A DNA stretch of 64,000 nt from Psammoneis japonica. Lineage: Eukaryota. Numbering within the stretch: the first letter of the stretch is position 1; each line of letters begins with the position of its first letter. Shown piece after piece: positions 1-64,000 of the stretch. The position numbers were made by a program, and so were the translations under genes. The notes beneath the pieces are model-generated. The model saw only the letters and a list, made by a program, of their open reading frames with translations, searched no databases and was not told where the DNA came from. The DNA lies in the NCBI GenBank assembly GCA_008632985.1, contig QPGO01000149.1, positions 1-64,000 on the forward strand, written 5' to 3'.

Positions 1-3000
1 CGGACGACTGGGCAAATTGGAGCACAGTTGTTGATTAAAATTGGTGCACACTTTGCATGATGAAAATTTCATTGCATGCAATTGCAATGTTTGGCTTGTC
101 GTTAAAGATCGTCAGTTGTTGTGAAAAAGGCAGAGCACAAAAATTAAAAAACATCTGTGTTCAAACATGAAGAACAGCAGGAGATCAATGATCCTAAATG
201 ACAAAAACTGTCATGTGCAGACAAGCAGATTTTATAATGTGGCAGTGTGTTTTTATCATGTGTGCAGATGTTGCTGTGTCGTGCACTCTGATGCACCCAC
301 TTGCATCACTCAAGCACTCCAAGCTGCTGCCACAAGCAGCATTGGGCCAGCAATTTGCTGGGTTCAGCCCCCAAACTCAGATGAGATGTTGCACTGCCTG
401 CTGCATTTGCAGGTGCTGAGCCTGTCATTTCACCTGGCACTCAAGCTTTAAGTGGCAACTTCACTTTGCATCAAAAAATGATGTGCCCCCATTGCCCATG
501 AGAACTCTCATGACTCTTGAGCTCTGCAGCCCTCCTGCAGCCTGACTCACCTCTCATCCCTGACTCTCTCTTGACCCACACAAGCTGCACCACTGCCTGC
601 TCATTGTGGGTGAAACCCAGCAGCCCTGCTCTGTCTGCCTTTGGGTCCAAGAGAACAAGCTTCCCACTGATCTTGCACAGCACCATTGCTCTGCTCCATG
701 CGCTGTGCATCTGCCAGCCATCTGTGTTTTGCTTTAGAGAGAGCAGGCAAGTTGGGGATGATTCAACAAATTCTGGCAGCAGCCAGTTCCCAAGATGTCA
801 CAAAGAGGAGCAAAACTGTCAAGGAACAGCACTTGGGACAAAAAAAGATTGGCTCCTCCTCTGATGGAGCAGCACTTGCCAGAGTTCTTGAAAAGCACAA
901 GCAGACTGTGAACCAAATCTCACATGAAAGAAATGCACCAGCCAGAGACAAGGGGACAAGAGAGATTTTGGAATTGCTGCAGAGGGTGCAGTGCAAGCCT
1001 CAAGAAGTTGAGTTTGTCAACCAACCATTGTGGAAGGTGCTCAAGGATCTTTTTCACGGCACCAAAAAAAGCTCACACCTGCCACTGAGGTGTTTGGACT
1101 TGTCAAACAACACCACTGTGGAGAGACAATGGAGACATTGCAATCAATTATGCCTTTTGGGAAGAGCCAGCCACGACATTGTGAAACTCACATCTCTGTG
1201 GCATCCAAAGTGTTGGCAATGAAATCAAGCATGTGTTTGTAAAGAATGTTCTGAGAAACTTCTTTGAAGCATGTTCACTTTCACAAAAAGCATGCCAACA
1301 AGTGGTTGGGAAACAATGTTCCACTTGCTCTTCATTCAACCCAAGAACAAGACTGGACGAAGCTGTCAGAAGTTGACAATTGGGCACAGGTGTGTTGGCC
1401 AACAGTGCTCACCCCCCTGCTCTTTTCTTGCTGCCAGCCCCCCCCAGAAAAAACTGGATGGTTGTGCTTCATGTCCTCTTGACTTCAGCTCCCAACTTTC
1501 CCATGCAAAGCCAACAGTGGGAGTTGACAACATGGCACTCTTCCTTGTTCTTCTCACCAGCAGTGCTCTTGAAATGAAACGACAAGGTCAGCAGCACATC
1601 AAAAGCTCCAAGTTAAATGCTGTTCTGCATGCAGAGTTGGGGGCAAAACTCATGTGATGTGCACCTCCTCAGCTGTCTGCCATGTGGAGCTTGCTGGCCA
1701 GTGAGCCAAAAACTGCTGAACAGCCAGGTGCCTTTTTTGCACAGCTGCACATGCCAAAATTGTGAGCCTCCATGCAAATCTGCTCAGTGCATTGACAAAA
1801 AGCTCTTTGTTTGTGCACCAATTGTGATCCAGCGATGCCACAAACTAGAATGCCCAGCTCACAACAGCCAGCCCAGCAGCTCCACTGCCAAACAAAATGG
1901 GAGCACAGCTGCCTCCAAATGCCAGGTTGGAGAACAAGGTCAGCGCAGGTTAAAAAACAAGTTTTGCTCAAACAACTCTAAGGATTGAGCAAGAACAGAC
2001 AACAAAACAGAGGACTCTGGGAGTTGCTGAGCAGATGATGACTGACTTGGGCTGGCATCTTCATTGCCAGCTAGCACTTGCTCCTTTGCACAAAAGAAGT
2101 GCTTGTCATGAGAGTCATGTGGGCTGGTGTGTGCACAAAACAGATGCATTTGGTTGAGATCACTCGAGTGCTTGTTGAGTGCTGGCAGCAGCGCGTGTGC
2201 ACTGGCTGCTCCCTTGTTCTCTCCACTGTGCAGCAGAGGACAGCTTGGGCATCATTGGCTTTTCCCCTGCCTGTGCCAAGCAGCAAAGTGGCTGACAGCA
2301 ATTTGGTGGGCTGCAAGTCGAAAATCCTCACACCACCCAAGAACTTTGAAGGGCAACGAAGTGCAGCTGCTTTGTTGGGGACAAACACACCAGCACTTTG
2401 GATCCCCAAAAGTCAGCAGCAAGTTGCTGAGGCAATGTGCCATGTTGTTGTTGGGGAGGATGAGGGGGAAAACTTGTGAGCTTTCTGAGCTCTGGTGGAC
2501 AGGGTGGCAAGGTCACCCCCCTGTTTCCACCCAGCATGGGCGCGCCAGTTTCTGAGTGGCAGGTGTGTGTGAGGCTGGTGCTGCAATGTCGTTTGCAATG
2601 GCTGGCAGAGTTTGGCCGGCTTGGTTTGCTGGGGTTTCTTTGCTTGGGTTTTTCTTGGCCTTTGCTCAGCTCCGCATCGAGCTGCTGGCTGGCACAGCCT
2701 TTTTTTGGGAGTTTGATTGGGAGGTTCGAAGTTCCTGTTGGTGTGATGAGCCCACACATGTGGCAAGACTAAAAAAATTGAAAAAAATGAGTCCTTTGTC
2801 CACCCATGCCAAGCAAACCACCCGAGCGGTTTTGAGCCTGTTGTTGTGATGAGCCCACTCTTGGCGAGACTCAAAAAATTGCAAACCACCCGAGAGCTTT
2901 TGATCGGTTCGGAAAGAGCAGCAAATTGCCCGAGCAGTTTTGAGCTGCACCGCACAACTAAAAAATTTAGTGTCATGAAGATAGAACAACTTTCAGAAAG

Positions 3001-3050
3001 AGTGAATGACCTTGCTGCAGTGGCTTGCAGTACAAAGATCCATGAGCATC
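1..3050. mobile_element. Highly decayed transposon-derived tract, depleted of TpA and CpG; possibly a DDE DNA-transposon remnant
   Basis: TA and CG are rare and TG/CA abundant. Only short Cys/His/Gln-rich ORFs occur. The + ORF 686..1222 contains KVLKDLFH, a DxxH-like motif. Imperfect direct repeats lie at ~2735-2945. Confidence 0.55.
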
Positions 3051-3709
3051 CATCAGTTTAAAAGTCTACAGTATCCGGTCTTTGTGTCTGATGTCTCGAT
3101 GTCTTATCTTTTTTTCCAATTCTACGAATCCTTACGTAGAATTTCAATAATGTCAAGATCAAACTGTCAATGGCCACATGCACATGACTGATGAGAGCCA
3201 ACAGACTCTCATCCCGCGGCCGCCTGTGCACAGTTGACTTGTGCGTCAAGTAAGTTCTCTTGTTTTTTTGCGTTCTTCACAGTTCTTCAGAAGTTTATTA
3301 TCACATTTTGTGTTCCGCCTTACACGCTGACTCACATCATTTTGCAACATCATCGCACATCATGTTTTAAAGTTTCGCTCGCTCGTCATACCGTAGAATT
3401 TTCGCCACGAAAATAACTGCGCGATGCACGACGTGTCCTTTCTATTCTACAGAAAGATTAGTACTTATCTAGCTAGGTACTTCTACTACGTCCGACAGGA
3501 TCACGACTAGGGTCATTGTTCTAGAAGCGCATTCTTCTCACAAAATACCGTAGCTGTTTCATCGTCCTCGCATGCCTCTAACCAAGAATAACAACAGCCG
3601 GATCTTTGTTTCAGCTTATCACGACTGCAGTCATCGTTCTAGAAGCACGCTCTTCTTCCTTCTTCCTGTCCTCGCAAATTTGGCCGTTCGTCGTTCTCAC
3701 TTCCCCGGC

Positions 3710-5846
3710 ATGAACAACAACAGCCAGATCTACGAAAGTGCGACCAACAACTTGGTGAAAGACGACGAGTTCCAAACGAAGGCCTTTCAAGCTTTCAGAA
3801 GATTGTCACGGCATGCACCGACAGCATGAGGGACCTTCGCGATCATAAAAGTTCTGATCCCACCATTCATATGCTCGAAGAAGGAATAGGAATGTCCTTG
3901 GATGCATCGACATTGCACGCCACCAAGGTACTGAAAGAGAAGGAAGGGCATTCTCAAACAAATCTCGAAAAGCCGGCTGTAGAGAAGAGCATCTCACGTT
4001 TTGGAATGTATTCAGTGATTTCGTTTTTCATGGCGTTTTGCCTCGTGTATAGCGTTATTACAGCTTTTACTCCCATGCCCACGGGACTATTATCATCTGA
4101 GTGCAGCTGTCGAGGCATCAATCATTGCATCTGCATCAGAGAGGAAGCAGAAGCTTATACTGCTTTTGAGTTGTTCTGTTTGGCAAACGCACGAGCGTCA
4201 GCTTATTGCCTTTATCCGCTCTACATCATCATGGTTTCTATCAATGTCTCGGAACCTTCGAACGAAGCTACAACGTACAATCGTTGCAGAGTTTATTCCA
4301 CTTACAAGCCTACATGCTCTTCATGCATGGGCAGGGACGTTGATTGGCGTTGTTATATTCTGGCACGCTCTATGGCATTTCATCCGATGGGGAGTACAAG
4401 GCAAGCTATTGTCCATGACGTTCGCGACTCAAGTTGGTATCACGGGGTTCATCGCTCTTGTCATTACCCCGGCACTTGTCTGGCCGATGCGCCTGGCCAA
4501 GCTTCGGTCAAGGATTAACTTTGAAACAAGAAAGAGAATGCACTATTTGAGCTGGGTATGGGCAACTCTGCTGTGCTTCCACTCTCCCGCATCGCATATA
4601 TTCTGNTCATTGGATCAGCTTTTTGGTGTACCTGGTTGATTGGACATACGGTCTCTTTATGACGACTCACCTAGTTCCATCAGCACGTTTTGTGCTGCTG
4701 GAATCAGCGATTATGATTCGTGTTCAAAAGCCCGATGGATTTCATCTTGCGGGATCAGACGGCTATTGCTACCTTTGCGTACCGTGGATATCAAAGTATG
4801 AATGGCACACATTCTCCGCTTACAAGGACCCCTTTGACAGCGAGTACGTTTGCTTTTGCATCTCAGTTGTTGGCGACTGGACCAAGAAACTCCAAGACGA
4901 GATTCGCGAACCCATTTATCGAAGGCTTTGGATCTGTGGTCCGTTTGCGTCGCCCTTCGAGAAGGCTTGCCTTCAAGACAATACTATTTCAATTGCTAGT
5001 GGGATTGGCATTACTCCCGCTGTCAGTGCAATCAACTCTCTTTCGACTACCCGCAAGATGCATTTGATATGGATTTGTAGAGAGGCAGGACTCGTAGAAT
5101 TCATGGTTGATTACGGCGCGATGTTTGATGACGAAGCATACACATTTGTCTTTTACACGGGCAAACGTGAGCTCGTCTTTAGACGCAAGCTTCCGCTAAT
5201 TTGTTTCTGCTAAAGGGCCGGACCGGATCTCAGCAATCTCATTGCCGCGTTAGTCCGTAGTGGTGGAGACGATTGTGATGAACTGGATCTCTCGTCTTAT
5301 GAAAAGGTCAACAATGACTTAATGCAAGGCGAGGACGTGGAAGGTGTGCCATCTGCCGAACAGACGTTCTATACAGAGATGCTTCGGCTTCTCTTCTCAT
5401 ACACGGCCGAGGAGCTCTTTAATGATGCTGTTCGAAGGTCGCGTTTCACTAGCCGGTGTGTCTGTTATGACGGTCTCAAGGAGTTAGTGGATGATTTGTT
5501 TGATCGAAAGTTATCCGACGAACAGCTGCAAATCGTTTTTGATCGGATAGACCATGACAAGAACGGATCTATTGAATTTGAAGAGTTCAATGCATTCATT
5601 GAAGAGATGGAAGAGGATGCAGCGAAAGACTCCAGAAGGCAGCGACTTGCTCTTGAAGACTTCCACGAGACAATGCAACGTCGAATCAGCAGCAGATTTG
5701 AACCGGGAACACGCTTCACTGAAGAGGTTGATAATCCCGGGTGGAGGCTAATGTACTGTGGCGGAAGCGCAGGGATCGTTAGACTTCTCAAAGTCATTTC
5801 CAAAAAGAACGATATTCCTCTTTCGCTCGAGAGCTTTCAATGGTAG
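3710..5846 (+). CDS. NADPH oxidase / ferric reductase-family flavocytochrome with an EF-hand, split by several 1-bp frameshifts
   Basis: Joining ORFs 3826, 4166, 4623 and 5322 gives the heme His pairs (HALHAWAG..HALWH; HYLSW..CFH), FAD motifs (EWHTFS, VGDWT) and NADPH motifs (GPF, ASGIGITP, HLIWICRE, YCGG, terminal ESF), plus EF-hand DHDKNGSIEFEEF. Frame breaks are near 3820, 4232, 4607-4625 (includes an N) and 5195-5222. Confidence 0.8.
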
Positions 5847-5943
5847 TGCGATAGTCTACTGCGCCTGACAGTTCGACGGACGTATTAGATCATTAGGTAC
5901 ATGTAACAAATAGAGATATTCGTGTCGCGAGAGCGTACTCATT

Positions 5944-8730
5944 TCATAGCGTAACTTGAAAGGAACCATTTGCTTTCTTGATAACCAACCCGTCATTTCG
6001 CAAATCTTCCACGAGACCAGGAAAATCTGAAAGACCACAGTTGACTTGATTTGCGATTCTCCGAAGGTCGTCCAAATGACACTCTTTTCTACCCATTTGC
6101 TTCAACGCTTCTACAAACGCCTTTTTCATCTTTCGCTTTTGTTTGCTACCCGTCACTCTAATGTTGCTACCACCGCCGCCGCTTCCGTCTGCGTGTACTT
6201 GCTTCATGGACTCCATCATGAGTTCCACAACGTCGAGTGCGTCTTCTTCTACTACATGTGCCCGCAGACAGGCCTTGGCTCGCGCTTGTGAAAGCCTAAT
6301 CAATGCTTCCAATTGTCGCGTAGTAATCGGAACTGTGTTGTTCTTGCCGGATGAGTCCTCATCGGGATACCTACACAACAAGTTAAGCCAGTGAGCTGAG
6401 ATCGAGATATGCATGCCGTGAACAATATCGAGGTGTCTTTCTTCACTTACCGTAGCTTCATAAAGTAGTCCTTCAGAACCGCTGCAGCTCCCTGCGTAAG
6501 TTTGGGTTTGCAGTACTCACGCGCATATGAAATATAGTCGCGAACCAAATCAGCAGGCAGTGGCTCCTGTTGGAATCCAGCCACCCAGCCGAGTCGGTCC
6601 TTGAGCGGCATTCGGTTTTCCGAATCGACACTACACCCCTTGAGCAACGACGTTTGCTTTACTCGACCATGAAGCCTCCGCTACGGTTACCGCTACTGTT
6701 CTGATCCAAATAAAGATTCATAATGTTGCTCGAAACGAGTCTATCCTGAGCTTCATCGGCACGGTCTCGAAGAATAAAAATCAAGTCAAAGCGGGACAGA
6801 ATCGGCGCCGACATGTTGATGTTTTCTTGCACCGTATGCTCCATGTTGTAACTCCCCTGCTTTGGATTGGCGGCGGCAATCACACTACACCTTGCCGGAG
6901 CGCAGCCACAATACCAGCCTTGGCAATGGATATTTGTTGCTGCTCCATAGCCTCCAACAATCCTGAAGAAGAGACATTCAGAATAATGAGATTCTGAAAT
7001 CGAAAAACAATACGTTGCACAACGAATAACCAGATTCACTTACCATCTTGGTGAACCTTTTGCATTTTATCAAACTCGTCAATACAGCAAATGCCTTGAT
7101 CGGCCAAGACGAGCGCTCCCGCTTCAATTCCAACTTCACCACCCGCTTCCTTGGTGAGTGATACCGTCAATCCAGTGGTAGATGTCGTGTTGCCACCAAC
7201 GTAGACACTCCGAGCCGCCAATTGGGACGCGGCCAGTAACATTTGAGACTTGCCCACAGACGGGTCTCCAACAATGAGCATGTGTGAATTGGAACGTGTT
7301 GTCGTTGCCGTGTTGGTATTGCTATTGTTGTTGTTGCTGGCATCGCCACTTCCTCCCAATAGACTCAATAAAATACCCGCCTTTACCAAATCATGACCGA
7401 TAATGGATGGACAAAGGGAACGAACCAACAAGTCAAACGGAAAGGCGCGTCGTTCAATCAAACCAAAGAAACGATGATCGGCATGAGACAGCTTGGTAAT
7501 GCTCTCGAGCTGTGCTTGTGTGTACACCATGTTGTTGGAGGAAGAGGATGGCGTCTTTTCCTGGTTGTTGTTATTGTTGTTGGTTTCTGACATTGTCGTG
7601 ATGGAATGTGCTTGAATGTAGAGAGAAAAGGTGGAACTCTCCTTGGCTCGTTTGCCGGCCGCAATGGCAGAATTGACCGCTTGAATAATTCCCGCCACGG
7701 ATACAATATCCCCGGGACGGCAGGAATCCACCAAGCCTTGAGAGAGTTGCACTTCTATTTGTCGTGGTGTCCGTCCCGCGTGTGCCGTCGTTTCTTCTTG
7801 TACTTCTTGAAGCTTGACTTCTTGAACATTCACGTACTTGGCCGTGTGACGCATCAAGGAAAAGGCATTGGAACGACATTTCGGCGTGACACACTTGGAG
7901 GGAGTCGAATAGCGGCCTTCCAGAAAGACGTGTGGGAGATTGGAGGCACCGCACTTTGTGCAGGTAAAATCCGCCGATACGACAAGCAGCCGTTTGGGCC
8001 GGGCCTTGACAACGTGTCCGCGGACCGTCACAAATTTGTATGCTAAATTGGTCTTGACATTCATCATGGGGACTTGTGGCTGTACATGAACAAAGAGCAG
8101 TGTCAATGGGTTGGTATCTAGAAAGATATCCAACGGCGTAGGCTCGTCTGGTGCTTGTTGTTGCTGCTGCTGCTGCATTGGTTGGTATACACGTGAATTT
8201 TGCTTGCTCCAGAGCGTGCCTATAGCCAGACACGCTGCTACTCGAATCGTTACAAGAGCATGTTTGGGCCGATGATGCAAAAAGGCTCCAAATGAGTGCT
8301 GCACAATAAAATCATCCGTCGGTGCTTGTCCCTCGAGTTCAAAGCTGTTGAGTTCATTGAGATAATCTTCGTGAGGAATCGAAACGCGACTGCCTTTTTG
8401 AGGGAGCTGTATTTTTTGAGAAATCACCACGAGACGAGTCAAGGGAAGCAAACATGTTTCGTGTGGGCCTTTTATATGATGACGTGACGATCTAGCAGTG
8501 TTGTCGAATTGCAGTGCTTGCTTCAGTATGGCCATGAAAAAGTGATGCAATCGAACCGCAAAAAACAGAGAATGATCGTCCATGCGTTCGAGTCTGTTGC
8601 TGCTTCCGCCATGTGTTGGGACGTAGACTTCTGTCTTTGTAATGCTAGTCCATAAACGATCAATGTGTTCCCGCTGTGTCTTGGACAATTCGTTGGGCGA
8701 CGGGAACGAGAAGCTACGAGACGGCGCCAT
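5944..8730 (-). CDS. MCM8: MCM8-like DNA helicase
   Basis: Zn finger CTKC..CVTPKC, AGRTPR, Walker A GDPSVGKSQ, EAGALVLADQGICCIDEFDKM, LLEAMEQQ, IAAANP, Arg finger LSRFDLIF and sensor-2 ITTRQLEALIRLSQARAK. GT-AG introns at 6963-7043 and 6371-6450. Apparent 1-bp frameshifts near 6898 and ~6685. Confidence 0.85.
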
Positions 8731-8985
8731 GGTGATGCATTCGAGTTGAAAATGAATAATTTCACAGATTTTAGCGAAAATACAAAATTATTGAATAATT
8801 TTTTGAATTGAAATCAAAAATACTCGAGCTTGTTTATGAAACAAGTAATCTGTGTATTCATGAATCAATAAAATATTCAGTCGCGCCATTTTTTTCTCAA
8901 ACAAGAGAGAAAGAGAACAAAGCCAAAGCACAAAAAATCAAAGAAGCTCTTATTGTACTTTTTTGACGCGCAAACTTGAAACATC

Positions 8986-10188
8986 ATGTCGGACGTTGTC
9001 ACAATCCCGCAAGAGTCGTCCCCTCCACACGAGAAGAATGATGCCAACTCTTCTAGTGGAACAAAGCGCAAAGAGTCGTCACCGACTACAGCGATGGAAC
9101 TTCTGTCGGTTGAAACATTGACGGCGCCGCTGAAAAAGTCTCCACCCAAACTCAAAAAAAAATCCGTCTATGTTCGATTCAAGGCGTACTTTGTAAAGCA
9201 TCTTAAAGAGTCTTCCATTGAGGTGGAAAACGACTCCAAGGCAGCCAAGGAGGCTTGGAACAAGGTGAGGTATTTGTTTCATGCTCCCCCGACCGTGACG
9301 TCATCGGAGAACGAGGATCCAAAGCAAGTTCATAACATTCAGCTATCGCGACTCTATGAATTCAAGGAAGCGGCGCAACAAGACGAAGCAAACGAGAAGG
9401 CTGCGTACGAGGAGAAGCTGTTGAATGAGAGCAAAGTGTATGCTTCAGTCGTCAAGAGCACGGTCGAGACTCTCGTTTCTACAGTCAATGCCACGTGGGA
9501 ACCCCCGACGGCAGAAACGGTCGAGAATGAGTCGTCATCCAACATTGAAACCGTTTATAGCATTGTATCAGAGGCCGCGCGCATTATGGAAGATTCTCTC
9601 AAACCGTGGCTTGCCGTTTGGCCAGACAAGGTCGAAAAGCCGTCTCTGGAGTCGGCCCGGCAGCTTTCTCGTAAGGTTGCAGCCGATCGAATAGACGTGA
9701 CCATTTTCAAAAAGCTCAAGACAGCATCGACTCTAGACTTGTGGAATCACGCCAAGACGCACCGTCAAGCCGTCTTGGATCAACGCAAGTGGAAAGCCCT
9801 TGAGGAAAAGAATCAACAAGCGGCTCGCATCCAACACGAAAAGGAACAAGAATTGGTAAAAAATGCCAAATCGATTATTCCTCCACAGCTTGCCAAACAG
9901 TTTCATAGCATGATGAAGTATGACGCTTCCCTCAAGATGCGTTTTCATGAGCTCATTGTCGACATGGACGACATTTGTCCCGCCGCCTTTGAGGCGGCCT
10001 TTGATTTGCAACAGGGTGTCCGTCAAACCACCATTTCGTCGGACGACTTGGGAATTGGAACCAAGGAGCTTCGGTTTGGAGCCATTCTCAAGTGTGAAGA
10101 TGTCACCATTACCCTCAACGGCACGTCGCTCATGGCCAAGACCAAGTTTACCATGCACAAGCCAGAGAAGTTTGGTTTTTTATTCTGA
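8986..10188 (+). CDS. Hypothetical protein (400 aa, charged, probably partly coiled-coil)
   Basis: Long ATG-initiated ORF with normal composition, divergent from MCM8. No motif recognised. Confidence 0.65.
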   Translation: MSDVVTIPQESSPPHEKNDANSSSGTKRKESSPTTAMELLSVETLTAPLKKSPPKLKKKSVYVRFKAYFVKHLKESSIEVENDSKAAKEAWNKVRYLFHAPPTVTSSENEDPKQVHNIQLSRLYEFKEAAQQDEANEKAAYEEKLLNESKVYASVVKSTVETLVSTVNATWEPPTAETVENESSSNIETVYSIVSEAARIMEDSLKPWLAVWPDKVEKPSLESARQLSRKVAADRIDVTIFKKLKTASTLDLWNHAKTHRQAVLDQRKWKALEEKNQQAARIQHEKEQELVKNAKSIIPPQLAKQFHSMMKYDASLKMRFHELIVDMDDICPAAFEAAFDLQQGVRQTTISSDDLGIGTKELRFGAILKCEDVTITLNGTSLMAKTKFTMHKPEKFGFLF

Positions 10189-10730
10189 AAGATGTATGGG
10201 CGTAGTGGTAGCATGTTCTCCGAGTATGAGTCTTTGCTTTTTCGTTGTGGGGAATTGATTAGGATAGGGCGGTCGGTGATTGCAGGTTCCAGTGAAATTC
10301 CTAGTTAACACTATAGTATATTTGTTCCGTGTTATGCCTTACAGTTTTATTATGAAACGACATCCCTCCTAGAAGTAGAATTTTCAGTCCTTCTTGCAAG
10401 ACGAGTGTCACCTCGATCGAGCGAGGGTCGCTTCGGTATCTTTGCTGACGATTCAAGAACTCTCAGGGCCCCTATGCCTGTCGACATGACCGTTTTCTAT
10501 GGTAGGGCGCTAGTAGTGCTGGCAGATGCTTCATTCGCCTCGATCTGTTGAAACAAAAGCTACAATAAGACATACACTTGTAATTTTTGAAGATGGCTAT
10601 TTTAGCTAGAGAGAGACCATCAGAGCTCTGTAGGGTCGGCACCATCTAACATGCATTTTCAAGCCCATCTTTCTTCTAATAGTAGCGCCATGCAATCGTC
10701 AATTTTTCTTTAGCACACGCTTCCATGCGC

Positions 10731-13700
10731 TTACTTGGTCTCGTGGGTGCCGTCCAGAATGGCATAGTGTACTCCCTCTTTATCCAAAGAGGCGAGAATG
10801 TCTTCGAGCGCGGGGCGATCTTCACGATCCACCGTGCTCAAGGTCTGGTACTGTCCAGGCGTGTATTTGATAGCAAGAGTATTGGCGGCTCTCCAAGCCT
10901 TGGAATCACCAGAAACGTTTGAGTAATTTGTGCCTTTGTACACGTCCACAAATCCAGAAGTGGCGTCGAAAACGACAACCGCCCAGTCCGAAAGAATGCT
11001 GGGGGACTCAAGAGTGTATACGAGGAAATCCGAAAAGGACTGAACGTCCTCTCCGACAACGCCTTGATGAGCCCACTCTGGATGGGCCTTGACGACCGCC
11101 GCTTCAATCGTGCGCTTGAGCTGCTGGCCAAACGCGCTAATCAAGGTCATGTCGAATTCGTGCAAGGCCAAATCGTCACCATCGGACCACATGAGAGCTC
11201 GAATACCACGCAAGTATGACGCAGCAAGACTGAGGTAGAAACACGAGTTGGCAAGGCGCTGGTCCTTGTCTTCGCGCTTCTCGAATTCTGAATACCTCAC
11301 CTCGAATCCAATCGCCTCGAGAGCGTGCGTCATGTTAGATTTGTTGGCTGCAGCCTCGGCTCCGTGGTGTTCGAATAGATCCTCTACAGCGCGGTGGTGA
11401 TCATGCAGTTCGTGGTCCCAGAAGGCTGTGCTATGGAGCTCGGGTGTTGGTTCGGATTTGGTTTCCTCGGGCTCGGTGACTGGCTTTGGTTCACGAGGTG
11501 TCTGGGAAAGAATCCGGTACGCTAGAGCAAGCTCGGCAAACTGATGCCTACAGCCACCCTTGTCGGGATGGGTTTGCAATGCCATCTTGCGATAAGCCGA
11601 AGTAATCTCGGTTGCCGTTGCTGTGTTGTCCACTCCCAAGAGTTCGTACGCAAAGGATTCTGTTGTTTCTTTCTTGGCCACTTTTGGCTGCTTTCGAGAC
11701 ACAATCGAAAAGTCTAGCTCGGACATTTCCATCGCTCTCTTAATAGCGTCTTCTTCCATCTGAATTGGATCTTCCGTCGTAAGGTCGTAGAAGGTGTCGC
11801 TAATGGATGTAGCAAGCCTCATTGCTACATCTCGACCAACGTAAATATGAGTGTGAATCTCCACTCCCGCATCGGCTGCAACCGGAACAAGTTCCGCGCT
11901 TGGTGGTTCCGGCGTGACCAATGCAGTGCTGGAGGGCTCTGCTGGAGGAGCGACTTCTGGGGTTGCCGGCGCACTGGGCGTCTCTACAGCAGGAGGCGCG
12001 GCAACATCCTTGGGACCGGTCGTCTTGGAAGCTCGATGAATGGCAGCAGCCACCCGCACATTGAGCCTTTCCGAATAGGGTCTGGGCACCGCTCCGATAC
12101 CTGAAGGTAACGCCTTGCTTGTAACCACATGCTTCGGGGGTGGGGAGGCTTCGGCTTTCGGCTCGACCTTCTCCGCCGGCTTCTTCGTAGGAGCTTCCTT
12201 CGGGGCGCTTGTCTCGGCTTTCTCGCCGTCGTCAGGCTTCTCGACCGCCTCTTTTGGTGGCTCAGGAGCGCTGGTCTCGGCTTCGAGTTCGTCGTGCTTC
12301 TCGACCGTTTCCTTCGGTGTTTCAGAGGCGGTTTCGTCTTTTTTCTCGACAGGCTCTTCCGATGAGGTTGAAACTTCCGTATCAGCACTCGAAACGTCGT
12401 CTTCATCTTCTCCTTTGCTACCCTTCTCATCCTTCGACGCAGTCTCCTCGCTGGCTTCGGGGGTCTCAGGTTCAGCCTTAACGGGAGCTTCTGGCTCTTT
12501 GGGGGCGGCTTCAACTTTTTCGGTCGGCTCATCTTTGTCGCTGTCATCCTTCTTGTCATCTTTCGCGGCATCATCAACAGTCGCACTGGCCGGTTTCGGG
12601 GTCTCAGAAGTACTGCCAGTCTCCTCCTTTTCGGCAGGTTCTTCCTTCGACGCAGTCTCCTCGCTGGCTTCGGGGGTCTCAGGTTCAGCCTCGACGGGAG
12701 CTTCTGGCTCTTTGGGAGCGGCTTCAACTTTTTCTTTCGGCTCATCTTTGTCGCTGTCATCCTTCTTGTCATCTTTCGCGGCATCATCGGCAGTCGCACT
12801 GGCCGGTTTCGGGGTTTCAGAAGTACTGCCAGTCTCCTCCTTTTCAGCAGGTTCTTCCTTGGCCGGAGCAGACTCTTCGGCGGGCTTCTCCACTTCTTCT
12901 GGGGCATCTTTGGTTTCTTTAGGTTCTTCAGATTTTGTCTCCGCCTTTTCGGCGGGCTCTTCCTTGGCGGGCGCAGAGTCTTCCGCAGCACTCTCGGCCA
13001 CTTTCGGAGTCTCGGAGGGAGTTTCCACCTTCTTCGCAGGTTCTTCCTTGGCGGGTGCAGATTCTTTGGTGGCACTCTTAACCTCTTCGTCACTCGATGC
13101 TTTTTCGTCGGGTTTCTCAACTTTGGCGGCAGTTTCTTTTGTTTCTTTCGGGGTCTCAGGAGGAGCTTCTGCCTTCTCTGTAGGTTCCTCTTTGGCGGCC
13201 TCCTTGTCCTCAGACTTTTCGGGTTCGGCTGCAGGCTCCGTGGGTGCTTTGGGAGTTTCCGCAGGAGGTTCAACCTTCTTGGCGGGCTCCTCTTTGGGGG
13301 TGGATGCAGGCTCTTTGTCGGCCTTCTTTCCATCATCTTTAGCATCGTCAACCTTTTTGTCGGGCTTTTCGGTTTTCGTAGCAGCCTCCTTGGCTGGTTC
13401 GGAAGCTTTGGGTTTACTGTCCACCTTCTCGGCAGGCTTGTCGTCAGCCTTAGCGTCAACTTTCTTATCATCCTCGGTCTTCTCGTCACCCTTCTTTACA
13501 GCTGTTTCGGCCTTCTCTGCAGGCTTTTCTTCCGACTTCTTCTCACTCTCGGAGGGCTTTTCCTTGTGCTCCTTCGTATCAGGCTTCTTGGCAGTAGTTT
13601 CAACAGCCTTCTCTTTCGCGGGAGCAGTCGTCTTGCTTGCGTCTACAGAGCCCTGGTCTTTCTTCTCTTCAGTCTTCTTTGCAGGAGCGATCTCGACGCT

Positions 13701-14855
13701 AGCTCTGGGAGTCTCAGTCGCAGGTTCCGCCTTTTCCGCCGGCTTCTCGGGCGCAGGCTTGGAATCCTTTGGAGCGGCTGTTTTCTTTTCGTCACTGCTC
13801 TCGGGCTTTGGCTCGGGCTTCTTTGTGCTGGGAGTGTCTTTGACCTCCTTCGCGGGCTCTTTCGCGGGAGCAATGTCTTTCGTGCTGTCAGTCTTCTCGG
13901 CGTCCTTCTTGTCATTAGCTTTTGGAGCATCGGAAGCGGGCTTCGCCGTTTCAGCCGGTTTCTCCGGACTCTTTTTGGCACCGGCGTCCTTCTCCTTTGG
14001 TTTTTCAGTCTTTGTATCCGCCTTGTTCTCGGGAGCTGGAGTTTTAGCACGAGTTTCGGCCTTGTCGCTTTTGGCAGGTTCAACCTTTTTGTCAGGCTTG
14101 ACTGCGGGAGGCGCCTTCTCAGCCTTAGCCTCTGGAGCTGGTTTAGTCTTTTCGTCAGGCTTCTTGTCTTCTTTGGCAGTCGTCGTCTCCGGAGTAGCTT
14201 TTGCCTTTTCTTTCGGTTTTTCCTCCGTAGCCGCTTTAGCTTTTTCTTTCGTTTTTTCCTCGGTAGCCACTTTCGCCTTTTCTTTGGGTTTTTCCGGAGT
14301 TGCTTCCACCTTGGGCTTAGGCATCTCCTTCTTGCCTTCGTCTTTGGCAACGGCCGGCTCCGTTTTCTTAACTTCAACCTTCTTCTCCGGTTTCAGCGGG
14401 CTCGCCGGGGGAGCAGTCACGGGTTTGGATACTTTCTTTTCGCTGCTCACCCTGGTAATCGGCTTTGTTGCACTGCTTGTAAATATACCCGGTTTTTTCG
14501 TACTCGGGACCTTTTGTAATCGTTGGAGCCTATTCATGAACGCGGGAATAAATTCTGTAGCATCCACGTCTGTCCAGTGCTCTTCTTCTTCCAACAACGA
14601 CATTCGCTGAAGCCACTCGCCGTCGACAATAGCCACATTTTGTTTCTGGCAAGTAAAAATATCGTGCTTCACATGCGGAGTCACTGCACTCTCATCTCCA
14701 ACCCAGAGGGCGTGAGTCGCATCGTAAGGGGTTTTCGCAATTTGACCGCCCAGCGCTTCGATGAAGAAGCCCATTTCGCTCGCATGTTCTTTGTGGTGGT
14801 GTTCACTCACAAGAATATACACTGCCGCCCTTTCCAAGGGCGCTTCTCCAGACAT
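10731..14855 (-). CDS. BRCT-like / long E-K-P-A-rich linker / UIM-like / DnaJ / OTU-like protein (catalytic His replaced by Gln)
   Basis: 1374-aa ORF. N-terminus IEALGG..ATHALW..IVDGEWL is BRCT-like; EEDAIKRAMEMS is UIM-like; J-domain YELLGV..AYRKMALQTHPDKGG; C-terminus NSCFYLSLA...YTPGQYQTL. Paralogous to 24110..25978. Confidence 0.8.
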   Translation of the reverse strand: MSGEAPLERAAVYILVSEHHHKEHASEMGFFIEALGGQIAKTPYDATHALWVGDESAVTPHVKHDIFTCQKQNVAIVDGEWLQRMSLLEEEEHWTDVDATEFIPAFMNRLQRLQKVPSTKKPGIFTSSATKPITRVSSEKKVSKPVTAPPASPLKPEKKVEVKKTEPAVAKDEGKKEMPKPKVEATPEKPKEKAKVATEEKTKEKAKAATEEKPKEKAKATPETTTAKEDKKPDEKTKPAPEAKAEKAPPAVKPDKKVEPAKSDKAETRAKTPAPENKADTKTEKPKEKDAGAKKSPEKPAETAKPASDAPKANDKKDAEKTDSTKDIAPAKEPAKEVKDTPSTKKPEPKPESSDEKKTAAPKDSKPAPEKPAEKAEPATETPRASVEIAPAKKTEEKKDQGSVDASKTTAPAKEKAVETTAKKPDTKEHKEKPSESEKKSEEKPAEKAETAVKKGDEKTEDDKKVDAKADDKPAEKVDSKPKASEPAKEAATKTEKPDKKVDDAKDDGKKADKEPASTPKEEPAKKVEPPAETPKAPTEPAAEPEKSEDKEAAKEEPTEKAEAPPETPKETKETAAKVEKPDEKASSDEEVKSATKESAPAKEEPAKKVETPSETPKVAESAAEDSAPAKEEPAEKAETKSEEPKETKDAPEEVEKPAEESAPAKEEPAEKEETGSTSETPKPASATADDAAKDDKKDDSDKDEPKEKVEAAPKEPEAPVEAEPETPEASEETASKEEPAEKEETGSTSETPKPASATVDDAAKDDKKDDSDKDEPTEKVEAAPKEPEAPVKAEPETPEASEETASKDEKGSKGEDEDDVSSADTEVSTSSEEPVEKKDETASETPKETVEKHDELEAETSAPEPPKEAVEKPDDGEKAETSAPKEAPTKKPAEKVEPKAEASPPPKHVVTSKALPSGIGAVPRPYSERLNVRVAAAIHRASKTTGPKDVAAPPAVETPSAPATPEVAPPAEPSSTALVTPEPPSAELVPVAADAGVEIHTHIYVGRDVAMRLATSISDTFYDLTTEDPIQMEEDAIKRAMEMSELDFSIVSRKQPKVAKKETTESFAYELLGVDNTATATEITSAYRKMALQTHPDKGGCRHQFAELALAYRILSQTPREPKPVTEPEETKSEPTPELHSTAFWDHELHDHHRAVEDLFEHHGAEAAANKSNMTHALEAIGFEVRYSEFEKREDKDQRLANSCFYLSLAASYLRGIRALMWSDGDDLALHEFDMTLISAFGQQLKRTIEAAVVKAHPEWAHQGVVGEDVQSFSDFLVYTLESPSILSDWAVVVFDATSGFVDVYKGTNYSNVSGDSKAWRAANTLAIKYTPGQYQTLSTVDREDRPALEDILASLDKEGVHYAILDGTHETK
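12431..12856. repeat. Tandem 213-bp (71-codon) duplication inside the linker
   Basis: ccttcgacgcagtctcctcg occurs at 12431 and 12644. The peptide PAEKEETGSTSETPKPASAT..PEASEETASK is repeated twice. Confidence 0.9.
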
Positions 14856-15484
14856 TGCGATGAAATGTTGCCTCTCTTTTTTCTGTACAGTATCTTTTTC
14901 TCTCTCTCTCTCTCTTTACTCTATTCCGTGGTTATCAGGTGCTTCAATTCTCCAGCACACGCTGACTTCACAGAAAAAGTGAGACGATGTTTCGTCGGCT
15001 TCGTTCGAAAAAAGTATGAGCGCTTACGTACTTGCCACTAACACGTAGAGCACGTAGAAGCATACCATGACGTCATTTTCGTATAACGTCAGCATGACGT
15101 CGCTCGGAGGTCGAATTGGGATTCGTTTCGCGCGACATCAAGATCGCGCGAACAGTCAAGGCCTTTTGTCACTTCAAACTGAAGAACAGTAAGCTCGAAG
15201 TACTCTAAAAGACTAGTTCTACTCGAGGGAGGATTAGGAATGGCGCTACGAGAGCCAATCAGAATTCAGCATTTGGGATTTCTACTTATAGGGGGCCCTC
15301 GGAAAGTCGAGGACTTTCCGACTAATTAATTAACATTTTTTCGGAAAATCTGACGCAATCATTTATAGACGAGGAGGCTGAGACAACTCTCCAAAATCAG
15401 ACACAAGAATCAAAATGATGCGGAGACCGAAATCATCTTCTTTTCGCGCCACGGAAAAACACAACAACACAGACTTCTGTCGCG

Positions 15485-18400
15485 ATGAGAAAAATTCTCT
15501 CACAAAAAAAACCCACGAGAGAGAAAAGTACAATCTCTACTGGTGCTTCGATGATGACCGACGTTGAAGAAGAATCAGCTCCACTAAAAGTGGCTACACA
15601 GCAGCAGCTGCATCCTTTCTTTATCAACATGGGCATTCAATCCCAGAAGCGCAAAGGCTCCATTAAAACGAGCAAAAGTCAAGCGCAGACACGTAAGAAG
15701 CGCACGCAACAGAGCGATTTAAGTGGGCGCAAGGTGCCAAGAGTAGACGACGGAACAAAGAAATGCAAGAGGTGTGAGAATGGGCCTACATACCATCATG
15801 GTCACGATCCCACGTGCAAGTTTTCGAAACGATACATGCAAATCAATGTCACCGCGGCTACGAAAGATGCAGAGCGACGGGAAAAAGAGCTCCATGAAAA
15901 GAACAATACGATCCCAGCCGCCCCACAGAAAGGAGTTTCTACCATGGAAGACCATTTTGAAATTAAAGAATCAAACAGTCGAGCTCCATTGCCTCCTCCC
16001 GGTGATTCAAACTTTTGCAAGCCCGTGAATCTGGGAGCGTCCAGTTCTACCGTCGCAAGCAACCCGAATCTTTTTGATGCCGCAAGGAATACAAAATTCT
16101 CGGTTGAGACGTTGAAAAAAGAGATTCGAGCACGAGTGAAAAAGTATGAGAACTCGGAGGAGAAGACAAAGTGCCCGGCTGCAGTGAGTGCTCTTATCAG
16201 TTATCTGTTGGATTCTGTCAAGCCCAGATTTGATCAGGGCAGCAACACGTATCCTGTTGCTACAGCAAAAAGCACTAAGCTCAAAGAGATTCTGGAGGTC
16301 AAGGATGGTACCTTTCCGCCTGGTACAATATCGTTTCAAGTTCCCAAGGATGACTGCACTTCACCGCCTGATTATTACTACCACCAGCTGCAGGGTATGA
16401 TAATATACATCGTTTGTTGGGAGCTGAATTGTCCTAACATCTACATTTCCTGTATTGACGGAGAGTGTGACGGGGAGATGATTCATGACCGTATGGACTT
16501 TACTCGATACGGTGGGGCGACGCCAATATATTGCATCAGCGGTAAGACTCATGTGGCAGTGTCAATGTGGTATGAGTGCAACAAATGCAAGACGCGATGC
16601 AAGGGCAACGACGGTCGACTGCTACACAAGTTACCAAAAAGCCTTCAATCATCGTATCCAACTGAGCCAAAGTATGCCAGCGCAACCAACAAATGGCACC
16701 TTACAAGGGAAACCACAAGGCTATTTGAATCCTTTCTTGTCACGTACGCAAACGGCGATAAGTTTTCTCACACGCTACACCAGATGCGAGCTGCCTATTT
16801 CGAGGATCTCCAGAAAGAGTATTATCAACGAGCCAACGATGAATCAGGTGACTGGATATCTTTCTACGAGTGGATTGGCAGCTACAGTCCATCAGGTTCT
16901 GCGATTCTTGATCTTTATGATGAATCTGGCGCATCGGAATTGACAGCTCTTGATACGTCATCATACTCCAGATGTACAAGATTGATCCAGATGGTGGGAG
17001 CATCAATGAGCGTGGCTTCTGACCACACTTTTCAAATTCTCAAGAATTATACAAAGAAAGGTGGTGGAGCGGCGGCAGGACTATTTACTATGTGCAACGA
17101 AAAGGGACAGGTTGGAGTTGCTTGTCTGACACCGACGTTGGAAGCAAAAGATTTTGCTCACGCAGCCGAGCAGTTCGCGAGGCGAAAGAACGTGCGTCCA
17201 AAAATCCATTACAGCGACACTTGGCCGAATAAGTCATCGTTATGGAAGGTGTTATTTGGAGGTTACATAGTATGCCGTTTGGGTCTCTTTCACTGGATGC
17301 ACCGTATTGTACAGACACTTCGAAAAGACCACGTCGACTATCATCAAGCAGTTCGGGACCTTCGAGCTACAGTTTCATACACCGAGTGGTCGGACCGCCA
17401 AGCAGTAATACAAGCCCTCAAGGATGGAACTCTCAATGGCAAAAAGCACACGGATGCAGAAATAGATGAGATCATCCATTCTTCCAGGTGGAAGCACTAC
17501 TCAGAATACATGCGCATTTGGAGGCATCCGCTGGAAAAGAGAATCAGCTTGCTTGACGATTGGCACGCCCGATATAAGTGTACGGCTTCTGATGGATCGC
17601 GACCCGCTGGGGGACGTCTTGATCCAAACAGTGGTTTGACACTCTTTACAAGTGATACAAAGGATGCCGTGGCAAATGGAAGAGAAACATCCAAGGGATT
17701 GGGACGTTCCAGTGCCAAAGTCAGAGCAGTACTGGCCAGTGGCTCCATCGCTCCGTTCAAGAGCGAAGCTGGTGAAGTGGCGGACATTACTCGGGCCGGA
17801 GTCAAAGTTGGAAAAGGCTCATGATTCGCTGGCTCATTATGGGAACTGTGGGATGCGAGATTCATTGATGGATTTGATCACTCTGGAAGGTTTGGTTCTC
17901 TACAACGCTACAATTGAAGAAAAGGAACGCGTTGAACGAATGAATCCAGAGACTCGAGCAAAGATTCCATACGATTTTCGGGGTGTGGTTGCTCATCGGA
18001 ACGTGCTCAATCTAATCGAAATCAACAAGCTAGCAACAAAGAAGGGGAAGAAAGCGCCCTATCCAGATGTAAGGGAACTCGAGGCGGACACCGGCGAGCG
18101 TTTTCTGTCCAAGTACCTGCGGGAGCAGAATGCTAGAAATGAAACAATTACTCCACACCCGGAGACGGATCGATGTATGTGCAATATCTGTGGGACAAAG
18201 CCAGTGACAAATCCATACAAGCGAACAACAAGATCAGTTGTTGGAAACGGCAACGATGGAGAAACTACAGCAGTGGCAAGCGTTCGACCGGCTAGTGGTT
18301 TTGTGGAAATTGTGGCGGCTCCTCAGGTGGGGGTTGAATCTATGTGTGTGAATGACACACCATTACTTAACGCGGCTCACGTTCGAGTCGAGGAGCAGTT

Positions 18401-18680
18401 CAACATGTTGCAAGCCGTGAGAAGCGCCCTGTCACAACAAGTTGCCATTGCATCGAGCATGAGCGCATCCCTCCCATCTGTTCCATATCAAGTGCAACCG
18501 GCTCTTTCAAATCTTAATGATCTGATACGGGATCAGAGGAAGCAAGACATTGATCCATACTGTTGTCCTGTCTTCCTACAATACAAGCTGCAGCAAAGCT
18601 ACAGTGTGACGGGGTGCCGACCAAGAGGTCGACCAGCGCATTCTAAGGATTGCCCAAAGAGACAGCAGTCAAGGAGGTAG
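15485..18680 (+). mobile_element. DNA transposon transposase (DDE, DxxH-type, DUF6729-like), one frameshift near 17690
   Basis: ORFs 15485..17824 and 17652..18680 overlap. Cys clusters (CKRC..HDPTC; YECNKC..LLHKLP), SVASDHTF, IHYSDTWP, RLGLFHWMHRI, ESKLEKAH. Intronless, inserted between two paralogous host genes. Termini not identified. Confidence 0.65.
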
Positions 18681-20499
18681 ATGTTATCATTACTAGGCAT
18701 ACTTTATGTATTACTACTTTTGTTGACATTCTCGTGAGATAGCTACTACTCGTAGAAGCGATCTAGCCTAGAGACGCACAGTAGTGTTTTCGAAACAGAG
18801 CTGAGTTTCCATGAGTTACGAATTCACTATTTTATTTCTTATCTACCACACTTCTATAACTATTGGTTGTTGTGTCCTCCACATACTTCATCACAATACC
18901 ACACTCAAATGCCACCTTTCAAGGGCAGGTGAACCCTATCGCAACGGAGATTCGGGTCTGCGGCGGTTGAAGGCACTCCCGTCCTTGGAAGCACCAGTCA
19001 ACGCCTCACCGGGGGGCAACCCCTTGGCTCTCGTTGGCCGTCTCAATGTTCAGAGGTGGGGCCACATGAACATTATTGCAGAAAAAAAATTACCGAGGCG
19101 CTGCTGCAGTCAGCAACCTCGGCAGTAGCCCGTGTTATTTAAAGACGAGGGCAACCTCGTCTGCCGCTTATACACGGACTTTTCCAAAAGTGGTAGATTG
19201 TAGATTACCAGCCAAAACAAACCACACCCACAACCAACATGTGACATCCATTCCATCATATCCCGGTCAACAGCGCTTGTGGTACCGCCGCACTCAGCAA
19301 TTCCAATGAACCCTGAAAAGCCACCACTCCAACAACTTCTAAAGCCTCGTCAACGAAGGGTGAACACTCGGCTGAAGCCAAAAAGGCAACAATACAAAGC
19401 ATCAGCATGAGAGACGCCATGAATGATCAATGCTTAAAGGAGGGCTCTTCAATCTGTCAAGAACGAACAGAAATTGCAACGCAAGAGCGGTGAGAGACGA
19501 GTTCAAAAAATGGAAAAAGTACCAAGCATTTCTTATCCATTTTTCACGTTTTTCATACATCTCTTTTCGTATATTCATTCATCAGAGAGAGTTTTAATGC
19601 GTGCTTTGTTGTCACAACAGTATCACAAGTGACGGCGACAATTTCGACTACCGGCTCTTGCAGCTCTCATGGTCGATTTTTTGTGTGGTGTCGGAGGGAA
19701 ACTCCTGAATTGCGTAGATTTCTACGTAAAATTCATACTAGAGATACTTCAACACTACAATGTCTCGATCTGTGTCACCACACCAAATTACTTCAACATG
19801 GGAGCACCCGGAGATCTGACACATCGGGTGGTGAAACGGGAGAAAGAATTGACGATGGCTCTTCAAACCACTTCTGCCTTTTAGATCAAGCTCGCTGCCC
19901 TCGCAACCCCTTCCTCTCTCCTTCCTTTCTCTCCTCCTCCTCCTTCTTTCTCCTCTCCCCTCCCCCCCTCTCTTGGAGTCACTAACCCCCCCAAAATCTA
20001 GTCTAGAGAGCAGAGAGCTAGTAGCTACTCTAGCTACTAGCTAGAGACTCTACTCTCTCTACTCTACTAGAAGTAGCGCAACTTGAACAGCTTACGGTAC
20101 AAGTTGCACAACTATGGTACTAGTATTGACGACGGTTGCCTAGCTTTGTTGTTCTCAAAACAGATGGCCTTTAAAGAAGCTGCCGATTCGGGTGAGTGAG
20201 AGGAGTCCTTCAAGCTCCAAGCAAGGAAAGCGTGAACTGAACAGAACGAACGAGAGAACAAGCTTGGAAAATGATAGCTCGGATTGGGAGGCACCGCTTC
20301 AACGATGCTCGCCCCAGCAATGTACGAAATAAATTCATCAAGACATTTTGCTACTATGAGACAAAACCCTAAGCCCCTGTATCACCCCAACACTTGAAAA
20401 TGCAATTCACTGATCAACATAAATCCATGTACCTGTACAACAAATTCCCTTCCACGAAGTACCCACAACCATGAGCTATTCCCCTGATGTTCACTCCAG

Positions 20500-23400
20500 T
20501 CACGACTCCTGTACAACGTAAACGATGCAAATGACGGAGAGGAGAACGATGATGGATTTCGCAACAATACTGCTGGGAATACCAGCAGGCCCACGCTGAA
20601 CACCTGCTTTTGGTGGCGAATCGGCGGAAGTTTCCGAGCTGGACCCCGTCTCTCCTGTAGCAGCCGTTTCTTCGTCACCCTCAACCACCGTTTCTGCTTT
20701 CTTCACGCTGGGAGCCGTTTCATTTACAGACTCGGAAGTGTTTTCAACCTTTTCAAGTGGCTCCTCCGAAGTCGGTGTTTCAACCTTTTTGTTTTCCTCA
20801 TCCGCAATTTCTCCTTCATCGATTGTAGCCTCCTTGGTCTCCGGAGCGGTTTCAGCCTTCTCGCTGGGCCTATCAGCGGGAGTCGGTTCCTTTTCCTCAC
20901 GCTCCGCCATAACTGGTTCTTCCTTGTTGGCTGTCATATCGCTAGCAGCTTTGTCGCCCTCGATGGTCTTTGGGGAAGCTTCATCACAATCAGACTTCTT
21001 CTCCTCTTGCTTTTCAACACTGGCATCCAGCTCAGCAGTAGCGTTAGTAGCCTCACACGCCTTGTTAGACTTCTCTGATGTTTCTTGTTCGCTGTCACCC
21101 TTAACGTCTAGTTCGGGGGTCTCTTTCACGTTATCTTCATCCTTGTCTACCGACTCTTCTGTTGCAGTAGTGGTTGAACTCTCACCATCCACCTTCGCTT
21201 CCGGTTTTGAGTTAGACGATTCGACTTCCTTTGCCGACTCTTCTGGAGAACTCTTTTCTTCGCATTCGGCCTTTCAGCAGGAGGCTTGATGGTGGCGGTA
21301 GCTTCCTCAACAGGTTTTGTGGCGGCACTTGTAGCCTTTTCTGCCACCTCCGATTTCTCAGTCTCCTTGGTAGGACCCTCGGCATCCGGCTTGACTTCTT
21401 CGACGGCCTTCTCGGGAGAGCTATTTCCTTCACTCTCGGAGTTATCAGCATCGGCGGACGATCCGACACTAGCAGACTCCTTGGCAGCCTCGGCCTTCTC
21501 GACGGATGACTCGCCACCGGTGAGCTCAACGGCTGTCTCAGTAATCTTTTGTTCATTGTCAGCACGCTTAGCCTCGTCGGGTGCGTTTTCGTCTAGATCC
21601 TTGGCAGCTTCCGCCTTCTCGGCGGGTTCCTTGGAAGAGCTTGGTCCAGTCTTCTCGGGTTCCTCTGATGGTTCGTTGGCAGCAGGCTCTGAGGCTTTCT
21701 CAACAGAATTCTCTGGAGAACGCGTTTCGGCATTCTCATTCTTGCTCTTTTCAGTCTTCTCGCGCTCCTCGGACGGTTCATCGGAAACAGGCTCAGAGGC
21801 TTTCTCGTCGGGTTCTTCTGCCGAACTCGTTTCGAAATTCTCATCCTTTGTCTTTTCAGTCTTCTCGGGCTCCCCACATGGTTCATCAGTAACAGGTTCA
21901 GAGTCATCTTCTGGCTTCTCGACGGGTTTCTCTGACGAACTCGTTTCTGCCTTGCCATCCTTGCTCTTGTCTGTCTTCTCGGGCTCCTCGGATGATTCAT
22001 CGGAAACAGCCTCAGACGCAGCTTCGGCTTTTTTGACGGGTTTTTCTGGAGAACTCGTTTCGGCATTCTCTTCCTTGGTCATTTCCGTCTTCTCGGGCTC
22101 CTCTGCTTCATCTGTAATAGGCTCAGAGGCGGATTCGGTGTTCTCGACAGGCTTCACGGGCGAACTTGTTTCAACCTTCTCATCCTTTTCGACAAGATTT
22201 TTCGTTGCAGTTGGGTGCGTCTCCGCGGCTGGTGCGGGACGTTCAATGCCACCTTCTCTCTTGTCAATTGGATTATTCGTGGCTGACTCGTCGTTTTGGA
22301 TGGCGTCTCAGTAGCTGCAGCAGCAGGAGGCGCCGAAGTATCACTTACTTTCTCTACAGACTTCGGTGGAGAACACTTCTCTTCTTTCTCTGTCTTCTTT
22401 CCAGCTTGTTTTTCAATATTTTGCAGCGACTCAGCTGCAGGAGGCGCGGGGGCAGTTTCGACCTTCTCTGCGGGCTTATTTGAAGGATTCTTTCCCTCTG
22501 TCTCATCCTTCTTCTCCACCGGAGCTTCCGTTGCAGCTTGCCTATTATCAGAAACAGGCTTGGGAGATTCAGACACAGCTTGAGCCTTCTCATTGAGCTT
22601 CTCTGAAGATCTCTTTTCCTCTTTTTTGGCGTCTTTGGTTGGCTTTTCCGTTGTCGGAGTAGGTGCGGGAGGCTCCGAGATGGCTTCAGGGTTCTCGACA
22701 GGCTTCTTTGGTGCGCTCTTTTGCTCCTTCTCAACATTTATTTCGGCTGGCTTTTCTGTTATAGCTCCAGATGTCTCCGCTGCAGCATCGACCTTCTTAG
22801 GGGAGCTATGTTCCTCCGTATCAGTCTCCTTCTTGGTTGGCATTTCTGTATTGGTCAGCTTCTCAGAAGGTTTAGCACTCGTACCCTTGACCTCCTTGGA
22901 AGCGGCCGTCTCTGGAGTACCATTTTTCTTTTCTTTTGGGTTCTCCGAGGTTGATACAGCATCTTCCTTGGGTTTTGAAACGTCGCTAGTGGAGTCTTTC
23001 TTATTGGAAGGTGGCTTCGTACCGTTACTCTTGATTTCGACGTCGTCAGGTTTCACGGAAATCGCCGCAGCATCTTTCGTATCCTTTCGGGACGCTCTTT
23101 CACTTTTGACAGCTTCCAAAGGCTTCTTATTATTTGAGAATAGACTAGGCTTCGTAGCAGACGCCTTTGGACGACGATGGAGCTTGGTGACAAAACCGGG
23201 AACGTACAAGCTACCGTCGATGTCTGTCCAATGCTCCTCGTCTTCCAAAAGCGACATTCGCTGAAGCCATTCCCCATCAACAATGGCCACGTTTTGCTTT
23301 TGGCATGTAAGGACGTCATGTTTTACTTGCGGAGTGACTGCGCTCTCGTCACCAACCCATAAGGCGTGGGTGGCGTCGAATGGTGTTCTCGCAACTGCTC

Positions 23401-23512
23401 CTCCAAGAGCTTCAACGTAAAAGCCCATTTCGCTTGCATGTTCGTTGTGGTGGTGCTCACTCGTTAGAATATAAACAGAGGCATTTTCTAGTGGTGATTC
23501 GTCGTACGACAT
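20500..23512 (-). CDS. Third paralog: BRCT-like N-terminus, acidic low-complexity linker and C-terminal transmembrane anchor, no J or OTU domain; two frameshifts
   Basis: The N-terminus (EHHHNEHASEMGFYVEALGG..IVDGEWLQRMSLLE) is nearly identical to that of 10731..14855. ORFs 22154, 21147 and 20500 join through shifts near 22300 and 21280. The protein ends SIIVLLSVICIVYVVQES*. Confidence 0.65.
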
Positions 23513-24109
23513 TGCTTCTTCTAATCTTGGAGGCTTGACTAGGTCTAGAGTGACTTCTACTGTAAAAGATGTGTCACTACGGATCGATTGTTCTCAATTT
23601 TGGAATTTTTGAAATTGTTGGTGGCAGATTTGCTGACGTAAGCTCGGAAGCCACGCTTGTTCGCGCATGACGTTGCATCCAAATAACACGCAAAGTATCC
23701 AGAAGCTAGAGAGGCAATAGTCTACGTAGCTTTCTAGCTAGCTACTCTAGTAGCAGAGGTATCGGTTCTCTGGAGAGCTAGCCCTCGCTAGTAGTAGCTA
23801 CAAGAATCAATGTTAGGGGTCAGAAGTTCTGCACTAGACTCTCCCACTGTCTCTTGCTACTAGAGAGAGCACAAGGCTGCAAACATTTAGGACTGGGATT
23901 GATCAAATCTTTGCAACCCACAGACACTAGAGAATCCCAACACTATTGCTCTAATGCACTTCATGCAAATTCCATACCTTATATCTTTGTCGCGCAGCAT
24001 AACTCCCAGTGAGGCATATACTCAATGTCGAATTTGAATGTCTGTTCACAGGTACAAGTAGAGGACCTCGAGCTTCGATAGCTAATCCGTAAAAATCCCC
24101 ACTAGTGAT

Positions 24110-25978
24110 TTAACCAGCACCGTCAACAATAGCATAAAACACACCCTCCTTGTCGAGTGAAGTGAGAATGTCATTGAGCGTTGAGCGCTTCTCGGGATCC
24201 GAAGGGACCAACGCCTGGTAGTGCCCGGGTGTATATTTGAGGGTAAGCGTGTTTGCCTTTCCCCATGCCTTGTCATCATCAGCAACACTCGAGTAGTTCG
24301 TACCCTTGTATACGTCTACAAAACCAGATGTTGAGTCAAAGACGACAATCGCCCACTCTGAGAGCAGTGTGGACGACTCAAGAGTGTAAACGAGAAAATC
24401 AGAAAACGCCTGAACCTCTTCGCCGACCATGCCTTGGTGCGCCCACTCTGGATGAGCTTTTACCACCGCTGATTCAATGGTACGCTTAAGCTGCAGGGCT
24501 GTTTCACCAATCAGGGTCTTGTCCAATTTCTTCAACTCGGGGTCGTCATCTTCGGTCCCAACGAGAGCTCCAACTCCACGCAAGTAGGACGAGGCCAAGC
24601 TGAGATAGAAGCACGAATTAGCAATGCGATGATTCTGCTCATTACGGTTGAATGCTCCTGCGTCCTTTGTAACGAGGCCCAATGAGTCCACAGCATGAGC
24701 CATGTTGGATGTGTTGACGTCAATCATCGCACCGTGGTGTGCAAACATATCTTCCACGAGTTTTCGGTGATCTTGTAGCTCATTGTCCCAATAGGCCGTA
24801 CTGTGAATAGTCTTGCTAGTTTCAGTTTTGGCCTCCTCTTCAACAAACGTCTTTTCCTCGCGAGAGGTGGATTCGAGAAGAGATCTGTAAGCTCGAGCCA
24901 AGTTAGCAAACTCGTTCGCACAACCACCCTTGTCTGGATGAATCTGTAACGCTTTCTTCCTGTAGGCTGAGCGAATCTGTGCTGGTTTCGCCGTCTCGGT
25001 AACACCCAAGGTCTCGTATACGCAAGGATCGGGCGCTGCTCTTCGTCCCTTATCAACATTCTCTTGAGAAACGATCGAGTAGTCCAAGACGGACAGTTCA
25101 ATTGCCCTTGCAATCTCGTCTTGTTCCATCTTTTCTGGATCCTCCATTGTGAGCTTGTAAAAGGTCTCACTGATAGAAGTCCCTAGCCTCAACGGCGTGT
25201 CCACGCCAATGTTGTACCTACCGGCTGCAGGAACAAGTTGGCCACCAGCTTGCTCAGGTATAGGCACATGTGCCGATTGAGGAGACACGGATGCGGCAAT
25301 TGGAACCAATTGTGCTTCTCTAAACGGTGTAGCACCTGGAGGATCAATCTTATAGTCTGTAGAGACAACAAGATCACTAGAAGGCCCGCTCGTTTTGGAA
25401 GCACGAGCGAGCACAAGGGCAAGCTGCTCGTCAAGCCCGCTTTCTTCACTTGAAACTGCAGGAGGATCTTCAGACTTAGCCTCAAGTAGATCTTTCTCTT
25501 TGACTTCAGGTTCGGGTTGAGAAATAGCTTCTGATAGATCTTCCTCCTTGACTTCTTGTTTGGGTTTTGGCTTTTCTGCGGGCTTGGCTGGAAGGCTTTC
25601 TTTCTTCAACTCGGTCAAACGCTTACTCTTAGTTTTTGGACGTTGTTGAAGATTGTATACAGCGGCGGGAATAAACGGAGTGATGTCAATATCTGACCAG
25701 TGCTGGTCTTCTTCCAACACTGACATTTGTTGAAGCCAGCCCCCGTCCACAATGGCCACGTTAAGATGTTGACATTTCAGCATGACATGTTCGACATGCG
25801 GAGTGACTGCATTTTCGTCGCCCACCCAGAGGGCGTGGGTCGCATCGTATGGAGAACCCGCGACCTGTCCACCAAGGGCCTCGATGAAGAACCTCATTTC
25901 CTCGGCATGCTCATCGTGATGGTGGGGGCTTGAGATGATGTACACAGATGCTCTGAAGAGGGGAGAATCAATTGTCAT
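24110..25978 (-). CDS. BRCT-like / UIM-like / DnaJ / OTU-like cysteine protease with intact Cys and His
   Basis: ATG at 25978. EQDEIARAIELS; J-domain YETLGV..AYRKKALQIHPDKGG; NSCFYLSLA and YTPGHYQAL resemble the OTU Cys and His boxes. Confidence 0.8.
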   Translation of the reverse strand: MTIDSPLFRASVYIISSPHHHDEHAEEMRFFIEALGGQVAGSPYDATHALWVGDENAVTPHVEHVMLKCQHLNVAIVDGGWLQQMSVLEEDQHWSDIDITPFIPAAVYNLQQRPKTKSKRLTELKKESLPAKPAEKPKPKQEVKEEDLSEAISQPEPEVKEKDLLEAKSEDPPAVSSEESGLDEQLALVLARASKTSGPSSDLVVSTDYKIDPPGATPFREAQLVPIAASVSPQSAHVPIPEQAGGQLVPAAGRYNIGVDTPLRLGTSISETFYKLTMEDPEKMEQDEIARAIELSVLDYSIVSQENVDKGRRAAPDPCVYETLGVTETAKPAQIRSAYRKKALQIHPDKGGCANEFANLARAYRSLLESTSREEKTFVEEEAKTETSKTIHSTAYWDNELQDHRKLVEDMFAHHGAMIDVNTSNMAHAVDSLGLVTKDAGAFNRNEQNHRIANSCFYLSLASSYLRGVGALVGTEDDDPELKKLDKTLIGETALQLKRTIESAVVKAHPEWAHQGMVGEEVQAFSDFLVYTLESSTLLSEWAIVVFDSTSGFVDVYKGTNYSSVADDDKAWGKANTLTLKYTPGHYQALVPSDPEKRSTLNDILTSLDKEGVFYAIVDGAG

Positions 25979-26339
25979 TTTACTTGTCAACTTCGTCTTT
26001 TGCTTCGTCGAGCTACAGATGCGACTCTTTAAAGAGGGGTCGCCTTACGTGCAGTGCTCAAGGGGCGAGGTGTTAAAGGGGCGACGGTTCTTCTTGCTCT
26101 CAGGGTTGCTGTTCTTGGTTGTTTCGTTTTTTCGTTGAACAGCGAACAGCGGTGACGCGAAAAATCTTTGTACTGCTAGCTGGAGGTAAGGTTATGGGTC
26201 CAGGGCGGCGGGTCCCTGCTCGCTTATTGTTTTAGCTCGAATTCTGTCATTGTTTTAGCGTGCTTCACCGTGGCGAAAACCGCATGCCACAAGTTTGTAA
26301 CGGGGTTTCCGCCATGGGACTTACATCAGAATTATGTTC

Positions 26340-27960
26340 TTCATGGTGTGTCAAATGATCGACGTGATTGTCCCATGGCAGAAGACTGATTTTTTAGAAA
26401 GCCAATGACCACCAGCAAGGAGCGAGCGAGATGAGCGGTCTTTGATTGTTCAAAGGTTGACCAAGAATGGGAGGCAACACCTGGCCCACACCATGTTGGC
26501 AGCACAGGCATGCTCATGAGTGACAGCTTGGTGGGCCTCTGCAATTAAGGTGCAGAGAGACTGTTGTGGAAGCCATGCCTGGGGAGGTGGACAGTGCACA
26601 CTTGCCAGGGGGGGCTTTGTTTTTGTTCTTGTGGCGCAACATGTGACAGAGTCACACAAGAACAAGGGCAGCTTTCACACATTTCAGAGATGCCACTGTT
26701 GCAGGCTGGCTGCTGGGAGGAGGATGCCAGTCACTGGGCCTGTCATGGTGACTGAGCCCTTTCCTTTGCAACTTGTGAGCTGGTGTGTGTGTTTTGTCAC
26801 AGCCCGCATGGTGGGCTGCATTTTCCCGCACATGTCAACCATGCTGCCTGCCACTGCCTCCTCTTGGAGCATCATGCCAGCCAGTTCAAGATCCAAATCA
26901 TTGATGACCCCACCCACCTGAGTTGGCATCTTGTGTGGCGCAGCTTTGAAGATCTGCGCCGGAGGCCGTCAGTGAGAAATCTTGTCATTTGGCCCCAGCA
27001 GCAAGGCACCTCTGAGCTCCAGTTTGGCAGCACTGGTGCAGGCACACCACAGAAGTGTTCTTTGGCAGCAGAAAAGAGTTTGGCCAGTTGTGTGGGGCAT
27101 GGCACCATGTCTGAAGCTGGCATTTGGCACCTGAGTCTGTGAAAGACATGGGAGAGTTTTGCAAGTTTGACAACATCACTGAAAATGCAAAGAAGGCACT
27201 CCTGGTGACATGGCAAAAGCTGAAAAACACAAAGCATCAATGATCCAACCCAGGATGACCCTGATGGCCAGCTATTTGGTGCCCCCCCCCCCCCCTCCTT
27301 CAAGAGCTTCTCAAGGGATGTGGTTTCTCTGCAGCAGCGGTCATTGGCTCACATGTTGAGCAAGCAGGAGAGCTGGTGGTTGTTGACATGGAGGCATTCT
27401 TGATGGCACAGATGATTGAGCCAAGCCTTGCAACCTTCTTGCATGACTCCAACATTGTTGTCTGGGTGAAGAACATCAAAATGTTGGAACTGCCTTCAGC
27501 TCTCAGCAGCATCTCTTCCATTGAATTGACTTTGGATCCATGAGCTTTTGCAAATGGCTGGCATGTGTTGGTTGGTCAGCAGGCAGAACATTGACTTGCA
27601 ATGCCTTGTCTCATGGGCTGCCACCTGCTCCAGTGGGTGCACTGGAGGAGGACCCCATGCAGCAGCTGTGCATGCATTGGCCAAATCCGTTGGTGCCCAC
27701 ACAAAAGCAAAACAGACTTTTGACCCAGCCCTTGGACAGAGCCAATGAAAAGGTGATGAGAGGCTCTTTGACCAGACCTTCCAGAGATGCCAAACCTGGT
27801 TTGGGTGTGTCAGCAGGCTTCAAGCCCACCCCAGAGAACCCGTTGGCATGACCCAGCTTCATGAGATAAAAACTGGAGATCTTGTGTGGGACTCGACCCA
27901 GCATGCATCTGAATTGCATGGCTTCTGGCATCTGTGAGTGGTCAAACAAAAAAGTGGAAG
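26340..27960 (-). mobile_element. Decayed retrotransposon remnant, probably DIRS/Ngaro-type RT-RNase H
   Basis: TA- and CG-depleted. Minus-strand fragments INDLDLELAG and NQSSAMGQSRRSF resemble the DIRS/Ngaro RNase H motifs (NSDLELAG; N.MAD..SR). Confidence 0.45.
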
Positions 27961-28502
27961 CAGATCAGGCAGACAATGAGAGGTGGAGTAGAAGGAAAGA
28001 AAAATGTTGGGGACACATTGCGATTGTCAGGTGATGGACAATTGTTTGCTGTTATGGACAAAGATGATTAGAGGAGTGCGCGAATGACACGTTTGTTTCC
28101 TCAGCGCGAGTTTATGCGAACGTCTGTGACAACAATTCAGGACGCAAGGAATGGGCAGGGAAAATAATTAGAAGCGCTGTCAACGAACATCTGGGAAAGC
28201 GAGAGCGAATCGCCCTCTCTGGATGTGGAAGGCTCCTCGTCGTTTCTTCCGAAAGGAGAGAACTGCGCAAAAGCTTGAGAGGTGCTCAATCCCTTAAAAA
28301 GTTGAGAATTCACACGTTATCAGAATGGGATTTACAGAACGAAAGCTACAAAAACAACAACAGCTTAAAGGTTGTCTCAAGCCTGCTGGCCGATTTTAAG
28401 TAGAATTCACTCAAAACGTACTCTACATGTTGCCTTAGTTTTGCATTAAATGTGCTTACCAGCTGACTGGGTGGTTAGCGTTCTCCTGCTCTCTCGCTCT
28501 CT

Positions 28503-29054
28503 CTAGCGCTTGGACTTGCCGCTAAGGCCAACTTCCATGAGTACGTTGCCGGAAATAGCAACGCTAGCCGCAAGTCCCGCTGTGTACGCCAAGGCACGAA
28601 AGGGTTGCTTCTGAACGAAGTAGTAAAGGAAGAAATGCGACAAGCGCGCGTATACAAAGGTCGTGACGGCTGTCGGAGCCCAAGCTGGTAGAGTGGCAGT
28701 GGCATACGGCCAGAGAGTAGCCACGGCAAAAAAGAATGGCTCGTTTTCGGTCGCGTTGCGTTCCATGGACTGGAGACGGTACAGATCATTCTCACTTGTA
28801 CCCGCCTTGACAAAGCAACCCATGGCGTAGTAAAAAAGGTTGAAAAAGCCTCCTCCGGTTGGATCGACCCACTTGGACGGATTGCTCTCGGGTGTTCCGT
28901 CGCCTCCTTCCTTGTCGGGGATGTTGCCGTACTTTCCCGTGAGGCCATTTGCGAGACGGACTCGAATCACCATTACATGATTAACGCACACTTTGACCGT
29001 CAGAACAGCGGCAGCCCATGCTAGAGTCTTGTTGTACGATTCCGTGCTGCTCAT
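28503..29054 (-). CDS. MAPEG family membrane protein (microsomal GST-like)
   Basis: 183 aa from ATG 29054, with hydrophobic helices and the motifs RLQSMERNATENEPFF and FVYARLSHFFLY. Confidence 0.85.
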   Translation of the reverse strand: MSSTESYNKTLAWAAAVLTVKVCVNHVMVIRVRLANGLTGKYGNIPDKEGGDGTPESNPSKWVDPTGGGFFNLFYYAMGCFVKAGTSENDLYRLQSMERNATENEPFFFAVATLWPYATATLPAWAPTAVTTFVYARLSHFFLYYFVQKQPFRALAYTAGLAASVAISGNVLMEVGLSGKSKR

Positions 29055-29359
29055 GATGATAATGATGACTACGAAGCTGGCGAAAGGTGACTGCAACAAG
29101 ACGGCGGCCGCGACTAGCTAGAGAGAGAGGGAGAGTGGAGAGAGTGAATGAATAGAAGGAAGTGAACAAGAGTTGTTGATGTCAACGTTCGAACGTTTCG
29201 TGGAGCGAAATCTTCTTCCCGCGATGGGAGAGCAACGGACGTCGTACGACAACGGACGTAAAAGAATTTTGCATCATACATACATTCGTTCATGATTGCT
29301 TCAGCGGCCACCGCCGTTTCGAACAGTGCAGTTAACTCCGGCTCTAACTCTAGTTTGTG

Positions 29360-32300
29360 GCAGAGGTCCATTTGCAGAGCTCAAGCTCCAGACTCAATCA
29401 CCACTGGGGTGGGTGGGAGGATCCTTTTAAAGCTGTCTGCCAGCTGTTGGTGCAACAAAACAAAAAACGACAACAGAGAGGACGACCTCGTCAGCCGAGA
29501 GAGACATCGGCAATTGGCGGTCAGGCAAACAGCAAGCATTTGACATCTGTCCTTTGGGGGACAGACTTGAGCCAATCAACAGCCCTTGCATCATCTTCCC
29601 CATTCTGCAGTGGCTGCCTCCACTTCCAGCGGCACAGCCAAGAACGGCACCCCAGCTCTGACTCCAGCCAGCTGGAAGCAGAGGTCCATTTGCGGAGCTC
29701 CAGACCCAATCACTGGGAGCCTGACACACAGGCTCCCAGGCCCAGCTTTGATGAGGTTGCCAAAGGCAGACCAAACAAATTCGTGTGGGAAGGCAACATG
29801 GGCAGGAAGGGAAAGGTCTCAGCACAGGGGAGCTTCTTGGTTGTTGATGCATGAGCTGAGTTTTCACCTTGAGAGAGCCCCCGGGATAAGAAACTTTGCA
29901 TGGCAGGCTCAGCTTTGATGCAGAGACAGCACATTGTTTTGTCAGAGAAAGTGTCATTGTCCAATGAATGGGGGCAAGACTTGGCTGCACTGGTCGCACG
30001 GCACTTCATCAGGCTCATCATGATGTGGGGAAATCATGAGAGCCACTGTTGTGAAAAAGACATGTTTCATTCAAAACACACCAGTGTTTAAATGCTGTTT
30101 GCCTGGGAAACATGGCTGGCATTGTTTGTCATGCAGGCAAGGCTCAAAAACTTCTTTGCAGTCAATGGCAGAGTGTGTTTTGCCCAAATGGCTCATGGTT
30201 TCAGACCAGCATCTGGCATCTTTGGCATCACAGATTGTGGGACATGGGGCACCATCATCATCATGTGGATTGCAAATGGCCACAATGGCTGTCTTTGACA
30301 AAAGAAGCAGGAGAGAGAGTGCTCTCCTGGAGAAAAAAACCCCTCTCAGCTGGCACCACTGTTGAGCTGTGTGGCAAAGGTGGTTGCTGCTGCTGAAGAA
30401 AAGGGTGCTGCTGCTGCTGCTGCTGCTGCTGGAAACAAAGGGTGCAGCAGAGATTCACAGCAAAATTGTGCTCACAAGAAAAGATTCAGACCATCAACAT
30501 GTCATGAGATTGAAAAAATCCCTGCCATGCTCTCCTCAACAGAGACATGATGCTCCAGGAGCCAGCCCTGGGTGGGACTCTGTGTGACATGGGCCCACAA
30601 AATTCTGCATGGTGCAAGCTTTGCAGTTCATGCACCAGGCAATGGGAACATGTTTGTTTTCAACACCCAAATGAATGACCACACAATTGCCCCTCTTCAT
30701 GCTGGGTGTTTTTGAAAACCTGCTTCTGTTCCAGCACACACTCTGCAGACATTGAAAAATTGCTTTGGAGACAAGAAAACATCAAAAGTGGGTGAATGGA
30801 TTGCCCAACAATTGGGCTGCAAAATGACACAAAATGCAGCCAAAGTCATGCAGAAATGTGTGTGCATGTCACATGGTGCATGATAAAAAATGTCAGCATC
30901 ACAGTTCAGCCAGTGCTGCAAGGCCCCACCTGGAGCTCGGAGGCACCCAGAGCTGCCAACAATCCCTTGGAATGGTCAAGCCTTGCAGCACAAAAGCCTC
31001 ACACAACAAAAGGCTCAGTTTTTGCATGATGTCTCACCTGAGCAAACTCCCTGCTTCTCACTCAGATGGGCCCACACGGAATGAGAGTCAACATTCGTGG
31101 CAAGGGTTTTTCAACTCATTGTGTCCTGGAGCCTTCTTCTTGGCCCCAGCTTTTGCAGTGCCTCTCAGAAAGAGACTGTCACCACTGGCTTTTGTGAAAG
31201 TGCAAGAAGGAGTGTGCTCTCAAAGATTGAAAGTTGACTGTTAACCTGGTGCTGCTTTGTTTGTGATCAGCGTGATTGAACAACATGATGACCCCACACG
31301 TGGAAAGTGGAGGTGAGTTTCAAAGTAAAAGATTTGTCAATTTTTGCAGCAAGAACAAGAGATGAAGGCAGCTGCAAAACTTCCCTCTTCCTCAATCTGG
31401 AGGTGAGGTCTTGGGAGCTCACATGCTTTTGTCTGCTGCCAGCAGTGTGTGCTGTTCATTGCTGTTCTTGCAAGCCAGGCATTCATTGCAGTTGGCACTT
31501 TGCCAAACTGTCCCTGCCACAAGATGTTAACACAACCCACCTCATGTCCCTCCTTGAGCACTGCTGCTGCTTTAAGTCATCCCCAAGTGGCAGCAAAAGA
31601 TCTGGCATTGGAACAACTCCAGCAACTGCTCTGGCATTGGCAAACTTGGTTCAGGTCCTGGAGTTCTTGGGGGCAGCTGCAGCAAACACTCACAGTGAAC
31701 TCAGCTCAAGCCCTGGATGGAGCAAAGTGACTCAAGCAACTGTGCTGCCACCAGAGCACAGCCAACTGAAGCCCCCAGTCCCCGCTGGACATGCTGGCCC
31801 AACTCCTGCAGCCACAAAGAGCAGCAAACTCAGCTCAAAGACTGGGTGTGGTGGAGCCCTGGATTTGGCAGAGCAACTCCATCAGCTGCTGCCAGCAGCA
31901 AGCTTGTTGCCAGCCCTGGGCTGGTTGCTTGACTCCAGTGGCTGCTGCCAAGAGCACCACACAGCAGCACTTGCGCAGCGCACAGACCCACATTGGCAGC
32001 CTCCCTGTCCCACACCTGCTGGGTTTGGCTCAGACATTGGATGGAAAGATGGATCTCCTCCTTCCTCCTGCATTTCTCAGGCTGGCTCTGCCAGAATGGG
32101 CACAAGTCCTGAGTTGGGTGCTGGCTCGCTCATTGCGGAGAGCAGGTGGGAAAAAGCAGCACACACCAGCAGCACCCAATCCTGGCATTGGCAAGTGCTG
32201 GCTGTGCTGCAGCTGGCTGGCCGCACTTCTCTTGTGACATGCTGACAAAGCCTCAGATGTGGCAGTTTGTTGTGTTTTTGTCAATGGTGCTGCCATGGTG

Positions 32301-32520
32301 ATGACAAGCAGGGGGCCCTCAACCATCGCTCTCCATCCCAACAACCATGTGAAAAGGAGAATTCAGACAGACGATTCACCAGGGCCACATGTGTGGGCAG
32401 TGTGCATTGTTGTGGTGCCCTTGGGTGTGTTTTGTGCACAATCATTCTTGGCAGAAAAGTTTTTGCGTGTGCAGATTTCATGCCAGCAACAAGTGCGGTT
32501 TCTGGTGGGCCCCTGTGCCT
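29360..32520. mobile_element. Decayed repeat/transposon tract of unassigned class
   Basis: Sharp-edged loss of TA and CG with no credible ORF. The direct repeat gcagaggtccatttgc occurs at ~29360 and ~29678. Confidence 0.5.
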
Positions 32521-32766
32521 TCTGAATCAGTCAACGCATAAAAAAAAGAATTCCCTTCCAGCCGTGTGGTCGACGGCGGCGGGTTTCGGCGGTTATCATC
32601 ATATTCCAATGCGACTGGCGGACGCGGGACCGACGCGGGCACACTTCTTCTAAAGATAGGTACCGTAAGACGCACGAACAGTTGCACAGCATTGGCGGGC
32701 GCCCGCATAAATCTGGAAAAGATCGCTCTGCCATGGCGTTTATTTGCATTGCTACTTGCTACAAGC

Positions 32767-34229
32767 ATGAGTAAATTAGAGAGACTCCTCTTGATGAGCT
32801 TGCTGGGTTTTGCCTTGCTTCAGCTGCTTTCCTTTTACAATATTCACCATGCTACCAACGTGCGAGTTGGCGACGACATGCAAATAACAAGCAAAAACTC
32901 ATACAAAAACGACAACAATCGGTCTTTGATGGATTATTCTCCTTCAAGACAAGAATCAGCCTCGGCCTGTCTCTTGATCATGGATGACAATCACTACTTG
33001 ATTGAATGGATTGCCTATCATTATCACGTGTTGAATTTGCGCCACTTGATTGTCGCCACTGACCCCAAGAGTAAAACGTCCCCCAGTCGAATCTTGAATC
33101 GCTGGAGAAACTACATTCAAATTGAAGAATGGACCGATGACAATTTTTGGCCAAGCAATACTACCAAGAAGTTAAGAAAATATGGCGGAGCGAGCGGTGA
33201 ATTGAGAAAGCATCGTGCTCGACAAGGGCTCTTTACGTTGCAGTGCTTGCGGCATTTCAAGAGAAAGGACAAATCGTGGGTCCTACTCACGGATACTGAC
33301 GAATATACAACCATTAACCCAAAATTTACACCAAGCGTCCTTCCGCAACAACAGCAACGACCAACAATCGAACAGCCCGGGTCGGTCTTGACCTTTCTTA
33401 ATGAAATGTTGCTTCCCGACAAAAAGGTCAAGGAGATTGACTATCCATGTGTGTATATGTATCGACATCAATTCAGCAACAAGGAGAGTCCACGCGACAA
33501 GGTCCAAGACGGGGTTCCTTCTTCACAACTGAATCCCTTTCATTTCCAAACACTCCGTTGGAGATATTGTGATTGGATTGATTTATGGCACAATGCGACG
33601 ATTGCCCATTGCAAGGTAACGAGGAAGTTGCCAGGAAAAACAATGATTGATCTAAGAGATTGAGATTATTGGATTTGTATCATCCCGCCAATGCTGGCAA
33701 TCCACACTTTCCCCTCGAGGGACTGTGCCAATCGACGTGGCCCAAGCTGGCAACCTCCCCACTGGCGGTTCATCACTACATTGGCACGTTGGAACAGTGG
33801 CTGTACCGAACCGGAGATACCCGTGGCAACGCGTATCGAATGGCCTTGTATGACCACACTAACGACTTTACAGGTAAGTCTGAAAATGATAATGTCCGAT
33901 TGTGGCTCAAGGGTTTCGTGGACAATGTGGGTCAAGCGGAAGCGGTGCGATTGTTGCAAGGAGTTGGACAACTCGAACCACTGCCGCAACAACAAAAACT
34001 CGTGGAGATTTCAAATCAAACTTCTAGCAATACTACACAAGACGTTTACAAGGTGGGAGAAAGAGTTCAAGGAAACTACAAGGGAGACGGATACTGGTTT
34101 TGGGTTGACATTTTACGAGTGTATCCTGGAGGCTATTACAACATCTTGTACGATGATTGTTCCCAAGAATTGGGAGTGCCCGCATCCATGCTTCGACGAA
34201 CAGGCAAAGTGGATGAGCTAGAAAGGTAG
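32767..34229 (+). CDS. Type II membrane GT-A glycosyltransferase (GT92/GT2-like) with a C-terminal Tudor-like domain; frameshift at ~33660
   Basis: N-terminal TM segment; CLLIMDDNHYLIEWIAYH; DxD motif LTDTDEY; GKTMIDL; VHHYIGT; tail YKVGERVQGNYKGDGYWF..YNILYDD. Confidence 0.75.
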
Positions 34230-34449
34230 ACATTGTCTTGAGAATAATGTAGCTGGCTTTCCAGAAAGATGCTTGCCATTGTCGAAATGCACAAAAAATC
34301 TGAATAAGTTGAGGCGCCACCTTTTGGCTTGTTCGGGTCGTCGGAAGCCCTCGAGATTTTCCTGTGCACAGAACTGTCATTTCGCGTGGTTATGGGCAAG
34401 AAGGGGCTGCGTGTGATTTAATTTTGAGGTGCTGGTTTACCTTCCATTT

Positions 34450-35900
34450 CACACCTGCCAGTCCTGAACAACCCTTCTCTTGCTTGCCGACATGTCAAGC
34501 TCACTTGTCCGAGTGGCAAACTCTCTGCTTTCGTCCCAGTGTCCAAAAGTGTGAAATTGAGTCAGTCTTTGTTGAAGGCAAGCCTCTTCCTCCTTGGAAG
34601 CCATGTTTTTTGCTCCAGACGTTGTGCTGTTCTTGAACCCAATTTCTGAATGTGACTGTCCTTTGCTGTTGAAGTGTGGATGCTGTGTGTCCAGTGCCAA
34701 AGAAAGCAACAAACCCTTTCACATGTCTCATTTCATTTCAACCAGTTGTCTCCAGTGGGCATCACTGCAAGGTGGTGCAATGTCTGGCCAACTGCACTTG
34801 CTTCTGCTGCATCCCCAAGTGTGTGGGCTGGCTGGCACCAGCATTGCCAGGCAAAGGTGGGCTAAAACAGCACTTTGCACCAGTTTTTTTTTTTTGTGTT
34901 GACAAGCCCTCCTCTGGAGTGAGAGAATCTGCTCCCGTTGATTGATGATTTTCAACCGACAAACACCAGCATTCTCTTGGCATCCCACTCTTTGATGCAG
35001 TGGCAATGGTTTGTTTCACACAATGGCTTTTTTAACCTCAATTTCTTTTGGCAGCTTGTGAAAGTTGTGATGTTTGCCCATCCCAGCTCCAGCTTGCACC
35101 GATGATCAAAAGGACAGGTGGGGGTGACGGCTTGCTCCATGCTCTCAACTCTTGACATCAAGCTCCAACAAGCCTTAACCCCTGCCAATGTTTCCATGAT
35201 GTCTGTCATCATGGCCATGTCTTTTGCCTTGGGAGCATCATGGTTTTGCTGCATCACAGCATTGCCAACAACAGATGACGACACAGCATGGTGTGTGGCT
35301 CATTGCGCTCAATTGCAAACAAAGCCTGGATCATGACAATCCCAAAGAGATCACTTTGGACATGACTGTGCAGCAGAAGTGGAGCAACATAGAGTCCAGC
35401 AGGAAACCATCATGATCAGACATTGGGAAACCTGTGAAAAATCTGCATGTTCTGATGTGCGCCCACAAAGAGATCCATCAACCCACTGAACAGCACCGCA
35501 CTTAGACAGGGAGAGAGAGATTCTGTGGTCTGCTTGCACTGGCTGTGGTTGAGTCATTTTAGCATTGTCATGATGCTCTTTCAAGGCCGAGACTTTGTGC
35601 TCTCCTCAGTTTAAAACAAAGAGAGAAGCTCCTTTTTTGGGACTTCAGATGCTGCAGTGACGTGTTGGGGCAAGCAGCTGCATTGTGCTTCCACTTCAGT
35701 GCAGAATGTGGCACAAGAGTTTGAGTTCCCAAACACAGCTTTTTTGTCACAAAAGACATTGTGATCCCAGTGGTGCTTGCCAACTGATTCTTTGTCCTTC
35801 TAGCGTGCAGCCAGCAAATCGCACAATTTCATCAACTGAGCAATGATTGATCAGCAACAGTGGCAGGGGAGTGGAAATCCATGGATCTGCCCCTGCCCCG
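34450..35900. mobile_element. Decayed repeat/transposon tract of unassigned class
   Basis: TA- and CG-depleted block between two normal-composition genes. No credible ORF. Confidence 0.45.
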
Positions 35901-36100
35901 CACCACACTGTATGTCCTCTGAAGTTACACACAAATTTTGGGTTGTAGGTTATGACAGACATTTCCTCCATTCCTTGTGCGAACATGACAGCCTACACTC
36001 TACAGGAAATATTCCAAACAAGGCGAGAACAAAACAATTGTGTTTCTCTCGTGTAGCTAAATTAAAAGCAATGTCAAGAAACGGTAATACCTGCTTCCAA

Positions 36101-36981
36101 TTAAACATCCAGAAAATCCCCTTGTGTTGTTCTGCTGTCATAAGCAGGGGGTTGCATTCTTCCCTGATTCCCACTGGCGTGTCCAGCCGAAAAATTACGC
36201 ATTTCATTCTCCACTTCACGAATAAAGGCCAAACTGCCCCCAGCCGGAGAAAAAACCACTGTAAGTCGTGGACATCGAATCATATCAAAACAGCACGATC
36301 GATCTGGTTTTCCCGCAGACCGTGGCCACATAAAAAATGGCGTGGAGGGAGCTGTGGTGACAATCGCAACGCCATCCATGGGCGTTGTCAGCATGCCTCG
36401 GTAGGGCCATACGCGCATAAGGGAACAGTTTCCACCACCCACTCTTTGTAGAGACACAATCTTATCAAAGGGAACGTCGACTTCAATGTTTCCAATCCAG
36501 AACCGCAAGCCACCGTCCGTCGTAATGTCAACACATCGGACCATATTGTACCAGAACCACGCCACAGCCCACAAATTGCCAATCGAAACAGAAACAACCG
36601 TACCATGTGCACCAATCGGGACAGCAGCGACTAGCAGTAATACAAAGATGGTTTCCATCAAAATAAAGCGCAGTTTAAAAGCTAAAATCAACAGACGAAA
36701 AAATAAATCAGTGAGTTGCGCGTTTTCAAATCCCCCACGTACAAACATACCAGGATTCACGTAGAATCCAATGCGCTCGCGTACTTACACCACGAAAAGG
36801 GAGCGTTTGCAAAGCTCAAAATAACACTCCCATCGTCCGTCACATACGTCAGTGTTTGTGCAATTAACAATGGATCTTCATCGACAATCAATTCATGTTG
36901 TTGTTGTTGTTGCTGCTGTGGTTGTCCTCGTTGCATGGCACCGTTCATATCGTCGTCGTCGTTTGCGGTTGACGATGCCAT
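36101..36981 (-). CDS. Two-TM membrane protein with a beta-rich (PH-like) C-terminal domain
   Basis: ATG 36981 (MASSTANDDD..polyQ). A GTAAGT..TTTTAG intron at 36682-36788 restores the frame (FSW-S-FKLRF). Two hydrophobic segments precede VDITTDGGLRF..VPFDKIVSL. Confidence 0.7.
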
Positions 36982-37322
36982 TGCTTTGCGGTATTTTTTG
37001 ACGGAGTTATTTCTGCGGACTGATGTTATTTTTATATTCGTGTATGTACACTTCACTGCGGATTCCGGCTCGCCAAGCCAGCGTCTGCACATCAACCTTT
37101 TTAAGGAATTCGGAATCCACGTAATGTCTCATTCAAAAAGATTTTGCGTTCGCGTGCGGATCTTTGTCCGCATCCAAATTCAACTCGTACGCAATCCTAT
37201 TGGTTACACGTAGAATCCTACGCACGCGTCAGTGTTCCTCAAAACTGACGGTTGGTGCACGTTCCCAACGACGTGAACACGGTGTTGAATCTTGACCAAC
37301 GGCAAAACTAATTGGTGTGACC

Positions 37323-38021
37323 ATGAAGCTCAACCTTGTGCTCCCGCTCTTTTTGGTCGCTTCGGCGTCGGCCTTTGCGCCATCCTCACAAGCATTTGTC
37401 CGGCAATCTGCTCTGCGCATGTCAGATGAACCTCCGACGGAGGCTCCTCCGGCTCCTGCACCAGCAGCACCACCCAAGTCGGAGACAGCCATTGTCCCCG
37501 TCAAGGAAGAGACTGTCGAGTTTACCGCTGGGATTTTGGGTGGTGTTGCCGGCTTTGCTCTTGGTGGACCCGTCTTGGGTGCAATTGGAGCTGCCGCTGC
37601 TAACTACGTCTCCAAGAATGAGGGCGAAGTCTCCGAAGTCGTCTCTACCGTCTCCAAGACCTCGATCGAGCTTTACAATTACCTTGCCAAACTCGATAAC
37701 AAGTACGAGCTACTCACCAAGGCAAAAGGTTCGCTTGAAGATGCTATTGATAAGCTCAAGTCGAAAGGAAATGTTGATCCCGAATCTATTGAAAAGGTAG
37801 AGAAAGCTCTGGCTACTACCAAATCCAAGATTACAGAAATCAATGACGAGTATGATTTGGTTGGTGCCGGTGTTACCGCCCTGGGGGTCGTTGGTGACCT
37901 TGTCGAGAAGGCCGTTGTGAAGGCTGGTGAACTCAACGAAGAATACAAGCTCACCGATAAGGCAAAGGATGCCTTGAAGACTGCTGTTGAGAAAGCAAAG
38001 GATGCCAAGGCGAGCATGTAA
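37323..38021 (+). CDS. Plastid-targeted helical protein of unknown function
   Basis: Signal peptide ending ASASAF|AP (the ASAFAP motif), a transit peptide, a Gly-zipper hydrophobic segment and amphipathic helices. Confidence 0.85.
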   Translation: MKLNLVLPLFLVASASAFAPSSQAFVRQSALRMSDEPPTEAPPAPAPAAPPKSETAIVPVKEETVEFTAGILGGVAGFALGGPVLGAIGAAAANYVSKNEGEVSEVVSTVSKTSIELYNYLAKLDNKYELLTKAKGSLEDAIDKLKSKGNVDPESIEKVEKALATTKSKITEINDEYDLVGAGVTALGVVGDLVEKAVVKAGELNEEYKLTDKAKDALKTAVEKAKDAKASM

Positions 38022-38599
38022 GCTAACAATAACTTGAAGCGCCTCACAACTCTCTAGAGAATTTTAACATACTAATAAATACGGCAGGGTTTTGAATTAA
38101 CGATGCATTTCTAATTGCTGATGAATGGGTCACCGTAGAAGTTTTGTCCGTGATACCTTCGTCTACACGGTACGGTCTACGGTCTAAGTGACCATGAAAT
38201 GATATAGCTCTAGTTGAATGTTTCATTGCCACCACCTAGTGAATCTGTTTGCCAAATGCATAACAACCTCGAGTCAATCCCAACCTTGTGATCCCAGAAA
38301 CCAGGACAAATAATACCGGTAATAGTGACCACTGGATGGAACGATGCCTGCCTGATGCGTGAGCAATGGCGCAATGCAACATTGGCGCGAGGGGCGCAAA
38401 AAGATCGGATATCTTTTCACAATCAACTTTTCGTCACGTGAAGTGCGCATCTGCTTTCTATATTCTTTGTAGAATTGTACTAGATTTTTGCGAGCTACGT
38501 AAATCACTAACAATCCAATGTTCTTGCATGTTCCGACCCACAAAGATGCTCTCACATCACAATTCTCATTCACTACTCTAGTTCATTCGAAGGGTGTTT

Positions 38600-39847
38600 A
38601 TGCGTTGCATTCTTTCAACCTCTCGCCGAAGAGTACACTTACAGGCTTATATAGTTGCTCTTGTTAGTTTCAGAAGTGCTACTGGTCTCGCAGCAACTGG
38701 CTTTGAACCCAACAACATCAACAACAACATCATGCCGGAAGAAACCGCTCCCACAACCATGATTGCTGCTCAGGGCAAAGACTATGGCGATATTGATGAA
38801 ATGATTTCCGTCAACAGCGGGGTTCGCATTCCCTCTCTCCAAGACTTGCCGGAGAAAAAGCGCAAAGACTGGTTGCTAATCAAGACACTGGCAGTAGCCT
38901 TGGCCCCCGGTGACTGCCGCGTCTTGTCTGGAAAGACAAGTCCAATCCAAGGTCCACCGTCCTTTCCCTATGTTCCGGGTGGCGATTGTTGTGGTATTGT
39001 ACAACAAGTCCCAGAGGGTCATGAATACTTCAAAGTTGGTGACCGAGTTGCTGCACGATTTAATATTGAAGGACCGAGAGGTGCCCTCGGTCAGTATGCA
39101 CTAGTTCATCAAGGCGTTTGTGACAAGGTGCCAGAGGCGATTTCTAATGACGAAGCGGCAGCACTTGTTGGAGCCTCTCCAGCCATGCTCCTGGCAAATC
39201 GAATCAAGGAGGGAGAACGAGTTCTAGTGTTGGGTGCTGGAGGAGGTGTAGGTAGCCATGTGTGTCAACTTATGCGTACCACACAGAATGCATCCCACAT
39301 TGTCGGTGTTTCCAAAGACCCAGAGCGCCTTCTACGTGACCCAATCAAGTGTGACAAGGCGATTGACTACACTCAAGAGGATCCATGGAACATGAAGGAA
39401 TACAAGGACAAGCCTTTTGATGTAGTGATTGACTTGGTGGGTGGTTCCTGGCTCCGAATCATTAAAGAGTCCAAAGAAAAGGGACCCATGATTGTCAAGA
39501 CTGCATCACAAGGAGGTCGGTTTCTTACCTTGGCACCAGATAATCCTCTTTTTGAGTGCCATTCCATGTGGCAAGCAGCAAAGATATTCATGTTTACGTC
39601 ACTATGGAGAGCCATCAAGTCGAGGACGTTCTGGAGAAGAAGCCTACCCAAGTACACTTTTGCAATGAGCCTGGATGATGGAAGGGACGTTGCAACGAAG
39701 ACCTTGAAGCTTGCAGCGGATGGAAAGCTAAAGGCCTGCATCGATAAAGTGTTTGCCTTGACTACGGAAGGTGTTCGTGCAGCATTTCGCAAACAAGAGT
39801 CTCGTCATACCCGTGGCAAAGTTGTGGTACACATTGCAGATGAGTAG
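38600..39847 (+). CDS. MDR-superfamily NAD(P)H quinone oxidoreductase (RTN4IP1/ceQORH-like)
   Basis: FPYVPGGDCCGIV, FKVGDRV, VLVLGAGGGVG, IDYT, FDVVIDLVG and HTRGKVVV. The start could alternatively be the ATG of MPEETAP. Confidence 0.85.
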   Translation: MRCILSTSRRRVHLQAYIVALVSFRSATGLAATGFEPNNINNNIMPEETAPTTMIAAQGKDYGDIDEMISVNSGVRIPSLQDLPEKKRKDWLLIKTLAVALAPGDCRVLSGKTSPIQGPPSFPYVPGGDCCGIVQQVPEGHEYFKVGDRVAARFNIEGPRGALGQYALVHQGVCDKVPEAISNDEAAALVGASPAMLLANRIKEGERVLVLGAGGGVGSHVCQLMRTTQNASHIVGVSKDPERLLRDPIKCDKAIDYTQEDPWNMKEYKDKPFDVVIDLVGGSWLRIIKESKEKGPMIVKTASQGGRFLTLAPDNPLFECHSMWQAAKIFMFTSLWRAIKSRTFWRRSLPKYTFAMSLDDGRDVATKTLKLAADGKLKACIDKVFALTTEGVRAAFRKQESRHTRGKVVVHIADE

Positions 39848-39908
39848 AGTTATTGCGCGTTCGGGCCAGCCACACAGTCGTTTAATGAAACATAATTTAC
39901 ATAGCGAT

Positions 39909-41842
39909 TCATTGAAATGAATCGACAATCTCTTCGTCGACTACGCTTTCTTCCGTCTCGGTCTTGAAAGCGACCGGGACTTCTTCTGTTACCTTGGATG
40001 CTTTGATCATTTCCCAGGCTTCATTTTTCGCCGCCACGTCGCCAACATTCGCCGTGTACTCTTCGTACTCGTACCCAAACGGTTCTCCCAGGAGAGGAGT
40101 GACGGACTGCGGTAGCGTTCCTTTGCCAGTGACACTGTAGCTTACAATATTCAAAAACATATCAAACGCCACTGGAAACGGAATTCTCACAATGAAATTG
40201 AGTCCAAACCACATTCGCGCATACCACGTTTCGTGTTTGTCATTGTTGGGAAGACCGGGCCATCCCGCCAAGAATCCACCCCACAATTCCAATGGCAGTC
40301 GAAAGAATCCATCAAAGAATCCACGCAGTCCCTCGACATTTTGTTTCATGAGAAATTCTCCTCCAAACACGGCAAAGTTACGCTGACGGATATTGTCGGG
40401 AGACCAAATGGCGTGGTATGCGTTTGCTGCCGCGCGGTCCAAGTTGGGTTCCGACTTTTGCAATTCGGATTGAATGGCCTTGGCCATGTCGGTGGCACCC
40501 ATCATGACGCGACACAAGTGATAACCCGTGCTGGGATGAACCATGGCGGCGGCTCCACCCAAACCCACGACACGCTGGTTCTTGAGTGGGAGTGGACCGC
40601 CCATGGGAATGTAACAAAATCTAGAACAAGAGAGACACGAGTGAGAATACGAAACGGCATTGAAACATCACATCGATGCAAAGAAAGGAACCAAGCAAAA
40701 ACTCACTCTTCCTCTTCAATATCTGTAACTTTAATACCCAAATGTTCCAAACGACGAAAGCATCGGTCCTTGCATTCTTGAAAACTAATCGCTGGACGCG
40801 CCACGAGGGAGGTTTCTTCGAAAAAAATCGTATTGTCCTTGAGTGGCATGGCATACATAAAGGTGGGAGCCGCCGTAGCTTTTTGCAACCACGTTTCGTC
40901 GGAATCAAAATGATCCGTTCGATAGTCAAACAATGTCATGGCTTCCTTGTCGTAGGGACCAATGCGATCCGCCGACAAGGACGATGATTCATCGACATTG
41001 ACCAAGGCACCGTAGGCAATCTGAAAACCAGGAGGATCATTGGGATAGGATTTGGTGTCCTTGAGGACAAGACCCGTTTCGTGGCCGGTGCAGTCCACCA
41101 CGAGCTTGGCACGAACCATCGTGGGTGTTCCATCCTTGGCCTCGAGTCGAATGGTGGTTCCCTCTTCGTCGTGTACCAGCGACCCGGCGGGAGAATACAC
41201 GTTTGTGCTTGTGGCGGTGGAAATGTGATTGGATTCCAATACACGGTACGAGGTCGAGAGCGATTCTCTCAATGCATACTTGTCGACACGACAATAGGGA
41301 CGATCGAGACGTTTTCGTTCTTGTACTGGAATATCAAAAGATCCACCAAAGAAACAATCTGTAACTTGCCATTCTCGATCAATGCATTGTCCGTTCTTGC
41401 CATTCTCCAACTCGACTCCCTGTTGCTTGTACGCTTGTACAATGGCATCCCATTCATCTCTCCAAACACCATAATTGGGAGCCCATTCCCGATCATAATT
41501 GGCATCCGCCAATAAAACATTGAGTTGATTATTGGAATCCAACAAGGATGCAATCGCTCGTGCTGCAGGACCACTCCCGAGAACGAGTACATCACAAACC
41601 TCATCATAATTTTCATTGGATGATGAAGCAAACAATGTTGTGGCGGAGGCATGGCGTTTTTGCTGTAAATGATTCAAACCAAAAGTATTCTTCTGTGATA
41701 ACGAATCTCCTGGCCTAGCATGATGATGTGTCACTCGACTGGATGAGGTTGTAATCGTCCTGGAAGAACGATGTAAGCCAGGCGAGACCAGAGCCGAAAC
41801 CGATCCTGCCGCCAACAGCAAGAACGTCCAAGACGACTTCAT
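39909..41842 (-). CDS. LCYB: Lycopene beta-cyclase, plastid-targeted
   Basis: DVLVLGSGPA, PNYGVWRDE, FQIAYG, LFDYR, PTFMYAMP, FFEETSLVARP and AAMVHPSTGY. The intron at 40621-40706 gives EEEE-FCYIPMGGPLP. Confidence 0.93.
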
Positions 41843-41926
41843 TTTTTCGCGTATTTTGAAAAATAAAGTTCAATGGAAGCGATGAGACTCGTTATCTAGT
41901 GTCAAGGAACATTCAGGAACGCCGTT

Positions 41927-42128
41927 TGACGTGTGTAACGTGACACTCAGGAGGATAGAGGAGCAAAAAGCAGTCGATGTTTTCGATTGCGATTTGTCTT
42001 CAACCAAAAAAAATGAGGGCGAGAAACACCAACGTCATAGAATCGGTAATGAGCCATGTTCGAAAGCGTCATAATGAGAAAGTCATGACGCAGACATTGG
42101 ACACGTAAGTGGGACAAGATGACGTCAT
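41927..42128. promoter_or_regulatory. Cluster of TGACGT (bZIP/aureochrome-type) motifs in a divergent promoter
   Basis: TGACGT at 41927, ACGTCA at 42032 and palindromic ATGACGTCAT at 42119, all between LCYB and the giant repeat gene. Confidence 0.4.
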
Positions 42129-42305
42129 AAACGTTATTTATTTAACGCAATGCGAAGCCAACGCACGTCGTTGATTTGATCGTTTGTTCGTTGCCTTTTT
42201 GTTTTCCCCGCCCAACAAGCTGCCGCAACGTTCCGCTTGACAGCAGAGCGAAAGCAAAAAGATCAAGGTGGTGTCAACCATCATCAATGAATAAATAGCA
42301 ACACC

Positions 42306-45300
42306 ATGGGTCGATGGTCGTATGCACTCCCCACCTTCTTGGCTCTAGCCTCATCACAATCCTCAGAGGCCTTTGTTCCGACGGGATGGTCTAGAAAAAT
42401 TCGTTTCCAAAGCAGCGCTCAAGATCATGCTGCCATGATGCACGCCTCACCTGAAGAATTTTATGATCAAGACGAACATTTGCATTTTATACCACCCGAT
42501 CGACAAGAACCAGAGCCATTTCCTGAACCAGATTATCGTATGGAAGAGTATGGAGTTGGGACGGATGAGATGCACGCCATGCCCACGTCCGATACATTAA
42601 TGCCCGACTATGTCGAGGGAAATCGCGCAGCGGAACAACGTCGAGGTCGTCAAATCGCTGAGGAATACCATGAAACACGTTCACGATCCAATTCTCGTTC
42701 TTCTTTAGCACCCGATTATCCGGATCGAGCTCCTCCGATTCCTTACAATGAACGGGGTCGGACACCATCACCTCGATCACGTTCCTCTTCTCCGGCGTCA
42801 CTGACACCGGATTATCCCGATTATCAGAGATTGGGTGGTACAGGCAATTCCGTCATGCCATCGTCGTCATCACGTCATTCCATGCCTGCATCTCTATCCA
42901 TTTCTCCCGATTATGTCGATCGTCAAATGGGTGCACCCGTCAATGAAGTTACCGTGGCACGTGATGTTTTGTTGGAAGCGGGTTTTGAACCACACGAAAT
43001 TTCATCTATATTGGATTTGTTTACACACAAAATGACAACCAATGCCGCATTTTGTCGCAAGAGTTTTGAAGAACGTGTGGCGGCAGCTGCGGCGGGTGCA
43101 CTTTGTTCCGATATTCGTAGTAGTCCTCGTGAGGGTGCCAAGGCCATGATGGATGCCATGTATCGACAACAAGAGCAAGAAGAAGCTAGTACTCCGAGTC
43201 TGTCGCCGCCGAGGAGTAGTCGAAATTCAATGGATCGATCGAGGAATGATTATTCTACTGCTCGTGGCATGGATAATAATGGCTACTCAGATCAATCGGA
43301 TACCTTTAGTAGAGACAGAAGCAGATCACGAGAAAGACCCATCATGAATGACTATTCCGACAGTGAACGAGACGGATTTCACGAACGAGAACGAATGATG
43401 CGCACCAACCAAAGAGAGGGATACTCTTATCGGTCGGATGGTTATCGCGACGAACGGAGTAGTAGATCACGAGATGGTCGTTCCATGGATGAATTGCAAG
43501 ACTATTCCGACCGTTCGTTTGGTGGAGAACGGGGCAGATCACGCGAACGAAGCATGCCCCAGGAGAGGGCTAGATCAACGTCTCGTTCCCAATCACGCGG
43601 CAGAGCGCCCGACGATGATATGGAACACTTTCGAGATCGAACCTTTGGCAGTGACGACAAGACTAGACGACAACAACAACAAGACAAGCCTCGATCCAGA
43701 CCAAAAGATTTGTCGGAATCGTTTGACGATGATACCGAGAGCTTTCGAGATCGTATCTATGACAAATCCAGACAATCGTCGCGCATGATTTCGAGACAAA
43801 ACAGTGGATCAGATGATTCTTCTCTTGGAAACCGTAATAACAAGCTGTCCGATGATGGTCCATCGTCTTTTGGTAGAGACGACAGACCGCCTTCTCGTAG
43901 GCATCAGAAATCGTTGGACCAGTCCATTTCCGAGGAAGGTACGGAACGATTTCGAGAACAGCCGTCTGCGTTTAGTAACAGCTCCTCCTCCAGACCGTCG
44001 TCTCGTGCGAGAGACCGCTCTGGTTCCTTTGGTGACAATTCTCAGCGTGACCAGAGATCGATTCCTTTGGCAACAAGCCTGCCGCTTTTGGCGGCGGCAG
44101 CGGCGATAAACCAGGGGCTTCGCAGTCGCGTTCACAATTTGGAAACAAGGCTCCTGGCGGTCGACCGGGTTCGCCATCGAATGGGCTTGCCGACAAACTT
44201 GAAAGATTTGGAAAGAGTTCGTCGGACGACCCAGCAATTGACAATGCCATGGCAAAAGGAAGGAGCCTAAGCAACAAGGCAAACAATCTCGCAAATAGAA
44301 ATGCTCTTGGTGGAATGAACAAACGACCCATGGGCAGTGGAATTCAAAAGCAGCCGGGTTCTACAGGTATTGGCAACAATGCTTTCAAATCTTCTTCGTC
44401 GCCTCCGGGCATGGCAAAGAAGCCGAACGCGTTTGGTTCATCACCAGGAGCAACCAAGCCGGGTATGGGGACGTCGAAACCTTCTCCGTTTGGACAGAAG
44501 AAAAATCCGGATGGTCCAATGAGTACAATGAATAAGAGACCTACTTCTCCAATGGGTGGACTACAAAAGCCTGGTTCTGCACCTGGAACAGGCATAGGAG
44601 CCTCCAAGCCGGGCATCGGTGCGGCGAAACCATCCCCGTTTGGTCAGAAGAAAAGCCCAGATAGTCCAATGGGTACAATTAATAAGAGACCTACTTCCCC
44701 AATGGGTGGACTTCAAAAGCCGGGCTCTGCGACCGGAACAGGCATGGGAGCAACCAAGCCGGGCATCGGTGCGGGGAAACCATCCCCGTTTGGTCAGAAG
44801 AAACCCACAGATAGTCCAATGAGTACAATGAACAAGCGGCCTACTTCTCCAATGGGTGGACTTCAAAAGCCGGGCTCTACGACGGCAACAGGAATGGGAG
44901 CAACCAAACCGGGCATCGGTGCGGCGAAACCATCTCCGTTTGGTCAGAAGAAAGCCACAGGTAGTCCAATGAGTACAATGAACAAACGGCCTACTTCTCC
45001 AATGGGTGGACTTCAAAAGCCTGGCTCTGCGACTGCGACAGGCATGGGAGCCTCCAAATCTGGTATCGGAGCGTCGAAACCATCCCCATTTGTCCAAAAG
45101 CCAAGCACAGATGGTCCAATGAGTACAATGAACAAGCGGCCTTCTTCTCCAATGGGTGGGCTTCAAAAGCCTGGCTCTTCGACTGCAACAGGAATGGGAG
45201 CCTCTAAACCTGGTATCGGAGCTTCGAAGCCGTCACCGTTTGGCAAAAAGCCAGGCACAGATAGTCCAATGAGTACAATGAACAAGGGGCCTACTTCTCC

Positions 45301-48300
45301 AATGGGTGGACTTCAAAAGCCTGGATCTACGACAGGAACAGGCATGGGAGCCTCCAAACCTGGTATCGGAGCGTCGAAACCGTCCCCGTTTGGCAAAAAG
45401 CCAGGCACAGATAGTCCAATGAGTACCATGAACAAACGGCCTACTTCTCCAATGGGTGGACTTCAAAAGCCTGGCTCTGCGACTGCAACAGGCATGGGAG
45501 CCTCCAAGCCTGGTATCGGAGCGTCGAAACCATCCCCGTTTGGCCAGAAGACAAGCACAGACGGTCCAATGAGTACAATGGACAAGCGGCCTACTTCTCC
45601 AATGGGTGGACTTCAAAAGCCAGGTTCTGCGACTGCAACAGGCATGGGAGCCTCCAAGCCTGGTATCGGAGCGTCGAAATCGTCCCCGTTTGGCCAGAAG
45701 AAAAGCACAGATAGTCCGATGAGTACAATGAATAAGAGACCTACATCTCCCATGGGTGGACTTCAGAAGCCTGGCTCTACAACTGCAACAGGCATGGGAG
45801 CCTCTAAACCTGGTATCGGAGCGTCGAAACCATCCCCGTTCGGCGGCGGTGGCTCTACTAGTGCTACTGCACCATCGCGTCCGTCTTCCCCGTTTGGTGG
45901 TGGCACGACGAGCACTGCACCATCAAAACCGTCGTCTCCCTTCGGTGCAGGTAGCTCGGCGTCTGGACTTGGCGGTGGTGGTTTCGGTCCCGGTGCGTCG
46001 TCTACAACTTCAGACCCGGCGAAGAAGGCGATGGACATGGCAAAGAACAAGGCAAGCACGTTCAATCCTTCTCCAGGACTAGGAGACACCAAACCGGGTG
46101 TCGGATTGTCCTCGTCCTCCACCTCATCTTCCCCGTTCGACGGTGGTGGCTCTACTAGTGCATCACGCCCGTCTTCTCCCTTTGGCGGTGGCGCGGCGAG
46201 CACGTCCTCATCTTCCCCATTTGGTGGTGGCACGACGAGCACTGCACCATCAAAACCGTCGTCTCCCTTTGGTGCAGGTAGCTCTGCGTCTGGACTTGGC
46301 GGTGGTGGTTTCAGTCCCGGTGCGTCGTCTACAACTTCAGACCCGGCGAAGAAAGCTATGGATATGGCAAAGAGCAAGGCAAGCACGTTCAATCCTTCTC
46401 CAGGACTAGGAGACACCAAACCGGGTGTCGGATTGTCCTCGTCCTCCGCCTCTTCTTCCCCGTTCGGCGGTGGTGGCTCTACTAGTGCATCACGCCCGTC
46501 TTCTCCCTTTGGCGGTGGCGCGGCGAGCACGTCCTCATCTTCCCCGTTTGGTGGTGGCGCGGCGAGCAGTACACCATCAAAACCGTCGTCTCCTTTTGGT
46601 GCAGGTAGCTCGGCGTCTGGACTTGGCGGTGGTGGTTTTAGTCCCGGTGCGTCGTCTACAACTACAGATCCGGCGAAGAAAGCTATGGATATGGCAAAGA
46701 GCAAGGCAAGCACGTTCAATCCTTCTCCAGGACTAGGAGACACCAAATCGGGTGTCGGATTATCCACGTCCTCCACATCGTCTTCCCCGTTCGGCGGTGG
46801 TGGCTCTACTAGTGCTACTGCACCATCACGTCCGTCGTCTCCCTTTGGCGGTGGCGCGGCGAGCACGTCCTCGTCTTCTCCGTTTGGTGGTGGCACGACG
46901 AGTACCGCACCATCAAAACCGTCGTCTCCCTTTGGTGCAAGTAGCTCGGCGTCTGGACTTGGCGGTGGTGGTTTCAGTCCCGGTGCGTCGTCAACAACTA
47001 CAGATCCGGCGAAGAAAGCTATGGATAGGGCAAAGAGCAAGGCAAGCACGTTCAATCCTTCTCCAGGACTAGGAGACACCAAATCGGGTGTCGGATTATC
47101 CACGTCCTCCACATCGTCTTCCCCGTTCGGCGGTGGTTGCTCTACTAGTGCTACTGCACCATCACGTCCGTCGTCTCCCTTTGGCGGTGGCGCGGCGACC
47201 TCGTCCTCGTCTTCCCCGTTTGGTGGTGCCGCGACGAGCACTACACCATCAAAACCGTCGTCTCCCTTTGGTGCAAGTAGCTCGGCGTCTGGACTCGGCG
47301 GTGGTGGTTTCAGTCCCGGTGCGTCGTCTACAACTACAGATCCGGCGAAGAAAGCTATGGATATGGCAAAGAGCAAGGCAAGCACGTTCAATCCTTCTCC
47401 AGGACTAGGAGACACCAAACCGGGTGTCGGATTATCCACGTCCTCCACCTCGTCTTCCCCGTTCGTCGGTGGTGGCTCTACTAGTGCTACTGCACCATCA
47501 CGTCCGTCGTCTCCCTTTGGCGGTGGCGCGGCGACCTCGTCCTCGTCTTCCCCGTTTGGTGGTGGCACGACGAGCTCTACACCATCAAAACCGTCGTCTC
47601 CCTTTGGTGGGGGTAGCTCGGCATCTGGACTTGGCGGTGGTGGTTTTAGTCCTGGAGTGTCGTCTACAACAGACCCGGCAAAGAAAGCTATGGATATGGC
47701 AAAGGGCAAAGCAGCCTCGTTTAATCCATCGCCAGGTCTAGGAGACACGAAACCGGGCGCCGGACTTTCATCGTCCTCGTCTTTTGTCGGTGGTGGTGGG
47801 TCTACTAGCACTACTTCACCGTCGCGTCCGTCTTCTCCCTTCGGTGCTGGCACGGCGAACACGTCACCACCTTCTCCGTTTGGAGGTGGGGGCACGACGA
47901 GCTCTACACCAACAAGTTCGTCATCTCCTCTTGGTGGTGGTGGCGCTACAAGCACTGCTTCGCCATCTGGCCCGTCGTCTTTATTTAGCAGTGGTGGCTT
48001 CAGTCCTGGTGGTTCATCTTCTTCTACTGCCGACCCAGCAAAGAAAGCTATGGACGTGGCAAAAAACAAAGCAAGCACGTTCAATCCTTCCCCAGGACTG
48101 GGAGACACGAAACCGGGTGCCGGACTCTCATCGTCCTCGTCTTCTCCGTTCGGCAGCGGTGGCACGTCCGGCACTGCGCCATCAAATCCATCATCTCCCT
48201 TCGGTGGTGGTACGAGCCAGACGTCGGGATTAGGCGGCGGTGGCCCGTCCTCTGGTTTTGGTGGTGGCGGCTTCGGTCCTGGTGCTTCCTCATCTACTAG

Positions 48301-51300
48301 TGCTGACCCAGCAAAGAAAGCTATGGAAATGGCAAAAACCAAAGCAGGCACATTCAATCCTTCTCCAGGACTTGGAGATACGAAGCCGAGCACGGGACTT
48401 GCACCTGCCTCGTCATCTCCGTTTGGAAGTGGAGGTACGACGAACACTGCAACATCAAGTTCGTCTTCGCCGTTTGGAGGTGGCGCCTCGCCGAGTACCA
48501 CTTCAACAAGTTCGTCAACTGGTTTTGGCGGCAGTGGCCAGTCTTCTGGATTTGGCGGTGGTGGTTTCAGTCCGGGTACTTCAAATACATCTGCAGACCC
48601 TGCAAAGAAAGCTATGGATATGGCAAAGAGCAAAGCAGCCTCGTTTAATCCGTCGCCAGGTCTAGGAGATACGAAGCCGGGCGCAGGACTTTCATCTTCC
48701 TCATCTTCCCCTTTCGGCAGTGGTGCCGCGACGAGTGCTACTGCATCAAGTTCATCAGCTGGCTTTGGTGGTGGTGGGACAACGAGCACGCCCTCGTCGC
48801 CCCCGTTTGGCGGTGGTGGATCTTCGAGCAGTACTGCGCCATCTGGCCCGTCATCTGGCTTTGGCGGTGGCAGCTTCAGTCCTGGTGCTTCCTCATCTAC
48901 TAGTGCTGACCCAGCAAAGAAAGCTATGGAAATGGCAAAAACCAAAGCAGGCACATTCAATCCTTCTCCAGGACTTGGAGATACGAAGCCGAGCACGGGA
49001 CTTGCACCTGCCTCGTCATCTCCGTTTGGAAGTGGAGGTACGACGAACACTGCAACATCAAGTTCGTCTTCGCCGTTTGGAGGTGGCGCCTCGCCGAGTA
49101 CCACTTCAACAAGTTCGTCAACTGGTTTTGGCGGCAGTGGCCCGTCTTCTGGATTTGGCGGTGGTGGTTTCAGTCCGGGTACTTCAAATACATCTGCAGA
49201 CCCTGCAAAGAAAGCTATGGATATGGCAAAGAGCAAAGCAGCCTCGTTTAATCCATCGCCAGGTCTAGGAGATACGAAGCCGGGCGCAGGACTTTCATCT
49301 TCCTCATCTTCCCCTTTCGGCAGTGGTGCCGCGACGAGTGCTACTGCATCAAGTTCATCAGCTGGCTTTGTTGGTGGTGGGACAACGAGCACGTCCCCGT
49401 CGCCCCCGTTTGGCGGTGGTGGATCTTCGAGCAGTACTGCGCCATCTGGCCCGTCATCTGGCTTTGGGGGTGGTGGCTTCAGTCCCGGTGCTTCCTCGTC
49501 TACTTCATTAAGTTCGTCCTCTGGCGTTGGTGGTGGAACAGCGAGCACATCCTCGTCGTCTCCGTTTGGCGGAAGTGGCACGTCGAGCACTGCGCCATCT
49601 GGCCCGTCATCTAGCTTTGGCGGTGGTGGCTTTAGTCCCGGTGTTTCCTCGTCTACTGCATCATCAAGTTCGTCAACTGGCGTTGGTGGCGGAACAACGA
49701 GCACATCCGCGTCGTCTCCGTTTGGCGGAAGTGGCACGTCGAGCACTGCGCCATCTGGACCGTCATCTGGCTTTGGCGGTGGAGGTTTTAGTCCTGGTGC
49801 TTCCTCGTCTACTGCATCAAGTTCGTCCACTGGCGTTGGTGGTGGAACAGCGAGCACATCCTCGTCGTCCCCGTTTGGCGGAAGTGGCACGTCGAGCACT
49901 GCGCCAACTGGCCCGTCATCTGGCTTTGGCGGTGGAGGCTTCAGTCCCGGTGCTTCCTCGTCTACTGCATCAAGTTCGTCAACTGGCGGGGCGACGAGCA
50001 CATTCGGTGGTGGTGGTGGTACGACGAGCTCTTCAACATCAAGCCCGTCTTCGCCGTTTGGAGGCGGTGCCACACCGAGTACCACTTCATCAAGTTCGTC
50101 AACTGGTTTTGGCGGTAGTGGCCCGTCCTCTGGATTTGGCGGTGGTGGTTTCGGCACCGGTGCTTCGTCGACATCTGCAGACCCTGCAAAGAAAGCCATG
50201 GATGTGGCAAAGAGCAAAGCAGCCTCATTTAATCCATCCCCAGGTCTAGGAGACACGAAACCGGGCGCCGGACTTTCGTCCTCGTCTTCCCCGTTTGGCG
50301 GTGGTGGTACGTCGAGCACTGCTGGTGGCTTCGGTCCCGGTGCTTCCTCGACTACTGCATCAAGTTCCTCAACTGACGTTGGTGGCGGAACTGCGAGCAC
50401 GTCCGCGTCGTCTCCGTTTGGCGGTAGTGGCACGTCGAACACTGCTCCATCTGGCCCGTCATCTGGCTTCGGCGGTGGTGGCTTCAGTCCCGGTGGTCAC
50501 TCGTCTGCTGCATCAAGTTCGTCAACTGGCATTGGTAGTGGGACAACGAGCGCGTTTGGTGGTGGTGGCTCGACGAGCGCTGCAACATCAAGTACGTCTT
50601 CACCGTTTGGTGCACCGGGTGCCACTTCACCATCAAGTTCGTCAACTGGCTTTGGTGGCAGTGGCCCGTCCTCTGGCTTTGGTGGTGGTGGTTTCAGTCC
50701 CGGTGCTTCGTCGACATCTGGAGACCCTGCAAAGAAAGCTATGGATATGGCAAAGAGCAAGGCAACCTCGTTTAATCCATCCCCAGGTCTAGGAGACACG
50801 AAGCCGGGCGCCGGACTTTCCTCCTCCTCGTCTTCTCCGTTCGGCGGTGGTGGCCCTACTAGGACTACTGCACCATCAAGTCCGTCAACTGGCTTTGGGG
50901 TTGGGGGTGTTAATCCGGGTGCTTCTTCCGCAAGTACAAGTCAGGCAGGATCTTTTGGAGGCGTACCTCCTATCGGAGGAATGAACTCAAAGTCAGGTCC
51001 GGTGAATTCAGGACTCGACCGTCGTGATCCCGGTACTATGTCAAACCAATCTGTTTCACCATCTCGTGATTCGACGATGGGGGCAGCTGGTGGAGCGACG
51101 AAAAAGGGCAATAATTTGCTGGGGCGATTTAGCCGAAAAAAGAACAAGGACAAAGCGAAGTCAGGTCAAGCAGATTTCAGCACTTATGGGGCCGACGAAA
51201 CGCCGAAGTCATTTCAACCTGCGAACGGTTTCCAGGGATCACGGATGGTTGATAAGGTTCCAGATCAAATTGATTCGTTCGGTGATAGAAGAAGTCAATC

Positions 51301-51664
51301 GTCATACGCTGGTTCAGGATCTTTTAGAAGTGAGACCAACTCTTCAAGAAAGGTTCGTGAACGGGTTTCTGTAGCGTTTGCTTCATTGAAATCAAAATGG
51401 ATCAAAGATGATCAAGGGTTTTATGCCGATGCAGTTGCCGACTGGGATGACCACAGCAGAATGTCCTACGAGACGAACAATAATGAATGGGACAACAATA
51501 GCAGAAGCTCATACGAGGAGACGAATGTTGACTGGAACGAGCCTAGCAGAACCTCAGATCAGAAGAAAAACTTTGGAGATCGTATTGCCGGAGGGTGGGC
51601 GTCTTTGAAATCCAAGATACTCAAAAAAGACAACCCATTGGATTTTGATGAAATAAGACGATGA
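42306..51664 (+). CDS. Giant (~3,100 aa) low-complexity repeat protein with a plastid-type presequence; one frameshift at ~44050-44062
   Basis: ORF 42306 begins with a signal peptide plus SEAF|VP. The frame of ORF 44249 is open back to ~44050 and there encodes DSFGNKP..DDPAIDNAMAK, which resembles the later repeat, so the two ORFs are probably one gene. Confidence 0.75.
44521..45840 (+). repeat. Coding tandem repeat, 9 x 150 bp (50 aa)
   Basis: STMNKRPTSPMGGLQKPGS units start every 150 bp from 44521 to 45721. Confidence 0.95.
46010..50810 (+). repeat. Coding repeat: 13 copies of DPAKKAMDMAKSKAxxFNPSPGLGDTKP in G/S/P/F spacers
   Basis: Counted in the translation. Includes a 603-bp higher-order duplication (tgctgaccca at 48301 and 48904). 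Confidence 0.92.
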
Positions 51665-52200
51665 TCGCGATTTGGTGTGCGCCTGTCTTTAAATAAATGG
51701 CCGCTACTCTAGAGAGCGTTACTACTGTTACAAATAATTCCGCGATTTTCCACACTCCTGTTGTTCGTACAAAGTATCTACTACGATACGTGCCAAATGT
51801 ACTCTACTAGTGAGAAGGCAACAGACCTCCCAAGCTGGGAGTGGTGAGAAGGCAACGTCCTCGCGCGTGGGACGGGAGGCGGAACGAGTTTTGCTATAAT
51901 ATGAATTGATACGCAACACATTGGTGGTGTTCAAGTCTACATAGAGAAGTATGCCCAGTTGATTCGCCAACGGTGCAGACTGCATTTCCGAGATTTTCAA
52001 TGGTTCGGCCGATTCCAGATTGCTTCCCTTGAGAGAGTTGAGATCCAGGATCCAGATTGACATCCATCTGCAGTTGAGATCTGCCAAGATAGTTTTAGTC
52101 AGGAACGACATCGAGTTAGTTCACTTACTCGAATAGAAGAAGGCAAGCCGTTGGTGCCTCCTTGTGTGATATCTTTGAACATCAACATCGGATTCTAGCC

Positions 52201-52365
52201 ATGAGAGGAAAGGGAAGCGGCAGCAAAAGTTCTGGTGGAGGAAAGAACAGCGGCGGTGGCGGTGGCAGCGGTGGCGCGACTCATCAGCAGCAGGAGCCAC
52301 AGGTCGTTAGTGGATATCAATACCATATGTACTCCCAAGGTTCCGGAGGTGATCGCTACGTTTAA
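52201..52365 (+). CDS. Possible small Gly/Ser-rich peptide (54 aa)
   Basis: ATG in gccATG context; MRGKGSGSKSSGGGKNSGGGGGSGG. Composition is the only support. Confidence 0.3.
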   Translation: MRGKGSGSKSSGGGKNSGGGGGSGGATHQQQEPQVVSGYQYHMYSQGSGGDRYV

Positions 52366-52562
52366 ATCGGAAAGGATGAAGACACCGGTGAGCCTGAGTT
52401 TATCGACTATGGACCCAAAGGAGGTCGTTAGGTTTGGAGCAGTTTGAGGACGATGCATGGGGAAACTACGACATGAGATTTTCAGCGGTACAGTGGTTGG
52501 TTTATTAGTTACGCCAAGCACGTTCTCCGATGGTAGCTTCAAAGTATAAGAAGTTAGGTTGC

Positions 52563-53678
52563 TCAAGAGCCCATGATAAATCCGTTCTCCGTAAATTCCA
52601 TTCTCTTTACTTGCTTCAGCAGCGCTGCTTTCCAGTCTGGCTCCTTCCCGCCGTGATACACCATTGCAAGCCCCAAACGAAGTCTGCAGTCTGGAAAGAT
52701 GTCTTTTGCCTTGGTTGCAAAGTCCCTCCGCGACAATCCCTGGTTCTCCTGGTAAAACTCGGTTACCTCGCGAACCACCTTGTTGGCAAATGAAGCCACC
52801 TGGTGCTGTAACTCACGCATTTGCTTCAATAATCCTGGCTGGTCTGCCAGGAGCTCAATCGCATCGTCTGCCTTGTCCTTGATCACAAGCTCAGCAAACG
52901 CTTTCGGAGAGACGACAAATGTTTTGACGCGGTGACGATGCAAGTACCAAGTGCACTTTTCCTTCCACCAGTTGCCGTATTCATCAACGACAACATAACC
53001 TTCCATGTCAGTTTCATTGTGTAAGGTGTTTAACTTGCAAAGCGGCTTGTGCTTAACAATGCATGATGCTGGAACCCGCTCTCTGAGCTGGTCATGCGAC
53101 AAGTATTTACCAGTGATGCGTGACCGAGCATTGAGAACAATCAAGCGAGGGTGATCATAATGCACAACGATTCGAAAAGTTGGGTCGGGAGACACCAACT
53201 CCATGTTTACGGTGAGATGCTCGTGCTCCAACCGTTCAATAGACCTCTTCAACTCCAAGTCTCGTTCGAGCAGTTCCTCTGCATAGAGAGCATGGTCGGA
53301 TTTTAATGATGTCTTGGATTTCAAGTGGAGTTCGCCACCGCCAGTCATGTAGGACGAGATTAACGAACCGTCAACCTTGTCCATAACAAACAATGGATGG
53401 CCGTAGTTGATAAAATCGACCTCACCCTTGTTGAAAAACTTTTTCATAGGACGAGACACGAGTGCATCAACGAGTTCAGGGTTGTCTTCTTTCATACGAA
53501 ACATGATGCCACGTGCCTCAAGCGCAGATGGCCTCAACCAAGTCTCTGGGTCAGCAAAGTGATATGAAAAGATGCGATATCGCTCACCATGTCGCTCTTG
53601 GTCCTTATGAAAGAATGGAGCGTCGCGGTCACTTGAGAGCGCCTTGAGCTCTTCATACAATTCTACTGCGTTTGTCAT
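52563..53678 (-). CDS. T4 Rnl1 (RnlA)-like ATP-dependent RNA ligase
   Basis: 371 aa, intronless, ATG 53678. ELYEEL, YRIFSY, ALEARGIMF, SRPMKKFFN, motif I KVDGSLIS, NMELVSP..RIVVHY, LNARSRITGKY, motif IV EGYVV and motif V KEKCTWY, in the same order and at similar length to T4 Rnl1. Confidence 0.9.
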   Translation of the reverse strand: MTNAVELYEELKALSSDRDAPFFHKDQERHGERYRIFSYHFADPETWLRPSALEARGIMFRMKEDNPELVDALVSRPMKKFFNKGEVDFINYGHPLFVMDKVDGSLISSYMTGGGELHLKSKTSLKSDHALYAEELLERDLELKRSIERLEHEHLTVNMELVSPDPTFRIVVHYDHPRLIVLNARSRITGKYLSHDQLRERVPASCIVKHKPLCKLNTLHNETDMEGYVVVDEYGNWWKEKCTWYLHRHRVKTFVVSPKAFAELVIKDKADDAIELLADQPGLLKQMRELQHQVASFANKVVREVTEFYQENQGLSRRDFATKAKDIFPDCRLRLGLAMVYHGGKEPDWKAALLKQVKRMEFTENGFIMGS

Positions 53679-53874
53679 TCTAAAAATACAGAGTCTTTGG
53701 AGATGCGGGAAAGTTAGGATTACGCCATCAACAGACCTGGCATTTGCCACTCAACTCGATTTATCCTTGTGTTGGAGGAGAGATGACTGCTTTTTGCAAT
53801 TATTCGGCTCACGCTCGTCACCACTATGAGTCCCGCATCCCGCACATTTGAGACGTGTTTCGATCTTGGGTGAC

Positions 53875-54076
53875 TGTGATTTGATTGTAGCTATTCTGCT
53901 GTTGTAACAATCAAAGGGCTAAGAAAATTGTGTGTTAAAATAGAATGTGAACTTTTAAAGTGCGTAGTTGGTCTCTTGTCGGAAGTAAGTGCGTCAGTAA
54001 AGAATCTAGCTCTTGAATCAAGTTCAAGGACTAGGACAGTTCGCCTGTCTGTCCGTTTGACCCTAGATTCATCACA
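53875..54076 (-). repeat. 3' LTR
   Basis: TGTGAT...ATCACA; 193/202 identical to 59695..59896. Confidence 0.95.
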
Positions 54077-54085
54077 CTCCCTCTC
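54077..54085 (-). other. Polypurine tract
   Basis: GAGAGGGAG on the minus strand abuts the 3' LTR. Confidence 0.85.
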
Positions 54086-54109
54086 AAGAGCCAATGCAGC
54101 GTTGTTTCC

Positions 54110-57100
54110 TTACCAACCAAGTATGAACTTTCGATGCCGAACGAGCAACTCTAGTGACAAAGGCTTGGTCAAGCAATCTGCAGGCTGAGCCTCGGTGTCA
54201 ATTTTCACTATCTCAATCTGTCCGCTCTGGACATGTGACCGGAAGTGGTGCAACTTGACATTGAGATGCTTTGTACGAGGTCGGTACTTGTGGACTCGCG
54301 CCATCTCTAGCGCACCGCTGTTGTCCTCGAACACTCTGCAATGGATCTTGGGTTCCGCTCGATCGATCGGAAAACCCTCTGCTTTCAATTCTTTCAGCAT
54401 CTCCATCAAAGGGATCGCCTCTCGCAGGGCACAGCTCAGTCCCGTGTGTTCGCTCTCAGTTGAAGAGAGACACATTTCTCCCTGTAATTGGGATTTCCAC
54501 GTGACCGGACATCCACCGTACATAATGACATATCCATGTCTGGACCTTGCAGTGTCTGGATTCGAAGTGTCACTCTTGTCGAAGTTCCCCGCAAAATCCG
54601 CATCCACATAAACCTCGAGTTCCTTGGACTTGGTTGGCCGCATCATAATTCCTTTGTCCCTCGTTCCCATGAGATGCCTGCCCAACCACCTGATTGCCTT
54701 ACCGTGCTCGACTTTTGGAGCTGCTGTGAACCTCGCGCACTGGTGAATCATGCATGAACAGTCACTTCGGGTGCCACGCTCCAAGCAATTCAATTTTCCA
54801 ACCATGCTCCGGTGGTCGAAGCTGTTGTCAAAGTCTTCTGAGTCTTGGTGTCGACCCAAAATCATGGATGATGCAGCTGGAGTGTCTTTCGTCTTGGTGT
54901 TCTTCTGGAAGTTCAGTTGCTCCAGAATTTGATCGACAAGGTGAGGTTGCATCAGATGTGTCATCCCGTCCGCTTTCCTGTCGATGTTCATCCCAAGAAA
55001 ATCTTGAATGTCGCCTTCCTCCGTTGTGTTTAGGTCTGCGCTTTGTGTGTCTTTCACGACTTGATCAAGCTCCTTTTCATCTGGACCAGCAAGCAAAGAA
55101 TCATCCGTGTGGAGGACGCATGTGCACTTTCCTCAGAAGAAGACGCACTCATCACATTTCGACTGCTTGAAGCCGAGCTTGTTGACAAGTTTGTCCACGA
55201 GACAGTCGTTCCACACTCGGCCAGCTTGTTTCTGACCATGTGCATTTCGATGGAGTTCGAGCACATGGTCCTCCGAGTTGCCATCTTCTACCTCGAATCC
55301 CTTGGGAATTTTCATGTGGATCTCTCGCTTGACTGGGGCCTGCGGAAACGCTGGCACGCAATCGAGTTGCTTGGTGTGCCAATTGTTCATGGCCGAGAGA
55401 ATTGGCAGCATTCGGATCGAGCTCCACGAGGCTGCAGGTGCGTGTGTCCTGTCCGGATTGTAGTGAATTGACTTTTTCATCCTTGACCCTTCGATGTTGA
55501 GCCTCGCCTTGTACTTTTTGACTTTTCTCATCTTGACATCGCGTTTCCGCTTCATTTGCCACACTGCAGGTGATGCTGTGGCATCCTTGGGGATCTCGGA
55601 AATGTGTCTCACCGAGAAGTTTCGGTTCCCGATCTGATCTTGGAATTCTTTTTCCATCGCCTTGACGAACTCCTTCGCATCTTTTTCCTTCATCGCTTCA
55701 TGGTGGTGCATGGCATCTGGGTCCGCCGTCGACTTGCAGGCATGCAAGGGATCTTCTTCGGATGATTCTTGTTGAGGACAGAGAGATTCGAATCCGAAGA
55801 TCTCTCCCTCTGTCTCTCCAATGCATTCTTCAGCTCTCGCCAGCGACTCGGCGGCATGTCTTGGGTTCGGTCTACTGACACGTCCCGATCTGGTCGTCAC
55901 CAGAGGTGCGTTGCGTTGCGCTGCGTCTTGTTGTTGTGCTGGAGCTTCCACGTTAGCAGCGCGCTGTGGGTCTGCCTCCTGAGCACTGGTTGGGAGGTTG
56001 CTGTCCTCCCTCTGAGTTGGCGATTCGTTCTCGCCTTGTGCTCCATTCAAGCTCGACCCATCAGGCTCTTGGTCTGTTGGTCGGCTGTCGTTGGCACTCA
56101 ACCACATGGGTTGTTCCCTAGAGGATTTTCGTTTTCTCCTCTTCTTGTGGCTCTTCTTGTTCGTGAGCCTCACGCTGTTTTCGCGTTTTCTGTTGTTGGG
56201 GGTCTCGGATGCTCCGTCAGCCTGGCCATCGGCTGGTGGATCTTCAAAGCCTGCTTTGGCCTTCCATCCGATCTTCCAGCGCTCTTGTTGAGCTGTGTGA
56301 AAACTCGGGTCGAATCTCACATGGAATTGTGGGCTTGCTCGTCCTGTTTCGATGTCGAGGACAAGCGCTGCGTTTCAGCAGTGCACTGGCGATTGGCCAA
56401 GGTAAATTCCCACGTTGGACCTTTGCTTCCACTTGTTGAAAATGTTTCCCGTCTGAAGTGCTTCTTCTAGCACCGCCACAGGACACCCAAAAGGGTGACA
56501 GTGTTTTGAGTTTACATCCACTGCGGATGAAGTGAACAGCTGGCATGCGCTTCGGCTCGCTGGATCTTTCAGCAGCGGCGTCTCGTTCAGCGCTTGATTT
56601 GCCATTCGCAATGCGTGCGGCCAGAGGTGAGGCGAGATGGCTTGTGGCCACCTCTTGTTCGCGTGAATCAATTGCGTTCTCGCCAGGTCTTGCAGATCTC
56701 GTATTTTCTTCTCTGCAGTTCCATTTTGATGATGCACATTCACTCCGGCAAAGGCAAGTCCCTGCCTTTGTTCTCGAACTGCGTTCACCCATGCCTTCAC
56801 CTTGAAAATGCCGTTGTCGGCATGACAGTGTCGGATTTTGATTCCACTTTCTTCTGCATGCTGCTCAAATGCTCTCTTCCCTCTCAACGTCTCTTCAGCA
56901 GAGCTCGTTTGCTGGAGGCACACGCACCCGTAGCCTGCAGCTTGGTCAACGTACACAGTCGCACAATTGCAGTGGTTTTTGGCAAGTGTCCCCGTGTTCT
57001 GTGCTGCCAGTCCAGGTGTGCTCGAGACCAGCATGTCGACTGACACGACTTGTCCCGGTCTCATAGGTGCAATTTTGTTCCTGCTCTTTTCGGTCCTTGG

Positions 57101-58387
57101 TCTCCATGGGCGCTTTGTTTGCTTCCCACAAAGGCATGCCGAGCAGACTGGGGCTGGGCACTTGGCCAGCGTGGGATCGATGAGCCTCATTTTCGCCATC
57201 TGTTGCAGGCACTTGAATGACATGTGACTGAATTTGTGATGCAGCTTCAGCAGTTTGGTGGTTTTTGTTTCTTCACCTCCATCTTGTCTGTCTTCCTCGT
57301 CTGGAACAACTGCCGCCGGACTGTCTTCATCCTTCTCCCCTTGCAGATCAAATTCGGTCTGCCGTGGGGCGGCCCAGTCGATGGGTTGGGCCGCGGTGTC
57401 CAATGAGTGTAGACCCACTTTTTGAAGGTGGGATTCTGAGAGCGTTTCGTCGTCAGCCTCGTCATCGCTAACAAGGTGAGCTTCAGAATCGTGTGCGATC
57501 ACAGGATCGTCCTCGTCGTTCGCTGAAATTTTTGCCTCTTGACAGAAAGCATCGTGTTTGGAGCAGCCGGGAGCCAGGGCGAACGTGGCGACGTTTGATT
57601 TCGTTTTGTCGATCGGCATGGTTAGCTTGTGCGAATGTTGGTTCCAACACAAAACCGTTGCACAATGGTTGGTGGTCTCCCCTGTCCCGCCAACTGCGTC
57701 TTTTTGAGATTGCGCCCAGTGTTGTGGACTGAGCAGTCGCGCATCCTCGTCCGTGGGCACGCAGAACGAGTTGGGGATGCGAAACTTGTGTCGTTTTCCA
57801 GTGTCGTCTAACCAGTTCCATACGATTGTGCCAATCATAACTCCTTTCGTTCGTGTTCCTCCGAAACCCTTGATGCAGCGATTCGATTGTCGCAATGGGC
57901 CTTCGAAATCTTCGATGAACGAAGAAATGCATCCGGAACAGCGATTGTCAACGCCGACCGGGCCTCCATCAGTGTTGAAAACGACGTCATTCGTGCGTGC
58001 TGGGCAGGTCTGAGCTTTGAATGCCAAAGCCGTGCATGCGGTCCATACATTGCGAATGCCTCGTGCCAAGTTCCATCGAGTGTACTTACGGCGTCGACAC
58101 TTCACAATTGCTCCCTCTAGGGAGCAAATCCGTGCTCGCATGGCTTGTGCCTCTTTCCCGTTCGGGCCACTCTCCCCCGTCCACACAGGATTAACGAGTT
58201 TTCGGCGCTGTCGGGATCGATCTCGGCGTTCATGACGACTCTTGTTCCTAGATTTTCGTCGGTTCATCGGATTGGGCCGGATTGGTGAAAGGCAGGCTAG
58301 AATGTACAGCAATGGCGACCAGATCGTCTCATGGGACTCATGGGCTGCTCCTGTCAATCGCCTCCTCCACGTGGGTGACGTTGACAG
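54110..58387 (-). pseudogene. pol: Copia pol (protease, integrase, RT, RNase H) with in-frame TGA stops at 56375-77 and 55133-35
   Basis: VGVDNRCS (PR); HHKFSH..CSAC, VSVDML, HADNG, HHQNGTAE (IN); KARLN, GQKQAGRVW, HTDD (RT); YVDADFAG, FEDNSGA, QPADCLTKPL (RH). All three ORFs are in one frame. Confidence 0.92.
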
Positions 58388-59665
58388 TCATTCCGTATCC
58401 GAAGATGAATCGTCTCCGCCGTTCTTGATCGCTTCCATAGCTTGTGAAATGCGGACGGTGTTCTTCGTCGTACCGTGCTGCTCGTTGTCTTCTTCATCCC
58501 TCTTGGGAATGAATCCGAGTCCTTTGCAATCCTTGGGATGGTGAATTCGCCACTTTCCACCACATTTTCCTCCAGTGATCTTGTCACACCAATGGCACGG
58601 CTTGCCTTTCCACACGATGGGGATCTTTTCTTTACCCTTCGCCGGTGGTTTGGCAGGACCCTTCTCCCTGCGATGCCTTTTCGAGGGCTCGCGTCGTTTC
58701 TTCTTGTGAGCCTTTTTCTTTTTCTCAAGGCTCGCAATCTTGGCTGACAGAGCAACAATCTGCTCCTCTTGAGGATCGGGAGCATTCCATTCTCCATTTT
58801 CCTTCATCATCTTGAAGCGCTCGTTTGCCACATTCATGATGTCTTCAGGAGTCATGTCTTGTCCCTCATCACACTGCTCCTTCTTCCTGCCAATGCAGTC
58901 AACGAACTTCTTGTCCGATGCATTGGCATGTCCCTTGAAGAGGTTTGCCAACAAGTCTTCTCTAGTCTCCCCTCGCGCGGCAAGCGCCTTCGTCATCATG
59001 AGTGCATGCTGATTGAATTTTGTGATGTCCGAGTTGATCGCATGAATGTGCTTGTCCAGCGATGACAACTTGGATCTGATGCTGGACGTTTTCGCATTCG
59101 AATCGAGATGGCTCTCGCGAATGATGACCTTGAGGAGCAGACATGCAGATGGACGTTTCTGTTGGATGGGATCTCCTTCCCTTGGCTGGAGCATGCACTC
59201 CTTCTTGTGCATCAAGATCTTGTTTAGTGCCTGGGTGTCGAGACTCGCCATCAGACACGAATGGAACATGTGATTGTCCTGTGTCGCACGTCCTTCTTCG
59301 AAGAGGTAAGCTCTCTCGTGTTGCTCAATTTGTTCCACAGTGAGCTGTCCGCAGTTGTCTGCCAGATAAACACGATCACTGTCTTGCTCTTCGGGGTTCA
59401 AGTCGACCAGCAGAATGGACAATTCATGCTCGTCGTTGTTCCATCTGTAATTGCCCGCACATTCATCAATTGCCTCCAGAAACGAGAACAAACTCTCTGG
59501 CGTGCAATCGAACAATTCTTCACTGAGTTTGTGCGTCGCTCTTTCGTAGAGCTTCCTTCCGGATGTTCTCCGACAGTCGATTACGCCGGTCATGGCACCC
59601 ACTGGCGTGAATGCAAATGGGACATCCTCTCCAGCAGCTGATGCGCTGCCATCAGAATCCGCCAT
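58388..59665 (-). CDS. gag: Copia gag
   Basis: 425-aa ORF starting just after the PBS. LLKVII, DITKFN, LFKG, GEWNAP and a C-terminal HWC..C..W..H....C knuckle. Confidence 0.85.
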   Translation of the reverse strand: MADSDGSASAAGEDVPFAFTPVGAMTGVIDCRRTSGRKLYERATHKLSEELFDCTPESLFSFLEAIDECAGNYRWNNDEHELSILLVDLNPEEQDSDRVYLADNCGQLTVEQIEQHERAYLFEEGRATQDNHMFHSCLMASLDTQALNKILMHKKECMLQPREGDPIQQKRPSACLLLKVIIRESHLDSNAKTSSIRSKLSSLDKHIHAINSDITKFNQHALMMTKALAARGETREDLLANLFKGHANASDKKFVDCIGRKKEQCDEGQDMTPEDIMNVANERFKMMKENGEWNAPDPQEEQIVALSAKIASLEKKKKAHKKKRREPSKRHRREKGPAKPPAKGKEKIPIVWKGKPCHWCDKITGGKCGGKWRIHHPKDCKGLGFIPKRDEEDNEQHGTTKNTVRISQAMEAIKNGGDDSSSDTE

Positions 59666-59671
59666 GGCACA

Positions 59672-59694
59672 ATCAGCTTAGCGCAGAGGAAGCG
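59672..59694 (-). other. Putative primer-binding site complementary to the 5' end of initiator tRNA-Met
   Basis: The + strand reads ATCAGCTTAGCGCAGAGGAAGCG, which looks like tRNA-iMet nt 1-23 (acceptor 5' strand plus D arm), and abuts the 5' LTR. Confidence 0.6.
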
Positions 59695-59896
59695 TGTGAT
59701 TTGATTGTAGCCATTCTGCTGTTGCAACAATCAAAGGGCTAAGAAAATTGTGTGCCAAAATAGAATGTGAACTTTTAAAGTGCGCAGTTGGTCTCTTGTC
59801 GGAAGTGAGTGCGTCAGCAAAGAATCTAGCTCTTGAATCAAGTTCAAGGACTGGGACAGTTCGCCTGTCTGTCCGTTTGACCCCAGATTCATCACA
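59695..59896 (-). repeat. 5' LTR
   Basis: TGTGAT...ATCACA, followed by GGTGAC. Confidence 0.95.
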
Positions 59897-59969
59897 GGTG
59901 ACTGAAAATTGTTCCAACGCATTCCACGTTTGCGGTCTCGCTCCAGCTGCTGCTAAAGCCTGCATTTAG

Positions 59970-62050
59970 TCAATTGGCGCTTCCAATGAAAGTCAGCAGC
60001 AGCACCAACATCGTCTTTGGATGCTCATCCATCGGGTGTCATTTGTCATTTCGACACGGGAAGTGAGTCGATGGAGCATTGCAGGTGGGTGCATCCGCGA
60101 AGGGCTTGCTCAAGTCTTGCTCAAGTTTTCTTCTTGTGCATCGGTTTCTTCTCACCACAATCAAGTGCATCATTGTTGTTGTCTTGGAGACGATCACATT
60201 TCTCATCCCAAGTGACCATGTCAGTGACCTTCCTGGCTTTTAAAAATGATGATCCCGTTGGCTGGCTGCCGGTCAATCCTCATCAGCTTTGTTGCATTTA
60301 ACCACTGGGTGCTCCCCTTGAGTTTGTCAAAAGGGTGGTCTCTTCAAAGGGAATCTCTGGCATGTGGACAGAAAGAGAATCTAAAAAGAGTTGAGTGACC
60401 ATCAACCTGAGTGTGAGACAGCAACCAAGGCTGAGTCTTTGCCTTTCCTTCGTGATCTGTGTGCATGACAAAGAAGCTCACATCTGTTGAGTGTGGCATG
60501 ACAGAAAAGGCTGAAAGTTGTTGCTGTCATTGCACTGTGTGTGTCATTGACAATTTCTTGAAGAGTTCTCCTCTCCCTCTGCCCTCCTGTGCCTTTTCAA
60601 TCAACTTTCTTTGCAAAAACGCCCGCAAACAACCGAGCAACTGAAGAAAAGCAGAATTGGAGAATGTCTGGTCAACAGAGCAAATGCAAAACCTTCTTGA
60701 ATTCTGTGGGGCTTTCATTTTTGTCTGGGAGATGAGAACTTTGAATCTCACCTGCTGACTTCCATGACAAAGGGCCTGCCATAAATTGGTGTTTCCCACA
60801 TTTTCCTCTTTGCGTTGTTTCTGATGCACTGACAACAAACACATGCGGGGCTTCATTCTTTGACCATTTGGGGTGTCCTGTTTTGCTGCAATGCATGGTG
60901 AGGAGGTTCTTCAAACAAGCAGAGTCCAGCTTTTGAATTTCCACAAGTTGGCTCATCATGCAAAGCAGAGCTGCTGATTGTTGTGAGCAATGGCCATCAT
61001 GTTGGGATTCAACAATTGAGCTAGTGAGAGTTGATGATGCAGTCACCCTCCACTTGTCAGACATGTGCACTCTCATTGGCCTGGATGGAAATGAGTGCAA
61101 TGGGCAGCTCAACCTTGCATTTGCTTCAGGAGGAGCTGATGACCACCCAGGCATTCTTTTGTGGATTTTGTTGTGTGCAACACCTGTTTGGTGAAGTTGA
61201 GTGTGAAAATGCACAGAATTGTCATCACATTTGCAGCATTTTTGTCTCTGTGTGTTTTTGTTGTTTTGCAATGGGGGTCTTTCACGAGTTTCGACCAGTG
61301 CTGCATTTTCATTTTTAAGACTTTCTCTCAGTGAATTTTGCAGCTGAACCATTTTTGCTGTTTGGCTCAAATCTTCTGTGATGTGGATTCGATGAAGGCT
61401 CTGCCCCCTGCACAGTGCATGGAGAGCTGGGATTTTGTGATGTGAATTTGCTGCGGATGTGTCAATGGCGGCTGCCAGGCCAAAATCAACTTTGACCCAG
61501 AGGTGCAAAGCATCCTTTTTTGAAGGCCATCCTTGACATGCAGAAAGTTTGTCACCATTTGGGTGTTGCACCCAGATGGGCTGTACAAAGTGCAACTCTC
61601 TAGCCTTCTTGTTCTGGGTGGAGACATGGGATTGACACGTCCCCAGGTGCACGCCAGATGCTTTTGGGCAGGGGAAAGTCACCCCTGTGCTGTTTTGCCA
61701 CAAGAGTTTCAGATGCTTGGCAAAAGCACCAGACAGGACCCTCTTTTTGATGATTGAAAGCACAAGATGTGGTGGAGGAGACCACTTGTTTGCATGGGAA
61801 TTCTTCCCTGCTCCATTGTTGTGACATCACGTGTCTGACCCACAAAGCACAAAAATGCCCTCCCTGGCCAGGAGGAGCAGCTGTGGTGTGAATGTCTCCT
61901 GTGCACAACAACACAGGATCTCTGTTGGCTCATCCAAGAGCAAAGGCCGTGTCAAACCCAAGAAAAGACAAGATCAAAAAGCACGCGCTGGCAAGTTGTG
62001 ATGGTCAGTTGTGGTTGCTTTGTGGCTGGATCCAATCAGCTGTCACATCC
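59970..62050. mobile_element. Decayed repeat/transposon tract of unassigned class
   Basis: TA- and CG-depleted. The minus ORF 60672..61763 is His/Cys/Gln-rich and nearly Tyr-free. Confidence 0.5.
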
Positions 62051-62353
62051 AACTAAGGACAAGGACATGAAACTTCGGACACCTTGAGGCATCGACTTTT
62101 CTGTTCCATTGTACACTCTCTTTCTTGTTATGTTCCCTTGCTTCAACATCTTCTTTCATCATCGTCTTCTCTGCCGGTAAAAAGAGGTTCAACCATGAAC
62201 ATGAATGAACAGAGCCCCAGTCGTGTTCCATCCGCAATCGGTCGGTCGGTCGGTCGGTCTGATGCAATGCCTAACTACTGTCCGCCGCCATCCGACAATG
62301 AACGGAATCGGCGGGAGGCGACGATACAGTAAGTTCCAAAGTTAGTTGAAACC

Positions 62354-63583
62354 ATGGCCACGAACGATGCGACGCAGAAGGAAGAATTACTTGAGTTCTT
62401 CAGCGGAACTTTCTTCGCATCGACCAGTAGCGTTCTCAAGGTGGCCAGCAAAACGACGTCTCCAGAGCGGTGGACTGACTTGCACCGCACGTCGTCGGCG
62501 GTCAGGGTGAATGTGCGTAGAAAGAACCGAAGCGCCAAGAATTTAGATCCCTACACGGTGACACGCAACGCCATCGAGCAACCCAACGACGGCGTTGCAT
62601 CATCCGGGCTGACGACCACAACAGACAGTGACGACAAGTCAGTATCAGCGAAGCAGGGCATTTGGGGTAGCGACATGTTTGGGCGTAAAAAATTCAACCC
62701 AAAGCTGGCGCAAATAGCTCATATCATTCCCGCCGGGAAGCTCGAACATGAAGAATGGTTTGGTGTTGCTGCTGCGATGATTGGACTGGACGAAAACACT
62801 TCGACAAAGAAAAAGCTCATGGCAATACGAGGAACTAACGAGCTACCCAATACTAGCGAGGAAGGAAAGGAAAAAGGAAAACCTGAACGAGTGCGCAATT
62901 CTGGTATAGTGCATTCTGTAAGCAACAAACTACGCCTTGAAGGTCAGGGGGGTATCGTGGATGGAAGCCAGCCAAGTATGCTCATTATCCCTGCGATGAC
63001 TCTGGATGATGCCAAGGCCTGGTCTGGACAGGGCTACATCGCAGCAGTGTTGATCGGCCTACCAGAATCAGATGGTCCATTGGGCTATCTTCTGGACGAG
63101 GAGATGGAGACTTTGGTGTATGGATCGGTTGGCTTGAAAGACAGGAAACTGTTTGAACAGCTCAAGAATAGAACTGGTGCTATACTAACTGTTCCAAAGG
63201 TTGAAGAGCACATACTGATACAAAAAGCCTGCCAAGCGTTGACATCTACTCTTCTTGGTCTTGCCCAATATGTGTGATCGCTCAAGGATTTGGATTTGTC
63301 TCTACTGGATATCAAGAATCAGAGACTGCTCAAGGAACGTTCGCAGAATATGAAAGAGGTGTTTCATATTCCTGAGCTCAAGGATCGGATCAGTTCGCCT
63401 ATTTTATTCGTCCGCTTTTTCAAAGCCGCCAATGGGTTTTCCTTAATGGCCGGGCAAAAGTTGCTTGCGAACGCTGCGGCACCGGTTCTGTCCGAGCATG
63501 ATGAAGAACTAGAGGAATTAGATTGCCTTGCAGAAACCCACTACCTTGCTGTGATGCCAGGTGAACCACTACATGTCTCATGA
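62354..63583 (+). pseudogene. HNH-type nuclease-like gene with an in-frame stop
   Basis: AQIAHIIP..SNKLRL..D..P.MLIIP resembles HNH_2 domains. ORF 63290 continues in the same frame after the TGA at 63275-77. Confidence 0.5.
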
Positions 63584-64000
63584 CGGCGATGTCCCACACA
63601 ACCAACAAACAAGACGGGATGCCAATCTCAACAACTCGGTGTCGTATGGTACAGTAGCGATACCTCAGAAGAAAAGACAATGCCAGAATATCCATTTTTG
63701 AGGGCTGTCCTTGACATCTAAGGCTGGGTTTGTCGAATCAGTGTTTCTTTCGCTTGAAGCCTTGTCAGTACTTGTTGCGTGAAAAGGGAGTCAAGAAATC
63801 GAACAAAGTGGCCCGATAAAGAGCTAGTTGTTCTTCTGCACGATGAAGGTTCCGGCCTTCCGGGACCACCCATAAATGCCGAAGAAACAAGTAGTCATCC
63901 CGAGAACTCTGAAGGATCGTTTTGTTGAATCGGCCAAAATTAGGGAGTAGAGCCTTTCCTTAGTCATTTGCCGCTTCTATTTCACGTCAGTAGCAACACT

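What the first reader, a model, noticed from the sequence alone, without database searches (positions are those of the whole stretch)
42306..51664. ~3,100-aa plastid-targeted sticker-and-spacer protein: candidate pyrenoid or plastid condensate scaffold
Seen: signal peptide plus SEAF|VP, an R/D/S-rich block, nine 50-aa basic repeats, then 13 conserved DPAKKAMDMAKSKAxxFNPSPGLGDTKP motifs separated by G/S/P spacers full of SPFGGG and GFSPG. The C-terminus has two [F/W]ASLKSK helices. Known: the Rubisco linkers EPYC1 and diatom PYCO1 are disordered repeat proteins with short helical or aromatic stickers. Inference: a very large multivalent scaffold for Rubisco, the pyrenoid shell or thylakoids.
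Basis: partly seen in the sequence, partly recalled or inferred. Interest (0 to 1): 0.7.

Follow-up and report, generated by a model that had tools for sequence, protein, structure and literature searches.

The report
Giant diatom plastid repeat-scaffold protein family
A diatom gene encodes one roughly 3,100-residue, floppy, chloroplast-addressed repeat protein, the largest found of about ten sister genes that mix and match a few short motifs; it is a testable but unproven candidate organiser of the CO2-fixing pyrenoid.

Summary
The two ORFs are one gene: contigs of both laid runs carry one extra base at 44058/44059, giving about 3,119 residues. Signal peptide with F at +1, nine 50-residue basic repeats, 13 DPAK...FNPSPGLGDTK motifs and two [F/W]ASLKSK elements are all present. 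The motif has far fewer amino-acid changes than the spacers.

New: the gene belongs to a family of about ten genes in this genome. All have a plastid-type leader; eight share an undescribed 42-residue helical module, and they reuse other short motifs. No outside homologue was found, but the module was not searched exhaustively.

The protein fits the outline of a Rubisco linker (disorder, basic charge, 10 of 12 spacings within 20-120 residues). It and one paralogue end in a helix resembling PYCO1's RbcL-binding AxEW[AG]SM motif. PYCO1's main stickers are absent, and nothing shows Rubisco binding or pyrenoid location.

Best reading: a plastid-stroma multivalent scaffold, probably of the pyrenoid (about 40%). 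Rivals: other plastid scaffold, stress protectant, secreted protein. Not a PYCO1 or EPYC1 family member. Interest 0.58.

The parts
42306..51664 (+). Single coding sequence, about 3,119-3,120 aa, about 300 kDa, pI about 10; no intron needed once one missing base is allowed for
42306..42371 (+). Signal peptide (aa 1-22), ending in SEA; the same MGRWS-type leader is in the paralogues
   Evidence: read from sequence; SignalP not run
42372..42431 (+). Transit-peptide-like stretch starting with F at +1 (3 K/R, 1 D/E in 20 aa)
   Evidence: criteria from PMC4329603 passages
42702..42911 (+). Three SLxPD motifs, a family motif (15 in paralogue B, 7 in D, 5 in F1, 3 in F2, 1 in E)
42984..43109 (+). 42-aa helical family module, consensus DDEVxAALxxFMxKMAxNxEFQxLSxEERIAxAAAAV; this copy is the most diverged
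   Evidence: leave-one-out profile 26.6 bits on the allelic copy, next hits 6.6 and 6.0; helices in the single-sequence model
43203..44057 (+). R/D/S-rich mixed-charge disordered block
44058..44059 (+). Assembly error: one base missing; contigs of both runs carry it
   Evidence: tables 4 and 8
44477..45826 (+). Nine tandem 50-aa basic repeats (KPSPFG ... KRPTSPMGGLQKPG), pI 11.2, net charge +51
45827..51040 (+). 1,738-aa S/G/T/P region with 65 FG dipeptides (39 SPFG, median spacing 17 aa); spacers almost uncharged (22 of 1,374 residues), no Y or W
46013..50806 (+). 13 copies of the 28-aa DPAKKAMDMAKSKAxxFNPSPGLGDTKP motif; spacings 91-120 aa (10 of 12), then 327 and 181; paralogue E has two diverged copies
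51362..51397 (+). C-terminal helix 1 (VSVAFASLKSK)
51581..51616 (+). C-terminal helix 2 (IAGGWASLKSK), resembling the PYCO1 RbcL-binding motifs ASEWASMNT and AAEWGSMNQ

Best explanation
A nucleus-encoded, expressed diatom protein imported into the plastid stroma, where it acts as a long, disordered, multivalent scaffold, most likely in or around the pyrenoid. Shown: one reading frame, plastid-type leader, low-complexity composition, a constrained 13-fold motif, and membership of a family of about ten genes with a shared 42-aa module. Inferred: (1) import and cleavage after SEA; (2) the Phe-rich uncharged spacers give weak self-cohesion, as aromatic stickers do in PYCO1; (3) the 13 short basic helices about 100 aa apart bind a repeated partner surface, Rubisco being the lead candidate; (4) the two C-terminal helices dock in the RbcL cleft that PYCO1's W motif uses; (5) the shared module links family members to each other or to one common anchor, so the family works as a set of pyrenoid organisers.
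For: Single ORF. Run X2 skips an 86-nt intron of the neighbouring lycopene cyclase, has no cover in one intergenic bin and covers this gene's 5' part, so it behaves like cDNA (my inference, the run is labelled 'DNA?'). [A/T]|F[V/A/L]P cleavage motif with a net-positive next 20 aa in 8 of 8 leaders scored; leaders H and I read A|FT and A|FQ. Meets the three published linker criteria in outline: disorder, repeated helix, 20-120 aa spacing in 10 of 12 intervals. pI 10.0 vs 10.03 for PYCO1. Pattern [LIVFM][AS]xxW[AGS]S[MLI] lies 26 aa from this protein's end and 51 aa from paralogue C's end; 0 hits in 32,586 aa of 69 background ORFs; 0.002 expected in the last 150 aa of nine genes. No cluster of KWSPxGG or GTG[YF]NP in the genome. 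Species-specific linker candidates of this size have precedent: PPAP28, 2,209 aa.
Against: No PYCO1 sticker (KWSPR, GTGYNP) and no W or Y in the 1,738-aa repeat region, whereas PYCO1 needs its W for Rubisco binding. The RbcL-like pattern was drawn after seeing the sequence; helix 1 has F and paralogue E has L in place of W, and 6 of 9 genes scanned have no such motif. PYCO1's own RbcL motif binds only weakly. No other plastid-looking protein carried the pattern in 51 distinct matches examined. Published FLIPPer criteria gave 13 candidates in Chlorella, of which 1 came down with Rubisco, so the outline has low predictive value. Several paralogues are net acidic (B -59, D -36, G -114), unlike known linkers. 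Neighbouring genes include no recognised pyrenoid gene.
Confidence: 0.4

Rival explanations
1. Plastid scaffold with a partner other than Rubisco: it organises thylakoids or the girdle lamella, or compacts the plastid nucleoid through the nine basic SP-rich repeats, with the shared module as the anchor.
For: Same targeting evidence. Basic block of pI 11.2 with 25 SP/TP dipeptides recalls DNA-binding SPxK tails (recalled, no call). Paralogues F2 and H end in basic amphipathic helices, hydrophobic moment 0.71 and 0.78 vs background 90th percentile 0.67, n = 57. The family-wide element is the module, not the RbcL-like motif.
Against: This protein's own C-terminus is not unusually amphipathic (0.49; 53% of background as high). 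No transmembrane or HMG/DNA-binding Pfam family was hit.
Confidence: 0.3
2. LEA/dehydrin-like stress protectant of the plastid: the repeated Lys/Ala/Met helix binds membranes or proteins on drying, salt or freezing, and the Gly/Ser spacers act as a shield.
For: AKKAMDMAKSKA (and AKEKA in paralogue E) resembles dehydrin K-segments and LEA3 11-mers; poly-Ser runs and Gly-rich spacers are dehydrin-like (resemblance recalled, no call).
Against: No dehydrin or LEA family at E up to 10 on the repeat region. Repeat-region GRAVY is only -0.39 and the motif's hydrophobic moment is 0.33. It does not explain the invariant FNPSPGLGDTK tail or the family module.
Confidence: 0.12
3. Not plastid: a secreted or periplastid mucin-like protein (cell coat, adhesive or silica-associated) whose Ser/Thr-rich spacers are glycosylated.
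For: A signal peptide is the first step for both routes; the region is 38% Ser+Thr. The rule 'F/W/Y/L at +1' alone has specificity 0.82 (PMC4329603). SignalP and ASAFind were not run.
Against: F at +1 is kept in all ten diverged leaders and the next 20 aa are net positive in 8 of 8 scored. Only three Cys in the mature chain and no adhesion domain.
Confidence: 0.12
4. A fast-evolving, largely dispensable family inflated by repeat slippage, with no specific binding role for the giant form.
For: No homologue found outside. Four paralogues (B, C, F1, G) have frame breaks in the assembly that were not checked against reads.
Against: 7.6 kb open frame; motif held constant while spacers drift; alleles differ at 16 synonymous vs 11 non-synonymous codons of 355; the one break tested was an assembly error.
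Confidence: 0.06

Closest known systems
PYCO1 (Phatr3_J49957), Rubisco linker of Phaeodactylum tricornutum (PMC10288592)
   Same: Plastid-type leader, G/S/P/A-rich disordered repeats, pI about 10, aromatic residues spaced through the spacers, and two C-terminal helices with a similar W-x-S-[M/L] core.
   Different: Five times longer (3,119 vs 592 aa); no KWSPR or GTGYNP; F instead of W/Y in the repeats; 13 helical 28-aa motifs; extra R/D/S block, basic 50-aa repeats and family module; no alignable homology detected.
EPYC1 (Chlamydomonas) and CsLinker (Chlorella sorokiniana)
   Same: Short helical motifs repeated within 20-120 aa in a disordered basic chain.
   Different: Green-lineage form IB Rubisco; the [D/N]W[R/K]xx[L/I/V/A] motif cannot occur in the repeat region, which has no W; 13 motifs against 5 or 6.
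PPAP28 of the chlorarachniophyte Amorphochlora amoebiformis (PMC10927497)
   Same: Very large (2,209 aa), mostly disordered, species-specific repeat protein; it sits in the pyrenoid matrix and co-precipitates with Rubisco.
   Different: 90 copies of a 5-aa [D/E]xPKS repeat rather than 13 long motifs; unrelated lineage; location and binding are shown for PPAP28, not here.
FG-repeat domains of nucleoporins (composition only; recalled)
   Same: 65 FG dipeptides, mostly SPFG, about 17 aa apart in uncharged S/G/T/P spacers.
   Different: Signal peptide and plastid-type leader; no nucleoporin family hit. One paper search on SPFG gave a single listing that I did not read.

Membership tests
PYCO1 | Repeated KWSP[R/Q] RbcS-binding sticker | tested here: not met
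   No W in the repeat region; no KWSPxGG cluster in the genome either
PYCO1 | Repeated GTGYNP self-association motif | tested here: not met
   No Y in the repeat region; only a loose FNP resemblance
PYCO1 | Two C-terminal RbcL-binding helices (ASEWASMNT, AAEWGSMNQ) | tested here: inconclusive
   IAGGWASLK matches the pattern, VSVAFASLK has F; pattern drawn after the fact; binding not testable because no full RbcL was held
PYCO1 | Sequence homology | tested here: inconclusive
   No hit with the last 354 aa against 1.84 billion representatives; no direct pairwise alignment to PYCO1 was run
Pyrenoid Rubisco linkers as a functional class (FLIPPer criteria, PMC11570498) | Largely disordered | tested here: met
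   G+S+P 49%; single-sequence models of 669 of 3,119 aa have mean pLDDT 50 and 47, weak evidence alone; no disorder predictor run
Pyrenoid Rubisco linkers as a functional class (FLIPPer criteria, PMC11570498) | Repeated structured elements spaced 20-120 aa | tested here: met
   10 of 12 intervals are 91-120 aa; the one motif copy modelled gave a 10-residue helix at low confidence
Pyrenoid Rubisco linkers as a functional class (FLIPPer criteria, PMC11570498) | Plastid targeting | tested here: met
   By inspection of ten leaders against published criteria; SignalP/ASAFind not run
Pyrenoid Rubisco linkers as a functional class (FLIPPer criteria, PMC11570498) | Pyrenoid location, Rubisco binding, phase separation | not testable with these tools
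   Needs experiments
EPYC1-type Rubisco-binding motif proteins | [D/N]W[R/K]xx[L/I/V/A] motif in the repeats | tested here: not met
   Motif; no W in aa 586-2912
Dehydrin / LEA proteins | K-segment or LEA profile match | tested here: not met
   No such Pfam family at E up to 10 or E up to 0.01

The most novel reading that the evidence does not exclude
This diatom builds its pyrenoid not with one linker but with a family of about ten lineage-specific disordered proteins that share a docking module and shuffle short stickers. The 3,100-residue member supplies an FG-repeat mesh, nucleoporin-like in composition, studded with 13 helical binding sites and capped by RbcL-binding helices that resemble PYCO1's. 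It would then both cross-link Rubisco and set which molecules enter the condensate, and the W-x-S-[ML] helix would be the first Rubisco-binding motif shared across pennate diatoms.
Probability: 0.15. Interest if true: 0.88.

Novelty: new variant of a known kind. Interest (0 to 1): 0.58.

Why it matters
In the papers I searched, PYCO1 is the only diatom Rubisco linker described, and it is not widely conserved. How other diatoms condense Rubisco is open. This locus gives concrete, short test peptides: the 28-aa repeat, the two C-terminal helices and a 42-aa module shared by eight paralogues. If the family is pyrenoidal it would show a modular, multi-gene way to build the organelle and a possible cross-species RbcL motif. 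If not, it is still an undescribed family of giant plastid-addressed disordered proteins whose role is unknown. Unchecked notes from this scan report similar proteins in other diatom genomes, so the class may be common rather than unique.

Tried and rejected
Intron as the link between the ORFs: GT..AG candidates exist, but both runs show a one-base insertion and no joint there.

Homologue searches, all blank: aa 1-330 against 1,025-2,925-aa proteins, 8,000 candidates; aa 190-320 against 321-1,022-aa proteins, 701 candidates; module profile against 428-2,000-aa proteins, 8,000 candidates; exhaustive phmmer with the last 354 aa; ESM Atlas twice; Pfam (only sub-cutoff hits); PDB by sequence; exact look-up, 0 of 5 proteins; earlier findings by sequence.

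Metagenome scan with the motif: 1 of 30 stretches passed, a 24-aa match at 50% in a frame with no other resemblance; treated as chance.

Fold search of the N-terminal model: best Z 4.7 among 48,161 chains, generic helices; the model is low-confidence.

Complex prediction of the 45-aa motif (2 copies) with a stand-in diatom-type RbcS (4 copies): no answer, score 0.00, not evidence either way. The RbcL cleft could not be modelled: no rbcL in G000 and the only diatom-type contig found lacks the 5' part.

C-terminal amphipathic helix as a family rule: not above background for A-E (the script stopped before its last table was complete).

Genome-wide hunt for other carriers of the W motif: 102 matches vs 44 control and 33 vs 8; 30 of 102 and 30 of 33 loci were pulled, 51 distinct rows read, 10 in frames of 150 aa or more, only paralogue C looked relevant. 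Short exons could hide others.

No RNA holder is listed on record.

Full report
Context. The window is bases 1-64,000 of contig C150 of G000, a 91.4-Mb assembly in 597 contigs. Neighbouring genes include a lycopene cyclase, a zinc-type oxidoreductase, a T4-type RNA ligase and a Copia element. Leaders of the ASAFAP type and this gene content point to a diatom nuclear genome (inference). The plastid genome is not in the assembly: no RbcL match.

1. The observation. Two overlapping + strand ORFs lie at 42306-44270 and 44051-51664. ORF2 holds 13 DPAKKAM, 13 FNPSPGLGDTK, 9 SPMGGLQKPG, 22 SPFGGG, 14 GFSPG and 2 ASLKSK. The nine basic repeats have an exact 50-aa period; the 13 motifs are 109, 109, 112, 112, 111, 120, 91, 97, 104, 97, 327 and 181 aa apart. 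Contigs of two public runs laid on 39500-44480 each carry one extra base at 44058/44059 and reach 33 letters past it. That joins the ORFs into one frame of 3,119 aa. The two runs are one sample. Run X2 skips the 86-nt intron of the lycopene cyclase and lacks cover in one intergenic bin, while X1 does neither, so X2 behaves like cDNA and the gene's 5' part appears transcribed (inference). An allele lies at the end of contig C3, 97% identical over 340 aa, with 16 synonymous and 11 non-synonymous changes in 355 codons. Among the 13 repeat units, the motif shows 0.27 synonymous and 0.10 non-synonymous differences per codon, the spacers 0.28 and 0.33 (pairs not independent). The motif is therefore kept at the protein level.

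2. What it is. The gene is not a singleton. Searches of the own genome and the fetched stretches gave ten genes: A (this one); B C150:71771; C C150:78949; D C150:145467 (972 aa); E C150:149243 (1,222 aa); F1 C59:355747; F2 C59:358934 (486 aa); G C106:87446 (about 2,700 aa); H C106:55557 (minus); I C106:about 30857 (minus). D and E also have allelic copies on C59. B, C, F1 and G have frame breaks that I did not test with reads. All ten begin with a similar leader and have F right after the likely cleavage site; in the eight scored, the next 20 residues are net positive, which fits the published description of diatom plastid presequences. SignalP and ASAFind were not run.

Eight genes (A-G, with F1 and F2) share a 42-aa helical module, three times in D (alignment A2). 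A profile built without A's copy scores A's allelic copy at 26.6 bits (E 1.6e-6) among 7,889 ORFs; the next hits score 6.6 (a degenerate second copy in G) and 6.0. H and I join the family through the leader and a coiled-coil exon shared with G. Other motifs are shuffled among members (nine genes scanned, I not included): SLxPD in A, B, D, E, F1, F2; the DPAK helix in A (13) and E (2); PxW motifs mainly in C (16) and D (3); SPF/PPF in A (52) and G (41); a C-terminal [W/F/L][A/S]S[L/I]K in A (2), C and E. In A the 1,738-aa central region has 65 FG dipeptides about 17 aa apart, 22 charged residues in 1,374 spacer residues, and no Y or W. Single-sequence models of two segments (315 and 354 aa) show helices at the module, at the repeat motif and at both ASLKSK elements amid low-confidence coil. 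No outside homologue, Pfam family above cutoff, solved relative or clear fold was found. The module itself never had an exhaustive search, so its range across diatoms is open.

3. How it most likely works. I read it as a stromal, multivalent disordered scaffold: weak Phe-based self-cohesion in the spacers, 13 helical binding sites about 100 aa apart, a basic block, two terminal docking helices, and a module that ties it to its paralogues or to a common anchor. All binding steps are inferred. The pyrenoid is the leading site (0.40) for four reasons. The layout meets the three published linker criteria in outline. The pI is 10.0, as for PYCO1. The genome shows no cluster of PYCO1's stickers: 3 KWSPxGG-pattern matches against 13 in the control, and 2 GTG[YF]NP matches against 4. 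And the terminal IAGGWASLK of A and FAEEWSSIK of C resemble the PYCO1 helices ASEWASMNT and AAEWGSMNQ that bind a hydrophobic cleft of RbcL; the pattern had 0 hits in 32,586 aa of background ORFs and an expectation of 0.002 in the last 150 aa of nine genes.

Against this: the pattern was drawn after the fact; A's first helix has F and E has L at the W position; six of nine genes lack it; PYCO1's RbcL motif is itself weak; the repeat has no W; several paralogues are acidic; and only 1 of 13 candidates picked by these criteria in Chlorella came down with Rubisco. Rivals are a non-Rubisco plastid scaffold for membranes or nucleoid (0.30), a LEA/dehydrin-like protectant (0.12; no Pfam support), a secreted or periplastid mucin-like protein (0.12), and a dispensable expanded family (0.06).

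4. Known systems. It works, in outline, like PYCO1, EPYC1, CsLinker and especially the 2,209-aa species-specific PPAP28. It is not a member of the PYCO1 or EPYC1 families: their defining repeated stickers were tested and are absent. The FG-rich composition recalls nucleoporin FG domains (recalled), but the leader argues against that family.

5. Novelty. I found no description of this family in paper searches on diatom pyrenoid linkers, PYCO1, disordered plastid proteins and diatom adhesives (listings only, open-access library only). Unchecked notes of this scan describe comparable giant plastid-addressed repeat proteins, and one cluster of motif-sharing paralogues, in other diatom genomes; none matched by sequence. 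They are leads, not support, and suggest the class recurs.

What I saw of each paper. PMC10288592: part 1 of 6 of the text, sections 10 and 12, search passages and supplement passages. PMC13655443, bioRxiv 2023.10.26.564148, PMC10927497, PMC11570498, bioRxiv 2023.10.25.564039, PMC4329603 and bioRxiv 2020.05.25.115089: passages only. The candidate-protein tables of the two diatom pyrenoid preprints were not seen and could hold relatives.

6. Verdict. A real, intact and apparently expressed gene; observation confirmed; interpretation plausible but unproven; the main gain is the paralogue family with a shared module and the PYCO1-like terminal helix. New variant of a known kind; interest 0.58.

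Noticed in passing
window 52563-53750 (-): ORF with both T4 Rnl1 RNA ligase domains (PF09511 E 1.7e-17, PF20819 E 6.5e-7), 0.9 kb downstream of the gene and beside the Copia element; possibly of viral origin.
   Followed up: no
window 54001-62000, also 1-2000, 26001-28000, 30001-32000, 34001-36000: Strong TA-dinucleotide depletion (observed/expected 0.05-0.23) with TG/CA excess, including the Copia element; genes beside these tracts are at about 0.4-0.7. Already noted by the scan for this window.
   Followed up: partly
window 39909-41869 (-): Lycopene cyclase gene, head-to-head with the finding's gene about 460 bp away; its 86-nt intron at 40621-40706 is skipped in run X2.
   Followed up: partly
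window 37296-38021 (+): Protein with an ASASA|FAP leader, a glycine-zipper-like hydrophobic stretch and a helical Lys/Glu-rich tail; no Pfam family above cutoff.
   Followed up: no
window 10731-14915, 21147-23593 and 24110-26044 (-): Three tandem paralogues with a shared N-terminal domain, long K/E/P/A-rich linkers and, in two, a DnaJ domain; the middle one is split across frames, perhaps another assembly indel.
   Followed up: no
G000 C150:81039-82946 (L058): Paralogue C carries 16 PxW[A/V/I] motifs such as MPQWAK and MPSWAR in a G/S-rich chain, a W-based sticker array and arguably a better Rubisco-linker candidate than gene A.
   Followed up: partly
G000 C106:87446-95596 (L084, L085), C106:53449-55557, C106:29507-30857: Paralogues G, H and I share a C-terminal coiled-coil exon after a conserved intron position; G has about 40 SPF/PPF repeats with SSGPGLSSDK units.
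   Followed up: partly
L114 1310-2568: A contig filed in a Bacteroidales MAG carries diatom-type plastid rbcL, rbcS, rpl33 and rps18 genes, apparently a contaminant (gene names read from the translations).
   Followed up: no
window 15419-18680 (+): Two overlapping ORFs (801 and 346 aa) without Pfam hits, with Cys/His clusters, transposase-like by eye.
   Followed up: no

What the first reader, a model, noticed from the sequence alone, without database searches (positions are those of the whole stretch)
52563..53678. Intact phage T4-Rnl1-like RNA ligase in a diatom nuclear genome
Seen: an intronless 371-aa ORF with all the nucleotidyltransferase motifs and a C-terminal helical region collinear with T4 Rnl1. 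It has normal TA content and a Copia LTR ~200 bp upstream. Known: T4 Rnl1 works with Pnkp to reseal tRNA cut by the PrrC anticodon nuclease. Inference: a horizontally acquired, virus-derived RNA repair enzyme, perhaps countering ribotoxins or resealing tRNA fragments. No Pnkp partner is visible in the window.
Basis: partly seen in the sequence, partly recalled or inferred. Interest (0 to 1): 0.72.

Follow-up and report, generated by a model that had tools for sequence, protein, structure and literature searches.

The report
Jumbo-phage RNA ligase in a diatom
A diatom chromosome carries an intact copy of the enzyme that T4-like bacterial viruses use to reseal cut transfer RNA, taken without its usual partner enzyme, and whether the alga actually uses it for RNA repair is still untested.

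Summary
52563-53678(-) is an unbroken 371-codon gene of the T4 Rnl1 family with both domains and every catalytic position examined. Short-read contigs span it at the depth of the neighbouring host gene, so it is a real part of a diatom chromosome. Its closest relatives (45-54% identity) are environmental phage proteins; two lie in 293-344 kb T4-like jumbo phages beside Pnkp. Trees place it in or beside that clade on a long branch. It came alone: no phage Pnkp was found, but the genome has Trl1, RtcB and a multi-domain healing enzyme. A second, broken phage-type copy on another contig came from a different phage lineage (AU p=1.6e-5). Best reading: a retained phage tRNA-repair ligase that relies on host end-healing. 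Expression, selection after transfer and function are not shown. Rnl1-family proteins are already reported in Naegleria, so this is a new member of a known kind. The scan had not noted this sequence on other DNA.

The parts
52563..53678 (-). Rnl1-family RNA ligase coding sequence, 371 aa, no intron in the coding part, no N-terminal extension over its phage relatives
52929..53678 (-). N-terminal adenylyltransferase domain (about residues 1-250) with R56, motif Ia (R76, K80), motif I, K122, motif III (E160), IIIa (R185), IV (E226, G227), V (K239, K241)
   Evidence: aligned to T4 Rnl1 and 48 relatives; motif names recalled
53367..53378 (-). Motif I, KVDG; K101 aligns with T4 K99, the adenylylated lysine
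   Evidence: PDB 5TT6 title names K99M
52647..52913 (-). All-helical T4 Rnl1 C-terminal domain, the only match to PF20819 in the genome
53680..53812 (-). Candidate 133-base 5' UTR intron (GTGAG donor, CTAAC branch-like site, pyrimidine run and AG one base before the ATG); unverified
   Evidence: pattern precedes 4 of 2309 ATGs in the window; pattern chosen after seeing the sequence
53875..54076 (-). 3' LTR of the Copia element, same orientation as the ligase gene, 197 bases upstream of the ATG
53875..59896 (-). Full-length Copia retrotransposon (gag, integrase, RT/RNase H, broken frames), LTRs 96% alike, 6-base target duplication at 53869-53874 and 59897-59902; a later insertion, not the carrier of the ligase
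   Evidence: one short-read contig shows the site without it
44249..51664 (+). Neighbouring host gene (2471-aa Gly/Ser/Pro repeat protein), convergent with the ligase; used as the depth and continuity control

Best explanation
A single gene was transferred from a T4-like jumbo bacteriophage, directly or through an infected bacterium, into this diatom lineage's nuclear genome and has been kept intact. SHOWN: family, both domains, catalytic positions, chromosomal location, phage affinity, loss of the phage neighbours. INFERRED from T4 Rnl1 chemistry: the protein reacts with ATP at K101, passes AMP to an RNA 5'-phosphate and joins it to a 3'-OH/2'-OH end; the helical C-domain steers it to breaks in tRNA anticodon loops. 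INFERRED: with no targeting leader it acts in cytosol or nucleus and depends on host enzymes to heal the ends. Trl1-type healing leaves a 2'-phosphate that T4 Rnl1 is not described as using, so the likelier partner is a phosphatase-containing route such as the genome's HAD/2H/kinase multi-domain protein. My odds: genuine and phage-derived 0.9; still an active ligase 0.75; expressed and used for tRNA or other RNA break repair about 0.5.
For: Closest of 350 hits are 45-54% identical environmental proteins. All 18 relative loci whose gene content I listed are gene-dense, single-strand and phage-like; by tblastn or Pfam 8 show a Pnkp neighbour. The two longest sit in 344 kb (complete, terminal repeats) and 293 kb records with a T4 gp23-type capsid gene. 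Tree support for the clade holding it: SH-aLRT 98 in 71 rows; 100/96 in 30 rows. All listed catalytic positions equal T4's, and 73 of 85 columns at least 95% conserved in 48 relatives are kept against 33 of 81 moderately conserved ones, p 1e-9. It keeps Tyr at 10 of 14 Tyr-rich columns while the broken copy reads His or Cys at about eight such positions and the adjacent Copia has about 1% Tyr. One 2186-base contig of run X1 spans 51691-53876 with 3 differences at depth 57.4, against 56.5 on the host gene; an X2 contig crosses the join at 51693 by 37 bases. Codon use leans to the host (+0.033 per codon; host genes 0.05-0.18; five phage ligase genes -0.19 to +0.03). T4 Rnl1 plus Pnkp can replace yeast tRNA splicing enzymes in vivo (PMC1920235, PMC5824351, passages), so the enzyme type can work in a eukaryote.
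Against: No test of expression or activity. No orthologue in another diatom was found, so selection after the transfer cannot be separated from constraint in an unsampled phage donor. The branch is long (0.97-1.15 against a median end branch of 0.46-0.53), it departs at 19 columns at least 90% conserved (clade members: median 3, maximum 16), several in the C-domain, and it misses the TIGR02308 cut-off (222.7 against 242.25) that two relatives pass. AU tests do not reject a position outside, as sister to, the phage clade (p 0.14 and 0.36). The genome already has RtcB and Trl1, so the gene is not obviously needed. A Copia sits 197 bases upstream in the assembled allele. The other phage-type copy in this genome died. 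The three runs are one sample and may be the one the assembly came from.
Confidence: 0.55

Rival explanations
1. Neutral passenger: a phage gene inserted recently enough to be intact, little or not expressed, and on the way to the fate of the C8 copy.
For: No close relative from another eukaryote among 350 hits. Long branch and 19 departures at conserved columns. Copia insertion just upstream. A dead paralogue exists. Redundant ligases are present.
Against: Composition already matches the host (GC3 0.55, TA ratio 0.44 against 0.75-0.81 in the two jumbo-phage genes, though 0.54 in a third relative). No frameshift or stop, and catalytic residues are kept. It escaped the TA-erasing mutation that hit the Copia beside it; a single-copy gene may simply not be targeted.
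Confidence: 0.25
2. Active ligase with changed specificity: the catalytic core is kept but the C-domain has drifted, so it joins single-stranded RNAs other than tRNA (small RNAs, cleaved mRNA or rRNA).
For: About half of the 19 departures at conserved columns lie from residue 251 onward. Pfam C-domain score only just passes. The C-domain sets tRNA specificity in T4 Rnl1 (PMC11404444, PMC6379707, passages).
Against: The C-domain is still full length and helical; D271, D272 and a basic pair at 317-318 aligned with T4 R318-K319 are kept (their role is recalled).
Confidence: 0.15
3. Assembly chimera or contaminating phage DNA.
For: Phage-type gene; the short-read runs may be the same sample as the assembly; the X1 contig into the LTR has only 28 bases on the gene side, under the tool's 31-base rule.
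Against: One contig spans gene and both flanks at host depth; no other phage gene in 64 kb; host-like composition; a diatom Copia with a target duplication sits in its upstream flank.
Confidence: 0.03
4. Vertically inherited stramenopile ligase, related to the host's Trl1 or multi-domain ligase.
For: An AU test only borderline fails to reject grouping with the genome's multi-domain ligase (p 0.051). No other stramenopile sequences were available for the tree.
Against: 21% identity over 219 columns to that ligase domain against 53-54% to phage proteins; the multi-domain branch is 3.7-6.1 long, so the test has little power; it is the only PF20819 match in the genome; nearest ESM Atlas clusters are mostly viral by their few labelled members.
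Confidence: 0.02

Closest known systems
Bacteriophage T4 RNA ligase 1 (RnlA/gp63; PDB 2C5U, 5TT6, 9DO4; PF09511 + PF20819; TIGR02308; phrog_562)
   Same: Collinear over residues 6-332, both domains, catalytic positions identical.
   Different: About 30% identical; sits in a eukaryotic chromosome; no pseT/Pnkp beside it or found in the genome; under the equivalog cut-off.
Rnl1 of uncultured T4-like jumbo phages (IMG/VR records of loci L003, L004, and about 48 environmental proteins)
   Same: 45-54% identity, clade-specific motifs, 64% DNA identity over 799 bases to L003.
   Different: There the gene lies in an RNA-repair cluster with a metallophosphoesterase, Pnkp and sometimes Rnl2; the diatom gene is alone and on a branch about two to four times longer than most clade members.
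Rnl1-family proteins of Naegleria gruberi (seven listed in PMC4408790, passages seen)
   Same: Precedent for Rnl1-family ligases in a protist nuclear genome with many RNA-repair enzymes.
   Different: I did not have those sequences and could not compare them; no phage donor clade is given in the passages seen.
Fungal/plant Trl1 (Rnl6 clade) and the diatom's own Trl1 (G000 C94, C117)
   Same: Shared adenylyltransferase fold (Z 21-22).
   Different: Trl1 has its own C-domain, fused kinase and phosphodiesterase, and needs a 2'-phosphate (PMC11404444).
Human RLIG1 (C12orf29)
   Same: Stand-alone eukaryotic 5'-phosphate/3'-OH ligase proposed to repair tRNA with separate healing enzymes (PMC11494293, passages).
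   Different: Its structurally solved viral homologue lacks the T4 RNA-binding domain; not a hit in my sequence or fold searches.

Membership tests
T4 Rnl1 family | N-terminal adenylyltransferase domain with motifs I, Ia, III, IIIa, IV, V | tested here: met
   PF09511 over cut-off; T4 K99, D101, G102, K75, E159, R182, E227, G228, K240, K242 all matched
T4 Rnl1 family | Rnl1-type N-terminal subdomain residues that contact ATP (T4 R54, K75, F76) | tested here: met
   R56, K80, F81; roles from PMC6379707 passage
T4 Rnl1 family | Family-defining helical C-terminal domain | tested here: met
   PF20819 30.3 bits, cut-off 27; helical in the model; aligned to T4 over model range 3-365
T4 RnlA equivalog (TIGR02308) | Whole-protein score over the curated cut-off | tested here: not met
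   222.7 against 242.25; two phage relatives score 273 and 253. Lowers 'same conserved function as RnlA', not family membership.
T4 Rnl1 family | ATP-dependent sealing of 3'-OH/5'-phosphate ends, with preference for tRNA | not testable with these tools
   needs biochemistry
Phage Rnl1-Pnkp tRNA repair system | A Pnkp (P-loop kinase plus HAD phosphatase) in the same genome, usually nearby | tested here: inconclusive
   None nearby. Not found genome-wide with a phage Pnkp or PF25109, but no control rang. A different HAD/2H/kinase protein exists.
Trl1 (Rnl6) tRNA ligase | Fused kinase and cyclic phosphodiesterase, Trl1-type C-domain | tested here: not met
   371-aa stand-alone protein with the T4 C-domain; the genome's Trl1 is a different gene
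Domesticated horizontal transfer | Physical linkage to host DNA | tested here: met
Domesticated horizontal transfer | Nested among donor-lineage sequences | tested here: inconclusive
   Bootstrap supports nesting; AU tests do not reject a sister position. All neighbours either way are phage or environmental.
Domesticated horizontal transfer | Expression and purifying selection after the transfer | tested here: inconclusive
   Conserved columns preferentially kept, but no orthologue to date the constraint, and expression not shown

The most novel reading that the evidence does not exclude
The diatom has domesticated a phage counter-defence enzyme as its own antidote to anticodon nucleases delivered by bacteria or viruses, pairing it with host healing enzymes into a phage-type (2'-OH) tRNA repair route beside Trl1 and RtcB. 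The lineage recruited Rnl1 twice from different phage clades, once with a leader that looks like a plastid-targeting sequence, which would point to recurring selection for tRNA repair in both cytosol and organelle.
Probability: 0.2. Interest if true: 0.8.

Novelty: new member of a known kind. Interest (0 to 1): 0.5.

Why it matters
Transfers from tailed bacteriophages into eukaryotic nuclei with a traceable donor clade are uncommon (own knowledge). This one concerns an enzyme whose known job is to undo an immune attack on tRNA. Two independent Rnl1 acquisitions in one genome, one intact and one dead, give a natural comparison. If expressed, the gene makes directly testable whether an alga repairs ribotoxin-cut tRNA, something fungi are said to lack (PMC3025547, passage). 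If it is silent, it is an ordinary case of horizontal transfer into a diatom.

Tried and rejected
Expression: no RNA holder was listed, which says nothing either way. Run X2 (kind guessed as DNA, library not on record) has contigs on the ligase (52512-53158, 53199-53445) and on the end of the neighbouring gene but none on the intergenic part or the multi-copy LTR; that would fit an RNA library, but parts without cover are not evidence, so I did not count it. Phage Pnkp and PF25109 searches of the genome found nothing, with no positive control. PF03372 search for an ANGEL2-like healing enzyme gave 71 matches that I could not sort. Search for fused or longer relatives gave 1 of 5749 candidates at 31% identity. 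Search for an intact relative of the C8 copy gave 0 of 333 candidates, an insensitive search since known phage relatives were missed. Scans with the single protein found no close locus in genome contigs (0 of 21 stretches) or viral contigs (0 of 1). With the alignment, 2 of 28 stretches in genome contigs were relatives, both in metagenome-assembled bins; I read one (L038) and it looks phage-like. No allelic or second copy of 51050-53874 or 59897-62400 was found. The idea that the Copia carried the gene was rejected: the gene lies outside both LTRs and the target duplication. The careful 71-row mixture tree did not finish; the quick tree was used, with smaller trees under a simpler model. The trees used 71, 34 and 30 rows picked by hand from 276 proteins and 27 viral or genomic loci; no baculovirus, giant-virus or Naegleria sequence was included. 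Literature: searches listed no paper on a T4-type Rnl1 in a diatom (listings and abstracts only); two searches found no full residue list for T4 Rnl1; one search found nothing on TA loss in diatom repeats. Wang et al. 2007 and Burroughs and Aravind 2016 were not held; the latter surveys RNA-repair enzymes and may already mention eukaryotic Rnl1 transfers. No supplements were read; HGT gene lists in diatom genome papers could contain this gene.

Full report
OBSERVATION. The frame 52563-53678 on the minus strand translates to 371 residues without a stop. It passes the cut-offs of both Pfam models of T4 RNA ligase 1 and matches T4 Rnl1 over residues 6-332 at E 3.9e-45. A model built from 30 sequences has pLDDT 90.9. 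T4 Rnl1 heads both fold comparisons: Foldseek E 6.9e-29, TM 0.60; VIA-align Z 32.6 against 21.8 for fungal Trl1. The rmsd of 13 A most likely reflects the angle between the two domains (inference). The genome is a diatom's: 24 matches to the silicon transporter family.

IS IT REALLY IN THE CHROMOSOME? One 2186-base contig of run X1 covers 51691-53876 with 3 differences at depth 57.4; the contig on the neighbouring host gene has 56.5; an X2 contig crosses the join between them by 37 bases. Depth of contigs is not a copy number and the three runs are one sample, possibly the one assembled, so this is consistent rather than independent. No other phage gene lies in the 64 kb: 43 of 49 tblastn hits from 769 frames of 18 relative loci fall in the ligase and the rest are short and weak. 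GC 0.48, GC3 0.55 and TA ratio 0.44 are host-like. The stretch is found once in the assembly. The Copia upstream has LTRs at 53875-54076 and 59695-59896 and a 6-base target duplication; one X1 contig continues from 53876 into the sequence beyond the far LTR, which is the empty site. The element is therefore a later, probably polymorphic insertion and did not bring the gene.

WHERE IT CAME FROM. Of 350 hits, the best are about 50 environmental proteins at 43-54% identity; the rest are under 40%. Cultured phages reach 35%. Two of the close ones lie in IMG/VR records of 344 kb (complete, terminal repeats) and 293 kb, both with a T4 gp23-type capsid gene at E about 1e-96. There the ligase sits with a metallophosphoesterase and a Pnkp, in one case also Rnl2. 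Fifteen of the closest metagenome loci that I listed, out of 80 returned, are all gene-dense and phage-like; 5 show Pnkp and 9 the phosphoesterase by tblastn. None looks eukaryotic. In the 71-row quick tree the diatom protein is inside a 28-row set with SH-aLRT 98; in the 30-row careful tree inside sets with 100/96 and 92/96. AU tests do not reject a sister position (p 0.14, 0.36), so the safe statement is 'in or beside this jumbo-phage clade'. Whether the DNA came from a particle or an infected bacterium cannot be told. Jumbo phages commonly carry Rnl1 with healing enzymes (PMC7824862, passages).

IS IT STILL AN ENZYME? Against T4 Rnl1, the positions R54, R71, K75, F76, F77, K99, D101, G102, K119, E159, R166, R182, E227, G228, K240, K242, Y246, D272, D273 and R318 are identical; K319 is Arg. 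That R54 and K75 are essential is from PMC6379707 (passage); the importance of most others is recalled. 73 of 85 near-invariant columns are kept against 33 of 81 moderately conserved ones. Against this, the branch is long, 19 well-conserved columns differ (clade median 3, maximum 16), and the TIGR02308 score is under its cut-off. The constraint could predate the transfer, since no diatom orthologue was found and this protein is itself not in the collection.

AN IN-GENOME CONTROL. A second phage-type Rnl1 lies on G000 C8. It has a frameshift with a deletion after the first conserved block, an internal stop, a changed motif I and no recognisable C-domain, and it begins with a hydrophobic then Ser/Arg/Ala-rich leader that looks by eye like a signal plus transit peptide. 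It is 36-41% identical to a different phage clade and 29% to the window protein; holding the two together is rejected (p 1.6e-5). So the lineage took up Rnl1 twice. The genome erases TA dinucleotides in repeats: the ratio falls from about 0.5 over the ligase to 0.10-0.15 inside the Copia, and all 9 differences between the LTRs are T>C or A>G, 8 of them at TA, with the LTR next to the ligase keeping the TA. The dead copy reads His or Cys at about eight aligned Tyr positions (read by eye), while the window gene keeps 10 of 14 Tyr-rich columns with one Tyr to His. The gene has thus escaped or purged this process; being single-copy may be enough to explain that.

PARTNERS. T4 Rnl1 needs 5'-phosphate, 3'-OH, 2'-OH ends (PMC11494293), made in T4 by Pnkp (PMC3400036, PMC1920235). 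No phage Pnkp was found in the genome (no positive control). The genome has RtcB, a Trl1 with ligase, kinase-like and 2H-like parts, and a 1061-residue protein with a HAD-like motif (NT5C, E 0.008, under cut-off), a 2H phosphodiesterase, a distant Rnl1-like ligase and a P-loop kinase. An earlier scan note describes the same protein (e1-7613821). Trl1-type healing leaves a 2'-phosphate; a HAD plus 2H plus kinase set could in principle give the ends Rnl1 needs (inference).

EXPRESSION SIGNALS. The ATG falls three residues before the phage start, with no targeting leader. Directly upstream lies a GTGAG...CTAAC...TTTTTAG pattern like the window's own introns, found before 4 of 2309 ATGs (pattern chosen after the fact). 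A 5' UTR intron would be a sign of domestication. The Copia's 3' LTR points toward the gene and could supply or disturb a promoter (speculation). Transcription was not shown.

MECHANISM. Most likely: three-step ligation through K101-AMP, aimed by the C-domain at broken tRNA (PMC11404444, PMC6379707), downstream of host healing. T4's pair works in yeast (PMC1920235, PMC5824351). Confidence 0.55; passenger 0.25; changed specificity 0.15; artefact or vertical descent 0.05 together.

KNOWN OR NEW. It works like, and by both domains is, a member of the Rnl1 family; it is not shown to be part of a complete Rnl1-Pnkp system. Seven Rnl1-family proteins are listed for Naegleria (PMC4408790), so a eukaryotic Rnl1 is not without precedent. 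My searches listed no report for diatoms, but two key papers were not held. Of all papers cited I saw only the passages returned by term search. Verdict: new member of a known kind, interest 0.5; the clean donor clade and the double acquisition raise it, the lack of expression or function data holds it down.

Noticed in passing
G000:C8, locus L002 1285-2410 (-): Second, broken phage-type Rnl1 from a different phage clade, with a leader resembling a signal plus transit peptide and many Tyr to His/Cys changes, at the edge of a TA-stripped block.
   Followed up: partly
G000:C126 and C86, locus L045 3181-6366 (-): 1061-aa single-exon protein: ubiquitin-like start, HAD-like phosphatase, 2H phosphodiesterase, Rnl1-like ligase, P-loop kinase. 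Also noted by an earlier scan finding.
   Followed up: partly
G000:C1, C5, C261 (RtcB); C94, C117 (Trl1): The genome holds both RtcB (4 matches) and a Trl1-type ligase, besides the Rnl1-type genes: an unusually full set of RNA ligases.
   Followed up: partly
window 53875-54076 and 59695-59896: All 9 LTR differences are T>C or A>G, 8 at TA sites, and always the LTR nearer the ligase keeps the TA: a directional repeat-mutation process with a gradient away from the gene. The target duplication is 6 bases.
   Followed up: partly
window 59900-62200: Strongly TA-depleted stretch (ratio 0.03-0.09), found once in the assembly by DNA search; probably an old mutated element. It is the native upstream flank of the ligase on the Copia-free allele.
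   Followed up: partly
window 53037: Both runs read C where the assembly has G, which makes residue 214 Trp instead of Cys: an allele or an assembly error.
   Followed up: yes
window 52201-52365 (+): Short Gly/Ser-rich frame of about 54 codons between the ligase and the large neighbour, followed by more protein-like sequence after a stop; possibly a small or broken gene.
   Followed up: no
window 44249-51664 (+): 2471-aa single-frame protein of Gly/Ser/Pro/Thr repeats in at least three repeat types, with a Trp/Asp-rich end.
   Followed up: no
window 10731-14855, about 20000-23512, 24110-25978 (all -): Three tandem paralogues sharing an N-terminal domain and, in at least two, a DnaJ-like HPD motif and C-terminal domain, with Glu/Lys/Pro/Ala-rich inserts of very different length.
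   Followed up: no
window 62354-63277 (+): 307-aa frame with a weak restriction-endonuclease Pfam hit (E 0.013) and an HNH-like His motif; may continue past a stop.
   Followed up: no
window 15485-18680 (+): Two overlapping frames that look like a transposase-derived gene.
   Followed up: no
L003 7047-7823 and L068 3179-3982: Jumbo-phage relatives place a PAS-GGDEF diguanylate cyclase gene directly after Rnl1 (Pfam-checked in L003, by eye in L068).
   Followed up: no

Follow-up and report, generated by a model that had tools for sequence, protein, structure and literature searches.

In a Copia retrotransposon of the 64,000-nucleotide stretch of DNA analysed here (the window), CA or TG now stands at about four in five (about 72-80%) of the former TA sites. 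The changes run from TpA towards CpA and TpG, are specific to this dinucleotide and are confined to the element. A host process that turns TpA into CpA or TpG in integrated mobile or foreign DNA, acting after integration, is the probable cause. A preliminary description of this DNA knew of no account of such a process; however, the same A:T>G:C hypermutation, at TpA only, has been described in a 2026 preprint for integrated viral DNA of a distant rhizarian alga, Bigelowiella natans, and interpreted there as a defence against invaders (Mettrop et al., bioRxiv 10.64898/2026.01.13.699255). Full-text literature searches yielded no other report of DNA-level, TpA-specific A:T>G:C hypermutation of invading DNA. 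What is new here is that hypermutation of the B. natans type occurs in a diatom-like host, with an LTR retrotransposon as its target.

Structure of the element and comparison of its LTRs

A repeat search returned a single pair of direct repeats, 202 nt each and 96% identical (Table 1). Two LTRs, a target-site duplication, a polypurine tract and one frame running from gag through integrase to RVT_2 identify a Ty1/Copia element, the purine tract that abuts the 3' LTR being the putative polypurine tract by its position and composition. Pfam analysis of the gag-pol frame, in which the observed/expected ratio (o/e) of TA is 0.18, recovered the gag_pre-integrase domain, the retroviral SH3-like domain and RVT_2. 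The best 120 full-length homologues of the polyprotein share 46-56% identity with it, those with names are from diatoms, and we take the element to belong to the diatom CoDi-like lineage, CoDi being a lineage name from Maumus et al. 2009. Because it lies on the minus strand, the left-hand repeat is the 3' LTR.

Table 1. Coordinates of the Copia element, its parts and the TA/CG-poor blocks in the window
Feature	Position	Strand	Basis or remark
Target-site duplication, left copy	53869..53874	.	GGTGAC (6 bp)
3' LTR	53875..54076	-	unmutated version, 13 TA; repeat pair and base-by-base comparison
Purine tract	54077..54085	-	GAGAGGGAG (element strand); abuts 3' LTR
Single gag-pol frame	54113..59665	-	1851 codons, three in-frame TGA
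Reverse-transcriptase domain RVT_2	54878..55606	-	residues 1354-1596; Pfam
Catalytic motif HTDD	55100..55111	-	YTDD in 119/120 homologues; TAC>CAC
In-frame TGA	55133..55135	-	Arg in 84/120 homologues; fits CGA>TGA
In-frame TGA	56375..56377	-	Arg in 96/120 homologues; fits CGA>TGA (CpG>TpG)
In-frame TGA	58388..58390	-	gag/pol boundary
5' LTR	59695..59896	-	8/13 TA now CA or TG and one adjacent T>C, 5 TA left; LTR comparison
Target-site duplication, right copy	59897..59902	.	GGTGAC (6 bp)
Block B1	1..2600	.	TA/CG-poor, CA/TG-rich
Block B2	26500..27900	.	TA/CG-poor, CA/TG-rich
Block B3	29400..32300	.	TA/CG-poor, CA/TG-rich
Block B4	34400..35700	.	TA/CG-poor, CA/TG-rich
Block B5	59950..62000	.	core TA 4.7 and CG 10 per kb
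Open frame inside B5	60672..61826	-	384 codons

Compared base by base, the LTRs differ at 9 of 202 sites, every one a transition. At eight of them the 3' LTR has TA where the 5' LTR has CA (six) or TG (two), and the ninth (53935) is a T adjoining a TA site (TTA vs CCA); no CpG differs between the LTRs, each of which holds five. On these differences, and in the naming of the 3' LTR, the preliminary description was right. The TA count is 13 in the 3' LTR and 5 in the 5' LTR. With 26 of the 202 positions lying within TA, the probability that at least eight of nine differences fall there by chance is 6e-7, and the TA side is the same LTR in 8/8 cases (two-sided p = 0.008). If TA is ancestral, all nine are A:T>G:C transitions. 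The 3' LTR was thus wholly spared (0/13 TA changed, vs 8/13 in the 5' LTR), and TA loss is also weaker in the last ~600 bp beside it (about 1-3 TA per 100 bp); neither observation is predicted by a simple model in which the whole element is targeted.

The asymmetry bears on a different, rather unlikely origin, in which a TpA-preferring host deaminase, APOBEC3-like but acting on adenine, edits single-stranded cDNA during retrotransposition, so that the copy integrates already mutated. Following the scheme of reverse transcription, plus-strand strong-stop DNA ends up as the 5' LTR; mutation of the 5' LTR alone, with 7/9 changes being A>G on the element's sense strand, would fit editing of this DNA while displaced. 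In the APOBEC3G scheme, however, exposure should be greatest just upstream of the polypurine tract, and here that stretch is the least mutated.

Polarisation against homologous polyproteins

The 120 homologous polyproteins were used as the outgroup for polarising changes. Conserved Tyr was kept at only 4 of 25 columns and was replaced by His at 10 and by Cys at 9, whereas other conserved residues were kept at 403 of 437 columns (Fisher p = 7e-18); at a looser conservation cut-off, Tyr was kept at 7 of 35 columns, 14 having become Cys and 11 His. TA was therefore lost rather than gained, as the preliminary description had argued from six peptide strings with His or Cys in place of Tyr, all of which are present in the translation, with Tyr at these positions in the homologues. 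For 42 of the 55 conserved columns that differ, a one-base change could be assigned: 16 TA>CA, 12 TA>TG, 6 CpG>TpG/CpA and 8 other. A:T>G:C changes account for 29 of the 42, and 28 of these 29 are at TpA (16 to CA, 12 to TG), which bears out the earlier claim of TpA specificity with both CA and TG as outcomes.

The RNA-ligase gene and the flank to the left of the element have a normal TA density, which drops inside the element, to 9.6 per kb against a background of 34.2 per kb; CA+TG rises by roughly the amount by which TA fell, and CG is unchanged (60.5 vs 59.2 per kb).

The presence of both outcomes also bears on ADAR-like A-to-I editing of the retrotransposon RNA, fixed by reverse transcription, which we consider highly improbable. 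U before the edited A is favoured by ADAR and ADAT enzymes, according to the B. natans preprint, and A>G clusters in retroelements are known in mammals (PMC4866542). Sense RNA, however, would give sense A>G only, while 11 of the 25 lost Tyr are sense T>C, and the two LTRs would integrate as identical copies, yet nine sites differ. To our knowledge, ADARs are animal proteins. Editing of cDNA is likewise at odds with a body heavily mutated on both strands (14 Cys vs 11 His), which is unlike a one-strand pattern.

Other copies of the element in an independent run

Contigs (not reads) of an independent run, X1, were compared with the window. One X1 contig joins 53868 to 59897, that is, it holds the empty site at the Copia locus, and the insertion is still polymorphic and young. 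X1 depth is 113-351 over the element and 57-60 over its flanks, the element being multi-copy in X1, and the longest X1 pieces over it, among those listed, all differ from the window copy (for example by 34 letters in 1600). In total, 113 X1 contigs showed 179 transitions and 20 transversions relative to the window. Among the 40 of these 199 differences that were listed, 28 events lie inside the element, comprising 10 adjacent TG<->CA doubles, 10 sites with TG or CA in the window and CG in X1, 4 TA singles and 4 others.

The informative TG<->CA doubles derive from an ancestral TA, as judged from the homologues: one ancestral TA became CA in some X1 copies where the window has TG, and the reverse. 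Thus, Tyr1408 is His in the window copy and Cys in X1, and Leu1365, Leu1438 and Ile1377, which still read Leu, Leu and Ile in X1, are Ser, Pro and Val, respectively, in the window copy. Such opposite outcomes at the same ancestral TA mean that the copies were mutated separately, although editing of cDNA would also predict independent mutation of copies made from a TA-bearing progenitor.

The opposite outcomes also make a sequencing or base-calling artefact at modified bases of the assembly unlikely, and we regard this explanation as scarcely credible. The assembly is imperfect, with one N in the window and small indels relative to X1 in block B5, which add up to 19 gap letters over about 2.6 kb. 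Against an artefact, B5 is present in X1 with only 8 other letters over the same length, the contigs of X1, a run that also shows the empty site, hold further copies altered in the same manner, and the same Tyr>His/Cys pattern occurs in proteins of unrelated ENA and JGI assemblies.

The signature in elements of other assemblies

A survey of 26 conserved Tyr columns in 240 homologues found His or Cys at none of them in 190 proteins, at one in 40, at two in 6 and at four in one. Three of the 240, from other public assemblies, bear the Tyr-to-His/Cys signature: P0082 (1419 aa; 16 of 26 conserved Tyr now His/Cys), P0236 (16 of 18) and P0142 (7 of 18). The signature therefore occurs in further elements of further assemblies, drawn from unrelated ENA and JGI entries. 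The DNA of P0236 was compared with its unmutated relatives L001-L006 at positions where the relatives agree. Among 95 differences, 42 fit TA>CA/TG and 12 fit CpG decay, the rest being 15 other A:T>G:C, 4 other G:C>A:T, 13 transversions and 9 ambiguous changes.

When the four hypermutated elements were pooled, Tyr>Cys (sense A>G) exceeded Tyr>His by 47 to 27, a bias that would favour editing of cDNA. Evidence for runs of same-strand mutation was weak in the window copy (longest-run permutation, p = 0.018-0.03), and in P0082, P0236 and P0142 such runs were not significant in the run permutation.

TA- and CG-poor blocks and the decay of CpG

The window also holds five sharp-edged blocks of 1.2-2.9 kb that are nearly without TA and CG. 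They contain 0.8-6.7 TA per kb (TA o/e about 0.05-0.2) and 211-229 CA+TG per kb, against a background of 34 and 140 per kb, respectively. Between block B5 and the mutated 5' LTR lie about 100-300 bp, and the frame inside B5 is longer than any in 200/200 Markov-1 simulations; no credible homologue of this frame was found. No recognisable foreign origin of the blocks was found in the form of Pfam hits, terminal repeats, Copia remnants or credible homologues, and within the window no similarity of the blocks to each other or to the Copia element was detected. Judged by composition alone, the blocks may be tied to the process that removed TA from the element; TA-poor blocks with no retroelement features would not be expected from editing of cDNA.

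Decay of CpG is present in the element too, in 6 of the 42 polarised changes and in the two TGA stops at which homologues have Arg, and in three places a Thr codon ACG of another Copia copy reads ATG (Met) in this one. Every CG-poor segment of the window is also TA-poor, whereas the young Copia element is TA-poor with normal CG, and the unrelated metagenome Copia relics L008 and L009 have a CG o/e of 0.04-0.05 with normal TA. The two processes are therefore separable. It is a doubtful conjecture that a single system removes the two self-complementary YpR steps, TA and CG, from foreign DNA that has been marked; one deaminase, for instance, might act on adenine when T precedes it and on (methyl)cytosine when G follows, the TA/CG-free 'fossil' blocks might account for a considerable fraction of the intergenic DNA of diatoms, and the whole might be an ancient, editing-based immunity of SAR common to diatoms and chlorarachniophytes.

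Comparison with known systems

Mutation-accumulation lines of B. natans showed 231 mutations in two integrated viral regions, of which 230 were A>G or T>C, and every one of these 230 lay at TpA. They appeared de novo in the nuclear DNA of some lines only, while these grew clonally, and 124 TpA-poor, CpA+TpG-rich clusters, mostly unannotated, are present in the genome (10.64898/2026.01.13.699255). The likeness to the present case, so far as the accessible text of the preprint goes, lies in near-exclusive A>G and T>C change at TpA giving TpG or CpA, in its limitation to integrated foreign or mobile DNA at a rate far above background, and in the long-term TpA-poor, CpA+TpG-rich clusters, here represented by the five blocks without a Pfam hit. 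The differences are that the host there is a chlorarachniophyte and here a pennate-diatom-like stramenopile, that the target is a DNA virus insertion there and an LTR retrotransposon in few copies here, and that de novo mutations were observed directly there whereas the evidence here is comparative. TA depletion is also deeper here (o/e 0.18 in Copia and about 0.05-0.2 in the blocks, against 0.45 in the NCLDV region), and the CpG loss of the old blocks has no counterpart mentioned in that text.

Fungal RIP similarly disables mobile elements copy by copy through dinucleotide-specific transitions on both strands and leaves skewed dinucleotides. However, RIP turns CpA into TpA, raising TA and AT and making stop codons, whereas the present process removes TA, raises GC, cannot make stops and removes TAA and TAG. 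The reversed polarity, with Tyr codons TAY becoming CAY or TGY and a TA o/e of 0.18, rules RIP out. Decay of methylated CpG to TpG/CpA does occur here and has gone nearly to completion in the five blocks, but it is unable to yield TA>CA/TG; the preliminary description was correct in setting the pattern apart from both.

APOBEC3 and ADAR editing of vertebrate retroelements resembles the present case as deaminase-type hypermutation of integrated LTR elements with a neighbour-base preference (PMC4866542). APOBEC3 converts C>U on minus-strand cDNA, seen as sense G>A, and ADAR converts A>I in RNA, seen as sense A>G only; here changes at TpA only are found on both strands and the LTRs differ. There is no excess of non-CpG G>A, which accounts for only 2 of the 42 polarised changes and rules out C>U editing of cDNA of the APOBEC type, and the 11 Tyr>His beside 14 Tyr>Cys, together with the nine LTR differences, disfavour RNA editing of the ADAR type.

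Proposed mechanism

The process that we favour would convert A:T to G:C at TpA, on either strand, in a diatom-like nucleus and at a rate far above background. Each new Copia insertion would be mutated on its own after integration, 72-80% of its TA having changed in the short time since the polymorphic insertion, and Tyr codons would be destroyed, the catalytic Tyr of YTDD among them. Slower CpG>TpG/CpA decay would come after TpA loss, and the end state would be blocks like the five in the window, nearly devoid of TA and CG, in which every YpR step is CA or TG. The mutation-accumulation result in B. natans and the LTR asymmetry suggest action in situ on nuclear DNA, and the LTR differences, the unlike outcomes at a shared TA in different copies and the polymorphic state of the insertion are indirect hints that the changes may arise during clonal growth. 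That published case, as described in the accessible part of the preprint, concerns integrated DNA viruses in clonal lines, without reverse transcription, which argues against editing of cDNA.

The most likely chemistry would be TadA/ADAT2-like deamination of adenine after T, as the preprint proposes. Oxidised thymines can mispair with G, and a thymine-directed chemistry (TET/JBP-type oxidation of T at TpA or another T modification) or a mismatch-repair bias to G:C is an improbable substitute for adenine deamination. TpA is self-complementary, so T>C gives the same CA and TG as A>G and the two are indistinguishable in sequence; adenine deamination by an ADAT2-like enzyme is, however, the sole published proposal for the signature, as far as the preprint's accessible text goes.

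The preliminary description had proposed a repeat-targeted genome-defence system. The signature does look like that of a host process against mobile or foreign DNA, but targeting of repeats is unsupported: repetition as the trigger is unproven because the five blocks are mutually dissimilar and the main target of hypermutation in B. natans is single-copy (10.64898/2026.01.13.699255).

Significance

The footprint in a diatom-like genome suggests that the process is widespread in SAR protists and not a one-species curiosity. It moves the search for the enzyme, and for the signal that targets it, toward diatoms, in which CRISPR knockouts are established and DNMT5 knockouts have been reported in P. 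tricornutum. Since the TpA process cannot make stops and removes TAA and TAG, dead copies keep long open frames that are predicted as proteins and pollute protein databases, as with P0082. Insertion ages will be overestimated from LTR divergence, and TA-rich integrated transgenes may be open to mutation in the same way.

Structure of the Copia element

The element at 53875-59896, located on the minus strand, is a complete LTR retrotransposon of the Ty1/Copia type, and its parts are listed below together with five TA- and CG-poor blocks of the window (B1-B5). Pfam analysis identified gag-pre-integrase, retroviral SH3-like and RVT_2 domains in its polyprotein, which shares 46-56% identity with the 120 best full-length homologues; the named ones among these belong to the diatoms Cylindrotheca and Chaetoceros, and Fragilaria occurs among the shorter matches. 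No close family members were present in the protein database (top identity 55-56% for full-length matches and at most 64% for fragments), and tblastn searches with five homologues as queries revealed no further Copia remnants in the window. An RNA ligase ORF (RNA_lig_T4_1 and T4_Rnl1_C; 52563-53750, minus strand) with normal TA and CG lies immediately to the left.

Features of the Copia element and TA-/CG-poor blocks in the window
Feature	Position	Strand	Remarks
3' LTR	53875-54076	-	202 bp, repeat search
5' LTR	59695-59896	-	202 bp, repeat search
Target-site duplication GGTGAC			6 bp, both sides of Copia
Purine tract			adjoins 3' LTR
gag-pol frame	59665 down to 54113	-	1851 codons, three in-frame TGA
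B1	about 1-2600		TA-/CG-poor
B2	about 26500-27900		TA-/CG-poor
B3	about 29400-32300		TA-/CG-poor
B4	about 34400-35700		TA-/CG-poor
B5	about 59950-62000		TA-/CG-poor

Divergence of the two LTRs

Base-by-base comparison confirmed the LTR pattern reported in the preliminary description. Nine of 202 sites differ between the two LTRs, each by a transition; at eight of these the 3' LTR carries TA and the 5' LTR carries CA (6) or TG (2), the ninth being a T adjacent to one of the eight TA sites, and none of the five CpGs per LTR differs. TA occurs 13 times in the 3' LTR and 5 times in the 5' LTR. The probability that at least eight of nine random differences would land in TA positions is 6e-7, and that of TA falling on the same LTR in eight of eight cases is 0.008. 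All TA of the 3' LTR were spared, and the last ~600 bp before it are less TA-depleted. The reverse polarity, a RIP-like change of CA to TA in the 3' LTR, was rejected, since it is contradicted by outgroup polarisation and since the TA content of the 3' LTR (13 in 202 bp) resembles that of unmutated relatives.

Direction and TpA specificity in the coding region

The pol part of Copia was aligned with the 120 homologues, and columns shared by at least 85% of them were taken as conserved. Copia keeps 407 of 462 such columns; conserved Tyr was kept at 4 of 25 versus 403 of 437 for the other residue types (Fisher p = 7e-18), the lost Tyr being replaced by His (10), Cys (9), Phe (1) and Ala (1). With a 60% cut-off, 35 Tyr columns were obtained, comprising 7 kept, 14 Cys, 11 His, 2 Phe and 1 Ala. 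The catalytic motif itself reads HTDD in Copia, and the Tyr of YTDD is found in 119 of 120 homologues. Only 15 Tyr remain among the 1851 residues of the whole polyprotein, and over the aligned pol part Tyr makes up 0.8% in Copia versus 3.4% in the homologues.

Among the 55 conserved columns that differ, a single change could be assigned in 42, namely 16 TA>CA, 12 TA>TG, 6 CpG>TpG/CpA and 8 other changes; at least two base changes are required in 11 columns, and 2 are ambiguous. The internal region of Copia contains 9.6 TA per kb versus 34.2 in the background, with CA+TG raised by 24 per kb and CG unchanged (60.5 versus 59.2 per kb). Both the homologue polarisation of Tyr and the composition thus indicate that TA was lost, not gained, which was the direction proposed at the outset, and the TpA specificity that had been left to a substitution spectrum is borne out by the resolved changes, in which 28 of 29 polarised A:T>G:C transitions lie in TpA context. 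In the 54 TA retained in Copia, CTAG and GTAC are slightly over-represented, in numbers too small to count, and the mutation outcomes weakly suggest same-strand clustering.

Empty site and other copies in an independent run

X1, a public sequencing run bearing the same organism label as the window, is available as contigs that contain 64% of the sampled words of 53000-62500, and was compared with the window over 52500-62500. One X1 contig joins 53868 to 59897 and represents the empty site, with a depth of 60 versus 57-60 in the flanks. Because an empty allele exists, the Copia insertion is polymorphic between strains or haplotypes and therefore young; both flanking contigs stop at the junction, and the insertion allele may also be present in X1 alongside the empty one. 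Depth over the Copia region reaches 97-351, indicating a few other copies, and the longest X1 pieces listed over Copia all differ from the window copy (e.g. by 34 letters in 1600 and 7 in 436).

Over all 113 contigs, X1 and the window are separated by 179 transitions and 20 transversions. At least 28 events inside Copia could be counted among the 40 listed of these 199 differences, including at least 10 adjacent doubles (window TG versus X1 CA or the reverse), at least 10 sites with TG or CA in the window and CG in X1, at least 4 single TA differences (2 in each direction) and at least 4 others. Homologue polarisation traces the informative TG/CA doubles to ancestral TA. The same TA sites have taken either outcome in different copies, which implies a TA-bearing progenitor and separate mutation of each copy and argues against an assembly artefact; the preliminary description had allowed for active copies already carrying His or Cys at these positions, and the X1 comparison instead argues for the TA-bearing progenitor.

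Residues of the window copy and X1 at four positions of the Copia polyprotein
Position	Homologues	Window	X1
1408	Tyr in 119/120	His	Cys
1365	Leu in 109	Ser (TCA)	Leu (TTG)
1438	Leu in 87	Pro (CCA)	Leu (CTG)
1377	Ile in 101	Val	Ile, preceding codon changed instead

Elements from other assemblies

A total of 240 homologues from other assemblies were scored at 26 conserved Tyr columns. His or Cys was found at none of these in 190 homologues, at one in 40, at two in 6 and at four in 1. The remaining three, database proteins from public ENA and JGI assemblies, had far more, with His or Cys at 16 of 26 (P0082), 16 of 18 (P0236) and 7 of 18 (P0142) conserved Tyr, and P0082 and P0236 also showed Val>Ala, Leu>Ser, Ile>Thr/Val and Thr>Ala, as expected from TA>CA/TG. 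All three Copia ORFs are long and uninterrupted. Stop codons cannot arise by TA>CA/TG, so that hypermutated copies, although dead, retain long ORFs and enter protein predictions.

Seven relatives of P0236 on metagenome contigs (L001-L007), with 73-86% protein identity, are unmutated (TA o/e 0.59-0.80; Tyr 3.2-4.2% versus 0.14% in P0236). When P0236 was compared with the codons of L001-L006 at positions where these relatives agree, 95 differences were found, of which 42 fit TA>CA/TG and 12 fit CpG decay, the rest being 15 other A:T>G:C, 4 other G:C>A:T, 13 transversions and 9 unresolved. Genomes other than that of the window thus also carry the signature. The check for LTR pairs in L003 and L004 yielded solely 100% identical terminal overlaps and was uninformative.

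CpG decay and the TA-/CG-poor blocks

Ordinary CpG decay has also affected the window copy of Copia, as follows from the sites with TG or CA in the window and CG in X1. Thr1379, Thr1568 and Thr1572 are read as Met (ACG>ATG), and two of the three in-frame TGA codons stand at positions where the homologues have Arg (96/120 and 84/120). Two distant Copia relics on other metagenome contigs (L008, 1-1019; L009, 11-667) show CG o/e of 0.04-0.05 and normal TA (0.76), with 19 stops in the former and 1 in the latter. These relics represent classical CpG decay without TpA loss, and the two processes are thus separable.

The cores of B1-B5 contain 0.8-6.7 TA, 5.9-11.7 CG and 211-229 CA+TG per kb, versus 34, 59 and 140 in the background, with o/e down to 0.05 for TA and 0.06 for CG, and the blocks together comprise roughly 10 of the 64 kb. 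Pyrimidine-purine steps as a whole are as frequent as in the background (226-238 versus 233 per kb), as expected if transitions alone had acted. The block edges are sharp, within 100-300 bp, TA loss extending further out than CG loss, and CG-poor segments with normal TA were not found in the window. No similarity was detected among the blocks past short chance matches, nor to Copia, and no convincing terminal repeats were seen at their edges. Pfam analysis of 30 window ORFs, block ORFs included, left the blocks without a match; one DUF445 match (E = 0.0099) fell far short of its cut-off and was disregarded.

B5, which begins 100-300 bp from the 5' (mutated) LTR, contains a 384-codon open frame without Tyr (60672-61826, minus strand), a length that no frame in 200 Markov-1 simulations equalled (longest 301). 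Its sole match, the database protein P0242 (E = 3e-8), was rejected as an internally repetitive, junk-like ORF, and no credible homologue was found among 1.84 billion representatives; the frame may descend from a gene that has since mutated heavily. X1 also contains B5, in a version that differs at 8 letters and by 19 gap letters over about 2.6 kb; B5 therefore predates Copia. The small insertion differences, together with the single N in the assembly (window 4606), suggest some indel errors or strain differences.

Mechanism and precedent

A TpA-specific A:T>G:C process strikes each Copia copy separately, affects both strands and stops at or inside the Copia ends. It runs far faster than ordinary substitution: the LTRs have no non-TA difference save the adjacent T>C while TA is heavily changed (8/13 in one LTR and about 72-80% in the Copia body). 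Its trigger could be repetition, foreign origin or a chromatin state that spreads out of B5. At the self-complementary TpA, attack on A and attack on T give identical outcomes.

The process put forward in the preliminary description is real; no description was known there, but a preprint of 2026 describes the same kind of process. In mutation-accumulation lines of Bigelowiella natans, 302 new nuclear single-base mutations were recorded, of which 231 fell in two integrated viral regions, at a rate of about 6e-7 per site per generation, and 230 of the 231 were A>G or T>C, all of those at TpA; the TpA mutations occurred in some lines only (Mettrop et al., bioRxiv 2026). Of the two viral regions, the larger one is transcriptionally silent and occurs as a single copy; 124 clusters of windows poor in TpA and rich in CpA+TpG, for the most part without annotation, were found in the genome, and adenine deamination by an ADAT2-like enzyme was proposed, with the U-before-A preference of ADAT and ADAR being cited (Mettrop et al., bioRxiv 2026).

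That a B. natans-type mechanism also operates here is the best explanation of these data, and integrated Copia copies would then undergo TpA-specific A:T>G:C mutation by the same mechanism. B1-B5 are read as old insertions, in which the slower CpG decay would also have been completed. Action on integrated DNA is suggested by the differences between the LTRs, by the effect on both strands (14 Cys versus 11 His) and above all by the published precedent. Editing at the cDNA stage, which we regard as unlikely, agrees less well with changes on both strands and with the precedent from DNA viruses, although it would explain why LTR changes are confined to the 5' LTR, 7 of 9 being sense-strand A>G, and why Tyr>Cys is somewhat more frequent than Tyr>His (47 versus 27) across four elements.

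Diatoms, retrotransposons and CpG are not mentioned in the accessible text of the B. natans preprint (Mettrop et al., bioRxiv 2026), which was the sole report of the TpA signature found by a full-text literature search. The literature search returned no description of RIP-like or hypermutated elements in diatoms, and no prior diatom description was found in the accessible text of Maumus 2009, Hoguin 2023 and a 2025 diatom transposable-element preprint. The kind of process was first described in 2026, and the Copia case adds to that kind and is not wholly new. New here are the host group, the targeting of an LTR retrotransposon, the independence of individual copies, the asymmetry between the LTRs, how deep the TA depletion goes, and the combined loss of TA and CG in blocks read as old, over roughly 10 of the 64 kb of the window.

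Remainder of the window

Elsewhere the window is densely packed with genes and contains MCM, DnaJ, lycopene cyclase, ADH-type dehydrogenase and RNA ligase; the best named matches of the MCM8-like ORF are from Nitzschia, Pseudo-nitzschia, Phaeodactylum, Mayamaea and Fistulifera (47-62% identity), which suggests a pennate-diatom-like host. A 2537-codon open frame without Pfam match (44051-51664, plus strand) occupies a GC-rich stretch (54-58% GC), opposite a 1577-codon open frame (45763-50496, minus strand). The DnaJ-domain ORF of 1394 codons (10731-14915, minus strand) overlaps opposite-strand open frames at 12079-14610 and 12372-14519 (both plus strand). This stretch has low TA, CA/TG that is not raised and an extreme AT skew of -0.52 at 12-14 kb, and its low TA looks like a composition effect and not a hypermutation footprint.
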